From assembly GCA_047495785.1 (NCBI GenBank), contig JBLDXI010000028.1, positions 1 to 64,000 of the forward strand: DNA of 64,000 nt. The letters run 5' to 3'. The notes under the pieces are model-generated. The model ran no database searches. It worked only from the letters and a program-made list of their open reading frames with translations, and had not been told where the DNA came from. This document shows positions 1-64,000 of the stretch, piece after piece (position 1 is the stretch's first letter; each line of letters starts with the position of its first letter). Both the position numbers and the translations under genes were made by a program. The DNA comes from Lepidodermella squamata. Its lineage: Eukaryota; Animalia; Gastrotricha.

Positions 1-49
1 CTCAGCGCGCCGCAAAGTCGAGAAATGACGTCGGTTACTAGGCTGAATG

Positions 50-269
50 GTATTTCGTGATCCGAGAGCTTCCACTCGCCTTCTACTCCGGGAGTAGGTT
101 GTAGGTTACTTTCGGAGTAGGCTACTCTCAGAGTAGAAGGCGTTTACTCCTAGAGTAGATACCTCTAGGTTTGTTACTCTTTGACACTAAGCTTTTGAAT
201 TATCATTTTCTATCTAAAATTAGGATTACATCTGAGAGCAGATCCTCTAGCTCTCGGATCACGAAATAC
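50..269. mobile_element. MITE-like element with 21-bp perfect inverted ends; mirror at 15680-15899
   Basis: GTATTTCGTGATCCGAGAGCT (50-70) and AGCTCTCGGATCACGAAATAC (249-269); internal short palindromes of the TACTC..GAGTA type. Confidence 0.7.
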
Positions 270-1291
270 GAGCTCTACTAGGGCTAGCTCTACTAGTCTC
301 TTCATTAGTGTTACTGATTTGAGAAACGAAAAGAAACTTTTGTTGTCTGCTCGGTGATAACCGTAGAAAAAAACCAGGCTTTTTAGGGTTCACGTCCTGT
401 CTATACTTCTTTATTCAGTATAACTGCAGCACGTGGGCCTCCAAGATCGCAGATCGCCTTAGTGCCCATCATCGATAGCAGCTAAGAAAGTTGGTGGATG
501 GTCGTTATCCAGAAACGACGACTGTTATGAATATGAGGTGGCGGTACTTTAAGAAAGCCCAGGCATTTCGCCGTACAATTTCGCTATTAACGACTCTGTA
601 CAGCCATGACTGTAGAAACATATCGGTAGAGCGCCCTGACAAAAGAATTGAAGAAAATGAAGGAACTGACTGATGGCTGTAACAATGATCATGCCCACAG
701 CAGATCCCAAATCTACAGTAAACCCGTACTGCCGATCGGAATCGACGGCGACAACGATGTTACTCGTCTGAGGAAAGCTGCCGCAAACAGCGAGGGTAGT
801 GATGGAACTCGCGGCCTCTCCTGCTATGCAGGGAAATGTTGGCTGTCCTCATCAAAAGAGTAGTCAAAAAATACTCATCCTATCAATTGGCAGCTCTGAC
901 GGCTATCAATGCTATCGAAACCAGAATATGACGACGAATTCATTTGCGCGAGAGCGGCAACTCAGCACCTTACCTCAGCAAATCATACATACATTTAGAG
1001 CTATCAAAACACCGTTTCTGAAATATAGGGACTAGTTAAGTTCTTCTCAGAACGTCTTCGGGAATGGTGAATATTTCTCTCAATCGTATTTTTTTACTTG
1101 AATCTTCCAGGAAAATTAACCGTACATGATAAGTCGATAGTTTTTGGCTAAAACCCCATTTATAAACTTTAAAACAACAAATTGTTGAAGACGTTAAACA
1201 TTCAAAAAGTCTGAGCGTATTTTATTGAACAGAATTGACAGAAATAATGTAACGCGTGTAGCGAAGATTAAAGTCACTACATATATAATGA

Positions 1292-1531
1292 TAGACAAAC
1301 CGCGTGGTCAAAGTGGATATGCGAGTTTACGAGCATATACGAGGCAGCGCAGCTGCCACATGTGTTGCAAAGCACGAGACTCACGAGGCGTAGCCGAGTG
1401 AGTCGAGGGCTTAGCAACACTGAAACGAGACTCGCGAGGCGAAGACGAGAGAGTCAAGTTTATGTGGCAGCTGGCTTCCGAGTTTTTTGCTCGTCAACTC
1501 GCATAACACGTGTGGACAGGCGGTTTGTGTA
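1292..1531. repeat. Palindromic element with ~70-bp imperfect inverted ends and two internal GNA-loop mini-hairpin motifs; mirror at 14418-14657
   Basis: TAGACAAACCGC...CAGCTGCCACAT versus ATGTGGCAGCTG...GCGGTTTGTGTA. Internal ACGAGACTCACGAGGCGTAGCCGAG and ACGAGACTCGCGAGGCGAAGACGAG. Confidence 0.7.
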
Positions 1532-1669
1532 TTTATTCCACGTTGTTGCTCATGTCCTGATGGTTTTCGCGTAGGTAATTGGTCTTTTTACCTATAATTT
1601 TTGTCCATTTCTCTAATGAATTCAACCGAACAATGAAAAAATTGAGAAGAAAAAAATGATAAAAAACCG

Positions 1670-1740
1670 TGCACCACCAGGAATCGAACGTGTGAAGCTA
1701 ATGTTAAAAGCATCAACAACCTTTCATTAGCCACTGGTGA
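1670..1740 (-). tRNA. Degenerate tRNA-like unit (TTT at anticodon position), probable pseudogene; mirror at 14209-14279 (+)
   Basis: TCACCAGTGGCTAATG (A-box-like); anticodon arm TGATG-CTTTTAA-CATTA; GTTCGATTCC (B box); CACCA/TGGTG acceptor pairing; followed by a T6 terminator. Confidence 0.6.
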
Positions 1741-1810
1741 CCAAAAAACCATTATCAATTGCTTCTCTGAATCAACTAAAATACCAAAATTGAGCATCTT
1801 GATTTATCCA

Positions 1811-1883
1811 GCCCTTGTAGTCTAGTGGTTGGATTGCTGCTTAGGTTACAGGGAATCATTGGTTCGATGCCTCGTGCGAGCTC
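1811..1883 (+). tRNA. Degenerate tRNA-Pro(AGG)-like unit, probable pseudogene; mirror at 14066-14138 (-)
   Basis: TAGTCTAGTGG A box, CTTAGG anticodon loop, GGTTCGATGCC B box, ...CGAGCTC 3' end and a T6 terminator. Stems are imperfect. Confidence 0.6.
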
Positions 1884-1946
1884 TTTTTTATTTTCACTTT
1901 GAAAACGGTTTTAAGCTTATAAGCCCCTTTTAGGATAAACATTTGT

Positions 1947-2021
1947 GCGTGTCGTCGTTGTCTAGTTGTTTAGCCTTGTGCTAAAAGACAGCGAGCATCG
2001 GGTTCAACGCCCGCTCACGTC
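1947..2021 (+). tRNA. Degenerate tRNA-like unit; mirror at 13928-14002 (-)
   Basis: TTGTCTAGTTG A-box-like motif, intact T-arm CGGG-TTCAACG-CCCG, and GCGTG/CACGT end pairing. Confidence 0.5.
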
Positions 2022-2254
2022 AAAAAAACAAAAAAAACTTGGAATTAATTTTCCAAGTTCAAGTTCTGGGTATATGGCATATCCTAGCTAAATGGCTGGG
2101 ACCATATACGAGTGGTCCACAGCGAGCACACGTATATGTCAGAAACTGCCGAGATACATCGGACGAAAAGCATTAGGATATGAGCAACAGTGGTATAAAA
2201 TCTCCCTAGCTGATTTTATATCAATCAATTAAACGGAACAATCTATTCATCGGC

Positions 2255-5200
2255 TCACTTTGCCGAACACAAGTGACACAAATATTCTTCTTTTTTAGTA
2301 GGTTTTTTTCTTAACCCTGAGCAATTTCCATGAGTCCACAAGTGGCATGTGGAACACTCCACCCACCAACCATTCATGCAATCTGTCACTTTCAAGCATA
2401 CAACGCATCCATCTTCATCTGAATCAGTTATATTTGGCGATGGCGGCGAAATCAAAATTGAATTGACATTTATTTTACAAGTTGGGCGCTTTTTTCTCAA
2501 AATGGGCGATTCTTTTGGCGATGAACATTCAGTGACAAAGGGAGACATATTTTCAGCAGCTGGGTGATTTTCAGCTACAGTAATCGTTGATGCTGCTACA
2601 CTGATGGATCGCGGGCAACAGTAGATTACGCCGGCGATTTGATACCGTTCATTCTGCAATCTTCCGATAGAGCTTTGTTGCCACGAAATCAAAGCTGAAT
2701 GAATGTAAGTTATTAATTTTTGTTTACCATAATTAATTTGCTATCTTACATTTTTGCGCAGCCGTATCATCGATGAGGCCCACAGATGTTTCAGTCAAGG
2801 CGAAAGCGGTGATTGTCACGTAATGGCTGCCGTTAAGCAGTATCGCGGAGTGACGTTGATATCTATTACACCATGTAAACAGGTTATCGGAATTCAGGTT
2901 ATTTATAGGAAATCCTCACATTTTATCGTCATATTGCAGGTTTTCGGGGAACATGAAGATTTCAGAAGCAACAAAAATAGGATCGCATTCTTGGACATCC
3001 ACGTAGATGAACGGCAAGGCCTTTGATGGTGCCACGGTTCTTTGTCCATTACAATAAACTTGCCTGTTCAACTTGATTGTTGATCATGTTTTTTATGTTG
3101 CTAATTAACTCACATTATTTTTCCGGCTTGTGCGGCCATAACATAGCAAAGGCCCCGAGGGCAACCAGAATCGGCGACATCTGTGTAGCTTTTACCGGGG
3201 AACGGTCGCGTACAACGCTGGGTTATTGCAGCCAGTGAATCGGTTAGCAGGGCATTATTGTTCGATTTTTTGTCAGGATTTTGTTGATTTTCTCTGAATT
3301 TTCTATTTTGATAGATACAAATAGTTAGCTTACAAGTGGTTGAAGCTTGGAAGTTATTTACAATTTCAAATCTGCTGGTGGATCAACTTTCAGCAGTTGT
3401 CTCGAGGAGGCTGTTGGCAAGGGACAGTAATTGCTGCTGCAGGTTTCCTGACGTTTCAATCCTGCTTGCTCCATAATGACGTTGAATAACGCGCCCGCAA
3501 TATGGTCCAGCTTGGCTCGGTGTTTGCCGCTTCGTTTCGTAAATTTCATTATGCTCTGCATGCCGCTGTTATTTCTAAGGAAGGCCATTCTTGCTTCTTG
3601 GCATGCCTCTTCAATTGTTGTCGCCGTCAATAACTGGAGCAGCTGTTTGAAGTCGACTGATGGTACGTCGTTTCGGGCATGCATAAGCGCAGTGATAATT
3701 GCATCCAGCGCACATAAATTACCAACTGAAAATTTTCCTGTTTCGCAGGTATTCGGTAGGCAGATGACAGGTGGCTGCATAACCAAACTCGCCTCTGTTT
3801 TGTTGATATCAGATTCAGCAGCCTGATGAACATGATTGCGTTGATTAAACTGCTCTGCGTGCACCCGCAATTTGCTCGTTGAGTTGGCGCACAATATCGG
3901 AGTTCGGCTCGCAAGCAGCCGCTTTGCTACCCGCCTTGGCGTTAGAAAGGCTCATGGATTGGTAGTGGTAGGCCGAATTCGGATCACAACGCCTGGACCA
4001 TTCAGCTGTTGCAGCGGCGATATCAACGGTTTTTTCCGACTCCGTTTGATCGGCTAACCCCCTGCTAGATTTCACTGCTGGCTTTGATTGTTTCGGCTGC
4101 GATATCTTGACAGGATTGGCACGTTTTCGACCTGCCTTCGCCAGCAAAGGGAACTTGAGATCGGCCAAAACTGCACCTACGGTGTCGATCAAGTACTGCT
4201 TGAGGCGTTCAATAAACGGCCCTAGAGCAAAACGCTTTCCGTCGAGCACGTCGATTTTAAAATGACGAAATTCGGACTCTTTGGCCGAATTACTAATCCT
4301 TGTCGCGCCCTGTGGCTGCAGCTTCGTTCTCACGGGCACGGTGCATTTTGGTGTGCCATCTATCTTATAATTCATGCCGAGCATTATTCCCGACCACAGA
4401 AGTATGACAGGCATTCGTCGATTTTTTAGTGCTTTAACACACTGTGGGCGATAAATTTCGTTCCGAACAAGCTTATCAGCGGGCAATTTCTCGAAAATTG
4501 CTGCCTGGGCTGCTTTGATTTTGACTGTCAAATCAATGAAATGCCTTCCTGACGGCGTGCTTTCAGCGAGAGTTCCATCGAACGAATAGTCATTCACTTC
4601 GTCATAAGATTCATCAGAATCCGCTTCCAGCTGATCTATTTCTGAATCTGGCAACAATTCAGCCGCCTCGGATAACGAAATCACTCGACTTTGATCAATG
4701 CTGATTTCTAAAACCGCCATCAGTTCTTTCTCGGCCTCATAGTCGACGAATTCAGAGTCGAAAATTCGAACAATGAGCGAGTAGATTTTTTCGGCTTGAG
4801 CCAGAGTCGCACAATTTTGAAGTCGAGCAAAACAGGATGTTAATAAACGGCGAGACAGCTTTGCTGTTTTCTGACTAACTGGCTCGGTGTTGTCAAGTTT
4901 AGCAAACAAGTCGGCTGTAGCCTTGATACAGTGGTTGTTGCAGATCGCAAGAAACGTCATGTCGTCTACTTCTTTGGCCTCGGCACCAGAAACTACAAAC
5001 CTCCAAACCTTCTGAAGGTATGGAATGAGGTCTATGCCGTTAAAGGCTTTAGTTACGCCATGAAGAAGGGCCCAGCAGAAGTCCGATACAACAAATGACG
5101 GTTTCGGAATCGGACTTGGCTTGAAGTTGTCGAGTTTATATTTGACAATGTCAAGGTAATGGGAGATGTCCAGCGTTCGTTGTTTCGTTAGAAGAAACTG

Positions 5201-6466
5201 CAAAATCGGCAAAGTTCCGAAGCTCTCAGACAAATGGAGGTTGGTGGTTTGCGAAATGATGAAATTGAAATATTGAATCGCCTCAACGTGTTTGCTTCGA
5301 GTAACCACGCTTGAAGTGGAATCGATCATCATGACCGGGCGAGGTTCGAAGAACATTTCACCAGCGTGCAAAGCTGGACTTGAAGCTGCAAGTATGCAGC
5401 AACAGGCTCAGTCGTGTAAGTTTCGATAAATTTGAGTTCATCATCCAATGATTTTTCGAAATTGTATCGTAATTCAAGTTCTTCTCCATAATTGGAAGAA
5501 AACTTGTTCGAAGCATTTTTCTCATATTCTGCTTTCTTGACGGTGCTGTAGGATGGAATGCCCGTGAAGTTTCCATTAAGGACCGCTATTGGGTCATTCT
5601 CCGTGGCTACTCGTTTCAAATGCTTCTGCTTCTCGCTCGGCTTCTGAGTCATGGCTTGAACTTTCGCCCTCTCAGGCCCTGATAGAGGTGGTATAACACC
5701 CGGCACGTGCCATTCAGTCTCGCCAGTTTTCGGATTGATAATTTCGACTGGGTCTGGGTGGATTTGCTGATTAGTCCACGAGAAATGAATGCTTACCGAC
5801 AGCTGTGATGGTTGAGGCGGAACGATTGTGGCGATAATTATCCTCGGACAGTCTGTGTGAAGACACGCGCAAGACATCTCGATCATGCTCGGTTCTCTTC
5901 TAACTTGGCCCTTCACTTTGGGCTTGACACGAACGTAGGAATTCACTCCTTTGAGAACACACTTTTTCTCAACTACGCGTTGGTAAATTTGCCGCAGCCC
6001 AGTTACCCAAACATACTCTCGCAATCTCAGCGGCTTTTCGTTTCGATTACTGGCATTGTTTTGGATTGGCTTGAAAGACGCTTCGAATTCGTCGTATGAA
6101 ATTGTTGTATTGCATTCACCGTCCTCTATTGGGCAGACGTGGCAAGGTTCAGGCGATGATGAAGAAACCGACTCGTCGTCGCTGTCAGCCTTAGTTTTCA
6201 AACGCGACGATACCCAAGCGCTCAAATCACTCAAAGGCCCTGTCGTCAAATCATTATACAACCGTTTCCTAGCCTCTTCAGTGTTCCGGAAGTTGCTTTT
6301 TGTCAGAACAATCGAATAGAAACCGCTGGATGGTTTCGAACATTGCCGTACTACGTCACTTGGAACTTTGTTACCCCACTCTGGGTGGTCTTTGAGATAA
6401 ATTTCTACGGCGTGACGATGAACGTTACAAGGACCAGCCCCCCTTCTGGACGAATTCCTCGCTCAT
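2255..6466 (-). CDS. Mirror copy of the Mutator-like transposase-USP-PHD gene
   Basis: ORFs 5329-6261, 3845-5371, 3358-3894 and 2255-2692 match the right-arm copy except one Ser/Pro change and a 3-nt longer G run near the 5' end. The same introns and frameshifts are present. Confidence 0.85.
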
Positions 6467-7302
6467 AGACTTGATGTAAAATTAACTTTCTATAACATTT
6501 CAAGCAAATATTTATATACTTCCATTTTGCCATTAGTATAGACTTGAAAAATTAAAATTGGAGAAATCGTCGTGAGAAGGTTAAAAAACCTGCTGAACAG
6601 CCTATTGAAACATATGAAATTGGTCGAAAATCCTCACCGAGGTCGGAAATTAAACGAGGTAGTCCAACTGAAAGCGAAAAAACCTGAAATCGAGCCCGAG
6701 CCAGTTGAAAAATGTATTGAATATCTCCTTACAAAAGACGAGAAATAATGCGTCGAAAAACGAAACCAGGCGGCCGATCTGATGTTCGAAATCATCCTAT
6801 CAACTTGAAATGCACCTTAACACGCCAGTTTGAAGATGGGTTGGTAAAATGGCCTCAGAAACTTGCTGTTGACTATCAAGCCTCGAAATCGAAAAATTTA
6901 CTCAAAACTGTCAAGCATCATTCAGTTGTGGTTTGAAGCAATCAATGAAAAACGGCGAAGAATTATTTCATAAAAAGGTAAGCTAATTTTAGGCGTGAAT
7001 TTTCAAAAGTTTGCAATTTGGGAATTGCGAGCGTAGTAAATCCTGTTGTTAAGGTGGATTATGTTGACCTTTCTTAGTGCAATAACTTCCGCTGATATCG
7101 CGAATAATCCCGTCTTTCCTTCTCTTGAAAAATTAGCGATATAATTTTTCACTTCAACAAATGTTTGGAGGGTTCTAATCTGCGGGCTTGGGAAACTATT
7201 TTAAGGTGGAATTTCAGATTCTTATTGCCAGGCACGATGGCTATTTGATTGGAAACTTCTAAACTTCAGAATTTGCGCCATTACTACTTCATCTTGATAA
7301 TT

Positions 7303-8649
7303 CCTTTCCCTGTTCCTTACCTAGGTATTCCTCTCGTTATTAATTGCCAAATTCCTTGCTTTTGACATTTATTGGAACTTGTTTTTGTTCAGTTTTTCCG
7401 AAAAAAGTCTATTAGGTACTTTTACTGGGTTTTTTAAAACCGTTGTTTGGGACTTTATTGAAGATTTATGTGCTGTATTAATGGCACTCACTATTACGTT
7501 ACTTCGCTAATTCCAAATTGATTTGAGGTATCAATGTTACAAACCAGTCATTTTTATCGCCAGTTTAGAGTAAATGTAGTGTCAAGCGTGCATTCACCCA
7601 TTCCTGTCACCGCTTTGGAACAGTTTCAAATCGCTGTGATTGTAAGAAGTTTTGCTTTCATTAGTTGTTTCATGATGTTGTAGGGTGGTAATACAATAAT
7701 TACCGTATATAGGTAGAAATAAAGGGCAGTCTCGTAGAGAGCCTCCAGGTAATTCATATTTTTTACCCGTTATGCAAGCTGAAAAGGATAAAGATTTCGC
7801 TGCTATAACAGTTTACATTTTATTTTACAAAAATATCTAACTCTTGTGAATTTATTCTGTTCTTCCTCGATATGCTTTTCTGATCGATCGCCTTCGGTTT
7901 TCGCGCAACCGCTCTTTCAGCTGGCTTAGTTACTTTGCCCGAGTTCTTCCCTTCGCCTTATTGTGGCAGCATTCGATAATATAATATTTCGAGAAGAATC
8001 GCGAATAGAGTCGACAATTATGGCTTTTCCTGCTCGTGTCGTAGCTATAGTTATCAGACATAAAACATCATAACACATTTGACCTTAAATCCTATTGTTA
8101 GTTACCATGAAAGCCGGGTTTCAAGGTTGAAGTCGTACTGAAATTTCCGAAAATTCCAAGACCGAAAACAAACCCATCGAAATTGAAAAATTCGGAAAAT
8201 TTAGAGCTTAGAGTGCTTGAATTTTAGGCTGTTTGAAATCTACGGGTGAAACAGTGAAAAGTCATTTTACGAGCCTTCTTTCAGCCTCCAAATCCAATAA
8301 GATTCAGCCTCCACGGCATGAAATGCTCGAACATTTATGTCGGAACATTAGGTAAAATATATATTTTTGCGCTTGAGACTTTAAAAATATCGGCTGATTA
8401 ATGGCGAATCCTCAATTTGATATTGGAAAATGTTTACGAATGTTCATGTTTATATTTATTCGCCCATAAAGTTCGAGATGACAGCATACTTTACCACACC
8501 AATAGAATGGAAAATTCAAAAAATAGATGCATCAGTTGTTATCATTTGGTTCAGATTCTTCCAGCCGCATACAGCTGTTGATAGACTGCTTCAGTGTCGC
8601 AGCTCAGTTTCTTCCCATTTGCTAGCAGTAATTACCTAGGATAAAAATA
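7303..8649. other. Unique AT-rich spacer (loop) of the palindrome
   Basis: Symmetry breaks at 7303/8649. No long ORF. TTACCTAGG occurs at 7317-7325 and 8632-8640. Confidence 0.9.
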
Positions 8650-9485
8650 AATTATCAAGATGAAGTAGTAATGGCGCAAATTCTGAAGTTTAGAAGTTTC
8701 CAATCAAATAGCCATCGTGCCTGGCAATAAGAATCTGAAATTCCACCTTAAAATAGTTTCCCAAGCCCGCAGATTAGAACCCTCCAAACATTTGTTGAAG
8801 TGAAAAATTATATCGCTAATTTTTCAAGAGAAGGAAAGACGGGATTATTCGCGATATCAGCGGAAGTTATTGCACTAAGAAAGGTCAACATAATCCACCT
8901 TAACAACAGGATTTACTACGCTCGCAATTCCCAAATTGCAAACTTTTGAAAATTCACGCCTAAAATTAGCTTACCTTTTTATGAAATAATTCTTCGCCGT
9001 TTTTCATTGATTGCTTCAAACCACAACTGAATGATGCTTGACAGTTTTGAGTAAATTTTTCGATTTCGAGGCTTGATAGTCAACAGCAAGTTTCTGAGGC
9101 CATTTTACCAACCCATCTTCAAACTGGCGTGTTAAGGTGCATTTCAAGTTGATAGGATGATTTCGAACATCAGATCGGCCGCCTGGTTTCGTTTTTCGAC
9201 GCATTATTTCTCGTCTTTTGTAAGGAGATATTCAATACATTTTTCAACTGGCTCGGGCTCGATTTCAGGTTTTTTCGCTTTCAGTTGGACTACCTCGTTT
9301 AATTTCCGACCTCGGTGAGGATTTTCGACCAATTTCATATGTTTCAATAGGCTGTTCAGCAGGTTTTTTAACCTTCTCACGACGATTTCTCCAATTTTAA
9401 TTTTTCAAGTCTATACTAATGGCAAAATGGAAGTATATAAATATTTGCTTGAAATGTTATAGAAAGTTAATTTTACATCAAGTCT

Positions 9486-12400
9486 ATGAGCGAGGAATTC
9501 GTCCAGAAGGGCTGGTCCTTGTAACGTTCATCGTCACGCCGTAGAAATTTATCTCAAAGACCACCCAGAGTGGGGTAACAAAGTTCCAAGTGACGTAGTA
9601 CGGCAATGTTCGAAACCATCCAGCGGTTTCTATTCGATTGTTCTGACAAAAAGCAACTTCCGGAACACTGAAGAGGCTAGGAAACGGTTGTATAATGATT
9701 TGACGACAGGGCCTTTGAGTGATTTGAGCGCTTGGGTATCGTCGCGTTTGAAAACTAAGGCTGACAGCGACGACGAGTCGGTTTCTTCATCATCGCCTGA
9801 ACCTTGCCACGTCTGCCCAATAGAGGACGGTGAATGCAATACAACAATTTCATACGACGAATTCGAAGCGTCTTTCAAGCCAATCCAAAACAATGCCAGT
9901 AATCGAAACGAAAAGCCGCTGAGATTGCGAGAGTATGTTTGGGTAACTGGGCTGCGGCAAATTTACCAACGCGTAGTTGAGAAAAAGTGTGTTCTCAAAG
10001 GAGTGAATTCCTACGTTCGTGTCAAGCCCAAAGTGAAGGGCCAAGTTAGAAGAGAACCGAGCATGATCGAGATGTCTTGCGCGTGTCTTCACACAGACTG
10101 TCCGAGGATAATTATCGCCACAATCGTTCCGCCTCAACCATCACAGCTGTCGGTAAGCATTCATTTCTCGTGGACTAATCAGCAAATCCACCCAGACCCA
10201 GTCGAAATTATCAATCCGAAAACTGGCGAGACTGAATGGCACGTGCCGGGTGTTATACCACCTCTATCAGGGCCTGAGAGGGCGAAAGTTCAAGCCATGA
10301 CTCAGAAGCCGAGCGAGAAGCAGAAGCATTTGAAACGAGTAGCCACGGAGAATGACCCAATAGCGGTCCTTAATGGAAACTTCACGGGCATTCCATCCTA
10401 CAGCACCGTCAAGAAAGCAGAATATGAGAAAAATGCTTCGAACAAGTTTTCTTCCAATTATGGAGAAGAACTTGAATTACGATACAATTTCGAAAAATCA
10501 TTGGATGATGAACTCAAATTTATCGAAACTTACACGACTGAGCCTGTTGCTGCATACTTGCAGCTTCAAGTCCAGCTTTGCACGCTGGTGAAATGTTCTT
10601 CGAACCTCGCCCGGTCATGATGATCGATTCCACTTCAAGCGTGGTTACTCGAAGCAAACACGTTGAGGCGATTCAATATTTCAATTTCATCATTTCGCAA
10701 ACCACCAACCTCCATTTGCCTGAGAGCTTCGGAACTTTGCCGATTTTGCAGTTTCTTCTAACGAAACAACGAACGCTGGACATCTCCCATTACCTTGACA
10801 TTGTCAAATATAAACTCGACAACTTCAAGCCAAGTCCGATTCCGAAACCGTCATTTGTTGTATCGGACTTCTGCTGGGCCCTTCTTCATGGCGTAACTAA
10901 AGCCTTTAACGGCATAGACCTCATTCCATACCTTCAGAAGGTTTGGAGGTTTGTAGTTTCTGGTGCCGAGGCCAAAGAAGTAGACGACATGACGTTTCTT
11001 GCGATCTGCAACAACCACTGTATCAAGGCTACAGCCGACTTGTTTGCTAAACTTGACAACACCGAGCCAGTTAGTCAGAAAACAGCAAAGCTGTCTCGCC
11101 GTTTATTAACATCCTGTTTTGCTCGACTTCAAAATTGTGCGACTCTGGCTCAAGCCGAAAAAATCTACTCGCTCATTGTTCGAATTTTCGACTCTGAATT
11201 CGTCGACTATGAGGCCGAGAAAGAACTGATGGCGGTTTTAGAAATCAGCATTGATCAAAGTCGAGTGATTTCGTTATCCGAGGCGGCTGAATTGTTGCCA
11301 GATTCAGAAATAGATCAGCTGGAAGCGGATTCTGATGAATCTTATGACGAAGTGAATGACTATTCGTTCGATGGAACTCTCGCTGAAAGCACGCCGTCAG
11401 GAAGGCATTTCATTGATTTGACAGTCAAAATCAAAGCAGCCCAGGCAGCAATTTTCGAGAAATTGCCCGCTGATAAGCTTGTTCGGAACGAAATTTATCG
11501 CCCACAGTGTGTTAAAGCACTAAAAAATCGACGAATGCCTGTCATACTTCTGTGGTCGGGAATAATGCTCGGCATGAATTATAAGATAGATGGCACACCA
11601 AAATGCACCGTGCCCGTGAGAACGAAGCTGCAGCCACAGGGCGCGACAAGGATTAGTAATTCGGCCAAAGAGTCCGAATTTCGTCATTTTAAAATCGACG
11701 TGCTCGACGGAAAGCGTTTTGCTCTAGGGCCGTTTATTGAACGCCTCAAGCAGTACTTGATCGACACCGTAGGTGCAGTTTTGGCCGATCTCAAGTTCCC
11801 TTTGCTGGCGAAGGCAGGTCGAAAACGTGCCAATCCTGTCAAGATATCGCAGCCGAAACAATCAAAGCCAGCAGTGAAATCTAGCAGGGGGTTAGCCGAT
11901 CAAACGGAGTCGGAAAAAACCGTTGATATCGCCGCTGCAACAGCTGAATGGTCCAGGCGTTGTGATCCGAATTCGGCCTACCACTACCAATCCATGAGCC
12001 TTTCTAACGCCAAGGCGGGTAGCAAAGCGGCTGCTTGCGAGCCGAACTCCGATATTGTGCGCCAACTCAACGAGCAAATTGCGGGTGCACGCAGAGCAGT
12101 TTAATCAACGCAATCATGTTCATCAGGCTGCTGAATCTGATATCAACAAAACAGAGGCGAGTTTGGTTATGCAGCCACCTGTCATCTGCCTACCGAATAC
12201 CTGCGAAACAGGAAAATTTTCAGTTGGTAATTTATGTGCGCTGGATGCAATTATCACTGCGCTTATGCATGCCCGAAACGACGTACCATCAGTCGACTTC
12301 AAACAGCTGCTCCAGTTATTGACGGCGACAACAATTGAAGAGGCATGCCAAGAAGCAAGAATGGCCTTCCTTAGAAATAACAGCGGCATGCAGAGCATAA

Positions 12401-13694
12401 TGAAATTTACGAAACGAAGCGGCAAACACCGAGCCAAGCTGGACCATATTGCGGGCGCGTTATTCAACGTCATTATGGAGCAAGCAGGATTGAAACGTCA
12501 GGAAACCTGCAGCAGCAATTACTGTCCCTTGCCAACAGCCTCCTCGAGACAACTGCTGAAAGTTGATCCACCAGCAGATTTGAAATTGTAAATAACTTCC
12601 AAGCTTCAACCACTTGTAAGCTAACTATTTGTATCTATCAAAATAGAAAATTCAGAGAAAATCAACAAAATCCTGACAAAAAATCGAACAATAATGCCCT
12701 GCTAACCGATTCACTGGCTGCAATAACCCAGCGTTGTACGCGACCGTTCCCCGGTAAAAGCTACACAGATGTCGCCGATTCTGGTTGCCCTCGGGGCCTT
12801 TGCTATGTTATGGCCGCACAAGCCGGAAAAATAATGTGAGTTAATTAGCAACATAAAAAACATGATCAACAATCAAGTTGAACAGGCAAGTTTATTGTAA
12901 TGGACAAAGAACCGTGGCACCATCAAAGGCCTTGCCGTTCATCTACGTGGATGTCCAAGAATGCGATCCTATTTTTGTTGCTTCTGAAATCTTCATGTTC
13001 CCCGAAAACCTGCAATATGACGATAAAATGTGAGGATTTCCTATAAATAACCTGAATTCCGATAACCTGTTTACATGGTGTAATAGATATCAACGTCACT
13101 CCGCGATACTGCTTAACGGCAGCCATTACGTGACAATCACCGCTTTCGCCTTGACTGAAACATCTGTGGGCCTCATCGATGATACGGCTGCGCAAAAATG
13201 TAAGATAGCAAATTAATTATGGTAAACAAAAATTAATAACTTACATTCATTCAGCTTTGATTTCGTGGCAACAAAGCTCTATCGGAAGATTGCAGAATGA
13301 ACGGTATCAAATCGCCGGCGTAATCTACTGTTGCCCGCGATCCATCAGTGTAGCAGCATCAACGATTACTGTAGCTGAAAATCACCCAGCTGCTGAAAAT
13401 ATGTCTCCCTTTGTCACTGAATGTTCATCGCCAAAAGAATCGCCCATTTTGAGAAAAAAGCGCCCAACTTGTAAAATAAATGTCAATTCAATTTTGATTT
13501 CGCCGCCATCGCCAAATATAACTGATTCAGATGAAGATGGATGCGTTGTATGCTTGAAAGTGACAGATTGCATGAATGGTTGGTGGGTGGAGTGTTCCAC
13601 ATGCCACTTGTGGACTCATGGAAATTGCTCAGGGTTAAGAAAAAAACCTACTAAAAAAGAAGAATATTTGTGTCACTTGTGTTCGGCAAAGTGA
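9486..13694 (+). CDS. Mutator-superfamily (NOF-FB/Rehavkus-like) DDE transposase fused to a USP-like cysteine protease and a PHD finger; ~1,330 aa if repaired, frameshifted as given
   Basis: ORF 9688-10620 is open from 9490 and has a C-x4-C...H Zn-finger-like motif. ORF 10578-12104 has MMIDSTS (D, 10626), VVSDFCWAL (D, 10866), CNNH (CxxH, 11007) and SNSAKESEF (E, 11670). ORF 12055-12591 has a Cys box GNLCALDAII (Cys 12235). GT-AG introns 12588-12646, 12836-12885, 13030-13086 and 13200-13254 give an open frame through the His box YQRHSAILLNGSHYVT...LIDD into a C4HC3 PHD finger ending at 13694. Frameshifts near 10577, near 12084 and probably near 9510. Confidence 0.85.
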
Positions 13695-13927
13695 GCCGAT
13701 GAATAGATTGTTCCGTTTAATTGATTGATATAAAATCAGCTAGGGAGATTTTATACCACTGTTGCTCATATCCTAATGCTTTTCGTCCGATGTATCTCGG
13801 CAGTTTCTGACATATACGTGTGCTCGCTGTGGACCACTCGTATATGGTCCCAGCCATTTAGCTAGGATATGCCATATACCCAGAACTTGAACTTGGAAAA
13901 TTAATTCCAAGTTTTTTTTGTTTTTTT

Positions 13928-14002
13928 GACGTGAGCGGGCGTTGAACCCGATGCTCGCTGTCTTTTAGCACAAGGCTAAACAACTAGACAACGACGACAC
14001 GC
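13928..14002 (-). tRNA. Mirror copy of the tRNA-like unit at 1947-2021
   Basis: Same sequence in the right arm. Confidence 0.5.
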
Positions 14003-14065
14003 ACAAATGTTTATCCTAAAAGGGGCTTATAAGCTTAAAACCGTTTTCAAAGCGAAAATAAAAAA

Positions 14066-14138
14066 GAGCTCGCACGAGGCATCGAACCAATGATTCCCTG
14101 TAACCTAAGCAGCAATCCAACCACTAGACTACAAGGGC
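14066..14138 (-). tRNA. Mirror copy of the tRNA-Pro-like unit at 1811-1883
   Basis: Same sequence in the right arm. Confidence 0.6.
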
Positions 14139-14208
14139 TGGATAAATCAAGATGCTCAATTTTGGTATTTTAGTTGATTCAGAGAAGCAATTGATAATGG
14201 TTTTTTGG

Positions 14209-14279
14209 TCACCAGTGGCTAATGAAAGGTTGTTGATGCTTTTAACATTAGCTTCACACGTTCGATTCCTGGTGGTGCA
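14209..14279 (+). tRNA. Mirror copy of the tRNA-like unit at 1670-1740
   Basis: Same sequence in the right arm, followed by TTTTTT. Confidence 0.6.
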
Positions 14280-16480
14280 CGGTTTTTTATCATTTTTTTC
14301 TTCTCAATTTTTTCATTGTTCGGTTGAATTCATTAGAGAAATGGACAAAAATTATAGGTAAAAAGACCAATTACCTACGCGAAAACCATCAGGACATGAG
14401 CAACAACGTGGAATAAATACACAAACCGCCTGTCCACACGTGTTATGCGAGTTGACGAGCAAAAAACTCGGAAGCCAGCTGCCACATAAACTTGACTCTC
14501 TCGTCTTCGCCTCGCGAGTCTCGTTTCAGTGTTGCTAAGCCCTCGACTCACTCGGCTACGCCTCGTGAGTCTCGTGCTTTGCAACACATGTGGCAGCTGC
14601 GCTGCCTCGTATATGCTCGTAAACTCGCATATCCACTTTGACCACGCGGTTTGTCTATCATTATATATGTAGTGACTTTAATCTTCGCTACACGCGTTAC
14701 ATTATTTCTGTCAATTCTGTTCAATAAAATACGCTCAGACTTTTTGAATGTTTAACGTCTTCAACAATTTGTTGTTTTAAAGTTTATAAATGGGGTTTTA
14801 GCCAAAAACTATCGACTTATCATGTACGGTTAATTTTCCTGGAAGATTCAAGTAAAAAAATACGATTGAGAGAAATATTCACCATTCCCGAAGACGTTCT
14901 GAGAAGAACTTAACTAGTCCCTATATTTCAGAAACGGTGTTTTGATAGCTCTAAATGTATGTATGATTTGCTGAGGTAAGGTGCTGAGTTGCCGCTCTCG
15001 CGCAAATGAATTCGTCGTCATATTCTGGTTTCGATAGCATTGATAGCCGTCAGAGCTGCCAATTGATAGGATGAGTATTTTTTGACTACTCTTTTGATGA
15101 GGACAGCCAACATTTCCCTGCATAGCAGGAGAGGCCGCGAGTTCCATCACTACCCTCGCTGTTTGCGGCAGCTTTCCTCAGACGAGTAACATCGTTGTCG
15201 CCGTCGATTCCGATCGGCAGTACGGGTTTACTGTAGATTTGGGATCTGCTGTGGGCATGATCATTGTTACAGCCATCAGTCAGTTCCTTCATTTTCTTCA
15301 ATTCTTTTGTCAGGGCGCTCTACCGATATGTTTCTACAGTCATGGCTGTACAGAGTCGTTAATAGCGAAATTGTACGGCGAAATGCCTGGGCTTTCTTAA
15401 AGTACCGCCACCTCATATTCATAACAGTCGTCGTTTCTGGATAACGACCATCCACCAACTTTCTTAGCTGCTATCGATGATGGGCACTAAGGCGATCTGC
15501 GATCTTGGAGGCCCACGTGCTGCAGTTATACTGAATAAAGAAGTATAGACAGGACGTGAACCCTAAAAAGCCTGGTTTTTTTCTACGGTTATCACCGAGC
15601 AGACAACAAAAGTTTCTTTTCGTTTCTCAAATCAGTAACACTAATGAAGAGACTAGTAGAGCTAGCCCTAGTAGAGCTCGTATTTCGTGATCCGAGAGCT
15701 AGAGGATCTGCTCTCAGATGTAATCCTAATTTTAGATAGAAAATGATAATTCAAAAGCTTAGTGTCAAAGAGTAACAAACCTAGAGGTATCTACTCTAGG
15801 AGTAAACGCCTTCTACTCTGAGAGTAGCCTACTCCGAAAGTAACCTACAACCTACTCCCGGAGTAGAAGGCGAGTGGAAGCTCTCGGATCACGAAATACC
15901 ATTCAGCCTAGTAACCGACGTCATTTCTCGACTTTGCTACTGCTCAGCGCTCAGCGCGCCGCAATGTCGGCTTCACACACGTGACCCAACTCCGGGGCAA
16001 ATGCGATTTCTGTTGCTACTCAATTTATTAATCATTAATTTATATTTATTTTACTTTAATAATTAGAGCACCATTATCTTTAAATATTTTTGTCAAAACC
16101 AGATAACAACAGAATTTCTGAGACTTTGTCAAAAGCTGACTCTCGCAGCTACTTTTTTCCGAGCTTTGCAGTGTCAAAACTGTGGGTCATACGGAGACGG
16201 GGGTACACTCGTTTTACTCGTTGGATCATGCTATTGATGATTTCAACAATGCTACAATCGTAATTCCATTCTGCTGGAAGTTTTCTGTCAACTGATCCGA
16301 CGTGAAAGAAGAAAGAAGTAGTCATTTGAAACATCTTCGATCGTAGATGGCAATTCTGTCAAGTAAATGAGCTCGCATCCCTGAAATCAGGAAAAATACG
16401 CTGGATGTTGTGGGTATTGAGTATCTCCTATGGTCGGTTTATAAGTTCAGATTTATTCATAGATATACAGTTAATTGAAA

Positions 16481-18228
16481 ATGATTCTACGATACTTACG
16501 CCTACTGACGCGATCACTGGCGACCAAACGATTTCGTGTCGACCGTCGTCTTGCTCTTCTACCGCCAAAGCTTAATACGAGTCACAATTCATTCATCATT
16601 TTCCGGCGTTCCTTCTCAGCCGTGCCATCCAAGAATGCCTGGCTTGACTTTGCTAAACGAGCCACAATGGGCAAACTTGTCGGTACTGCTGTCGTGTTTG
16701 TTTTTGGTAGTATCCCACTTAACTACGCCTATTTTAGATATAAGGATGCGGCAGCGTTGAAACATCGTTTAGAACAAGGCTCTGGCGCATTTTTAGTCGG
16801 GAAAAAGACAGTTTTGATTGATCGTCCAGAGTTGGAGAAGGATTTGAAAGAAATGATAACGCCATCAACACCGGGCGAAGCTGAAAATTATTTCCTCATT
16901 ACTGGAGAGCATGGCACAGGCAAGACGACTGCGGTTATGAAAACGTGTCGAACTGTTGGCAGCGGCGTGATTTATGTGGATGTCCCGATAAATGGTGATA
17001 AATTTGCTGGTGCTTTCGCCGAGGCTACCGCCTACAAAACTCGTGCTAGCGGATTGTTTCGATTCTTAAACAAACAATTTTTCGGAGACGAGCCGACTAC
17101 TACTGTAAAGCCATGTAAGGTGAAAATAGAGTTTCACGCTCTCATTTATATTAGACGTGCCGAATAGAAAGGTCCCTTGTTTACAGCCTAATAAGAATCT
17201 GAGGGGAATTGTGATAGTACATTTATTAGTGCGTAGTCACCCCAATTGTGTGACGCAACAAAAGCGACAAGGGCCTTTTCTGTGAGGCACATCTCATATG
17301 TGCTTTACGCTCTATATGTGCTATATTTGTTCTTCTATAGGGAATGAAGGAAACTGGGACGCTATTTACAGTGCGTTCCAACAAACAGCGAATTGGTACA
17401 TGGCGAAATATGATAAAGTACCTGTTCTTATCATCGACAACGTGAATAGGCTGGCAAAAGAGAATCCAAAAATGTTAGCATCGCTTCAAGAAGGCGCAAA
17501 AGACGCCATTGACCGCGGTCTATTCGTTACTGTATTTGTATCATCCGATGGCGTGGCGCCTCAGCAAATTACGAGTTCGTTTATTTCCTGTCAATTCGTT
17601 TCAGTCATTCAGCTAACTGTTTTATTTATTCAATAGGCAGAAGTGCCTTTTCACGTGGGAGGTTGTATCGCGTAGGCGATGCGAATCAAGAGCAAGTGTT
17701 CGAGTACCTTCAGAAACGTGGCGTGGTGAACACTGATGGTACGCTCTACTCGCGCGTATTTGCTCTTGTCGGTGGACGTTTGAAAGAGTTGAGCCGTGTT
17801 TCTGCTGCCCTGACAAAGGGAAAATCTTTTCAAGGTACTCACTTGTATTTTGCTCTTCTATATATGTAAACACTATTACGCGTTTTATAGACGTGAAGAA
17901 GGCGCTCTTTGCACAGGTTCAGAAACAACTCGCGGAGTGCCGGACTACGAATGAAAGTGCGACTCTCCTGCAAGCCGTTGTTAACTGTACGAAAACGCAG
18001 CCGGTGTGCGATGTCAGCGACGTTCAGCTATATTTGAGCAAGGGTGGTTCAGCTTTTCGTTTTTTTTTCGGTTCAACTGTCGATGATGAGAAGATTCAAA
18101 ATGTCGTGGATAAAATGGCTTCGGCAAACCTGCTTTCAAAGTTCACAAAATCGAGCTGGACGTTTCACTCAAATGTTGAGAGGTCATACTTTGAGGAACA
18201 CCCACAGGTTACGGTCATGTCACGATGA
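16481..18228 (+). CDS. P-loop (AAA+/STAND-like) ATPase with an Arg-rich N-terminal presequence and one TM helix; 4 exons, 467 aa
   Basis: Exons 16481-17114, 17341-17574, 17637-17834 and 17891-18228 join in frame via GT-AG introns (1,404 nt). Walker A GEHGTGKT, Walker B VLIIDNVN, then VFVSSDG and RSAFSR motifs. TM segment LVGTAVVFVFGSIPLNYAYF. Confidence 0.85.
17157..17290. mobile_element. Small MITE-like insert in ATPase intron 1
   Basis: Imperfect inverted ends GTGCCGAATAGAAAGGTCCCTTGT and ACAAGGGCCTTTTCTGTGAGGCAC. It would account for this intron being 226 nt while the others are ~60 nt. Confidence 0.5.
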
Positions 18229-18789
18229 GCATGGCGTGATGATCTTTTTGTTTCTCCTGACGCCAGTCCATAATATTTAATAAACAAAATGCTTAGCGAT
18301 GATTTAACGTGTTATTTATTGTCAATTATTATGTGCGTAAATATGTGGTAACGAACTTGAATTATTCTGTGTATTATATAACACATGGGCCTCGGTGAAT
18401 TATTCGAGACATGGCAGATGATGCACGAGGCGGAGGCCGAGGCGTTATTGGCCATTTCGAGAATAATGACCAAGCACCATGGGTTATTTGATAGAGACCA
18501 CCGATGCCGCCAGACAGGGCTGACAGGTGCGCAATAGAATTCAACATTTTGAATTATATTAGGGCGTAATAAATTCTGTTTGTTCGCAGAAAAGTTGGCG
18601 AATTTTTGAAATTTTGGAAATTTTTGTACAGGAACCCTTTTCAATCGATAGAGAATCTTCTGAATTTCTTGTTGGTACCGATGCCGCCAAGTTATTGGAA
18701 AGTATTCCTTTGATATCAGTGCGAGCGGTCCAGAATTTGTTTAAAATTTAGACTCTGCTGATGCGCGCGCGATGACGGCAATAGATGAG

Positions 18790-19131
18790 GAGCGCGCATT
18801 TTCGTTAACTGCCCTTTCGTCTGTTTATTGCGTACAATTCAATGATGGGTCCTCGCATTTGAAGTCGGTTCTTAGTAATTAACGGGGAGTGAATTCTAAA
18901 GCATTTGTCATGATAATCCACTCAGATAACACATCATCGGTGGTTTATAATAATAATAATAATAAGCAAGCTGTGTATTTTATTCTTTAAATTTTATAAA
19001 CCACCGATGACGTGTTATCTGAGTGCATTATCCATACAACTTTTCTTATAATGCACTCCTGTCAAATTGCGAGGACCTTACTTTAAATTATATGCAATAA
19101 AAGAAAAAGACGGTTAGACCGGATGCGCGCG
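18790..19131. repeat. Degenerate palindromic MITE-like element
   Basis: GATAATCCACTCAGATAACACATCATCGGTGGTTTATAA versus TTATAAACCACCGATGACGTGTTATCTGAGTGCATTATC; outer GGTCCTCGCA/TGCGAGGACC. Confidence 0.6.
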
Positions 19132-19149
19132 CTTTTATTACACCACAAA

Positions 19150-19420
19150 AACCTCAAGTAATCTTCTTCGTACTGTCTTCTCTCTACTCAAACACTGAAA
19201 ATGCTAGACACAAAATCATTCGTTGCTCTTAACGATGACGATAAGCGTTTGATAAGAAATCAATTTCCTCCATTTCAACGGCTTCAGCTAATTGTAAATC
19301 AGGAATAATTTTGATTTCAAATTTATCCTCGCCGGGTTTTTTCTTATCACCTTTTTTTCTTAGTACTCTTATCTTCGAAAATAGTGTCATGGATCTGCTT
19401 TTCCACCTGTGTTTGAGCTG
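19150..19420 (-). pseudogene. Degraded 3' fragment of the same RTE LINE family as 22426-24049
   Basis: KKPGEDKFEIKIIPDLQL matches KKSGEKENKFEIKIIPDLQL of the intact copy. Boundaries approximate. Confidence 0.75.
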
Positions 19421-19508
19421 TGAGCACACTAGCGGTCCGGCTGATAATATCCTCGGTGAACCCTCCAATGATGATGCGATTAATTCAAATAATGCTGTAA
19501 CTACATCT

Positions 19509-20680
19509 CGTCGGTACCGCGAATAAAAGGGCCAAGTGCGTTTTCCAAAATTTTCCAGGAAACGAAAAAAACTGGATTACGCTTCAATAAAGCAGTATTT
19601 TCGGTCACCTCTATAGACCTAGAGTTAGTTTTCGATGGGGATCCCGAATATCAACTCAGATTTCCCTGAAAACACCTGTAAAACCTGTTTGCTGCACTTG
19701 GCCCTTTTATTCGCGATATCAATGTCATTCGAAATTCAATTTCTTCAATTTCTTCGGCGTTTCTTCATGGATTTAATAGAAAATGATCAAGAAGCATGCC
19801 CATAATAAGACTAACATCATTAATTCATTCTTTTAAATTGGCATTGGTTTTAGAGCCTAATCAGCCGTTCGGTCACAGATTAAAATGGCTCAAAATCTAC
19901 CATTTTTCAAAACGAAAATGCAGATAATTTGCGAGCGAAACCAAATACCATATTGAGGAACCGAATTGAACTGAAACAGAACCGGAATTCAAAACTAATA
20001 ATCTCGGAAATAAATTCTCGTGAGCAACCATAGAATCCCAATAAAAATCTGAAAACGTAGGCAATTGATTTAAAATTAGTACCTGGGCTCCTCTTATGCA
20101 ATTCAATTTGGTTCGCTGAAAAGTGGGACCCCTTTTGATGAGACAAAGAAAGGCCCTGAAAAAATTCCTTAAGCTTCTTCTTGGTAATAAATTTTTCAAT
20201 ACCTATTTCCAAATTCAACTAAAAATGAATAATTTTCAAACGAAAATCTTCGCTAATTTCATCATTCGGACCTAACTACTACCTGGTTTGTTTTGAACTG
20301 GTCGGCTATAGACCCTACACCCCCATTACAACCCGAGCCTAAATGAAATTATTTTCAAAATTTAAAGGGCTTGAATTTCGATAAAAAATATTATTCACTT
20401 GGGGAAATTTCATTCGCGACGCACATGATTGTGTAACAGCTGGATGCAACAATCACTATGCATTTTTTGGATAAAAGGGCCAAGTGCACGTACTTGGCCT
20501 GTTTGATCGCGTTATAGTTTTGAAAATTCACTTGGCCTGTTTATGATTACCGGTGATCTATGGCGAATTTGAATAAACGGCAAAAGCCATTCGACGCGCC
20601 GGGTCTGATATAGTTGATAGAGCTGATAAAACGATTTTCGAAAAACATGTCACTTGGCCCTTTTATTCGCGGTACCGACG
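19509..20680. mobile_element. Non-autonomous DNA transposon with 30-bp perfect TIRs and a 4-bp TSD (ATCT), Sola-like
   Basis: ATCT|CGTCGGTACCGCGAATAAAAGGGCCAAGTG ... CACTTGGCCCTTTTATTCGCGGTACCGACG|ATCT. Internal partial TIR copies near 19695, 20472 and 20529. Confidence 0.85.
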
Positions 20681-20844
20681 ATCTTGTAAATCTGTAGATT
20701 ATGTAACACTTAACAAATTACTGAATTTAGCTAGCACTTATCGCACAGCGTTAAAACTCCATGCTTACTTACCCCACCAACAATTAATTAGTATAAAATC
20801 TGAATCAATGTAATATCCTATCCTGTATGCAGAGAACACGTACA

Positions 20845-21249
20845 ATGTATATATGTCACATTTAAAGTCGACAATTGTGAAATGTTGACAATATATAACA
20901 TAAATAGCCATTTAATGTGTATAAAATGCCACCCCTGTAAATTGCCATGTTGACCTCAAGGTGAAATCCACTCCGAGGAATCCGAATCTGACATCGTCAA
21001 ATTCATAGCGATTACCCAAATTTCGTAAAATTCGATTTTCGAAAATTGATATCGATTTATTATCAGTTTTTGGCCAATTACTTCCCATGATCGGGAAAAT
21101 GAGTTCAGATTCGGATTCCTCGGAGTGGATTTCACCTTGAGGTCAACAAGGCAATTTACAGGGGTGGCATTTTATACACATTAAATGGCTATTTATGTTA
21201 TATATTGTCAACATTTCACAATTGTCGACTTTATATATGACATATACAT
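20845..21249. mobile_element. Foldback MITE with ~145-bp inverted arms and TA-rich ends
   Basis: AAAGTCGACAATTGTGAAATG...GAGGAATCCGAATCTGA is mirrored by TCAGATTCGGATTCCTC...CATTTCACAATTGTCGACTTT. Confidence 0.85.
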
Positions 21250-21309
21250 CGGATGCGCCATAAGCCCACCCGTGGCCGGTGCTTGACTCAACTTTTTTGA
21301 AATAAAATA

Positions 21310-21410
21310 TTGCTTGCATTTTTCTTGGAGACTCATCCTTTTTGTCCTTCTTAATGTTAGATTTCTTTTTCCGGCGTATTTCCTTAGTGAGTCCTACTTT
21401 AATCAAGCTC
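21310..21410 (-). pseudogene. Second degraded RTE LINE fragment
   Basis: IKVGLTKEIRRKKKSNIKK resembles HKVGIGKEVRRKKRQPK of the intact copy. Confidence 0.6.
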
Positions 21411-22259
21411 CTACAGGGTGTTTCAGAACTCGCGCACTATGCCGGGGGAACCCCGTACTGTCGCCGTTCGTGTCGTGGAAATCTTTGTATGCCGCCAGTG
21501 TCCACCCACACGGTTCCACCGGCGCTACTGTAGCAGCTACGCTGCTGCTGTTGCTAATACGAATAACCTGCGGCAAATGCATGCGCAGTGTTTACAGTTA
21601 TATGCGCATATTTTACCGATAAATGTACAGGGTTCCTTTCGAACCGAACATCCTGACGTAGACGCGAAAAAAATCTGACGGTTAATTCGAGAAAATAATT
21701 TTTAAACACTATTAACAATTATTTTTAATTTTATTTTTAATTGCAAAATGTCCTTGAGTTTTAGCGCGCGTTACCACGTCGACGCGTTGGTTTTCAAATT
21801 TGAACCGTTAAAACGACTAAAATCAGGGTTTTCCAACGCAGTTCTTAAGATAGGCTGCATATGCGCAGCTCCATGCCTCGCTAGCGTTTCGGTATAACTC
21901 TCTGTTTGACGGTAACTCCATCTCGCCATTGTTCTCTAGTTGCGGTAAAAAGTTTACCGTAAACGGCACTACACTGCGTGCGGTAAAATTAATTTCTTTG
22001 CGGTAAGTTCAGCTCATATTATCTTGTAAGGAATAGTAGGAATTACAAGCATATTATGGAGGAATGGAAACGGAGTTGGAACTGCGCGCTCAGGTTATCT
22101 GATGGTGCGCGCGCGCAGCCGCTCGCGTACTTAACATGGGCATTGCAGTGCTCACTGGCAGCGACGGTCTGCTGCTTTGCGTTGCAGGCGTCACAATTGC
22201 GCTAGCCGCGTTGAATTCGACATGAGCTCTCGCCTCGCCTCACGAAAGCATTCAATCTT

Positions 22260-22412
22260 ACTGCTTGAAGGTTGCCGGTTAGTTTTTTTCAATTAATGTT
22301 ATCATTTTCATACCAAACTTTTTTGCATTATATTCATTTGTTTAACCCGTATAAAACCGACCCTTGATTCCGCCGACGCCGCTCATTCCAGCGAAACAAA
22401 GAAAAGTAAAGA
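22260..22412 (+). repeat. ~150-bp dispersed repeat; inverted copy at 33042-33200
   Basis: Exact shared blocks ACTGCTTGAAGGTTG and TTCCGCCGACGCCGCTCATT with colinear similarity between them. Confidence 0.75.
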
Positions 22413-23941
22413 TAAGTAGTAGAGCCCTTATCACTCCGATTTATAAAAATAAGGGTGAAAAATCCAAGTGTCAAAATTATCGAGGCATCAGTCTGCTTTC
22501 TGTTGTAGGTAAACTTTATGCTGTTATCCTCGAAAGAAAACTAAGGTCTTTGATTGGATCGAAAATCTCCAAATTACAATTCGGATTTCAGCCTCTTAAA
22601 GGCACCCGTGATTGCATTTTTGTTCTTAGACAAATAATTGAAAAAATTATTTTCTTTCGCAAAGAACTTCACCTTGTCTTCATTGACCTCGAAAAAGCCT
22701 ATGATCTGGTTGATAGGGAAAAGGTTTGGACAGCCTTGGAAAACATGGGTGTTGAAACTAGCCTTATTGACGCGATTAAGAGTCTATATAAAGTAAATAA
22801 AGTTGCGGTAAAAGTGGATTCTGAGGTCTCCGAATTTTTCTATGTAACTAGGGGTCTAAGGCAAGGCTGCCCGCTGTCCCCTCTGCTTTTCATTGCTACT
22901 TTTAACAAAATTTGCGAACAATTATACGACACAAAATTTGGTTTCCCTATGAACAACGGTGATTATCTAAATTTATTAGCTTTCGCCGATGATGGAACTC
23001 TCCTAGGCATGAACCATGACGAAATTAAGCGCCTTCTAGAAATTTTTGACATGGCATGCGAAGAATTAGGATTGAAAATTAACGTGGCAAAAACTCAATA
23101 CATGATAATCTCCAGGGACGATGCTGCAGTAAGAAATTATGAACTAGAGCTGCGCGGATCGAAACTGGAAAAGGTCTCCAAATTCAAATACTTAGGTAGC
23201 ATTATAACCAGCGACGGTCGCATTGACGAAGAATTAAATTATAGAATTTCAAAGGCTGGCAGCGTATTTGGTGCGATGAATAAATTCATGTGCAGTAGGA
23301 ACCATGTGTCATTACAAACCAAATTGAAAGTACTCACTTGCGTCATCGTACCTACCATCATTTACGCCTGCGAATCCTGGAATATTTCTTTAAGCCAGGA
23401 AAATAGGTTGAATGTTTTAGAATATCGTTGGCTACGAGCGATTTTAGGTATACACCTGATGGATTATATTCCTAACATTGACATTAGATTGGCATTGTGC
23501 GGAGGTCTGATCGAAGTCAGCCGCATCATTGAAAAACAGCGTTTAAGATATCTAGGACACATCATTAGATCTCGTGATTACGATGAGGACGGCCTTCTGA
23601 ACTTGATTTATACGTGGACACCTCCGTTCGGGTGGTTCGCACCGAGAGGCAGACCTCGAACTAGGTGGATAAACGGCATAAACAGAAGTCTACACAAGGT
23701 TGGCATTGGTAAGGAAGTTCGCCGGAAGAAAAGACAACCCAAAAATCAGAAAGGCAAAAAGCCAGCTAAAAACAAAAAATCCGGCGAAAAAGAAAATAAA
23801 TTTGAAATTAAAATTATTCCTGATCTGCAATTGATTGAATTACTTTCTTTTGATAAAACTGAATGGCGCAACATTGTTGACTCAATGAATGATTATGAAT
23901 TTTTTGGAAAAAGTAGAATCTTCAACTGTGGGGGTGGGTGA
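22364..23941 (+). CDS. Reverse transcriptase of the RTE LINE (endonuclease missing; first ~21 codons are flank/TSD)
   Basis: NYRGISLL, QFGF, FIDLEKAYD, GLRQGCPLSPLLF, FADD, GLKIN..KT, FKYLGS, RLRYLGHIIR, RGRPRTRW. Confidence 0.93.
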   Translation: MIPPTPLIPAKQRKVKISSRALITPIYKNKGEKSKCQNYRGISLLSVVGKLYAVILERKLRSLIGSKISKLQFGFQPLKGTRDCIFVLRQIIEKIIFFRKELHLVFIDLEKAYDLVDREKVWTALENMGVETSLIDAIKSLYKVNKVAVKVDSEVSEFFYVTRGLRQGCPLSPLLFIATFNKICEQLYDTKFGFPMNNGDYLNLLAFADDGTLLGMNHDEIKRLLEIFDMACEELGLKINVAKTQYMIISRDDAAVRNYELELRGSKLEKVSKFKYLGSIITSDGRIDEELNYRISKAGSVFGAMNKFMCSRNHVSLQTKLKVLTCVIVPTIIYACESWNISLSQENRLNVLEYRWLRAILGIHLMDYIPNIDIRLALCGGLIEVSRIIEKQRLRYLGHIIRSRDYDEDGLLNLIYTWTPPFGWFAPRGRPRTRWINGINRSLHKVGIGKEVRRKKRQPKNQKGKKPAKNKKSGEKENKFEIKIIPDLQLIELLSFDKTEWRNIVDSMNDYEFFGKSRIFNCGGG

Positions 23942-24049
23942 TTTCCATCTTTCGCCTGCCTTCGCCCTCCTCAAAACCGTTTTTACGGTATAGATCCTAT
24001 AGATGCTTAATCGAGAGGAGGACTAAATAAAACCATTATTATTATTATT
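22426..24049 (+). mobile_element. 5'-truncated RTE-clade non-LTR retrotransposon with TSD and (ATT)n tail
   Basis: TSD ATAAGTAGTAGAGC at 22412-22425 and 24050-24063; (ATT)5 tail preceded by AATAAA; uninterrupted RT ORF. Confidence 0.93.
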
Positions 24050-24069
24050 ATAAGTAGTAGAGCAACATT

Positions 24070-24075
24070 TTTATT
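24070..24075 (-). terminator. Probable poly(A) signal of RasGRF
   Basis: AATAAA on the minus strand 16 nt after the stop codon. Confidence 0.55.
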
Positions 24076-24091
24076 TTTTTTTCGTGATTCA

Positions 24092-27000
24092 TCATGGTCT
24101 GTTTGTTTGCTGCCTCGGCTCCACAGCAAGGCTCAAGGCGTACAGCGTGTCGTCGTTCAGAGCGAGTGATCGGTCAATCAGTTGGTCGATTACCTATGCG
24201 TATAACGAGGAAAAACGTGAAGAATTTTAGTACCATCTCAAAATGTAAAAATATATTGGTTTTAATACTTGTTGTTTGACGGCAATGACGTAGGCGACGC
24301 TTTGCAAAGCTTGAATTTCACTTATTGTTTGATATATCTGCATAAATGGGAAAAAACCACGGTGTAATGATGGTGTAAATTCATATTATGTTCTTGTGTC
24401 CGCTTGCCATTTTCATTTTCGAAAAGTTGACGATGGTGACGGCGGCGTTGGCGACGAACGTCGGACAGCCTTCGTCGATGAGCGTCAGATCTTGCAAGTA
24501 CATGCCCAAGTACGGCACCACCGGAGGGTCGACCTGTCGCAGAGATTCTCGCAGCTGCTTGAACCGGTTCTCGGCCGACAGCGCCGCGGTGAGCTTGTCG
24601 AAAAGCAGGCGCGACTGCTTGGACAGCTTCTCCCAGGTTTTGCGCAGCCGGTAAACCGGCGACGACTGCAGCGCCGATACGACTTGCAAAGCCTGCATTA
24701 TTATGTAGTAAGTACATATCACACTAGAATAACAAGTGCTATTTCGTACCCCGTTGTAGTTGTGCATCGAGAAGCACATGGACGCGATCTGCAGCCACTT
24801 TTTGATCGCCGCCGCTCGGTCCTGCGAACAGTTTGAATCTTTAAAATACAGGCTTTTTACGCTATCAACAAAGTAATACCGTGGGTGTGGCCTGCGAGAC
24901 AATGTTAGTTCCAACGAGTAAACTCATCTGCAAGGCATGTATCAGAATGATCATAATTATCAAGGTTTTGATTGGCTTACGTGGTTGAAGTGAGACGTGA
25001 TCAGCGAAATGGTGGGCGCTTCGAGGTCTTTGTTCGACTTGGACCACGCCTGCCGCATCAGTTCGCTGAGCTTTATCGAGCGGAAAAGCGTGAAATCGAT
25101 CAGCGTCATTTGCCTGTCGAAAATGTCAAGATTACACATGGCTATATTTAGGAGAGAGGAATCATGATGTATTGATTACTCGGCTATGTCGATGGCGGGC
25201 GTGACGTCGAAAATGGACGACGACTGCGCCGCCTGTTTGCGCACCGGCGTCGTCGGCGGCGCCATCATCGCCATCGACAGCGGGTCGCTGCTCTGGTCGG
25301 CCGAACAGCCGCTGCTGTCGCTGGTGTCTTTGGCGGCGGAGAGTCGCGCCAATAGCCAGTCTGCAGTCGACGCCGTGGGCAGCTGAATGGCCGGCGGCGA
25401 TGAAATGGCGACCGGCTGGGCAACAGACTGCGAGTGGCTGAGCTGTCGCAATAGTTTGCAAATCGCCAAATTGTCGTGTTGTGCTGTAAAGTGATGGTTT
25501 GTATAAGATAAATCAGCGACATGAAATAATCAGTTTTTACTAAAGTTGACGTGGTCGCAAGCCATTTCGGACAGCAGCTTAGACGCCGATTCGGAGAGCG
25601 CGTTTTGCCCCGTTGATTGCGGCTGTGCAGTTGATGTTGTTATCGTTGGAATAAAATCTTCCGGGTACACGATTTGCCTGTTGAAAGATGACATTCAACG
25701 TTTTAGGGGCAAAAAAGACATTCATCATGTGAATGCGCATTATGCAAACCAGTGGCGCAGAATGTTAAAGATGTTGAGACATTGTGCGGCATACAACCTG
25801 AAAGTGATAATATGAGACACGTTGAGCAAGGGTAGTAGAACGAAGATATTTCGTTCAGCTCAGTTACCGTTGATCAGCGCGCAGTTGCTTCTCGTGTTCG
25901 CGCTGCAGCCGGCCGACTTCGAGATCGAGGGCGCCCGCCGTCGCACGGGCAAACGCCTGCGTCGCCACAGCTGAGCTGATCCTACACAGCGGAGTCATCG
26001 AAAAATTAGACACAATCGCATTCTATAGCAGGTATTAGTTAAAATATCATGCTGAATGCCGACGGCAGCAAGCTGTGCTTTACCTGTATAACTAACTAAT
26101 GTGAATTTCATTATTGTTACACTGATGAGCAAACATTTTTAAAATCTTTCATCTATACAGGTCACATAAGTGCGGAGACACGCATCTACTCCGGTGACTC
26201 CGCTTTGTTTCAGATAATTTGCGACATGCTGTTGTACATATCTTGAACATTGGCAAGTACACCAAGTGGTGATTGTGCGAAAACATGACTACTAAATTAC
26301 GCGCGAACACTGTGTTTTTTTAGCAGTCTTAGCAGGCGCAAGCTTCATCGTCGACGTCATCGACGCCATCATCAATGTTGCGATGGCTGGCGCTGCTGAT
26401 GCTGCTTACCCGCGAATGTACTCGCTCGCAGCAGTAATAACACTTCTCGGCTGATAGCCAGCAGCCGTGCTTGGGCTTGTCGTTGCTAGCGAGGACCTGA
26501 TGACCACAAAAGCGCGTCGTCGGCGCATGAAGTGTTGTGCGACAGCAGGAGCGAGGATGAGAAAAGCGGCGCCACACAAGACAAAAAAGGCAGGATGGAT
26601 AGACAGACGAATAAGGAAGACAAAATAAGCATAATATGGTTTAGTTTATAATAATTTATAGGCAGCAGGATAGTAAGGAAAGCAGTCGAAGAAAGGTTAC
26701 AGTTATACAGACATATTGCATCTGCTTCTATCTTCTATGATAGCTCTCTTACCTTCGTCGCTGGTGCTGCAGCGAAAAAACAACCGCCCCCGGATTCACC
26801 TGATAGTTTTACAGTTTTTTTTTTAAATCAACCAAACAGGCCAATACGATGATGATCAATGAGACCTGTTTGTCGAGTGGCGCCGTTGCTTGTTCGGCGA
26901 GCATCATCGCCTGTTGCTCTTCATCTTCGTCATCCGGCTGCTGCGGCTGCTGGCCGACCAATGTTCCAGTTTTAGACGTGTAGCCAATTGCTGGTGAATC

Positions 27001-30000
27001 TGCTGTGAATAAGCTGGAAAGCCGAGGAGAGACACTCTTTGCTATTCTTTCTTGTCTTTCGTCGATTGACGTAGCGCCGCTGGTCGACGTCGACGTGGCA
27101 CGGCGCCGACTCAAAACCGACTGACGAGTCGCCACCGAGCCACTCTGAGACATGAGTGACGTTGACGCTAGCGAGTCGCCATCGCCAACCCCGATGCTTG
27201 TCATCAACGACATTGTATCGGCGTCGTCTTCGTCGTCTTCCTTTATTCTTTCAATTATTTCATCTTTATCCTTCAGGAACGGCTGCTCGTCACTGCGGCA
27301 CTCGTCACGTGACGTCGTAACTACATGACACGAAATTTACGAAATTAAATACGCAACTTTAATTTTCTATTCAATCCAAGTATTTTTTTCTGAAACGCTC
27401 TTAAAAGTCACACGATATGCGTATTAAAATTTTGGAAGAGCTCGGCTAACCCCACGGATTATATCTGCCAGGTTTCAAAATAAAATCGCTGGCTTCTTCA
27501 AAAGAAAACTACCGTAATTTTAAAATGTTAATGGTGATGTAAAAATCTGTCATCTTTTGATTCGCTATGGGAACAACTCGCATGCTTACCTTTATTCGCT
27601 TCGCTGCTGCTTGTGCCGGCTAGCAGTGATTCGCGGCCGGCTGGCGCTGAAGAAGCTGCGTTCGAATCTTGTCTAGTTGCTGGAATGGCAATCGCAGCTG
27701 CGGCAGTTGTCCGTCGGTTACTGATGAGCGAGGGTGTGAACATGCGGCTGGACGCCGCAGATGCAGAGGCGAGAGTTGTCGACGAGGCGACCGACGAGTG
27801 GCGTGTCTGCTGCTGCTGCTGCTGCTGGCGCTGCTGCATGGCCGACGACGTCGTTCGGAATGGCGACGACTGGCGGTAGATGTTGCTGCGACTCAGCGAC
27901 GTCCGGCCGACCAGCATCGCCGTGCTGAGCGAGGCGAGTTCGTCACTCGCGTCCTGGCCGCATTGCCGCCAGTGCCGATACGCCTCACTCAGCACCTGGA
28001 TCACGCGCCCCGCCTCCGTGAACAGCCGATAAGTCGTCCTATTTTACAGTTTTGTTAAAAACAAGCTTAGTCGAACGTGAGAAGTTGCGTCGCACTCACA
28101 GGAATACATTAAGAAAGTCACCGGTTTGTAAGCGAAAGTCGGTCAGGCTGGCAATAAAAGTACAATTTTGAGATGACTCAAAAGCAGATCGCATATATTA
28201 CCATCGGAGGAGCATGTCGAGCGGCGCCTGTTTGACGCCGGACCGGCCGCCTGCTTCGGAGGAGATCACGGCCGATGAGTGCCTATGCGAAGTGTCGCCG
28301 CCGCTATTCGTCTTCGACGCCTTGCTCGGCGCTTTGCTCGTCGACGGTTGGCTGAGACGAGGAGCAGCCGCGCCACTAATACTGCTAGACGATTCGTCGG
28401 CGCGGAAATACCCACGCGTCTCGGCTACGATCTCGTCGAATCTACAACATAGACAACAGAGATACTTGCTGTCGCAATGTGATCGTGTGTTGTCTTTTTT
28501 ACCGCATTTTCTCGAGGCACTGCGTGATGTCGGAGCACCACAGCTGCCGCTCGCGCCTGTTCGACGCCCCGAATCTGATATCATATATTCAGCATGTATA
28601 AAATAACGGGCATGTCAACAAGGGAGGCTGATCTAGATTTACGTGATTGAAACAGCGGCACCGGTATTGCGATAGTCGACCAGCAGTGTGAAGTTGCTCG
28701 AGCTGGCATAGTCGCCGCCGACCGATGATGCCTCGCTGCAGCTGCTGCCGTCGTCGTCTTCGTTAGCTAGCATGCACTGCCGCAGTGGGATGATGCCGTG
28801 ATGCTATATAATAGATCGCATGGGCAAACCACGTTTCATTTTCTGATTTCATTCATTTTTGAAAATTCAAAAGCGCGCCAAGGGTTGGTTTTGAAAAGTG
28901 AAAAAGGTATGTCGTTATGTTTGCTGCTGCTTCGGGATCCTGCTTCGTAACATATTTGTGTCATCATACGTAAAATAGGATCGGGAGAGAAAGACAGCAA
29001 GCAGCAAGTAGTCGTCACAACTCAATAAAACTGAAAAGCACCACCGCAAATAAACACTCCGCAACCCGTGTCAGTTTTCGAAGAGCAAACGCGAAAATGT
29101 GGATCGATATAGGAAGTTATGTTGGGAAAGTGAAATCTCTCAACCAAAGGCTAATAATAGGTAGAGTAATTGGGTAATAAATATAACCAGCAGGCATGTC
29201 TCGTATTCAAATAGATTTACCTGATTGGTGGCAAAGTATTTTCTCTATTTTCGATGACAACATCAGCAATTGTAATAGAAGCGAGGCCGTGTGCTTTTTA
29301 GTTTAGTTGCCAACAGGCTAAAAGCCTGAAAGACAATATCTTACCTTGACGAGGCTGAGCTTTCCACTCGGCGATCGGTTAGTTACTATCAGGTAGTGGC
29401 CTATTGAATAACAGCAATGGTGTTAAAGCGATCGATTCCTGATATTATACAGCAAAGAAGGCTGGGAACCTACTGAATAGGAAGACAGTTCGAGGCGATC
29501 CGCCGAGCTTATTTGTCGACGAATCGGTACCAACAGCCAGTTGCACGGCTGCTTTCAGTTCGCTGAAATTGAACAGTTTCGTGCTGGCTGACGTTGTTGT
29601 TGAGCCGTCAATTTCCAACAGGGTTCCTTTTTAAGATCAATAAAATGCGATTTGTAATTATAGAGACATTTGAAAGGCCGAACTGCAACAGACCTTGCCT
29701 GACAAGAACTTCGTCCGGATCAAGAAGGACCTATACATACGCAGAGACATCAATCACCGGATCTTTAGTTACTATTTGAACTTTGGCATCCTACCTGGCC
29801 ACCTTCGCCAATCATTCGTTCGATGGAGAGGTTTTTGCGCAGGTGTTCAGACTCGCTGACTTCGGTGCTCATTTGCTGAACACGATAATACAATAAATAA
29901 TATAGGATCACGTCTAATTCAACTTACGAAAGACAAGTCTTCGAGCTGAGCCAACGCAGCCTCCAGTTTCGGCCGATCGATCTATGCAGTATTCATCAGC

Positions 30001-32232
30001 AAATGTGTAACTATTCTCCTTTGCGAAAACTCTCATACGTGATGGTGTGGCGTGTAGGCAAGAAGTTCGTGCAGGTTGAGGATGTATCGCGGAATCTGGT
30101 TCATGGGGCTGGTCAGCAGCGCTTCGAGACTGCGCCCATCTCCCGATTTCGTCTCGAGTCCCCGTACAAGGCTCGCCAGCGTTGGCCGCGTCAACTTCAA
30201 CTCGGCCAACGTCTGCACAGAGACGTAGTGGTTACGCACGTACCTGTCAGCAGTAGGAGTAAAAGCAATTGAAAATGCTAGCAACGAGAGAGTTATATCG
30301 CGTACTCGGTGTAGACGTTCAACGCCGGCAGAAGCAGCTGGAAAATGTCGCCGATGAGCAGCTGCGGCCACCGGTCCAGCGCCGCCGACAGGCCTTGCAG
30401 GAATATTTGATGCAACTGAAAGAGACACAGAGATGCGTGTTTGAGGGAAGGTGGGAAATTTAAGAGAGCCAACTAACAAAAAGCAGCGTCTGGCTGTTGA
30501 GAAACACGGCGTTGACTTCTTCATGACTGATGACGAACGGGCTCGAGTGGTGCGAAGACAGCGACGCCCCGCCTGATCCTCCCGAATTGACGACGCCGCC
30601 ATCGGTGGTGTTCGATGACGACGAAGCGGCCATGCGCAGTGGTCGAAGGAAGGCCGAAACGAGCGCGTTCAAACTCGCCACGTACTCGCGTTCTTCTTTC
30701 ACGAGTCGGAAAATTATCTACAAATAATATTGCAAAGGTAATATACTTATCAGCGATGCTAATACACCGAACCTTGTTGCGGAAGCGCATTTTTTCAGCG
30801 TGAGGCGACCGAACGTATTCACTATAATAATATCAAATGGCTAGAGAGGCTTCATGAGCAAAATTAAGTCAACCAACTCGACGATGGCCTGCCAGCGTTT
30901 GCGGCACAGCCAGCCGCGCAACAGCGACTGCGCCTTCTTGATTTTGCGCAACTCATCCGCGGCGTTGTCGTGATGAAGCTGCTGCTGATGCTGGTGATTA
31001 TGGTGGTGGTGGTGGTGATGGAGGGACTCGATATCGCCAGTTCGCGGAGATGAGCCCAGCGAAGATGCGCCACCGGCCCACATCAGCGCATCGTCGTCGT
31101 AGTCACTCGAGTGTCGCAGTCCGCCGCCGTCGGCGCTAATATCATCGCCATCGCCCTCGGCACCCGCAGCAGCAGCAGCAGCAGTTACCGCCGCCCCGGT
31201 GTTGTAGCGGCCCTGAATATGCACATTCATATCAGTTAGATGTGGTTAAGGTTATTAAGGCTTTTACAGCGAGGTCGCGGGCGAGTCGCCTCGACTCGGC
31301 ATGCGCATCCGCCAGGGCCCAGCGCAGTCGCTTGATCTCCTCGTGCGCTTCGTCCAACTGCACCACGTAGTTCCACCTTTTCACAACACATTATTCAGTA
31401 TAAGTATTATTCTACTTTCAGAATGGTAAATGTCTATGGCTTTACTTGGCGATTCGCTCGGTTTCCAACACGTGCGCCGCCATGTCGTAGCGTTCTTTCA
31501 AGCACTGAAGGTCGTTGAAAATCGACCTACAATATGTAGAAAACACTGAAATATTATTTCAAACCTCTGACAAAGTAAAACGCACCAATAGCCGCAATCT
31601 CGAATTGCAACAACCCAACTCTATAGCACAGTAGTAGCGTATGAATAAGAAAGCTGAACCTCTTGCCATATAACTTGCCTCAGCGTCGTCTTCCGACGTG
31701 GCGGCCAACACGAGAGCCGGCTCAGCGGCAGTCGGTGCCCCGGCGCCGCCCACCGGAAACGACAAGCCGAAGACATGGCGCGGTGAGTTAGAAGTCATCG
31801 TTGCCGCCGCCGAATCCATCATCGGCGCCGCCATCGCCAGCGACGGTGCGGTCGGCGGCGGCGGCGGCAGGAGCTTCTCGACGACGCAGCCCTCGAGCAG
31901 CAGCACGAGTTGCGGCTGCGCGTCGACGGCGGCGTCGCGGTACACGAACAGCAGGTTCTGGTACAGGCACACGAACTTGGGCCGCCACTTGTTGTCCGGT
32001 TTCCGTTTCCACAACTTGCCTTCAAATAAATGAACAATTAGCATTTGTTCACGCTGCTATACAAGGCGAGGAAGCATACCCATCCTGCGGTTCTCCTGCC
32101 GCGCCTTCCTCGCCAGCTCCAGCAACTGCGCGTGGCCGTAGCTGATCAGCTGCGCGTAGTGCCCAGACCTGATGATTGGCAATAAACAATAACAACAACA
32201 AACTCTTCACTGATCTCTGTCTGCTTTTTCAT
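24092..32232 (-). CDS. RASGRF: Ras-specific guanine nucleotide-releasing factor (PH-CC-IQ-DH-PH-REM-CDC25), more than 25 exons; 5' end uncertain
   Basis: PH: GKLWKRKPDNKWRPKFVCLYQNLLF (~32000). IQ: KIKKAQSLLRGWLCRKRW (~30920). DH: EREYVASLNALVSAFLRPLRMAASS and LLTSPMNQIPRYILNLHELLAYTP. EHLRKNLSIERMI. REM: LTDLRLQTGDFLNVFL/TYRLFT. CDC25: QMTLIDFTLF and PPVVPYLGMYLQDLTLIDEG..VNFSKM. Last exon LYALSLAVEPR, stop at 24092-24094. Confidence 0.93.
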
Positions 32233-33041
32233 CGTCAGGTAAACTCGCTAATAGATGCATTTGAGTACGACACTTCAAAAGCATGACCTGTGACGCAGGA
32301 CGCGGCGCCTCGATTTAAACTTTAAACGCCTCATTTTTGTGCTATTTCTATATTATAAGGTCACTGCATTGCTAAAAACAAGTGACGACCTCATTATCAG
32401 TGACGACCAGTAAAAAATCTCATTCATGAAAATCACGTATTTACGCGAAAATCAGATTTTTGCTTTTAGACCTTTAATTAATAATCTCGATCTTTAAGAA
32501 GATCTTTACGATTATCCCCAGCAATTTTTAGCATACTTTTGACAAAATCGTTCTTCCTGATAGGCCACTGCGCAACGCAACGCAACTGTTATTATTTGCA
32601 ATTTCATTGTTTTAGGCTCAATTTTGCTTTTTAAATGGCTGCACCTGTGGTACCGGTAAGGCGCCGCATCCGCGAGCTGGGGACAGATGATGGCTCGCAA
32701 GTCAACTTTTTTGCCAGATACGGGCGCTATCAGATTGTGTCGTCGATTGCCGAGCGGCAGCTTTCACGACGCCGTGTTCAACGGCACCAAGCCCCATTCA
32801 GATACTGTTTACCAGCGCATGCAGATCGGTGACTGGGTTTGTGACATTCGTGACTTCATACAGTCATGGGCAGTGTGATCCGCACTTATGTGCTTGAGCC
32901 ATAGGTACTTGAGTCAAATATGACGGATGTGCCGTCCCTGATCATGGCACCAGGCGAAATCAGCGACCCCGCAATACGCAGGTCGTTGGTTTTGAAGAAG
33001 GCCGGCTCGCTCGACAAGGTGATCCGCCTTCAGCCTTTCAC

Positions 33042-33200
33042 TCTTTACTTCTCTTTCTTGTCTTTACGTCGCAATGAGCGGCGTCGGCGGAAAAACGCGC
33101 TTATGAGCGCGAATTTGCAAATGAAAATATTACAGAAATTTTTGATATGAAAAAGTAATAATATTTGATATATAAAACAAGTCGACAACCTTCAAGCAGT
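33042..33200 (-). repeat. Inverted copy of the repeat at 22260-22412
   Basis: CAACCTTCAAGCAGT (33186-33200) and AATGAGCGGCGTCGGCGGAA (33073-33092). Confidence 0.75.
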
Positions 33201-36200
33201 GGGGTTTAAAATTTTCGCGCGCCGCGGCGCGGTCTCTCGCAAAAAAGAGGTAGCTCGCCACCTTACCTCGACGCGCCCATCTGCCGTCCGTTGGATGGAA
33301 GATCGCCGTAGTGCGAATCCAACGCTATTATACATACATACATTCATCTCGCGGTCACGACGCTGGCCACGTAGCGGGAAGCCACATTTTCTCGGGTCGG
33401 ATGGCTGTTAGTTCAGTACACGTGCAAAATTAGTAGTGTGGTCCAAGTCCAAAATGTTTGGAGTCCGCAGTCGGAGCCCAAAAAGGCTGGGGGAGTCCAC
33501 ACAGGGTATTCAGTAAAATTTGGGGGGTGATATGCTTTTTTTAAGCTTTTTTTTGGAAGGGGGGGGTGATATGTATTTACCCTTGGGTTCACAAAAACTT
33601 GTGGCCTGAAAAACTGCTAAAAAAGTCGACTCGCGATGAGCGAAGCGAGCTTTAGCTAACGCTTTTTTGAGCATTTTCAAGTCGAAAATGGTCTTAAAAT
33701 GCATTAAAAGTTCGAGGATTCATGGGCAACCTCTAGTTGGTGACCAATTTCAGGTGAAAGAGTCCGATGGAGCCTGGCGGAGGCCAGGTTCGGAGCCCAT
33801 TTAGAGTCCAACCTCGAAAAAACCAAAAAACGTTCGCGAGCCCTCAAAATGTCGAAAAGAGTCCAAAAGGCTTCGGAGTCCACGTTTGGACCACGTTTGG
33901 ATGTAAAGCTTCAATCATTAGCACTACTTCTCCCATGGTTTGCTAATAATATAGCCCTTGGCCTTCACTGCTTTGTGTGCATGGTGAACACTTGTACAAG
34001 TGGGACTTGTACATGGTACATGTCACAGGTGGATTAGAAACTAGAGCTCTTAGCCTTCACGCCTAACATCCTGTAATACATAGCAAAACAACACTTGTAC
34101 ACATCAGTTAGAGTTATATCTTACGCTCGCGGGACTTGTTGAATCTATAGAGAAAAGAGATGAACATCATTAACTTCGTACTTCGTAAGGTTCTAGCATT
34201 AGAGTCACTTGCAATTTGGATTTGCATTGAATATTAGGAAGCTCGCTTTTTAAACAACGCTTTTTGCAGCATAAATCCAAACAATCAGACGAGTAATCTA
34301 CGGTAAGGCTCGCCATTGTGACAACGTGGAGCGAACCCAGGCGATTCTCTCTGCATGGTTAGAACAGACCCTTATTAGTTCCGTGATAAACTTGGCCGAA
34401 CTCAGCAGCACAATCTCTGATGGCTCAGGCTATCATGAAAGAAAAGTTTTCCGGCATGACACTGATCTACAAGAGATTTAAGTCGTTTTAAGTGACAGGG
34501 AACTACAGGAACAATTTTTCTGCGCGATTGACTGCACTTGGATTTTCATGCAGCTGCTTGAGAGAGTGGGGAGTGAACGAAAACGGCGTAGGCGTTGAGC
34601 AGGGGATGCATGTGCCAATCTATGCTTCTGCCGAGCATAATCTCCGTAATCTAAACGCTCTTTGATCTATTCATAGCATCATGTTACAAGTGAGAAACAT
34701 CGAAACGTGCCAAATTTCAGAGCAGCCCGGATTTGCGCCCATCTATGGTCTATATGTAACACGGATTCCGCTGACGTGACAAGTGTACAAGACGGTACAA
34801 GACAAGTTTGCTAGTAAGTCGTAATTTTGCTAGTTTATGCTTTATCAAGTTCCCATCTGATGTTACTTATTTAATTGGCTCATGTATTGCTCACCTTCCT
34901 CGCCCTTTCTACGAAGTTTTCTTATAATAGAAATCAAGTAACTAGTAACTACCAACCAAGGAGAAGGTTGCATTCGAAATAATACGGTCTAATTATTGGT
35001 AGCAACAAGATATTGAGAACCGTAGAGCCAATTTCTGATATTTTTTTTATTTTGACGATTTTTGAATTCTCCCGGCGGGTGGTCATAAAGGTCATAAAGG
35101 TATCTTATAGGCGGCATGAGTGCTTTGTTGCGCTTAAGAAATTGTTCAAGATGTTTGAAGCAGCGTTTTTAGATTTATTGTGCGCGAGCCATAAGCCATG
35201 AGTCATGTCTTTGTGTGTGTGAGTACGCGCGAGCGCGAGTTTCAATATTGAAGGAATCTACTATTACTCCAAGGTGTTGATGTTAGTCTTAATTTTCTCT
35301 ACAATCCGGACCTTTAAACCTTAAAACCGGTCAAAAATGGTCCAAATTATGTAAACGTCCGGATAACGCAATGTGTTTTATTTGTAAAGTCCACTATTCC
35401 GGCACGAGCCATCCAAATCCGTCCGAATTATGCGAAGTCCGGCCTATGCAGGTCCCAAATCAAGACAAAAATAATGTATACGGGTATCCCAAAGCGTCGC
35501 CGAAAAACCTTGACGAGTTAGGTTGACACGTATAGGCGCGGTATTGATATTTGAATATTTCGCAAGATTCCCCATCTCAGATTACCCCTTGAATCTCAAA
35601 TGCGCATCTAAAACACTAAAGTAAGTAAATAACTTGAGAATTTATTACGTGAAGAATTACTACCTAATTGATAATTTAAAACTCGGCTTTTTCCACCCTT
35701 CCTCATTCGTCATCCTGACTCAACCGGCCACTAACTTGAATCTCGCCTGAACTTATTAGCCGCCGAGCAGGTGCTGAACGATGCGTTTTAGTATGAAACT
35801 ACTTCCGATTATTGTACTATTCAAAGTAGAACTTGTTGGTTCGACCCGGTTTAATGAGGCTGAAATAGGCCTAACTTTTTGAGACATCTCTCGCGCACAA
35901 ATTAGCTGATGCGATGTTGCACAGATAATTCATTGGTAGGCATGAGTACTGGGTGAAAACTGTATCACAATTGAGGCTGCGTTTTTAGCTAATTGTTGAA
36001 TTATGTTATTCTGTTAAGCAATTGTCTTTGTTTTTAGGTCTGGCAACCTTCCACGTGCTCAAACTGGCTGTGTTTGAAAATTACGCGTTCCAGCAACGTG
36101 CCAGAAACACGACAGATGATAGACATCGGTAGGCCTCGAGGATGAAAAAAACAACCGGCGGAAGCAGCGCAATCAACGCTAGCATCGCAAATCGGCAAAG

Positions 36201-36642
36201 TACATGGCAGTTGCACCTGATGACTATGTCAACCGGCATGGAAGATCGAACAAGATCGAATCTAGCGCAACCTCGTACAGCTACAGCAGATACGCGCTGC
36301 GCGATGATACTGCGTTGCAACTTCGGTTCGAAAACCAACAATACCTCATGACTTTTAACATGAGCTGTGTGCTAATTCGGTGACCTGGTTAAAACTGATG
36401 ATTTTTGCAAATAAAATGTTGACCCGGCCTTAATAGAACGCTTACTATTCGCTAAATTGTAAACTGCTGCACTTGATGCGGGTACGAGAAAAGGAACCGC
36501 AACAAATAACTTCATCAGCGGGTCGGAAAAACGCAAACCGGAAAAATGTCTGACAATTAAAGCAGTCTTTTTGAGCTAGTAATGTAATGAGCATTGTGAT
36601 GTAAGCATTAACTGCTGGTCTATCATAAATGGCCCAAGGCTT

Positions 36643-36779
36643 AAAAAACAGTGCGTAAAAATGTTGGCGAGCAGTTTTTTCACCATATAGTAAAATTCTG
36701 TAGCATCTTACCACACAGTGTGAATCACGCCGAAAAGCGTAAAAAAAGGCGTCGATGGAGAGGATGATGACTGGACCGT
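36643..36779 (+). repeat. ~137-bp direct repeat, copy 1
   Basis: Nearly identical to 40081-40218 (AAAAAACAG.GCGTAAAAATGTTGGCGAGC...GATGACTGGACCGT). Confidence 0.9.
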
Positions 36780-38031
36780 ACACGTGGATGCGCTTCACCG
36801 AAGTCCACGGTTTCACATGGGATGCGTCACGGCGAACTTGAGGTTAATGCCAACGTCATGGGAGAATTGGTGATGTTTCGCAACATCGGCCGCATAACCG
36901 TCCGAGACCGGCAAGGCTTCGAGCGGCGCGATGTTCGCCATGCAGAAATAGTCATTAGGTATGCTGGCGATGAGACGCCTCGTAAGTTACACATTTTGCC
37001 TCAAAACCGGATTCTCGCTGTATCTATGTTTTTATTCTTCGATGACTTACTATAGCCATGACGATTTGTGGCAACGAGCTTCTGGACCTGGCTGCGACGC
37101 AGTATCTAGCGGCCGTGAAATCGCTGAAATCTGATTTACATAACCCAGGCGTTGGTACGACAAGACTGCTCCCTAATCACTTGCGGGTGCACGCTATTCG
37201 CCCTTACTAACGATCGCAATGGCAGCCTGTCGGAACTGCCGGAACTGGCGCTGATCAACGTGACCGTGAGCAGATTGCCGCCGCCATCGCCGCCACCGAC
37301 CCGGCAATCGTACAGGACATGTTGGGAGCATTGCGTGGCCCCGTGTTCCACGTAGCCTATGGCGTGCCCGAAATGCGACGCCGCTATCGCACTCGCCGTC
37401 CAACTTTCGTCAAGGTACGCCAACCAGCAGCAAGTCGCAACGCTACAACAACCCCAGCAGCAACAACCAGCAGATCCTGCGCAACCGCAATTGCAAGCCG
37501 ACGTTGCTTCGCAGCAACCCGTGCAAGTTTCCGTGCCTGTCGCCCCCGCCGCCGCATCAGCAGCCGTGCCTGTCGCCAACGCTGGTGATGCCATTATCGA
37601 TGGTGATGACGTCGTAGGAGCTGGTCCAACGCTCAGCGTTGCTGCTATAGTTCGTCGCATACTAGCGACAGAGAGGAGCCGCCAAGTCGAATGCGCCGAA
37701 ACGCCGCAATGTTGCTACAACAGCAGCGGCGGCACTCTCGGATGTGCCATCGACAAGCAGCGCCGCGCCTCCTGCTCCGGCTGCGCTCCCTCCAGCGCCT
37801 AGTGCTCCCATGGTTCCGCCTGGCTCCGTCGCGGTCTCTGCAGCAGCATCAGCCGTCAACGATCGCTCATTGTCATCTTTTGTGCGCTTCGTCCGCGCTA
37901 ACGCAAGTAGTGGGAATTTCGCCAGCTCGACGTTCCCGTGCCTTTTGGCTCCACGAGAAGGCGGTTCCCGCTTGCGCCCGACCGACCAGCCACTGAGGGG
38001 CGTGCAGTTGGTGATGATAAACAAACAATAA
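36755..38031 (+). pseudogene. Disrupted unknown gene with a Cys-rich motif and a Gln/Ala/Pro-rich region
   Basis: Intron-like GTAAG..TATAG (~36982-37055); RTCWEHCVAPCST*PMACPKC read across a stop; consecutive ORFs in shifted frames. Confidence 0.35.
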
Positions 38032-40080
38032 AAGATAATAAACGAGAAGAGCGAGCGCGCGTTACGTGCTCGCAAACTAATACCTCAAGCGTGTGTAAAA
38101 TTTCTATGGTTGACTTGAGAAATCAATCATTTATTCTTGAGAAAAAACTTGCAATCAATGATATTCCGATACGATACCTATAATAAATATGTTAATAATA
38201 ACACAATTTTACCCAGTTTTATATTAATTTTCGACTCATATTGTAGGCATAAATTCGCTACTTGTTAACCGGAAGGGTTTGCCCATCAATTTAGCAAATT
38301 TCGTAGGCGCCTTCGCCGGGCGTGCGATCGCAATGGCAGCCTGTCGGCCGAGGACGCCCACACAAATGAAAAAGTAAACAAAATCCGCCTAAATAAAATC
38401 GCTAGATGCGACGGTCTATTAAAGACGTAAAGAATTATAGAGTTAAAGAAAGAAAGATATAAAGCTATAAAACAAACGGCGGGTGACTTACGAGAAGGCG
38501 GTTGTTTTTTTGAGCAGTGAAGGAGATGCCGAAGAGGCGACGTGTTCCGCCGCCGCCAACAGGTTCCGACTCATAGTGCGCCGACGAGTAAAAAGGTTCA
38601 GATCTACACTGCGATCTAGCGGTTGTGTTATTGTCGAATGCACTAAAATCACGTGATAGCCGGGCGGCAAAGTCACGAATACATCATGTTACAATCTATT
38701 AAGCGATTGTTGTTGTATGCCAGCAGCGCCGGTTGACTAGAAATAATTTCTATAAATTTTCCTAATAATAAAAAATGGAAACGATAGCAGTGCCTTTTTT
38801 ACAGAGAAAAACATGCGAATTTCGTGAGCGATTACAACTCAGTAATGCGATAACAGCTATGTAACCGCAAAACCTGTATAGCGAAATGAGCTCGCATAAC
38901 GGCGAATAATTATTACAATAATTTCTGATATACGAATGTCCACCTGTGATAGCAATCGTGTTCTTGTTATCGCTCACGTATCGACTTATCGCATTTAAGG
39001 GGAAAAGCGTTTAACCGTTGTTGGGTGGGTGTCCACTTCGGCACCCCACAAGGGTTGTAGAGGGTGTCGAAAAAACGCCTTTATAATGTAAGAGAGCTTT
39101 TCTAAATATAGGTGGAAAAAAACAAGCGCAAGAGACGACGATGCATTGCGCACATATGCGTGAGTTGTAGAATTGTTGTATAGAATGCAAAACACGATGT
39201 TGTAATAGTCGTATTAGGTATATTATAGTAGCCGTAGTAGAGCAGGGTGGCGTCGGCGTCGGCAGCAGCAGCAGCAGCAGATGTTCAAACTACGCGCAGC
39301 CACCCCAGTATCATAAAAAAAATGCCAACCATCATCGATGATGAAAACAACAGCAGTCAGCAGTCGGATGACTCAGTGGTAATTTCACATTTTTTCTGAT
39401 TACAGCAAAAGCAACAGCAGCAGCAGGGAATAAAAGGATCACGCCCAATTATTCAGTATTATAGGAAAGCGCGGGTGATTTAAAAAGAGCAAAAGTCTCC
39501 GCGGCGGTTGTAGTTAATGCGTGACGTGAAAAAAATCCCGATGGCGTGGAATCGAAATAGTTATTGACATGAGAGAGCCGGACGTGTGCGATGGAAATCA
39601 AAACAAGATAGATGCGTACTACCTGCGAAGCCGCCGGTCATCGGCTACTTGTCCTGTGTATTGTGTCTGCTTACTGCTTACTCATCGTGGTGCAGCATCA
39701 GCGCATTGTTTTATGAAAAATTGCGCACTAGTTTTGCGATAAGTTATAGCAATATCTAAAAAAACAATAAACGCACACAGTTGACAAGTGAGTGGATGGA
39801 TATTATCGCGATACGCCGCCGCCGTATAGGAGGGGAGGAGAGCGAGAGAGCCGCGCGGTGTCGAGCGGTGTCGCCGGCGGCGTGAATTAAAGTCAGCCGG
39901 CGATTCGGTCTATCCATCCATCCATGTGTGTCGTGTGCCGATGCAATCGCCATTTGCTGCGTTTTATAGATCTCTCGCTGCTATTATTCATCCATCACAT
40001 CAGCAATCACATGCTATGCGATAGATGGCCAATGTCCATCATCTGCCCGCGAGAGTGTTTGCTTTTCAGCCAACGCGCAC

Positions 40081-40218
40081 AAAAAACAGCGCGTAAAAAT
40101 GTTGGCGAGCAGTTTTTTTTCACCATAGTAAAATTCTGTAGCATCTTACCACACACAGTGAATCACGCCGAAAAGCGTAAAAAAGGCGTCGATGGAGAGG
40201 ATGGATGACTGGACCGTG
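40081..40218 (+). repeat. ~137-bp direct repeat, copy 2
   Basis: See 36643-36779. Confidence 0.9.
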
Positions 40219-41508
40219 ATTGATAGATCGATCGCGCGTTTTCTCGGCCTCCTCCCCGGCGCGGTGCCGAATGGAGTGTATATGCGAATGAGCTCGTGAC
40301 ATTATCAAATTTTCATGCCTACATTTGATTTTTTGTAAGAATTACGTATATGCGCCAAGTGGCCACAATCTCTTTACTTTTCGATCGAACGTGACCGACA
40401 TATAGCTAATTCGATTAGTTATTTTAGCGGCGCGTATTTCTTCATCCTGAAAACCGACAGCCGGGGATTTTCGCGGCACAGCACGTTGATACTTTTGCAT
40501 ATACGCAAAGGACCCCAACAAAAGTATTTGGGATTGCATGTCGCCTCACAACCTCATTTTATGGAATGGCTAACGCTGTTAAAAATAAGTAATTTGATTG
40601 TTACATTTGTGATTTGTGTTTTGCGGATTTATTTTCGCGTCTGCTGAGAGAGGATTCGCCAACATCCCAGTACTTATTTTTCGGAGGCGTCGGCATATGC
40701 CTATCATTGCCTGATTCCTTCCACATCATGATGGCGAGTGTGCAAAAATAAAAGATTTTATGCAAGGCGTTTGTTTTATTTTTCCATCCTTTTGAAAGGC
40801 GCCACAGGATAAAACAACATCGATCAAGAGGCCGCAGTGCGGTCTTCAACTTACCGAAGAATCCAGGTGACAGAGCCATAATAGTTAGCACTTGAAACTT
40901 CAAACCGCAGCGATATCCCCGGAGGAGTCACGATCATGACTCTACATGGCATGAGGCAATAACTCATGCTCAAACCACTTTTCTCCTCTATACTGCTGAA
41001 CTATGATGAAATATGATTATTTGGAACTTGATTACAAAATCAGATGCCAGTCGTTGACACCGTTGCAACTCAGTAGAAGCCGACTTGGTCCTTACTTACT
41101 GCAACAGCTCAAATCCTGCATGCTATTCTGCCTGAGCTATCCTGCATTAGAAAAAACTTGAAAATTGACAGTTGCGATGAGCGATAATAACATTATGAAG
41201 GATGAAGCTTGTACAATTGTACGGTTATTTGTTCGTGCAAAACCGGTCTATGACGACTTGTTGTCTAGCTGAATTTTCCGAATCCGTGATGAGTTTGCTC
41301 TTCACTGCAGCAGAAGCTAGCTAGCTATGCATCACGTAACCGACATTGATCAAACGATTTAAGCATACAAATGAGCGACAATTTTTATTATTTCGTTGGA
41401 TTGATACGAACAAAGAGTTGTTGCACAGACACAGTCGGCAGCAATATATACCTATATTTGACAGCGATTTAACTTGTTTTTGTAATCAATCAATCAATGA
41501 ATGCATTG

Positions 41509-42511
41509 CTATGCCGGCGATTGAGAGGCACTGCTCGATTGTTGTTGCGAAAGTGGCGCCGCCGCCGCCGACGAGTTGAGGATCGACGCGAGCACCTCAT
41601 CTCGGCTGCTGCTTGACCCAGCTTCTGAACTAGTCGAACTAGTGCTTGAGTTGCTGTTGCTGCTGCTCATGACGGCGAGGTTGGCGACAATGGCGCCGTG
41701 GCGGTACACGTTGCCGACGTTGTCGACGGCGAAGTTGTAGTCGCGCGGCGCGTCCAGGGCCGCCTCGATCGCCGCCTCGACGCCGTCGCGCCCGATCAGC
41801 CCGCTCGCCTGCGCCGCCACCGCCACGACGTAGTCGTCGACGAGCGCCGCGTCGACGGCGAGGCGCGACTCGCGGTCCACGCGCGCCTTCAGCCGCCGCT
41901 GCCGCTCCGCCGCGTCCGCCTCCCGCGTCCATGCCAGCCGCGCCTCGGCCGCGCGCGTGTTCCACTCGGCGTTGGCGCGCTCGCCCGCCGCCAGCCGGTC
42001 GCGCGACGCCGCCGCCGTGTCGGCGAGGCGCCGCGAGTCGTCGACGCGCTCGCGGGCCGCGCCCTCGCTCACGCTCGCCTTCACCGCCTCGGCGATGCCG
42101 GCCAGCTGCGCGTTGTACGCCGCCAGCCGCGTCGCCAGCTCCGCCTGCAGCGCCGGCTCCAGCGGCCGCGGCTTCGGCACGCGGAACATCTTCGACGGCG
42201 ACGGCGCCACCCACGGCGGCTTCCGGAACCTGACAGCCAAAACACAACAACGCACCATTTAAATAATAATCGGTAATTCAATTCAAGTTCTATTGCATGG
42301 TATAAATCTGAACCGCTCCTAATGATTGAGTGTATCCAGAACAGAATTCTAGTAGTTTTACAATCTGCAGCACTTCTGCCAATGACGCGAAGAACGATGC
42401 CTTGATCTTAGACTACGTAGATTCTTAGCAAACCCCAAATAATGAGGCTGCATGAGACTGATGTAGGGTAACTCACCGTTTAGCCATGACAATCAACGCC
42501 GAACAATTCAT
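41509..42511 (-). CDS. MRPS26: Mitochondrial ribosomal protein S26 (mS26), 2 exons
   Basis: Exon 1 42477-42511 (MNCSALIVMAKR), intron 42230-42476, exon 2 RFRKPPWVAPSPSKMFRVP...NAEWN...IEAALDAPRDYNFAVDNVGNVY, typical of mS26. Confidence 0.88.
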
Positions 42512-43359
42512 TTCAGCTGACAGCCACCAACTTCTCGAATCAGATTTTGTATAAATGACACTCCTACAAAAAGTGAAAACAAATGAAACGGCAAATTATG
42601 CTTATGTTAGAATTGCCTTTGTGGCACATGTAAGACTTGTCATCAATCGTAGCTACTCATTACGCGACGATTTCAACTTTGCAGACCTTGGTAAAGCGCG
42701 TCAAGCGCATGCAGCAGGAGAGTCTTTTTGCGTTCTAAAAGAACGAAGCATTTTTTGTTGTTCTTTGTCAACTTTATCGCCCGATAGTCACAATATAAAA
42801 CATATCACTTTTGTAAGAAGAATCAGCAAACTTGAAACGATTCCTACGACCGAAAACATCAGTCTACTGTGGCCATACGTTACTCAATCAAGTGACAATG
42901 GATGTAAAAATCGCGAAAGAGATAATGGCAGACGTCTTCGGGCATAAAGCATCCCTAGAAGAGCTAGAACAGCTCAAAATGCAAGCGATTTTCTTCCTCT
43001 TTCCTATCTTTCTCTCTCAGGCCCTGCTGCTCGTAAGTCGCGTCATGTGATTTAATATTGTACGATTTAATATTGTACGATTGTACGATTCGGCGCAGTA
43101 TCCAGTCAGGTCGAGGGATGTCTAGGTAGATTAACCGCGTCAAACGCATGAGCGACGATTACTTCACCGGGATATAGACCGCAGGCATCTTAAACGCACC
43201 TGAGGAACACAATTTGCCGAACAACTAGCCGCCTATCATCTCAGCTTGGGGAGGCACCTTGCCAAAAATCAAGTTTCGGGACTGGTCGCCTCTAACCAGC
43301 AGAACGCGAGCGGCACTGTATCGCAACCCACACAGTTTATTTCTACGACTCACCTACTG

Positions 43360-43830
43360 CCGTTGACGAAAACTTCAATGCATACTACTTCTGTTTAGTT
43401 GGAGAAAAAATAGCCAAAACGCTGTCAACGCATGCTATGAAGTGTTGCAGCTGTAATAATCGGGCCTGATCTCCCTGATCAATGTAACCTCCATCCAGAA
43501 GACTGGAAAACCAGCGTTGTATCACCAATTCACAAGTCTGCCGAGAGCCAGCTGCCTGAAAACTACCGACCGATCTCGATCCTATCTGGCGGTCTGAAAC
43601 TCTTTGAAAGTTGCCTCGTTCAGCAACTGAAGCATGTCTGAACATTTTCTTGTCAAAATACCAGTTCGGCTATCGTATACATTACTCGACGGGCAGTTGT
43701 CTGATGTCACCCGCTGCATAGTGGCTAGGTTTATTGAATTACTCCAACGTTGGCCTAGGACCTGAAGCCCTGAGCATGTTCACGGATTATTCATCAAACC
43801 GTAGCCAGAGGGTGAAAGTCAGCAAGAATT
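43360..43830 (+). pseudogene. Degraded CR1/L2-type LINE reverse transcriptase fragment
   Basis: PEDWKTSVVSPIHK...PENYRPISILSGGLKLFE (from 43495), YQFGYR, TDY..NRSQRVKV, with stops and deletions. Confidence 0.8.
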
Positions 43831-44679
43831 TCTTGAATTCAATTGCTCGAGGCAAAGTCGCAAATCAGATCGAAAACTGCGAAAAGTGACGCCGGCCTAC
43901 CCGCGGTCAATATCAATGGATCGCTGATTCAACCTCAGCAGTCAATAACTGCGTATTGCTTACCGGGGCAGTTAGTTACTCGAGAGTGCAAGTCCATAAC
44001 CGTCTCAGTTTCGTAGAACACCTGCAGATTGTCCATGCCATATGGCATAGCTAGCTGAATGAAAGCATATGAGAATGTACGCTAGAAGCATATAGAAGCA
44101 AAGAAGCATAGCGATGACGACGTTCTATACGGCTTAAGATAGAAGAAAGCTACAACAATTACGAGATGAGTTACCACCGAACAAGGGCTGTGTTCGGACG
44201 ATTTCAGTCAAACCGTTGAATTCTTCCCTTGCGCGAAATAAAACTTGTCTCTAGTACACTTGTCTCTAGCAGCCAAGATATTCACCGAAAACAACAGAGA
44301 CGACACAACACGAGGTTTGCCACACAAGTTTTTGCGCGGGTAAAGTCATGAACTTTACTTAACATACTTTTGTTTTATTAAGCTAAATATTATTATATTT
44401 GGTAAACAAATATTAACCAAATATTTCGTAACTATAGCAACGTCTTGGGTTTTCTTTGTTCATCGATTCTTTGTCGCGCTCTTGAAATCCGAACAGGAAT
44501 ATGTTTGCTTTCCAAATCATACAGTACCAAGATCAGAAGCTCTTTGATGCATGAATGAGGCGCAATTGAGCATAATTAAATTCAACATAATAGAATTTAA
44601 ATAACAGATGCCCTGTTATTAATCAATGTATGTAAACGTGAATCGTGAATGTCTAATTTTAGATTCGAAATAAATTTTT

Positions 44680-46330
44680 AGCAATGGCTCGTTCAACTGG
44701 CACTCACGAAATCAATCTAGTAAGTTCTTTTGGTACAGATTGAAGCGTGAAAAAGAGTAATGTATGTTGTTACCAGACTGATAACAATTATCACATGGAG
44801 GCGAGGAGGAAGCAAACTCGCCTGAACAAGTATTGTGGCTGTGATGATAGCGCGGTAAGCCTAAAATAGTGTATGAAGTTAGATCTATTCATGATTACTC
44901 AACTAACTATTCAAAGACTGGGTATCTGCCATCGTTTGGTCGCACCCAAAATTGTGCGAAATCGGCAACAAATCCACACGTCGGTCGTACCGATCAGAAG
45001 GTCATCCTCAATGCGTGAGTTTAGACGTATTTCCAATTCATTTCTCCATTTTGTGCGGGCTTGAAGATATTTTTATTCCGCTGAGAGGCCAGTTGCCATT
45101 TGCTAAGTCTTCCTTTCCTATGTGTTGGTTTGTAGCAACGTACATTCGTTTGAAGGTTGGGAAGTTGAATGATATTATGATATTATATGGTAGCTTTATC
45201 ATTTTGATAATCACTGTATGGTTTTATACGGCACCTCTGTTTATACTTGATTAACACAAGAATTCCCGAATCTGAATCTTAGCACAAGACTACCCAAACG
45301 GGTTTGCAAAATTCGTTAATACAGTGGTGAAAATTCGAATAGATTTTGCTACCAACAAGACGCATCGTTACGTGTATCTGACGATCCCGCAAACCACTGC
45401 TACCGAATGGCGAAAAATATTGAGAAATACGAAATTGAACGCAAGCAATTTGTTTGCTCACAGGGCGCCAACGATGCTAACTATGCCTTGGATCCGCTCA
45501 AAGAAGATGCACAATGCAGCACCAGATAAGCTCTGGGTCACTATGCGCCACAAGGAAGCTAAACCTACTGCTGATGTTGCGGAGAATAATCGCCCTAGAC
45601 TTATGCATTTCAAAGTGTGAACAACTCTATCGCAATGCGTGACTTTTTCCCCTATGTGAAAGCGATAATACCTTGATTTTTTTACTTATCTTTGCTCGTT
45701 TTGCTTTGAAATCTCAAGAGGAATAAAGAGAATTAGAGATAGTAAATAAGGATGGGTATTTCTGTGTTGCTGACAATTGGTTTGATAGATTTTTGCTGTT
45801 TTCTTTCATCACAGATGGGGCCACCGAGATCCGTATTTCCTTCGCAAATATGACCAATCAGACAAAGGGCCTGTTCTTGATACGACGTGGCGAGAAATTC
45901 GCAACTCGATCGGCTTGACAAAAGTGCCTTCATTCAAGCCAGATCCGAAAGATACGAACGTTTTCGTGCCATCATTTGACGCAACTTTCGGCCGATCGTC
46001 GCACTACAAGCCATCTTATTCGTGGCAGAAAAGCGGCGGCTGCAATTGCTGATTTGTTGGAAAAATGATCATCGTAAAATCAATCAAAATTGAACAGAAA
46101 ACGATCTGAACGAATGATGATGACGATGAAATTGTCGGTCTCACACTTGTTACATCCGTGCCGCAACCTTATTTTTGTATACCACAGCACTTTTTCTGTT
46201 GGCGAGCTTTCATTATACTTTTATACCAATTTGTTTCAGTGATCTTGGACGCATCTTGCCTTTAGTCCTTCACCTTTTGAATGAAGCAAAAATGGCGATA
46301 ACATCCTTATCGAAAGTGATTGATAGATTT
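44680..46330 (+). other. Possible unidentified multi-exon gene or pseudogene
   Basis: Alternating coding-like blocks and GTAAG/GTGAG..AG segments; no recognisable domain. Confidence 0.2.
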
Positions 46331-47049
46331 ATTTTTTCATTGTTACGAATCGTTATATTATAATATTTTATACTTTTTGATAAATCTTCTCCGCAAGTTG
46401 AATATAATAATATTATGAACAACACCAACAGCAGCAATATCTACACATACTTGATAGATCTTGACCATTAGGCACTAGCATATGAAGAATTATACAACAT
46501 TATTATTTTGCCCGATTTTTACTGTTTCAATCAGCCACAAGTTTTCGATGCGTAACACTTCGATCGATTGGCAATAAATCACTCTTTACCTGTTTTCTTT
46601 GTTGAAAATTACGGGTCGACACATACAGTAATGCATGAACTTATACGGTATAAATAACGATGATGATGCTGAAGAAATTAAAATGTCACCAGAAAATGAC
46701 AAGATTTGAGGCACAGATGAGGATTGACCGATAGAAGCATCTTCTCTTTAGTTCTTGTAGCCATGACTTGGTACTCTTGCGCCTGCTTATCGACGATGCT
46801 AATATGAAGTAGTCACGACTGCGTGTGAGCAAAGAATAGAAGAACTAGGTGAATCTACCGATGAATGGGTCGGAAGATATTTGAAAAAATATCAGATAAA
46901 ATAATATCTGGTTGATAAATTCATAACGAGGGTATAGATAGGATATAGAGTAGGATAATTATTAGAGTAAGTAAGTAGATGAGCTCGTATTCGAAGACTG
47001 AAGAGAGAAAGAGAGAGACGACAACACGAGATGAGTTGAGAGTACTTAT

Positions 47050-50000
47050 TCAGAGAGGCGCGTCGAATTCGCTGAAGCGCAAGCTGAGTTTCTTCGACGA
47101 CGATGTTGCGACGCCGGCGCTGGCGGACGACGACGGGCGCCACGGCGACGACGGCGAGTGGTGACTGCGCCACGACGAGCCCTGTGCGAAAAATAAACAA
47201 GCAAAGTTAATCAGCAATCAGCATTCATTCGTTTGGTGATGATCAGTTTAATGAAAAGCAGAAAGCAACGCGTAAGTAACAGTAAACAGTGCAATAAAAG
47301 CTATTATGATGTATTATACAGGTGCACCGTGTATGTTTATAGAGAACGGGTGTTCGGGTGTTCAGGGGATAGCGCGACACGGAATTCCAAGAGTGTCATC
47401 TAAAGGCACGGTGACCAACGCGCCACAAGTCACCGTTTTTTGTTTTTTTTGTTCATAAAACGCCAGCAGCCAAAAGCGAACTCGGAGATGCCTTTCATTT
47501 CCGCTATTATTCGGGCGACTTACCTATGCATTCATCATTCACGTTCGATCACATAAGTTGCTCTCTAAAACAGGGCTATACTGCTCTACTAGAATAGCCG
47601 CTTCTGCACGCACCGAGAAGGATAGATAACACAACACACAGTTTAACAGATGATGATGATGTAGGTGTGAAAGAAAAAATAATCAAAAATCAAAAGTGAA
47701 CAGCATATCTAGTGAATCGAACTTGGCGAATGAGATATACAACTAGCTTACCTCTGAGTAGTCTTTCGTGTACGCAGCTGCGGATGAGGAGCGGTAGGAA
47801 GAGGAGGCGGAGATGGAAGACGCGGCGTAGCCGGTCGACGGGCCGGTGTAGCCGCGCGACAACGAGTAGGCGCCGACGGCGGACGCGGACGAGGCGCCGC
47901 CGCTGCTGCCGATGGACGCAGCGTCGAACGAACGGCTCGACGCCGGCACGTACGACGAAGTCACGCCGGTGGTGGCGGTGGGCCGGCCGAGCGTGGAGAC
48001 CGGCGATGCGGTGGTCATGTAGCCGGAGGTGATGCCGCCGCCGGACTGCTCGGCGAAGAAGTGGCGGCGCGCAAGCGAGCGACGATGCGCCGTCGAGTTC
48101 AGGTGCCGACTCACCTCCGCCAGCGTACGCTTGTACTCGGCCAGCGAGTGCGTCGACGAGCCGCCCGCCAGCGACGCCGAGTCGCCTGCCGAGATGTACA
48201 GGCCCGAGGCGAGTCGCGCCTCGCTCACCGAGTGCGACACGCCGGACGGCAGCGGGTCGAGCGGGCGCATCGATATCGACAGCGTCGGCCGCGTGACGTG
48301 TGCGTCCGACAGCGAGCCGGTGTACCGCGCGGGCGGGCTCACCGTCACGTGGTCGCCTTTCGCGTGGTCACTGAACGCGAGCGAGCCGGTCGAGGCGTTG
48401 GCGGCGTTGCTCTGGCGACTCGTGTCCGAGTCGCTCGCCTGGTGCCTGATGCCGGTCGCAGCGGCATCCGACGCCATGGCGAGGGCGAGCAGCACGTCGC
48501 GGTCGACGGACAGCGAGCGCGGGTTGTTGTTCATCGACGCAGCCGTCGTCGTCGTCATGACAAGGTCTTCCTCGATCGGCTGCGCGGTGGCGGCGCGACG
48601 GCGGCACTCGTCCAGCGTCTCCGCCAGCGAGGCGATGATATCCTTGACGGTGGCGTACACGGTCTCGCGCTGTTCGCGGTCGAGCGACGCCGCCGCCGCG
48701 TCCGGCTCCACCAGCGGCAGCAGGATGCGCAGCTTTTCGGCCGCCAGCTGCACGCGCGACAACCGGTCGGCGTAGAACGACGCGTGTTCGCGCGACCGCG
48801 CCACCGACGCCGCCAGTTGCGCCTTCTCCGCCATCCACTGACCTAAAAACCATAAATAAGTAATCGCAATTTAATTAAATTTATTTTGGAATAAAAAGAA
48901 GGAATAGATTGTAACATGGAATTGCTAGTAATTAATGCGCGCAGAACGTGCGTTGCTGTTTCTGAGTGTGTTGTGCGTTTTTATAGCTAACATTATTACC
49001 AAAATTGCGCTTGCGGCGTTTATTACACGCGTGTTCGGAAAAACAAACATAAAGACGTAAAGACGTAAAGAATAAAGACCATAAAGAAATGAAAGAGGGG
49101 GACGAACCTCGCTCGTGCTTCACCTCCTGCTGCAGCAGGCCGAGTTGGCGGCACGCGGCGGCGAGTTTGACGTTTTGTTCGCGCAGCTCGAGCACGGAAG
49201 TGTCGGCCTTGACCTTGCCGAGGCTGAGCTCGTGCGCCTCGCGGGCGAACAAGTCCTTGAGCTGCGCGCGCTCGCGTTCCTGCGCCTCCGCCGCGTCGTC
49301 CATGCGCTTCTTCATGTCGGCGATCATCTTCCGCGACGTGTCCAGCACCTTCACCATGTCGGCGCGCTCCTTTTCCCAGCGAACCTAGGATAATAATGCG
49401 GAAATGAATGAAACGTAATGAGAAATTTCGACGCCGCCGGAGGACTCACCTCTGTCCTCGCCAACTGCCGCCACTTGTTAGTCAGCACGCCGCCGACTGA
49501 CTTGGCCTCCTCGGCCTGGTTCACCTGCGCCTGCATGGCGGCGACCTTCAGCTCGAGCGCCGTTTTCTCGGCCCGCAGCGCCGTCTCGACGCGTTCCCGC
49601 TCGTCGATCGCCGCCTTGAGCCGCGCCTCCAGGTCGGCGGCCTTGCGTGCAGCTTCGTCAGCGCCGCGCTCTTTCGTCGCCAACGCGTCGAGGCGCTGGC
49701 CCATGGCGCGGCGCTCCTCGAGCCACGCGTCCCGCTCGGCCGCGTACTCGTCGCGCAGCTCGTCGACCTTGCGCTGCGCCACCTCCAGCATCAGCCGTAG
49801 CGACCGGTTCTCGAACTCGAGCCGCGCGATGTGCGCCCGCAGCTCGTCCACCTCCAGCTCCAGCTGCGACGTCTTCGACTCGTACGAGACGCGGACGGCG
49901 GCGAGGTCAAGGCGTTGCCGCAGCGCCTCCGCCGACAACACGCCAGTCGTCGCAAGCTCATTAGCAGCCAGCTGCGACGATTCCACAGACTCGAGAGCGT

Positions 50001-53000
50001 TGACTCGCATGCTGTGAGCAGCCAACTCGTGCTCGTGCTGGTGTTGCGTCGCATTCGCCGCGGCGGCGTGCGCGCTCTCGGCAACCGCCCGCAAGTAGTC
50101 GATCTCGCGCTGCATCAACGCGCTAATCTCGAGGTTGTCGGCGATCATACGAGACTTCTCCTCGATGATCTTCTGCATCTCGTCGCGCTCCGACTGCCAC
50201 GACGCGTGCAAGTGCGCCAGTTCGTTGCGCAGCGCCGACGCCTCGTCAGCAAGGCGAACCTTCTCGGCCTCGAGCGAGGCGGTCGCCCGGCCCAGCGACT
50301 CGACCACCTCGACGTCGGCCGGCTTGTTCTTCGAAGACGAGCCGGACGAGCCGAGACTCGCCAGCTTCAGCTTCACCTTCTTAACCGCACTCGCATCACC
50401 GTGTTTCGCCGCCGATTCGAGCGCCGCCTTCAGCCTCGCCAGTTCCTTGTCGCGTTCGGCAACCCGTTCGCCGGCCTCGCGCAACTTGGACGCGAGATTG
50501 CGCATCTCCTTGTCGAGCAGCGCAGTGCCGCGCTCGCGTTCGGATAGCCGAGTCGTCAGAGCAGTGACGGCGGCCTCCTTCGTCGCCAGCGCCTCGTCTC
50601 GCTCCTTCAGCAGGTCGGTGAGCCGAGCTACCTGTTCGGCGAGTTTCTTCGCCTCGTCCGCCTTGGCGCGTGACTCGTCCGTGAGCCGAGTCTTCTCAGC
50701 CTTCAGCTGCTTCAGCTGCTCCTCCGCCGCCTTGGCCGCGTCATCGCGCTTCGCAACGTCTCGCTTGAGCGATTTCTCGCGCTCGGCGAGTTCAGCCTCG
50801 ACGCGCGACAGTTCCTTGACCTTGCCGGCGGCCTCCTTCTCGACGCGCTTCAGCGACTCGGCGGCACTCGCGAGTTCGTCACGGAGGGAGCGGTTCTGCG
50901 CCTCCAGCGACTCGCTCGTCTTCTTCGCCTCGTCGAGCTCGCGATTCGCCGCCGCGAGTTTCGCATCGCTCGCCGCCTGTCTCTCCGCCGCGGCTGCCAG
51001 TTGCGCCTCGCCGGCGGCCTGGGCAGCTTTCACGTCGGTGAGTGCCTCTCTTAGCCGTTTGACATCCAGCTCGAGTTGCAGCGCCCTGGCTCGAGCTTCG
51101 GCCAGCTGCGACTCCAACTCATTTCGAGCTTCCAACAACTTGCGGTTCTCAGCTGCTAGCGACTGCGCGGCTGTCTGTTGTTCGGACTTGCTTTTCGCAG
51201 ACATGGACATGAGCTCATTCACGAGCGTCTCCTCGCGCTGCGAACGCTCCTCCTCAGATCTAAACAAAGATGAGACAGTTCTTGTAAGTAATTTGTTGTT
51301 GTTAGAATTGGATGGTCCTACTTTTGAAGTTGGGCGATTTTGCGCTCCGAGTCGCACAGCTGCTGCTCGAGGTCGTCTCGTGCCGCCTGGGTATCTGCCA
51401 AGGCAGCTTCTGTACCCGCCAGTTTCTTCTCCAGTGCGATGATTCGCACCTTCAGCTATAAGCAACAAAAGCAAATGCAATGATTGAAGGGTTTTCAACA
51501 ATTGCAATAGTTCTTACGTGAATTTCATCGGCTGGTTTGCGCGCGAGCAGTTCTTTCTCGAAGGCGGCGTGTTCGGGAGACATAGGTGCCGCCCCGGCAG
51601 AGCCAGAGCCGCCACCGCTGCCCGGCTCACCCATAGACGCGGCAATGAGGTCCGGCGGTGTCGCCAATGTCTGAAGGTACTGTAAAACGAAGACATTGAA
51701 ATTAAAATTAAGAAGATAATTCATATTTCGCGTCAGTTTGTTGGTGGACAACGTTAAAGAATCCAGTGACAATTGATCGGATAGATTGGAATTTTAAATA
51801 ACAATTATAGTAGGAACGGAGCCACGCCACAGAGTGTTTCGAAGTGTTTGGTAGAGTGTTTTACCAAGATCTATCTACTATAATCAAGTTGAGATCAATG
51901 AAAAAATATTTGTTAATAATTCTGCTGCCAGTGGGAGGGTGACTCAGAGTAGGGAAATTATTGTGATTTTTGGTTGTGTAGTGTTACCTCTGGCAGGATC
52001 TTGCCGTACTGATCGCAATAAAAACGCAAAATAAAATGAACATAAAAAAAGCCAGAGTCAGAATAACATCGCAGAACGACTGGGCGTTTGTAACTCATTG
52101 TAACTCGAATCAATTAATTACCTTATCGAGGGTGGCCTGGGTGATTTCGGCGCGTTCGGTCATGAGGTCGAGCAGACTCGACAGCACGGTGTTGTTGCGC
52201 TTGAGCGTGGCTATGCTCGACAGCATGTCGGTCTCGCGGCGCGCGAACTCGCCCGACCGCCGGTCCAGTTCTACCTCGAGCGAGGCGACGTTCGACTGCA
52301 GCCGCGCCTCGCTCGCCTCCTTCGCGCTGATCACACTCAGCAGCTCCTCGATCTGCTTCTGCAGCGCCGCGACCTGCTCCATCAGCGACTTGCTCTTCGC
52401 CGCCAGTTCCGCATCACTGCACCCCGGCGCAGACGGTCGCCGTTCAGCAGATGACGAAGCTGCTGCAGCGGCTAGCCTCGCCGTCAACTGCTCGTTCTCG
52501 GCCTGCAGAAATGCGAGGCGGGCGTGCGACTCGCTCAGCTCCTTGTCGAACACGCCCATCTTCTCGACGGCGAGCAGATTCTCCTTCTTGCGCTCGTCGT
52601 CGAGCGCGCGCAACTTGGCCTTCAGCGTCTCGTTGTCGGCCTCGAGGGCGTTCAAGCGTGACGCATCCGTCGGCAGCTGCGGCTGCTGATGGCCGTCCTC
52701 GCCAGTGGAAGTCAACTGAGCGGCGAGGCGGGCGTTTGCGGCGGCAAGAGACGCCTTCTCCTGCTCTTGTTTCGCGATCTTGTCGCGCAGCAGCAGCGTC
52801 TCCTGGCGCAACAGGTCGAGTTGGCGGCGCAGGTGCGCACTGCGAACGTCGCTCGAGGCGTGCGGCGGCAGTTCGAGCAGCGCTGCCAGCTCGGCCTCCT
52901 TCTCGCGCAGGATCGAGCGCAGGTCGTCGGCCTCGCGCGTCGCCTCGTTGAGGCGGTCTCGCAGGCTGGCGGCCTCGTCTTCACCGAGGGACGAGGCGCG

Positions 53001-56000
53001 TTCCAGCGTCGTCGTGCTGTGGCGTTGCGTCGACGCGGCCGAAGTCGCCGAGTCGGCGAGAGAGTGCGCCGAGCTGAGCAGCGACAACTTGGCCTGCAGG
53101 TCGCGCACCTGCGAGAAGAGCGCGTCGTTGTGGCGCTCGGCGGCCTCGAGCTTGCGCTTGACGATGCGCACCTCCTGCTCGCTGAGGTCGAGCTGCAGCT
53201 GCTGCACGTCGTCGGGCGCGAGGCTGCTGCTGCTGCTGCTCGCCATCGCCTGCTTGCTGCGGTTCATCAGCCGCTTCACCTGCATGATCAGGCTCTCGTT
53301 CTCCTCCTCGAAGTCGTTCAGCTTCTTGCGCAGCGACTTGATCTGCTCCTCGGCGTACTTGAGCTGCTCGCGCAGGTCCTGTTCGCGCTCCAGCGAGTCG
53401 CACAGGTCGCGCTTCAGCTCCGACCACTCCGAGTCGAACGAGCCTTGCCGGTGCCCGATAGACGGCGCGTGCACTGACGAAGCCGGCGACGGCGAGAACA
53501 TGCCGGCGGCGTTCTGCGGCGCGTCCGGCTGTGTGGCGGAGCGCACGAGCACGCGAGCGCCTACGGCTCCGGGCGCCCTCGCGTCGCCGCCGCCAACCAG
53601 GTTCGCGATTTCCGGCGGCAGCGACTGTGTGGTCGCGTCGACCACAGACACGCCCAAATGGCCCTGTACGCGTTCGATTTGCTTTCGCAGCGCGTCGACT
53701 TCTTTCTCCAAAGCAGCGCGTTCAGAATCGGCTTGCCGGAGTAGCTGAAATCGAAAAGTTAATTCACATTAATATTAATGCATCAGAAACTCAGTTCGCA
53801 TAAGAATTCTCTATAAAATTAGTGGCAAAAGTGTGTTGGTAATTCTTTGTTGAAGCTCCTACCGCTGAGATTAATCCTCTTGAAAAGGTTTCAGCGGTTC
53901 AAATGATCTCCATAATATAAAATAGTTTCCAAGCTGGGCAACTCTAAAACGCGCCAGAATTCACAAATCAGGTTTTGCTTCTCTGAGGTGAACTTAAATT
54001 TCGTTTATGACGATTACGGCGACAAGTGCGTATTTTTATTACCCTTCAATAAATGCGCGCACAGAACCACAAAATGTGCGTTGCTGTTTGTAACTTTTAG
54101 TAACCTATTATATAGCTGCAATTACGGAAAAACAAACTTAAATACACATAAAGAATAAAGAGAAAAGAGTAGAGGAAAGAAAATTACCTGTCTCAGGCGT
54201 TCGGAGTCGATTTCGAATTTGGCGCGGCGCTCCTCGGCGAGCTCGAGCTCGTCGTGCAGGCGCACGGACACCTCCTTGGCGACGCGCAGCTCCTCTTCGA
54301 GCTCGCGCAGGTACGCGTTGTCGTCCTTGGCGTCGCGCCGCTGCTGGTGCCGCAGCTGCTCCTCCACGCGCGACTTCTCACTCTGTTTTTGGTAATTAAA
54401 ACCGAATTAGAGTCATCCTAGAATATAAGAAATAAGCTAACCTCGGCGACTTCGATGCGCCGTTCAGCCTTGCGCAGCTTAAACTGAAGGATGCGGCAAT
54501 TCTTCGCCGCTAAATCAAGTTCTTTCTATACATTTTAGAAAATGTTCATTAAATTGCAACTGAATCTCATAATCTTAAGCATTGGACTAACTTGAAGTTC
54601 GCCGAACTCGCGGCCTTCCTCGTCTCGCACGCGATCGCGAACTTCGTCGATTTCGAGTCGAACGTACTCCATCTCCTCGCGCAGTTGTTCGTTTTCGTCG
54701 CGTAGCGCCCGACTCAGCTCTTCGGCGGCGGCGAGGCGGGCGTGAAGTTCTGACGCCGTATTGCTGTTCGGACTGGCGTTAGGACTGTTGGGGCGGTTGT
54801 CGCACTGCACGACGGCGTCGGCGAGCTGCCGGCCCTCGCTCTCGAGCTGCGCCGCCAGCGCCCGCATGCGCTGCAACTGCGACGTCAACTCGCGCACGAC
54901 CAGCGACGGCTCGGCTGGCGAAGCAGCAGCCGCTGGTGGAGCTGCCGCCGGAGCCGACGACGATTGGCCGGTGACGCGTTTCAGCGTCGAGCCGAACTTG
55001 CTGGCGACCGATTGGTGCGGCGGCGGCGCCGGCGCATTGCCGTTGCTGCCGGCGTTGTTAGCTTGCTGCGAGTTGGACGAAGATGACGCGGCTGCGAGTT
55101 GGCGCAGAAGTTCCTCGTTGAGCTTGAGCACGGCCTCGGCCTGGCGCGACACGTCGGCGAGGGTGCCGCGCAACTCGGCCGCCAAGTCGCCGCCCTTGGA
55201 CGACGACGTAGTGCCCGCTGTTGCTGCTGCTGTTCGCGTCGTCGTTGTAGTCGATGATGAATCACTGTTGGGCTTATTGTAGCCTTGTTGCTGCTTCGTA
55301 CCAGTACCAGCTGATGATGAGTTTGAACTCGTTGCTGCTAGTTGTTGTTGTTGTTGTTGTTGTTGATTAACAACAGCGTTGTTGTTAGCGGCAGTTGATT
55401 GGCCGCTGTCGGCCATCATGGCGGCGGTGCCGGCGCCGTTTTCGAAGCTGCGTTGCGCTTGCAGGCTCTGGCTGCTGTTCACCGTCGACACGATGTCGGG
55501 CAGGTTGTTGTTGTTGTTGCTGCTGCTGTTCGCAGGCAGTGAAGACTCTGCGGCGGCGGCGGCGGCGGCTTGATCGGCGGCACTCTGTGCTTCGGCGGCG
55601 GCTGCGGCTGCGGCTGCAGCGGCTAGTTTCGCTGCCTTTTTAGCCTCGTGCTCCGCCAAACTCTTCAAGCAATTCTTGCAAGTTTTCGCCCTATTCACAA
55701 AACAGATCAGTGATAGTCAGTGATTTCTTCTAAAAAGTAACTCACTTCCAGAGCTGCGGTTGGAACCTACAAAGCAGAAAACAAATTCTCATGTAAAATT
55801 ACTGCTTTCATTCAGAAAAATCCCTAATTCACTCGGTTTCAAGCGTTGTTCTTCAAAAGTGCCAGGCATTTCGGTAAAAGTCCAACGCCAGATTCATTGA
55901 AGCGTGAACTATTTGACATTTTTTCTTCTATTCTATAGGTGGTTTTAAACACTGATAGTATAATTATGTGGCGAACCTGTCACAAGGTGTGCTGTTCGAC

Positions 56001-56814
56001 GACGATGACGCTGGCGCCTGCGCTGGCGGGGTTGCGGTTGCGGTTTTCGTCGACGAAGCGGCGTGATGGCTTCGATTGCTGTTGCTGGCACTATTAGCAG
56101 GTGCCGATTGGTGTACGTTGGCGGCGGTTGAATTATTTGTACTACTACTACTACTATTATTGTTATTGCTAGATGATGATGATGCTGACGATGATGATGC
56201 GGCAGCGTTATCACTGGAACCACCGCTACTACTACTACTGCTGCTGATGCTACTGCTATTGACTGGAGGCGCCGTAGTAGTGCTGTTGCTTGCAGGTGCG
56301 GCGGAGGCGGCGGTTTGCGACGCCGGCAACTTGCCTACTGTACTAATCGTTGCAGACGAAGAAGAAGAAGAAGTATTACTGGTTGCACTATTTGAAGACG
56401 ACGTAGACGACGTAGTAGTGTTCAATGGCCTGCTACTTGAAGGCGCGGCCTGATGCTGCTTGCTGATACTCGCAATGCTAGATATCGTCGTCGTTGTATT
56501 CGTAGTATTCGTAGTAGCAGTAGTAGTGGCTGAGGCTGATAAAGGCGTAGTAGCAGATGATGATGAGCCAGTGCTAGCCGTCGATGATGCCAGCCCGCCG
56601 TTGATTGCCGCTGTTTGCGCCGTAGCAGCAGCAGCAGCAGCAGCGCTAGAAGCACCACCAGGGCTAATCGCAGCGGCCTTGGAACCAGAAACAGACGCAG
56701 CCGAAGCCGCAGCCGCCGTCGCTGCCGTTGTAGTAGTAGCTGTAGTAGTAGTAGGCGTAGCAGTGGCCGTAGCTGTGGTGGTTGATGCAGGCGTACGCTT
56801 AACCGGCTTTGCAC
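47050..56814 (-). CDS. SOGA: SOGA/MTCL (microtubule cross-linking factor)-family coiled-coil protein, ~13 visible exons; 5' exons probably further upstream
   Basis: [22 protein letters not shown] (~54480); [26 protein letters not shown]; [32 protein letters not shown]; long coiled-coil exons 52122-53744, 49450-51259 and 47751-48842; last exon ends ...SEFDAPL* at 47050. Confidence 0.85.
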
Positions 56815-56899
56815 CTGCGCGGGCGAGCGCGAACATGATAGCCAATAGTACTTATACTTATATATATATAGGTATTAGGTACCAGGTATACGTATAGCG

Positions 56900-59800
56900 T
56901 ACGCTTTGGTTTGTTCACGTGTTTTACGGCTCTCTTTCCCGGCGATCACTAGCACGAGCCGCGCTGCTGGCCATACCGATCACCGCCGTAAAACCGATCG
57001 TCGACCGACCGATCATGATGATGATGCATGTGTGAGCAAGCAGGAAAATATACTTTTACGAAGAAAACAACAAGAATCTCGGCCTCTTCGATGCGATGCA
57101 CAGGCGCAATAACAACACAGATTATTGTAAAATACCTGCTGATGCTGCCTCTAAAACCATGAGATATGAGATAGATAAAAAGGCGCGTTCGCAATGATGC
57201 TGGCACAAACAGCAGCAAAAAGTGATCTATAGCAGTAGCAGTAGTAGTAGTAGGTGGAAATGCAAAACAGACAGGCGTTTTCTGTCGGCTGCTACGCAGT
57301 GTCTTTACGGAGGAAAAACGATAACACGCTTCAAGTAGTAAAAACCGCAAAAACAAGCAAGTGTTACCACTACTACCTGCCAATAACGCCGGCGTTGGCA
57401 AAAATAGCAGCAACCACTACAACAATAACTGACTGCGCTGCTGCTGCTGCTGCTGCTGGGGAAAATCTGCTGAGATGTTGCAAAATTCAACAATCGTAAC
57501 AATAATGGATGGCGTAGTAGTAGTAGTAGCAGTAGGAGTAGTATATGGCCGATCGACATTATTCGAACAAAATATGATTCGAGTGCGCATACGCTTTTTT
57601 CGTTATGTATAACTTATTCGTCTCATCGTTATCGTTATAGTAATAGTTACTAGCGTTATAAAAATAGCCGCTTTTATAAAACGTTCGAAGCGAGGCACAT
57701 TACGTTCGATTTCTGCCGATATTCGATACTCGATACTATGACTGCTGCTGTTGCTTCTGCTTCTGTTCATCATCATCATCGTGCTCATCGTGATCGTGAT
57801 CATGCGGTTGTTTTTGAATAAACTCACATTATTATAACTATTGCGGGTGTTCGGTTTGGTTTACGCTGCTCATCAAGCCACTTATTATACTAATAAATAC
57901 CGAGGCCTATTATGATCAATGATCAGCTACAGCATCCAATATAAGAAACTCGGGTATTACAGCAGCCTATTTTAACACTAGCCATACCTACTTATAGTTA
58001 TTATTATGTTTCGTTTGATTTCGCAGCCGTGTGTATGCTGCTATAAGTGGGTACCTATATTTCGTCGTCGTAAAAACAGCAGCCATCAGCAGCAGCAGCA
58101 GCAGGCGTAACATGTATACGTGTACACGAGTATCTTATCATCGAGCTTCAGAATGACGAGCATTTTGTTTACGACGTGTTGCAGACAGCCAGCGATCAAT
58201 CACTTTTGTTTATTCGATCCAACTCATGCTGCTGTAGCTGCGCCTGCGCTCGCATCATCCTCACATGTGCTGCTGGGCTCTCGGGCTCTTATGATTCATT
58301 CTCTCTACTCATAAAAATGGGAGATCGTATTTAGTTCAGCAGTGTTTTAGTTTTACCACTGTTGTTATTATACATATTGTTTCAAACAGCAAACAGCAGC
58401 AGCAACAGCAGCAGAAGTTAATAATATATATTATAACTGCAAGTTGCGTTTATATACCTAAGTATTCCGAGACAAAACTCATCGCCTCGTGTCGAAGAAA
58501 ACATAATATAGGTGGTCTGAAAACAACAGAAAGCTCGTAAATAATGCGATGGCGCCGATTCACAAGTATTAAAGTAACATATTCGACAAAATGAGAATCT
58601 GCGATACCAATCAGGCAGCAGGCGCTTGTATTAGGCTGCTGAATGCAGCAACTCATTATACCTACTCCTCTCTCAATATAATCAATGCTCACTCGATCGC
58701 TCGATCTGTCGAGTGTTCAAAGTACAGAAGAGCTGCTAATATGAATCAACCATCAATAATCAATCACCTATACGATGAATATTGTCGCCATCGCATCTAA
58801 TGAAGGCGAAAAGTGTAGCAATTAACCGGCTCATGGCACCGCATATGCGCATCGCCGCAAATTAAGAGTCGTGGCCTTATCTCGTTTCAGTCTGCTTTTC
58901 ATTCAGCAACGGTAAAATTATTTGCTTCATTTGCAGTCTTCAGTCGCTTCTTTCAGTCCTCAGGTTTAAATTTCATGCCGTCTGAACTTCGAAAGATCTT
59001 CGACAGCAGAAACAAGGTCAGATCATGCACAATCAAGATCATCGTTGAGACTCTCAGTCATATAGCTGCTCTGCTACCTCCTACTGTTCAATAACTGTTG
59101 AAGCAGAGCTAATTGAAATGAAGAATAAGGAACATGCCAACTTTCCAGTGTCCAATACCTAATATCTGACTGCTTCTGACTCGTCTTATTCAGGAAAACT
59201 ACCAAGTGCGGAACGCAGCAATTGGTTATGCGCCATGAAACTTAGTTATGTCGACGATTGAAGAAAAACTACCAAATTCTGCCTGAGACTGTGCAAAATG
59301 CTTGTCTAAGCAGCAGTCACGGTAAGCGGTAAGGGATGATGAAGCTAGTTGAATGTTGCGCTGTCTGCGGTGGCAGCAATCGATTTTTTTGCAGTCCAAG
59401 CTGAACAAGGCTGAACAAGGTGTTGTACATTTGACACGTCGCGTTTTAAGAGCACGAAGCACGGCAATTCTCAAAAAAGTTCAATTAGTGCTAAACAAAA
59501 CAAACTCTGAAAATTGATGCATAATGTCATTGAATCTTGGGCTACATTATTTGTAGCAACACAATTTCTCATAACCAATCATGCGGTCGCTTCATCAAAA
59601 GGCAGTATTGAAAGGGTAGCAGTATTGGACAAGGAATCCTCTGATGCGCTGTGATCTTATATTATAGTTGCTGAGCTAAAAAGCATCTATATATCAGCCG
59701 TGACTCCGAAGCCGAAAGTATTTCATGTTCGCCAATTGATTTGCTTTCATAGTTACATTTTCTCTTTCTTTGATAAAGCTGAATCTCATCTGGTTTAAGC

Positions 59801-62800
59801 TGGTTACTAGTCTTTTCTGCTTTTCTGCTGCTCATCTGCAAACCAATTGTTGTAGGTATTGGTATATTCAAGCAATCTGTAACTGCATGATCAATCGACA
59901 CAGTTGACGTGCCCTTGCTGCCAAACCCAAAACAGTAGGTAGATTGAAAGTCGTAATAACGGCAGCATTTATGATCAAGAAATGGCGGCAGCGACGACGT
60001 GACCAGTGATAGAGAGACGGAGAAAATGCGTATTCAGCACAGATTATGAGTATAGCTGAATAAATCATCATTTTAATTGAATATTCATTCATTCAATAAC
60101 TGTTGAACCAATCACATTCCGCATGCGCTAAAACTAACCTAATATTGTACGCAGTTATTCAATTTAATAAAAATGAATCGACACTCTTTATTGGTGTTGG
60201 TGTGTGGGTGGGCGGGGCTTGTTGTTGTTTTAAACTGTACAGTTTTGATTGCATTACTCGGATTGCATTATACGATCAGGATGATGATGATGAAAAGTGC
60301 CGATGGTGTCAACGGCGGCGGCGACGACGTGATTGAGCGACGAGGCGCGCCTCAGGTGCGCTGAATAATTGACGCGCGAATTGCCGATTAATTGGCGCGC
60401 GTGCTTTTTTGCCATCAGCAAAGTTCATAGTTGGTATTGCGCCCGGCGGCTTCTTACCTTGCTGTATAAAGAGAAACCCGCATCAACTATTCATGAGGAT
60501 GATGATAACTAGCCATCCACCGCATGTCCACCACCACCACCACCAGGAATTAAATGCAGCTGAACGAATATATATGTATGTGTGTGAATCGATGATGCGA
60601 CCAGCGTTTTCGAACTGCAACTCGAATGTAGGTATAGCATGAATTAAAGATGAGCGCGGCGGAATAAGAAGCAGCGGTCGACAAGAAGACGACGACGGCA
60701 GCAGCAGCAGCAGCAACAGCTACAAGACAAGACTGCTATTACCGATAGGCAAACATTGTCGCGCGGGCGCACGCCTAGAAGCAATAGTAGAAGACATCAT
60801 GGTAGTAGTAGTAGTAGTAGTAGCGTTAAGGCGGGGTGGTGGTGGTGGCCTTTTGTCGGCGAGCAATTACTACTTCTAGGTACGTACAACTAAATATATA
60901 AGACGAAGATGATGATGATGTGTACCCCACCCCGCCCCTACCCGCCTGCTATTTCTTTTGTTTTTGTTTTGCAGTGTGCGCGTGTTTTTATTGCATTACT
61001 AGGCCGAACATCGAGGCGACGACACCAGCGCGTCGCAGGGCGTTCGTTCACCTGTTGGCCGCCGCCGCCGCAAGCGATCACTCACATCGAAGCGCGGCGC
61101 ATATCTAATGAATTCGAGCCGCGCGGCTTGTTATCATCATAATCTGTATTATAGGTATTATTGCAGGCATGCGACGAATTTCGAAGCGCGCGGCTCATGT
61201 ATACGCGGATCGATCAGTAGTTGACATGAGACTGCGATGGCACATGCAGCCGTGGCGGATTATTGGCGTTTTGTAAGAAGCAATAACACCGTGTCATAGC
61301 GCGCATTGACTCGCTGATGAGAGCGAGCGAGCGAGCTAGCGGGTGAGTGAGTGAGCCTTTGCGGCTCCGTCGACCAAGCCAGCGCTCGAGTCGATTACAC
61401 TCTCGCTTGCACAACAAGCCAATCCCGTATCAACTTCAAGTTCAACTTCTTCTCGTTCTTATTCGACGTTCGTATAACCTGTATAGTTTAAGCCTGATTA
61501 GCCGCCCTTTGCCGAGAGATGTACCGCCGCCGCTGCCGCCGCTGGTGAGTGAGTTGCCCGCTGCCCCCGTCTTTTTTCGCCTTCTTCCCTTTTTACAAAT
61601 ACGGTGACGTTGCTACTACTATCTACTATCATGTTGTAGGTTGTAGGCTAGGCTAAGCTAGGCTAGGCTAGGGGCAGGTGAGCAAGTAAGTACGCTCGTG
61701 AATGGCTCGCTCACATGTGAATCGGCGGGCGCATCTGAATAAACAGACAGACAAACGGCACAGGGCGTTCGTTGATGCCTTCTTCTTACTTTCTTTGCCG
61801 CTGCTGCTGCTGCTTCTGCTATGACCATATCATACCATACTACTTCGATTCATGTGAATAACTAGCGGGTTTTTACACTGGGCTGGGCAACTTGTCATCG
61901 CACTGCTGCATTCATTTTCATTCAACAATTTCTTATTATTATCATTATTGTACTGCATGCCTTTATGTGAACAGCAGCAGCAGCAATTTACGACGAGGAT
62001 CGAAAACGTGAAAGAGACGTCTCGCCCCCTTTTCACCGGCGCCCTTTTCTTAGTGTTCGGCCATCGAGGCGCGTCTGTCCCCATTGATGCGCTTGCTTTC
62101 ATTTCGCGATCACCACCTAGTTTCTGTATTTATTCGACGCCTAGATCACTTGACCAGTAGCTCCTAGTGTTACACCAAGGCACACCTGCTTGCTGCTGAA
62201 CGAGATCGTCTTCGAATCGTCTCTTCGCGGCGATGATGTCTGTCGATAGTCGACGCAGTGCATCGCAGCGTGTCTATACAAGACACATAGTAGTAGTCGC
62301 GGTAGGAAGTAGTAGTAGCCGAAGCGGTAACATACATCAACAAACAACACAGCAATGCTCTATTAGTGTATAATATTTTCGTATAGTACCTGAGATGCGC
62401 GCGCAATATATGAAAGGCAAACATTGTGTGTTCGGAATGGCATCGGCTGCTACTACTACAACTGCTACTACTACTACCTACTCCCAATCCAAAGATCCAC
62501 CCACCCCTACCTGTGCTTGTGCTCGTGTGTGTGTGTGTCTACGCAATCGCGAGTCGGCAAACTTTCCGACATCAACATCAGCCGGGGAACTGCTGGGACG
62601 ATGACGGACGCGCTGTTGTGGTGGGCTAGGTAGGCAATGCCTGGCTGGCTGGCTGCTGGTGGTAGTTGCCTACCTTGTGTAATGTATAGCAAACACACAT
62701 ACCGACTGCCGCTCCTGCCTCTCTCTCTCTGTGCTCTTCCTTATTTTGGTAATACAATAATATAATAAATAGTAGTAGCAGACAAGCTAAGCGATGGCAT

Positions 62801-64000
62801 GTATAATATTACCGGCGCGTGTTTGATTACTTATTACTACTACGACTACTACTACTGGTTGGCTGGCTGGTACGAAGACGGCAGAATGAATCCGCAGCGC
62901 CTTCGGTTCGTTGCCATCATCCATCCATCAATCCCGAACTGACTGACTGACTTACGCCGCCGCTGCCGCACACGTAGCAGCTTCTCCTTCTTCTTCTTCG
63001 ACGACGACGAAGACCAAGACATAGACTATAGGTATATACCGGGCGTGTTTATGCGTGCCGTATGCTCTTAAGCCATCATCAGCCAGCCAGCCAGCCAGCA
63101 ACCGCCCAAGTCATTGCCTTTTTACCTATATATTTAGTACCATGGGCACTTACTACTACTACTATTACTGGTGCTTCTTTATTGCTGCTGCTGCTGCTAC
63201 GGGTGTAACATGACGCGGCAACGGCTATTCTTCGTTGTTTTGTTGTTGTATTGTGCGCGTGTTGTTGTTGCTTAGGGCGCGGCGCATCAGCATCAGCATC
63301 ATTTATTCTATGTAGAGATCGTACATGCGAGAACGCGCGCGCTCGCCTCGCTGCATCAGTCAGTCAGTCACGGCCTGACGGCTACGAGTGAACGAGCGAG
63401 CGAGCGAGCGATTTCGAACCGCAACCACCACCACCAGCATCGCCGAATCGCCAATCGCACACACACACATGTGTATTGCTGCGATCGCGGTTTATTACCA
63501 ACGTAACACCAGAACCCGGCCGCATTACACACCGTTATGCCACCACAACCACCGAAGATGCGTCTGAGCCTCTGCTCGGAGCAGATCATCATCATCATCA
63601 TCATCCCCATCACCCATCACCATCGCCATCATCATCATCGGCGTGGTGGTTGGTGATAGTAGAACCATGTGTGTGTGTGTGTGTGTGTGTGGTTGAACAC
63701 ACCAGCAGCCATTGCCTGCTTGGTTCGGAATTCGTTCCGAATAGTATTACGAATTGCTATAATATTACGATCAGCCTGGCGCATCACATCCTATGCCTGC
63801 CTGTGATGAGAAGCGGAGCCTGGGCGCGAAAAGACGCACGCCATCATGCCCGAGATCGTTATTACTTATTTACGAGCAACAGCCGGGGCGGGGCGAGCGG
63901 GCGATTACACCCGCTTGATTATTACCGCTTGCTCTCTCTCTCTCTCTCTCTCGTTCGCTCACTGATGGATGCTCCGGTGAGGTACCCACCACCGTAAATC
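56900..64000. repeat. Microsatellite-dense non-coding tract (CAG, TAG/TAC, CAT, GT, CT, GCTA, GCCA units)
   Basis: Dozens of short mixed simple repeats; no credible ORF. Likely the 5' intron or regulatory region of the SOGA gene. Confidence 0.7.

What the first reader, a model, noticed from the sequence alone, without database searches (positions are those of the whole stretch)
12..15937. 16-kb near-perfect palindrome with two divergent transposase genes
Arms of ~7.3 kb differ at only three sites in my spot checks, so the duplication is very recent, actively homogenised or artefactual. It resembles a giant foldback element whose 'TIRs' contain the whole gene. However, there is no 9-bp TSD (CAGCGCGCC vs TACTGCTCA) and the arms include MITE-like passengers. 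If real, it can form a large stem-loop, and read-through transcription would give kilobases of dsRNA able to silence the family, as with maize Mu killer (an inverted-duplicated MuDR derivative).
Basis: partly seen in the sequence, partly recalled or inferred. Interest (0 to 1): 0.75.

Follow-up and report, generated by a model that had tools for sequence, protein, structure and literature searches.

The report
Fold-back chimera at a contig tip
The 16-kb near-perfect palindrome is really in the assembly, but it sits at the very tip of a contig and both turning points look like strand-switching by the DNA-amplification enzyme, so it is most likely a laboratory and assembly artefact laid over one real jumping gene.

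Summary
Arms 12-7302 and 8650-15937 differ by two substitutions and one 3-nt indel, around a 1347-nt spacer.

The window is the first 64 kb of contig C28, so the palindrome starts 11 nt from a contig end. A related copy on contig C32 (83-97% identical) and a shorter one on C38/C112 are not palindromic. The C32 copy is collinear only with the right arm plus spacer and continues 200 nt beyond the arm, to 16139. So the right arm is the natural sequence, the arm ends are not transposon ends (hence no target-site duplication), and the left arm is the extra piece.

Junction 1 lies on an 8-nt inverted microhomology (TGATAATT). Junction 2, 11 nt from the contig start, lies on gcaa(a/t)gtcg and would create a 7.3-kb palindrome with a 23-nt loop.

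The assembly's size matches the published Lepidodermella squamata genome. That genome came from phi29-amplified (MDA) DNA of one animal, and its chimera screen could not detect same-locus fold-backs. MDA chimeras are typically inverted, under 10 kb apart and joined at 2-21 nt of complementarity.

Verdict: MDA fold-back chimera kept at a contig tip, about 0.72. A real recent inverted duplication is about 0.2. No reads were available. Each arm carries the genome's only intact copy of a divergent MULE-like gene with a PHD-finger exon. Other notes of this scan report similar fold-backs elsewhere in this genome.

The parts
1..11 (+). Junction 2 overhang: an 11-nt direct copy of window 15950-15960 joined to the outer end of the left arm. 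The contig starts here.
   Evidence: Window 1-20 matches 15950-15969 at 19 of 20 positions. The switch lies inside gcaa(a/t)gtcg. One search shows the window is C28:1-64000.
12..7302 (-). Left arm: an inverted copy of 8650-15937. It is the extra copy and carries the derived state at both differences that could be polarised.
   Evidence: for identity; (the C32 copy is collinear with the other arm plus spacer); for polarity of the differences.
7295..7302 (+). Junction 1 microhomology TGATAATT. Its inverted partner AATTATCA is at 8650-8657.
   Evidence: The 8-mer ends the arm in both copies and also precedes the far end of the spacer in the C32 copy.
7303..8649 (-). Spacer, 1347 nt, non-coding. 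It is the natural inward neighbour of the right arm.
   Evidence: C32:3900855-3902149 is collinear with the reverse complement of window 7295-9904; no ORF longer than 69 aa.
8650..15937 (+). Right arm: the natural copy of the element's interior, continuous with the rest of the contig.
15938..16139 (+). Outer ~200 nt of the element, not duplicated. Homology to the related copies ends at 16139 (…AAAAGCTGA).
9688..13694 (+). Multi-exon element gene, mirrored at 2255-6261 on the - strand. Exon-sized ORFs are 9688-10620, 10578-12104 (MULE-like transposase core), 12055-12591 (weak USP-like lead) and 13257-13694 (PHD finger). The exons were searched one by one and were not joined.
   Evidence: Searches show these are the only intact copies in the genome.
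13756..14665 (.). Passenger insertion of ~910 nt (mirrored at 1284-2193), probably composite, lying in a TATA site. It is absent from the C32, C38 and C112 copies.

Best explanation
One real copy of a large MULE-like DNA transposon lies at the start of contig C28, running from 16139 leftwards through the right arm and the spacer. The left arm is not genomic. It is the product of strand switching by phi29 polymerase during multiple displacement amplification (MDA). A growing strand's 3' end came off its template at 7303 and re-annealed through 8 nt (AATTATCA on TGATAATT) to a displaced strand 1.35 kb away. It then copied the element back outwards for 7.3 kb. A second switch of the same kind took place at the small inverted repeat gcaaagtcg / cgacattgc. 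Shown: the geometry, the microhomologies, the contig-tip position, and the non-palindromic related copies. Inferred: that the DNA was MDA-amplified (from matching assembly statistics and a paper) and that the assembler kept a chimeric tip.
For: 1. The palindrome starts 11 nt from the contig start.
2. The C32 copy is collinear only with the reverse complement of window 7295-16139, that is right arm plus spacer plus 200 nt beyond the arm. Neither C32 (30 kb examined) nor C38/C112 has any inverted repeat there.
3. Junction 1 sits on an 8-nt inverted microhomology. Junction 2 sits on a 9-nt imperfect one, of which 4 nt are exact.
4. Whichever strand was the growing one, one of the two junctions needs annealing ahead of the 3' end. 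The displaced-strand MDA model allows this; simple hairpin self-priming does not (PMC1855051).
5. Junction 2 implies a 7.3-kb palindrome with a 23-nt loop, which is not expected to be stable in a living genome (established knowledge).
6. Both differences that could be polarised are derived in the terminal left arm.
7. The genome is 121,234,032 bp in 151 contigs. The Lepidodermella squamata assembly is 122,829,359 bp in 157 contigs with 43.3% GC. It was made by MDA of one animal, HiFi reads averaging 13.4 kb, and hifiasm. Chimeras were screened only through read ends that mapped to different contigs (PMC11660948). C32 and C38 are 97% identical and collinear, matching the reported 2.99% heterozygosity.
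8. In MDA, 85% of chimeras are inverted, mostly under 10 kb apart, and 93.5% of those join at 2-21 nt of complementarity. Reads from amplified DNA can hold several palindromes (PMC6218980).
9. Other notes of this scan list many fold-backs and near-perfect palindromes of roughly 11-20 kb in this genome. I did not check them.
Against: No reads, read depth or second data set could be examined, so nothing here shows directly that the left arm is absent from the animal.

No other contig holds the spacer or a continuation like that of C32. The genuine path to the left of 7303 is therefore missing from the assembly, which is also what a real fold-back would give.

The arms differ at three sites, including a +CCC. 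That is more than phi29 errors should produce and more than hifiasm should leave uncorrected in a single read. It needs an extra assumption: an uncorrected read, a re-amplified lineage, or the other allele in a stretch of low heterozygosity.

The species and library identity rest on matching statistics and on unchecked notes, not on a sequence match. A contig break at a repeat boundary can also be caused by a real repeat.
Confidence: 0.72

Rival explanations
1. It is a real, very recent inverted duplication made in the animal by replication template switching or by fold-back repair of a break at short inverted repeats (FoSTeS/MMBIR type, possibly DUP-TRP/INV-DUP). It doubled the only intact copy of the element. 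The contig breaks there because the identical arms tangle the assembly graph.
For: The same microhomology signature is produced in living cells. No alternative leftward path exists in the assembly. The three arm differences fit a short period of independent divergence. Other palindromes are noted in this genome, which could reflect biology.
Against: Junction 2 would make a 7.3-kb palindrome with a 23-nt loop, which is expected to be unstable. The contig ends 11 nt after that junction. The third copy and the duplicated spacer that this model predicts are not in the assembly. The arm boundary lies inside the element, and the related copies are not palindromic. The likely library type produces exactly this structure at high frequency.
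Confidence: 0.2
2. It is an older genomic palindrome whose arms are kept identical by arm-to-arm gene conversion, as in sex-chromosome palindromes.
For: Arms are near-identical around a kb-sized spacer.
Against: The duplication is younger than a passenger insertion that the 92-97% identical related copies lack. The arms end inside a transposon and in a second fold-back. There is no diverged outer edge and no conserved counterpart on C32 or C38.
Confidence: 0.04
3. It is a giant foldback transposon whose terminal inverted repeats each contain the whole gene and which moves as a unit.
For: Two long inverted arms, each carrying a transposase gene.
Against: There is no target-site duplication. The right arm stops 200 nt short of the element's end at 16139. 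The left arm ends in junction 2. No second palindromic copy exists in the genome.
Confidence: 0.02

Closest known systems
Inverted chimeras of multiple displacement amplification (Lasken and Stockwell 2007, PMC1855051) and palindromic long reads after whole-genome amplification (Pacasus, PMC6218980)
   Same: Two segments are joined in inverted orientation, 1.35 kb and 23 nt apart (both under 10 kb). The junctions lie on 8 nt and 4-9 nt of complementarity. There is more than one fold-back on one molecule. One junction needs annealing ahead of the 3' end.
   Different: Here the structure is seen in a finished contig, not in a read. That the DNA was amplified is inferred, not shown from the data.
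Foldback artefacts in unamplified long reads (Heinz, Meyerson and Li 2025, PMC12338684)
   Same: A near-perfect palindromic read structure that can pass for a fold-back inversion.
   Different: Those artefacts turn within 200 bp at the same mapped place, and were almost absent from the PacBio HiFi data examined. Here the turn encloses 1.35 kb of genuine genomic spacer, which points to polymerase strand switching, not to an unsplit read.
Maize Mu killer (an inverted-duplicated partial MuDR that silences MuDR through hairpin RNA; cited from my own knowledge)
   Same: An inverted duplication of a Mutator-superfamily element that could, in principle, give long double-stranded RNA.
   Different: Mu killer is a heritable locus with shown transcription and small RNAs. 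Here existence in the genome is doubtful, transcription is untested, and no active family exists to be silenced.
DUP-TRP/INV-DUP rearrangements from replication template switching (cited from my own knowledge)
   Same: Two template switches, an inverted middle copy, and microhomology or short inverted repeats at the junctions.
   Different: The third copy and the second spacer copy that such a structure predicts are not in the assembly. The outer palindrome would have only a 23-nt loop.

Membership tests
MDA (phi29) inverted chimera | The template DNA was amplified by multiple displacement amplification | tested here: inconclusive
   Assembly size, contig number and allelic divergence match the published MDA-based L. 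squamata assembly, and earlier notes name the same species. There is no sequence-level proof of identity.
MDA (phi29) inverted chimera | Segments are joined in inverted orientation and lie under 10 kb apart in the genome | tested here: met
   Junction 1 joins 7303 to 8650 (1.35 kb apart). Junction 2 joins 15937 to 15960 (23 nt apart).; criterion.
MDA (phi29) inverted chimera | Short complementarity (2-21 nt) at the junction | tested here: met
   TGATAATT (8 nt) at junction 1. gcaa(a/t)gtcg at junction 2, 4 nt exact or 9 nt with one mismatch.
MDA (phi29) inverted chimera | The junction is absent from unamplified DNA of the same organism | not testable with these tools
Foldback transposon (element with giant terminal inverted repeats) | The arm ends are the element's ends and are flanked by a target-site duplication | tested here: not met
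   There is no duplication. The element continues to 16139 beyond the right arm. The left arm ends in a fold-back junction.
Foldback transposon (element with giant terminal inverted repeats) | Other copies share the palindromic build | tested here: not met
   The C32 and C38/C112 copies have no inverted repeat. No other close copies exist.
Mu killer-like silencing locus | A heritable inverted duplication of a Mutator-type element, transcribed into hairpin RNA that yields small RNAs | not testable with these tools
   The inverted duplication exists in the assembly only. No RNA or small-RNA data were at hand.
MULE (Mutator-like) transposase | A match to the MULE catalytic domain (PF10551) | tested here: inconclusive
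   The 508-aa ORF itself has no Pfam hit even at E<=10. Of 71 phmmer relatives, 7 carry PF10551 (best E 1.5e-5). The ESM Atlas neighbours are MULE clusters at scores of 0.89-0.94.
MULE (Mutator-like) transposase | A conserved acidic residue and a CxxH motif in the catalytic core | tested here: met
   D97, C144 and H147 are invariant across the 71 aligned relatives. That this is the MULE signature rests on my own knowledge.
MULE (Mutator-like) transposase | Terminal inverted repeats and a 9-11-bp target-site duplication at the element's ends | tested here: inconclusive
   Only one end (16139) is in the window. No inverted partner was found within 30 kb of the C32 copy.

The most novel reading that the evidence does not exclude
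The fold-back is real. In this reading a gastrotrich recently turned the only intact copy of a PHD-carrying MULE-like transposon into a 16-kb hairpin locus through two microhomology-guided template switches. That would be a natural Mu-killer-like source of double-stranded RNA, caught within about 0.04% divergence of its birth, in a genome that other notes suggest holds many such palindromes.
Probability: 0.2. Interest if true: 0.6.

Novelty: not a real feature. Interest (0 to 1): 0.15.

Why it matters
The practical value is quality control. If the genome is the published first gastrotrich assembly, its chimera screen looked only for read ends mapping to different contigs and reported no chimeric contigs, so it could not see same-locus fold-backs. 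This contig tip, and the other palindromes noted in the scan, should therefore not be read as biology (gene duplicates, invertible cassettes, hairpin-RNA loci) until they are checked against reads or unamplified DNA. If the structure were real, it would be a very young natural hairpin locus of a Mutator-type element in an animal.

Tried and rejected
- **Survey of other contig ends.** I tried to fetch other contig starts to look for terminal palindromes.
- **Exact look-up of five window ORFs.** None is in the collection.
- **Word-based protein searches.** The transposase ORF and the MRP-S26 gene found nothing, so the species could not be named from sequence.
- **True leftward continuation.** The 3.85 kb that follows the spacer in C32 has no close counterpart elsewhere in the genome.
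- **Allelic contig of the C28 start.** None was found.
- **Second end or TIR of the element.** None was found in 30 kb of C32.
- **tRNA and Rfam scan of the arms.** Nothing was found.
- **PDB profile search with the transposase family.** No meaningful hit.
- **Allelic origin of the arm differences.** This fails at the genome-wide 3% heterozygosity and is tenable only in a stretch of low heterozygosity.
- **Polarising P48S.** This failed because the alignment column is mostly gaps.
Full report
**1. The observation**

The inverted repeat is real in the sequence. BLAST and MAFFT of the two halves place the arms at 12-7302 and 8650-15937. They align over 7291 columns at 99.93% identity, around a 1347-nt spacer (7303-8649). 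The arms differ at three sites:
- left 1896 A versus G at 14053;
- left 5230 A versus G at 10719, which changes Pro48 to Ser in the 508-aa ORF;
- an extra CCC at left 6438-6440.

Nothing else like this occurs in the 64-kb window.

**2. Position in the assembly**

The window is G000:C28:1-64000. The palindrome therefore begins 11 nt from the start of a contig, in a genome of 121,234,032 bp in 151 contigs.

**3. What related copies show**

Close relatives of the arm exist at only two other loci: C32:3890267-3902149 and C38:621497-626970. The second locus is repeated at 100% identity on the 46-kb contig C112.

C32 and C38 are 97% identical and collinear, flanks included. They are therefore two haplotypes of one older insertion.

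The C32 copy is collinear with the reverse complement of window 7295-16139. That span is the right arm, the spacer in the orientation in which it is attached to the right arm, and about 200 nt beyond the right arm. No inverted repeat was found in the 30 kb of C32 examined, nor in the C38 and C112 stretches.

Three things follow:
- Right arm plus spacer is the natural order, and the left arm is the addition.
- The arm ends are not the element's ends, which explains the missing target-site duplication.
- The palindromic build is not a property of the element family.

**4. The two junctions**

*Junction 1.* The contig reads …cttcatcTTGATAATT|CCTTTCCC…. The natural arm continues …TTGATAATT|TATTTTTATCC…. 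The C32 copy has …CTACTTGCTGATAATT|CCTTTCCC… at the far end of the spacer. The switch therefore used an 8-nt inverted microhomology whose two sites lie 1.35 kb apart.

*Junction 2.* Window 1-11 (CTCAGCGCGCC) is a direct copy of 15950-15960 and is joined to the outer end of the left arm. The natural sequence there is gcaaTgtcgg, whereas the arm has gcaaAgtcga, so the switch lies in a small imperfect inverted repeat with a 23-nt loop.

Extended leftwards, the contig would run into a third copy of the arm. That copy and the left arm would form a 7.3-kb palindrome separated by only 23 nt. Long palindromes with such short loops are not expected to persist in living cells (established knowledge).

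Whichever strand was the growing one, one of the two junctions requires the 3' end to anneal ahead of its own position. A simple snap-back hairpin cannot do that. A displaced strand in a branched amplification product can (PMC1855051).

**5. Where the DNA probably came from**

A paper found while searching for chimera mechanisms describes the first gastrotrich genome, Lepidodermella squamata. It was made by MDA of a single animal, HiFi sequencing with a mean read length of 13,358 bp, and hifiasm 0.15.2. After decontamination the assembly had 157 contigs, 122,829,359 bp, 43.28% GC, an N50 of 3.92 Mb and 2.987% heterozygosity (PMC11660948).

The genome here has 151 contigs and 121.23 Mb. At least eight contigs exceed 3 Mb, judging from match coordinates. 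Haplotype pairs are 97% identical. Many earlier notes of this scan reached the same species by other routes; I did not check them.

I could not confirm the identity by sequence. The word-based protein searches and the exact look-ups returned nothing.

The paper's chimera screen removed only reads whose two ends mapped to different contigs, and Alvis reported no chimeric contig. A fold-back within one locus passes both checks.

**6. Fit to known artefacts**

In MDA, 85% of chimeras are inverted joins. Most of these have partners less than 10 kb apart, and 93.5% of those show 2-21 nt of complementarity at the junction. In PacBio data from amplified DNA, 40-50% of reads held at least one palindrome and some held up to 15.

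Both junctions here meet these criteria. The whole structure (15.9 kb) is about the size of one HiFi read.

Fold-back artefacts of unamplified long reads are a different thing. They turn within 200 bp at the same mapped place and were almost absent from the HiFi data examined.

**7. Polarity of the differences**

The extra CCC is absent from the right arm and from C32. At 1896/14053 two dispersed copies of the passenger element carry G, as the right arm does. So at both sites that could be polarised, the terminal left arm is the derived one. The third site could not be polarised. This is weak support (n = 2) for the left arm being the copy with less read support.

**8. What argues the other way**

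- I had no reads, no depth information and no second data set.
- The assembly holds no other copy of the spacer and no C32-like continuation. No allelic contig of the C28 start exists either. The genuine leftward path is thus missing, which a real fold-back would also produce.
- Three differences in 7.3 kb are more than phi29 errors predict and more than read correction should leave. The artefact reading needs an uncorrected read, a re-amplified chimeric lineage, or an allele from a stretch of low heterozygosity.
- Template switching at microhomology also happens in cells.
- My argument that a contig ending 11 nt beyond a junction marks a junction without read support is an inference about how the assembler behaves. 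It was not tested.

**9. What the arms carry**

Each arm holds a multi-exon gene pointing away from the spacer. I searched the exons one by one and did not join them.

- The 508-aa exon ORF (10578-12104) has no Pfam hit and no word-search hit. It does have 355 phmmer relatives at E<=0.001.
- Of 71 aligned relatives, 7 match PF10551 MULE. D97, C144 and H147 are invariant across the 71. ESM Atlas neighbours are MULE clusters.
- The nearest relatives are 800-1250-aa proteins with PHD fingers. The window's last exon has a borderline PHD match.
- A USP-like domain in 12055-12591 is only a weak lead.
- This is the only copy in the genome with intact frames.

So the word 'transposase' is reasonable. 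The two genes, however, are one gene written twice.

**10. Verdict**

| Reading | Probability |
|---|---|
| MDA fold-back chimera retained at a contig tip | about 0.72 |
| Real recent fold-back duplication | about 0.2 |
| Conversion-maintained palindrome, or true foldback element | a few per cent together |

As a biological finding this scores low.

Noticed in passing
L019/L022/L023 (C112:5001-35000) versus L020/L024 (C38:612001-632000): The 46-kb contig C112 is 100% identical to C38 over at least 17.5 kb, apart from a 1,164-nt stretch present only in C38 (621884-623048). It looks like a redundant contig in the primary assembly.
   Followed up: partly
L017/L021/L018 (C32:3886001-3916000) versus C38/C112: C32 and C38 are ~97% identical and collinear over 30 kb, including the flanks of the element, with a 13-kb length difference inside. 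They look like uncollapsed haplotypes, which matches the ~3% heterozygosity reported for L. squamata.
   Followed up: partly
window 16475-17167 and 16300-18400: An ORF with weak AAA_16 / STAND NTPase matches belongs to a repeat family with more than 15 copies clustered on C11:1.647-1.714 Mb (81-92% identical) and one copy on C15 (88%).
   Followed up: no
window 22364-23941 (+): A 525-aa ORF with a strong reverse-transcriptase match (RVT_1, E 7e-37), so a retroelement lies close to the contig start. The first ~24 kb of C28 is largely repeats.
   Followed up: no
window 20850-21246: A ~400-nt stretch that is its own reverse complement at 85% identity: a small, diverged and therefore probably genuine fold-back element. 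It makes a useful contrast with the 99.93% identical giant arms.
   Followed up: no
window 12055-12591 (+) and 13257-13694 (+): The element's gene seems to add a USP/UCH-like piece (ESM Atlas 0.84-0.86, a lead only) and a PHD finger (22.8-23.4 bits, just below Pfam's cut-off) to the MULE-like core. The closest relatives elsewhere are 800-1250-aa proteins with PHD fingers above the cut-off.
   Followed up: partly
C32:2307300-2310700: A distant relative of the same element: 73-85% DNA identity to parts of the spacer and of the C32 continuation, and 28-32% protein identity to the transposase ORF. It might reveal the element's missing second end.
   Followed up: no
window 41509-42258 (-): An intron-less 249-aa ORF matching mitochondrial ribosomal protein S26 (E 1e-24). 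No relative at E<=1e-10 turned up in the word-based protein search, which fits a poorly sampled phylum.
   Followed up: partly

Follow-up and report, generated by a model that had tools for sequence, protein, structure and literature searches.

Results

Organization of the locus

The locus occupies positions 8645-15937 of the 64,000-nucleotide stretch of DNA that we analyzed (the window) and constitutes one arm of a near-perfect palindrome of 15.9 kb. Repeat search and global alignment place its mirror copy, the left arm, at 12-7307 on the minus strand, with position x of the right arm mirrored at about 15949-x on the left. The same methods delimit a unique spacer of 1337 bp between the arms (7308-8644). 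Over the approximately 7.29 kb compared in the global alignment, the arms differ by two substitutions, a 3-bp indel in a run of G and two terminal mismatches. A direct repeat of 11-15 nt (window 1-15 and 15950-15964) flanks the palindrome, with an offset of 12 nt on the right side.

On its plus strand the right arm carries coding sequence in three different frames: piece A (9490-10620), the N-terminal region of a transposase; piece B (10578-12104), which holds the DDE catalytic core; and piece C (12055-12587), the first of the exons C to G that lead to a stop codon in exon G (13255-13694). Three tRNA-like units follow within a nested insertion. The arm closes with a subterminal region of nested inverted repeats and GAGTAG/CTACTC motifs (15680-15937, plus strand), recognized by repeat search, TRF and the sequence itself. 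This region is the outer end of the arm, and probably the 3' end of the element. TIRs and a target-site duplication of 9-11 bp are characteristic of Mutator elements; repeat search disclosed no 5' TIR partner for this 3' end in 7308-9500, and TRF no minisatellite ahead of the 3' end in 13700-16000. One relative, L001, has long TIRs made of tandem repeats and a minisatellite at its 3' end (a 198-bp unit in 4.1 copies).

Transposase core

Piece A is an open frame with no in-frame ATG before 9688. The gene start given in the preliminary description, the plus-strand ATG at 9486 (9486-9524), was rejected, as three-frame translation gives only 12 codons before a stop. A domain search of piece A recognized none; its C-terminal part aligns with a consensus, 'YIQ..S..PF...L..E.QL', found in relatives ahead of the first catalytic Asp.

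Piece B has 355 homologs (best E of 2e-16). Its catalytic residues are D17 (10626), D97 (10866), the C144xxH147 motif (11007-11018) and E365 (11670), and these D/D/C/H/E columns are invariant or nearly so in the alignments of relatives, the 37 long ones included. The AF2 model of piece B (ma85dcb6afc7e, pTM 0.74) presents an RNase H-like core with a helical insertion, and the order of its secondary-structure elements fits a Mutator/IS256-like transposase, in which a C/DxxH motif follows the fifth strand and the helical insertion lies ahead of the E. The top PDB match to this model is to chains of ISCth4, an IS256-family transposase (E of 6e-4), which ranks ahead of the P element and Hermes. 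In the ESM Atlas, the second row is the cluster of the NOF-FB 120.7-kDa protein (TM-score 0.50 by query, rmsd 3.6, 286 residues), whose members carry Peptidase_C48 in 45% and PHD in 34% of cases, and rows three to nine are PF10551/PF00872 clusters (MULE/Transposase_mut); the TM-scores of the fold matches of piece B are modest (0.38-0.50). It is on these IS256-family, NOF-FB and MULE matches, together with the invariant D..D..CxxH..E residues, that placement in the Mutator superfamily, on a NOF/Rehavkus-like branch, is based, and the transposase read at this site in the preliminary description is borne out by them. A Pfam search with the pieces of the window and with eight relatives returned neither PF10551 (MULE) nor PF00872 (Transposase_mut), nor any other transposase model. 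The NOF/Rehavkus-like branch of transposases has no Pfam model of its own.

Frame breaks and copy number

The breaks between the three frames lie at 10604-10605 (A to B) and at 12080-12081 (B to C) on the plus strand. Another copy has four additional bases at the first break (CTAT behind 10604, depth 119/119) and two at the second (AG behind 12080, depth 275/275), each call being based on a single X1 contig. Because these additional bases fall exactly at both frame changes, the other copy reads in a single frame. Small deletions in the present copy, one of 4 bp at 10604 and another of 2 bp at 12080, would have split that frame into three pieces. With two frameshifts, the fusion protein cannot be made from this copy, which at best may be mobilized by others. 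The locus had been described as one gene, which does not hold for this copy, where pieces A, B and C are out of frame. The element is multi-copy, as 123 X1 contigs match the locus at 90-100% identity. Every spliced contig, all of them from X2, has its GT..AG on the opposite strand; splicing of sense-strand RNA was not observed.

Probable protease region and PHD finger

Four GT..AG introns of 59, 50, 57 and 55 nt keep a single open frame on the plus strand from 12055 to 13694. By motif location, exon C (12055-12587) comprises a linker, a USP-like Cys box (GNLC at 12226, with the Cys codon at 12235-12237), a helical region and the motif CSSNYCP (12508). An in-phase intron (12588-12646) leads to exon D (12647-12835), a putative fingers region with the motif CPRGLC, and another (12836-12885) to exon E (12886-13029), a putative fingers/palm region. 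Exon F (13087-13199) supplies a USP-like His box (GSHY at 13118) and, 18 residues after it, IDD (13175). Exon G, whose introns were verified, contains a degenerate second 'RYQIAGVIY' motif ahead of a PHD finger and the stop codon. The PHD finger (13542-13682) has canonical C4HC3 spacing, as the preliminary description had it, and matches PF00628 with an E of 9.6e-5 and 22.8 bits, slightly below the Pfam cut-off of 24 bits; PF20826 also matches in the region of exon G (E of 6.2e-5).

USP domains run in the order thumb, fingers and palm, with a Cys box, paired cysteines, a His box and an Asp. In the window, the Cys box, the paired cysteines (CSSNYC and CPRGLC), the His box and the Asp occur in USP order, evidence that stands at the level of motifs. 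The Cys-box and CxxxxCP motifs are present with equal spacing in eight relatives, and a matching His-box exon lies downstream in the loci of L001 (11958-12176) and L004 (8290-8475). Ser takes the place of the oxyanion Asn five residues before the Cys (-5), and Thr that of the Gln usually found behind the Cys box. The sole named families in an ESM feature search with exon C are UCH (0.86 and 0.84), and the domain of a relative gives the C14orf28 family (0.95, 192/256 features) and UCH (0.88); UCH scores below 0.9 are a lead only. Identity with Ulp1 (Peptidase_C48) was rejected, as there is no C48 match and the catalytic order is Cys-His-Asp, not His-Asp-Cys. On sequence grounds the C-terminal domain is a probable USP-like cysteine protease.

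The accessory domains among the 37 long relatives are PHD (nine), Ulp1 of the C48 type (five), OTU (four) and UCH (two). In the Mercenaria protein XP_053374366.1, a UCH domain in the same slot scores 25.9 bits, above the cut-off of 23.9.

Nested insertion and tRNA-like units

A 905-bp insertion (13756-14660), delimited by X1 joints and sequence, is flanked by a TTATA direct repeat (13751-13755 and 14661-14665). Within it lie a TIR-bounded MITE-like unit (13760-14405), whose 26-nt arms (13760-13785 and 14380-14405) are 88% complementary, and a second small fold-back element (14417-14658) with 71-nt arms of 72% complementarity. All three tRNA-like units are inside this insertion. Two X1 contigs from other copies are without the tRNA-like segment, their joints running from 13725 to 14666 and from 13750 to 14661.

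Unit 1 (13926-13999, minus strand), identified by ARAGORN at -ps80 only, by B-box scan and by alignment, has the B box GGTTCAACGC and is itself followed by an A-rich run on its own strand. Unit 2 (14066-14138, minus strand), identified by relaxed ARAGORN and alignment and dispersed as a repeat in X1, has the A box TAGTCTAGTGG and the B box GGTTCGATGC, then T6. Unit 3 (14207-14281, plus strand), the best of the three, is found by ARAGORN at -ps90 and is likewise followed by T6. The B boxes of units 1 and 2 and the A box of unit 2 are strict. The relaxed ARAGORN thresholds (-ps80/-ps90) carry a background of about 0.7 hits per kb; at default settings ARAGORN returned 0 tRNAs at these units, and the Rfam tRNA model gave 0 matches at E up to 1. 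Some X1 contigs match only 14089-14179, with different flanks (loose ends at 14089 and 14179), a dispersal independent of the host element, and X1 depth peaks over 13800-14600. The three tRNA-like units that had been noted downstream of the gene are present, but they are degenerate, appear only at relaxed thresholds, and are not part of the transposon. The 905-bp segment would be a TIR-bearing non-autonomous insertion that landed at a TTATA site in the 3' untranslated region, before the inverted duplication of the locus.

Discussion

The locus likely represents a young cut-and-paste DNA transposon, present in multiple copies, of which this one is defective; it would belong to the Mutator superfamily, on a NOF-FB/Rehavkus-like branch. 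Intact copies would encode, in one gene, an N-terminal region, a DDE core of RNase H-like fold that includes the CxxH motif and a helical insertion domain, a USP-type cysteine protease that is divergent, papain-like and fingers-bearing, and a C-terminal PHD finger, with four short introns near the 3' end interrupting the coding of the last parts of the protein. At the level of the family, a transposase of the Mutator superfamily is indeed fused with both a cysteine protease of deubiquitinase type and a PHD finger. Family membership suggests that the DDE core performs the cutting and joining. The protease and PHD tail would sit in the slot filled in relatives by Ulp1, OTU or canonical UCH domains, and this shared slot is what predicts removal of ubiquitin or a ubiquitin-like modifier. 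The protease would probably act at the site of transposition, stripping such a modifier from proteins of chromatin or of repair, and the PHD finger would dock on histone H3.

A transposase that had been domesticated as a host gene could also present a long conserved open reading frame with accessory domains of chromatin type. Such an origin is scarcely tenable for a multi-copy sequence with X1 variants of 90-100% identity, with two frameshifts in the gene and with subterminal repeats typical of transposon ends. Nor does the locus appear to be the integrated self-defence unit that had been envisaged, in which a PHD reader, a USP eraser and a transposase would be paired with three units binding Pol III/TFIIIC as heterochromatin barriers. 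The modules for protease and PHD are conserved in the family, A or B boxes can be recognized in all three units, and T6 follows two of them. Yet the whole tRNA-like segment is missing from other copies, has TIRs and a TTATA duplication of its own, and consists of units that fail default ARAGORN and Rfam, while the gene of this copy is frameshifted; absence of tRNA genes near the loci of distant relatives, a weak test, points the same way. We consider such a unit very improbable. The proposed role as cis insulator fails because the units belong to a TTATA-flanked, TIR-bounded insertion that other copies do not have, the outcome that had been set in advance as counting against it.

The nature of the C-terminal domain and of the palindrome calls for greater caution. 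The domain might be another cysteine-rich or zinc-binding module, or belong to another papain-like family, with GNxC and HY arising by chance. No profile or structure search recovered a USP: UCH/USP (PF00443) had no match in Pfam at E up to 10 with the exons or the family profile, PDB sequence searches returned no USP with the protease region of the window or with a nine-member profile built from the conserved C-terminal domain, alignment by hhalign to the Cys boxes of canonical USPs was marginal (P of 0.03-0.11), and the ESM scores for UCH are below 0.9. Exon C alone gave no confident fold (pLDDT 38). Of the complete USP-fold protease in the preliminary description, the Cys, His and Asp motifs are where they had been placed, whereas no profile or fold confirms a USP. 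Against a different identity, the order Cys, CxxxxC, CxxxxC, His and Asp, with the Asp at +18 from the His, fits the thumb, fingers and palm of a USP; both boxes are kept across relatives with only about 25% core identity; bona fide UCH, OTU and Ulp1 domains fill the same slot in relatives; and C14orf28, which comes nearest in the ESM feature search, is counted among the USP-type deubiquitinases. A non-USP domain is thus unlikely, and the USP-type reading is preferred. An artefact of assembly or amplification, such as a fold-back chimeric read, as the source of the second copy is somewhat unlikely, though it carries more weight than the alternatives above. Identity between the arms reaches 99.93%, their few differences include a homopolymer of G3 in one and G6 in the other, the left arm begins 11 nt from the start of the window, and opposite-strand joints are many in X2 contigs. 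A genuine palindrome is favored by the asymmetric 1337-bp spacer, by defined outer ends, by two true substitutions between the arms, and by flanks that are not reverse complements of each other, window 1-15 recurring instead as a direct repeat at 15950-15964.

The locus itself has limited value, being a broken copy in which the supposed Pol III insulator belongs to an insertion unrelated to the element. What matters is that a single clade of transposases carries in one slot Ulp1, OTU, canonical UCH or a USP-like domain of divergent sequence, frequently alongside a PHD finger, a pattern that argues for a shared, selected function at a chromatin or repair step. Young and apparently intact copies elsewhere in the genome make this question accessible to bench study. 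A bolder proposal is that the USP-like domain (WGG..NTCxIDNLL ... CSxxxCP ... SH[FY] ... D) has long accompanied Mutator transposases of the NOF/Rehavkus-like branch as a conserved partner and belongs to the same family as C14orf28/DRIP1; we regard this as tentative and rather unlikely. The spread claimed for such a partner takes in a clam, a sea cucumber and this small-intron animal. Were the proposal true, C14orf28/DRIP1, a host gene of unknown function, would be a domesticated deubiquitinase module of a transposon, or the reverse, and Mutator-type elements would swap proteases of the Ulp1, OTU and USP types within a single functional slot whose targets in the course of transposition are ubiquitin-like marks.

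Comparison with known systems

Transposases fused to ubiquitin- or SUMO-removing enzymes have been on record since 2010, when Ulp1 with PHD in Mutator transposases, OTU or Ulp1 in Ginger1, and a joined transposase and Peptidase C19 were published (PMC2836005). Participation of ubiquitin or SUMO pathways in transposition was proposed there as a hypothesis (PMC2836005). The preliminary description took the combination as possibly undescribed; its kind was already in print, and the addition made here is the USP-like version in the Mutator/NOF branch. Ulp1-carrying MULEs occur in Arabidopsis, melon, rice, maize, hydra and lancelet (PMC2836005; Bao, Kapitonov and Jurka 2010). These MULEs and Ginger1 (OTU/Ulp1/PHD) share with the present family a DDE transposase that carries at its C terminus a ubiquitin/SUMO-pathway cysteine protease, accompanied in some cases by a PHD finger, but their protease is C48 or OTU where ours is USP-like, and the core of Ginger1 is of integrase type.

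The group of the NOF-FB 120.7-kDa protein (MULE-NOF) resembles the window in the fold of the catalytic core, by structure only, and in having its own PHD finger and a C-terminal cysteine protease for ubiquitin-like modifiers; the long tandem-repeat TIRs of L001 resemble fold-back arms. Its cluster differs in that the protease is Ulp1 (Peptidase_C48), and the window is without tandem-repeat TIRs. Rehavkus elements (Repbase; arthropods and annelids), likened here by their published description, share the PHD finger in the transposase (at 13542-13682 in the window), and their hallmark minisatellite at the 3' end is present in L001. By TRF the window has no minisatellite before its 3' end, and we found no mention in the Rehavkus literature of a USP-like domain such as the one in the window.

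Outside the Mutator superfamily, the Trichomonas vaginalis protein XP_001314237.1 is a fusion of transposase_11 with Peptidase C19 (PMC2836005). It likewise joins a DNA transposase to a hydrolase of the USP family, but its transposase is of IS5/Harbinger type, its host is a protist and no PHD finger is reported. The vertebrate C14orf28/DRIP1 has a papain-like deubiquitinase domain and a second fingers-like domain, and is classed with USP-type deubiquitinases (PMC10318531). It is the family nearest to the C-terminal domain of the relatives by protein-language-model features, a lead only, as no link at the level of sequence was obtained. Its second domain has a likeness in the degenerate second motif that follows the first domain in the window and in other copies; unlike the element, the host gene C14orf28/DRIP1 has no transposase. 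From canonical USP/UCH domains (PF00443) the domain of the window differs in scoring nothing and in the replacement of the oxyanion Asn and the conserved Gln; it agrees with them in how Cys box, paired cysteines, His box and Asp are ordered and in their local pattern, and the Mercenaria relative carries a domain of that family, above the Pfam cut-off, in the same slot.

Gene structure and frame breaks

The long coding region of the locus spans 9486-13694 on the + strand in pieces that do not share a frame: an open frame at 9490-10620 (piece A), 508 codons at 10578-12104 (piece B, the DDE catalytic core), piece C at 12055-12587, and exons D (12647-12835), E (12886-13029), F (13087-13199) and G (13255-13694), which with C encode the protease-like and PHD tail. 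The introns between C and G measure 59, 50, 57 and 55 nt, all with GT..AG borders, and a stop count across the joined exons leaves C to G as a single 472-codon open frame with its stop codon at 13692-13694. Pieces A, B and C lie in three different frames, so no single protein can come from the window copy; what the preliminary description took for one gene is split here. No domain was found in the minus-strand ORFs upstream, at 9016-9380.

Comparison with other copies accounts for the split. Contigs from two public sequencing runs, X1 and X2, were aligned to window positions 10001-16000. X1 yielded 123 contigs at 90-100% identity, which shows a multi-copy family whose members are both young and older. 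Four extra bases (CTAT) are present in the X1 contig spanning 10604 and two (AG) in the X1 contig spanning 12080, each call being made from a single contig. The extra bases coincide exactly with both frame changes, and once they are added, A, B and C form one frame; the region near 10604 then also fits the consensus of the relatives upstream of the first catalytic Asp. The window copy and its mirror copy thus carry two frameshifting deletions.

Contigs of X2, guessed to be an RNA run, are 100% identical to the window and contain only two splice-like joints, which skip 13188-13244 and 13010-13066 (with a 6-nt ambiguity in the second). Both skipped stretches are 57 nt long and read CT..AC on the + strand, that is GT..AG on the minus strand, so X2 gives no sense splicing. 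The joints are most simply read as coming from antisense transcripts that are spliced at mirror-image signals. Relative to the sense introns, the antisense ones are displaced by 20 and 12 nt, and the sense donor and branch-site sequences read in reverse as branch site and donor.

Palindrome and element ends

The locus makes up the right arm of a palindrome, in which 12-7307 and 8645-15937 are reverse complements separated by a unique spacer of 1337 bp, with the two genes pointing away from the center. Two substitutions, one G3/G6 run and mismatches at two terminal positions set the arms apart; the whole (12-15937) measures 15.9 kb, with two 7.29-kb arms that are 99.93% identical. Both defects, the frameshifted state of the transposase gene and the nested insertion, occur in each arm and so predate the inverted duplication. 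Nested inverted repeats lie at the outer arm ends together with GAGTAG/CTACTC motifs, as is usual at the ends of transposons. Neither a 5' TIR partner nor other element fragments were found in the window, and with no such partner inside the arm, both arms resemble copies missing the 5' end.

Window positions 1-15 (CTCAGCGCGCCGCAA) are repeated in direct orientation at 15950-15964, 12 nt past the right arm. This repeat may mark a target-site duplication around the whole palindrome, a template-switch scar or an artefact of assembly. The 15-mer adjoins a 7-nt tandem, GCTCAGC. Immediately outside the palindrome lies a 230-codon ORF (16475-17167, + strand) with weak AAA_16 and STAND NTPase matches (E 1e-4 to 8e-4).

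The transposase core

Pfam, applied to all ORF pieces, matched solely a weak PHD, with A and B lacking any match; a protein homolog search with ORF B and exon C, restricted in length and by its word index, returned nothing, and a PDB sequence search with ORF B gave no match. An exhaustive HMMER search with piece B retrieved 355 proteins at a best E of 2e-16 and identities of 25-30%, none of them close. Across an alignment of 37 long hits, apart from the start Met, D, D, C, H and E alone are invariant. Piece B has D17, D97, C144xxH147 and E365 at these positions, which bears out the D..D..CxxH..E transposase that had been noticed from the sequence.

The AlphaFold model of B, with 36 relatives included, reaches a pTM of 0.74, with 221 residues above pLDDT 90. 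Its secondary structure runs strand-strand-strand-helix-strand, as in RNase H-like cores, with CxxH directly after the fifth strand; a helical insertion follows, and the E sits on a helix further along. A Foldseek search of the PDB with this model ranked the ISCth4 transposase first (E 6e-4), with the P element and Hermes transposases below it. ISCth4 is an IS256-family transposase, and IS256 elements are Mutator's relatives in bacteria. A shape search of the ESM Atlas returned an unnamed arthropod cluster (TM 0.62), a cluster annotated '120.7 kDa protein in NOF-FB transposable element' (TM 0.50), whose members carry Peptidase_C48 in 45% and PHD in 34% of cases, and clusters with PF10551 MULE or PF00872 Transposase_mut. 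By these NOF-FB, MULE and Transposase_mut clusters, the modeled core is assigned to the Mutator superfamily, in a NOF-like branch. An identity as Zisupton/KDZ was dropped once the fold search pointed to Mutator/NOF.

The C-terminal protease-like domain and the PHD finger

The domain that follows the core is probably USP-like and a putative protease. Its + strand motifs are a Cys box (GNLC, 12226), paired cysteines (CSSNYC at 12508 and CPRGLC in exon D) and a His box (GSHY, 13118), with IDD 18 residues C-terminal of the His; this order and spacing suit the thumb, fingers and palm of a USP. In the window protein, other residues stand in place of the oxyanion Asn and the conserved Gln. An OTU protease was ruled out, as the motif is GNxC and not GNC and Cys and His are ~245 residues apart. 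Exon G opens with ERYQIAGVIYCC (13257-13330), a degenerate second copy of the motif NRYQRHSAILLNGSHY that opens the His box of exon F; the second copy has no His.

Of the complete Cys/His/Asp USP-fold protease in the preliminary description, the motifs stand but the fold was not recovered by sequence. PF00443 (UCH) gave no match at E up to 10, with the exons or with the family profile; in the PDB, neither exon C as a sequence nor a profile of the conserved C-terminal domain picked up a USP, and the profile picked up none in Pfam. Alignment by hhalign to canonical USP Cys boxes was in the correct register and non-significant (P 0.03-0.11). AlphaFold was run on exon C alone as a single sequence; the pLDDT of 38 is too poor for a fold search.

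The relatives and the protein-language-model features are more informative. A ubiquitin-like-modifier protease fills the slot after the core throughout the transposase family: among the 37 relatives the slot matches Ulp1 in five, OTU in four and UCH in two. A clam protein (XP_053374366.1) has a UCH match above the Pfam cut-off, and the relatives P0003, P0010 and P0092 have canonical USP Cys boxes. Eight relatives, the two best hits included, have in common a domain with the motif 'WGG..NTCx[ILV]DN[LMF]L', and ~100 residues past it most carry 'C[ST]xxxCP' (without the Pro in P0002, CSQSNCI, and P0007, CSNRECG); the window counterparts are GNLCALDAII and CSSNYCP. The gene predictions of these eight, except that of the Holothuria protein P0018, stop shortly past the second motif, at the position of the window's first intron. 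Downstream exons at the P0001 and P0106 loci encode 'YILxA.T.H..SHFTCC...W..[YF]D', with an E of 5.6e-8 between the two loci, and are the counterpart of window exon F.

By language-model features, exon C had no named family but UCH (0.86 and 0.84), and the P0018 domain (1160-1357) scored 0.95 with C14orf28/DRIP1 (192/256 features shared) and 0.88 with UCH. The conserved C-terminal domain of P0018, P0001, P0041 and P0106 was closest to vertebrate C14orf28/DRIP1 by the same measure (0.95). A homolog search with P0018:1160-1357, restricted in length and by its word index, returned one fragment and no C14orf28. C14orf28 has been grouped with USP-type deubiquitinases, with a second fingers-like domain noted (PMC10318531). 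The likeness in features suggests that the host gene C14orf28/DRIP1 and the transposon module may be related.

Exon G has the spacing C-x2-C-x13-C-x2-C-x4-H-x2-C-x16-C-x2-C, with the usual Trp two residues N-terminal of the PHD His. The C4HC3 PHD finger reported earlier is therefore present, at a PF00628 score of 22.8 bits (E 9.6e-5) that lies below the cut-off of 24. The PHD is also C-terminal in the relatives P0005 and P0034, and N-terminal in several others. PHD and protease together could act as reader and eraser.

The tRNA-like units and the nested insertion

With relaxed settings ARAGORN detects three tRNA-like units, at 13926-13999(-), 14066-14138(-) and 14207-14281(+), of which only the last passes -ps90; default ARAGORN and Rfam gave no match for them, and the 53 hits in the window at -ps80 show how loose that threshold is. 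Strict B boxes number three per strand in the window, two of them inside the cluster; T6 directly follows units 2 and 3, and in an alignment units 1 and 2 come out as diverged tRNA-like sequences, unit 3 being different. The rare B boxes, the T6 runs and the alignment of units 1 and 2 argue that the three are real but degenerate tRNA derivatives, as judged from sequence. The A-/B-box units of the preliminary description survive as such derivatives, but not as units that default ARAGORN or Rfam accepts.

The units do not belong to the transposon. In two X1 contigs from other copies, ~13750 is joined directly to ~14661; in one of them, from a diverged copy, the 31 letters in between are similar to 13726-13755. 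The absent 905 bp (13756-14660) have TTATA on either flank. Within them a 26-nt inverted-repeat pair (13760-13785 and 14380-14405) encloses all three units, and a second small fold-back occupies 14417-14658. X1 contigs matching unit 2 alone carry other flanks. One X2 contig departs at 14663 into unrelated sequence, and X2 depth is zero over 13601-14400. The cis-insulator role once proposed for the units falls with these copies, an outcome that its proposal had itself named as fatal. The stretch 13756-14660 is a composite non-autonomous insertion, TTATA-flanked as a whole, made up of a 656-bp unit (26-nt TIRs and three different tRNA-like sequences in mixed orientation) and a 242-bp fold-back.

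Other features of the window

A 525-codon ORF at 22364-23941 (+ strand) with a strong reverse-transcriptase domain (PF00078, E 7e-37) is probably a retrotransposon. The ORF at 41509-42258 (minus strand) matches mitochondrial ribosomal protein S26 (PF14943, E 1e-24), confirming that the DNA is nuclear and comes from an animal. The region 48000-54000 has a G+C content of 58-64% and long overlapping ORFs on both strands, one with a weak SOGA match (PF11365, E 2e-5).

Comparison with known systems

A minisatellite is the hallmark of Rehavkus (PMC6446971). The locus of the top hit P0001, L001, has an N-terminal PHD, and its TIRs, at least 690 bp in length, consist of tandem repeats with 198-209-bp units, a Rehavkus-type minisatellite; the window has no tandem-repeat array of this type. 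The L001 TIRs (2736-3430 and 12517-13455) delimit an element of at least 10.7 kb and are reminiscent of both fold-back (FB) arms and the Rehavkus minisatellite.

Ulp1 and PHD domains in Mutator transposases were reported by Bao, Kapitonov and Jurka, together with Ginger1 elements that carry OTU or Ulp1 (and PHD) and a Trichomonas protein that joins a transposase to Peptidase C19; ubiquitin and SUMO pathways have been proposed as participants in transposition (PMC2836005). Anti-silencing functions carried by transposons are also known. In the literature searched we found no paper on a USP-like module in Mutator/NOF-type elements. The USP-like module in the Mutator/NOF branch is a new form of a design, transposase plus ubiquitin/SUMO protease, that is already known.
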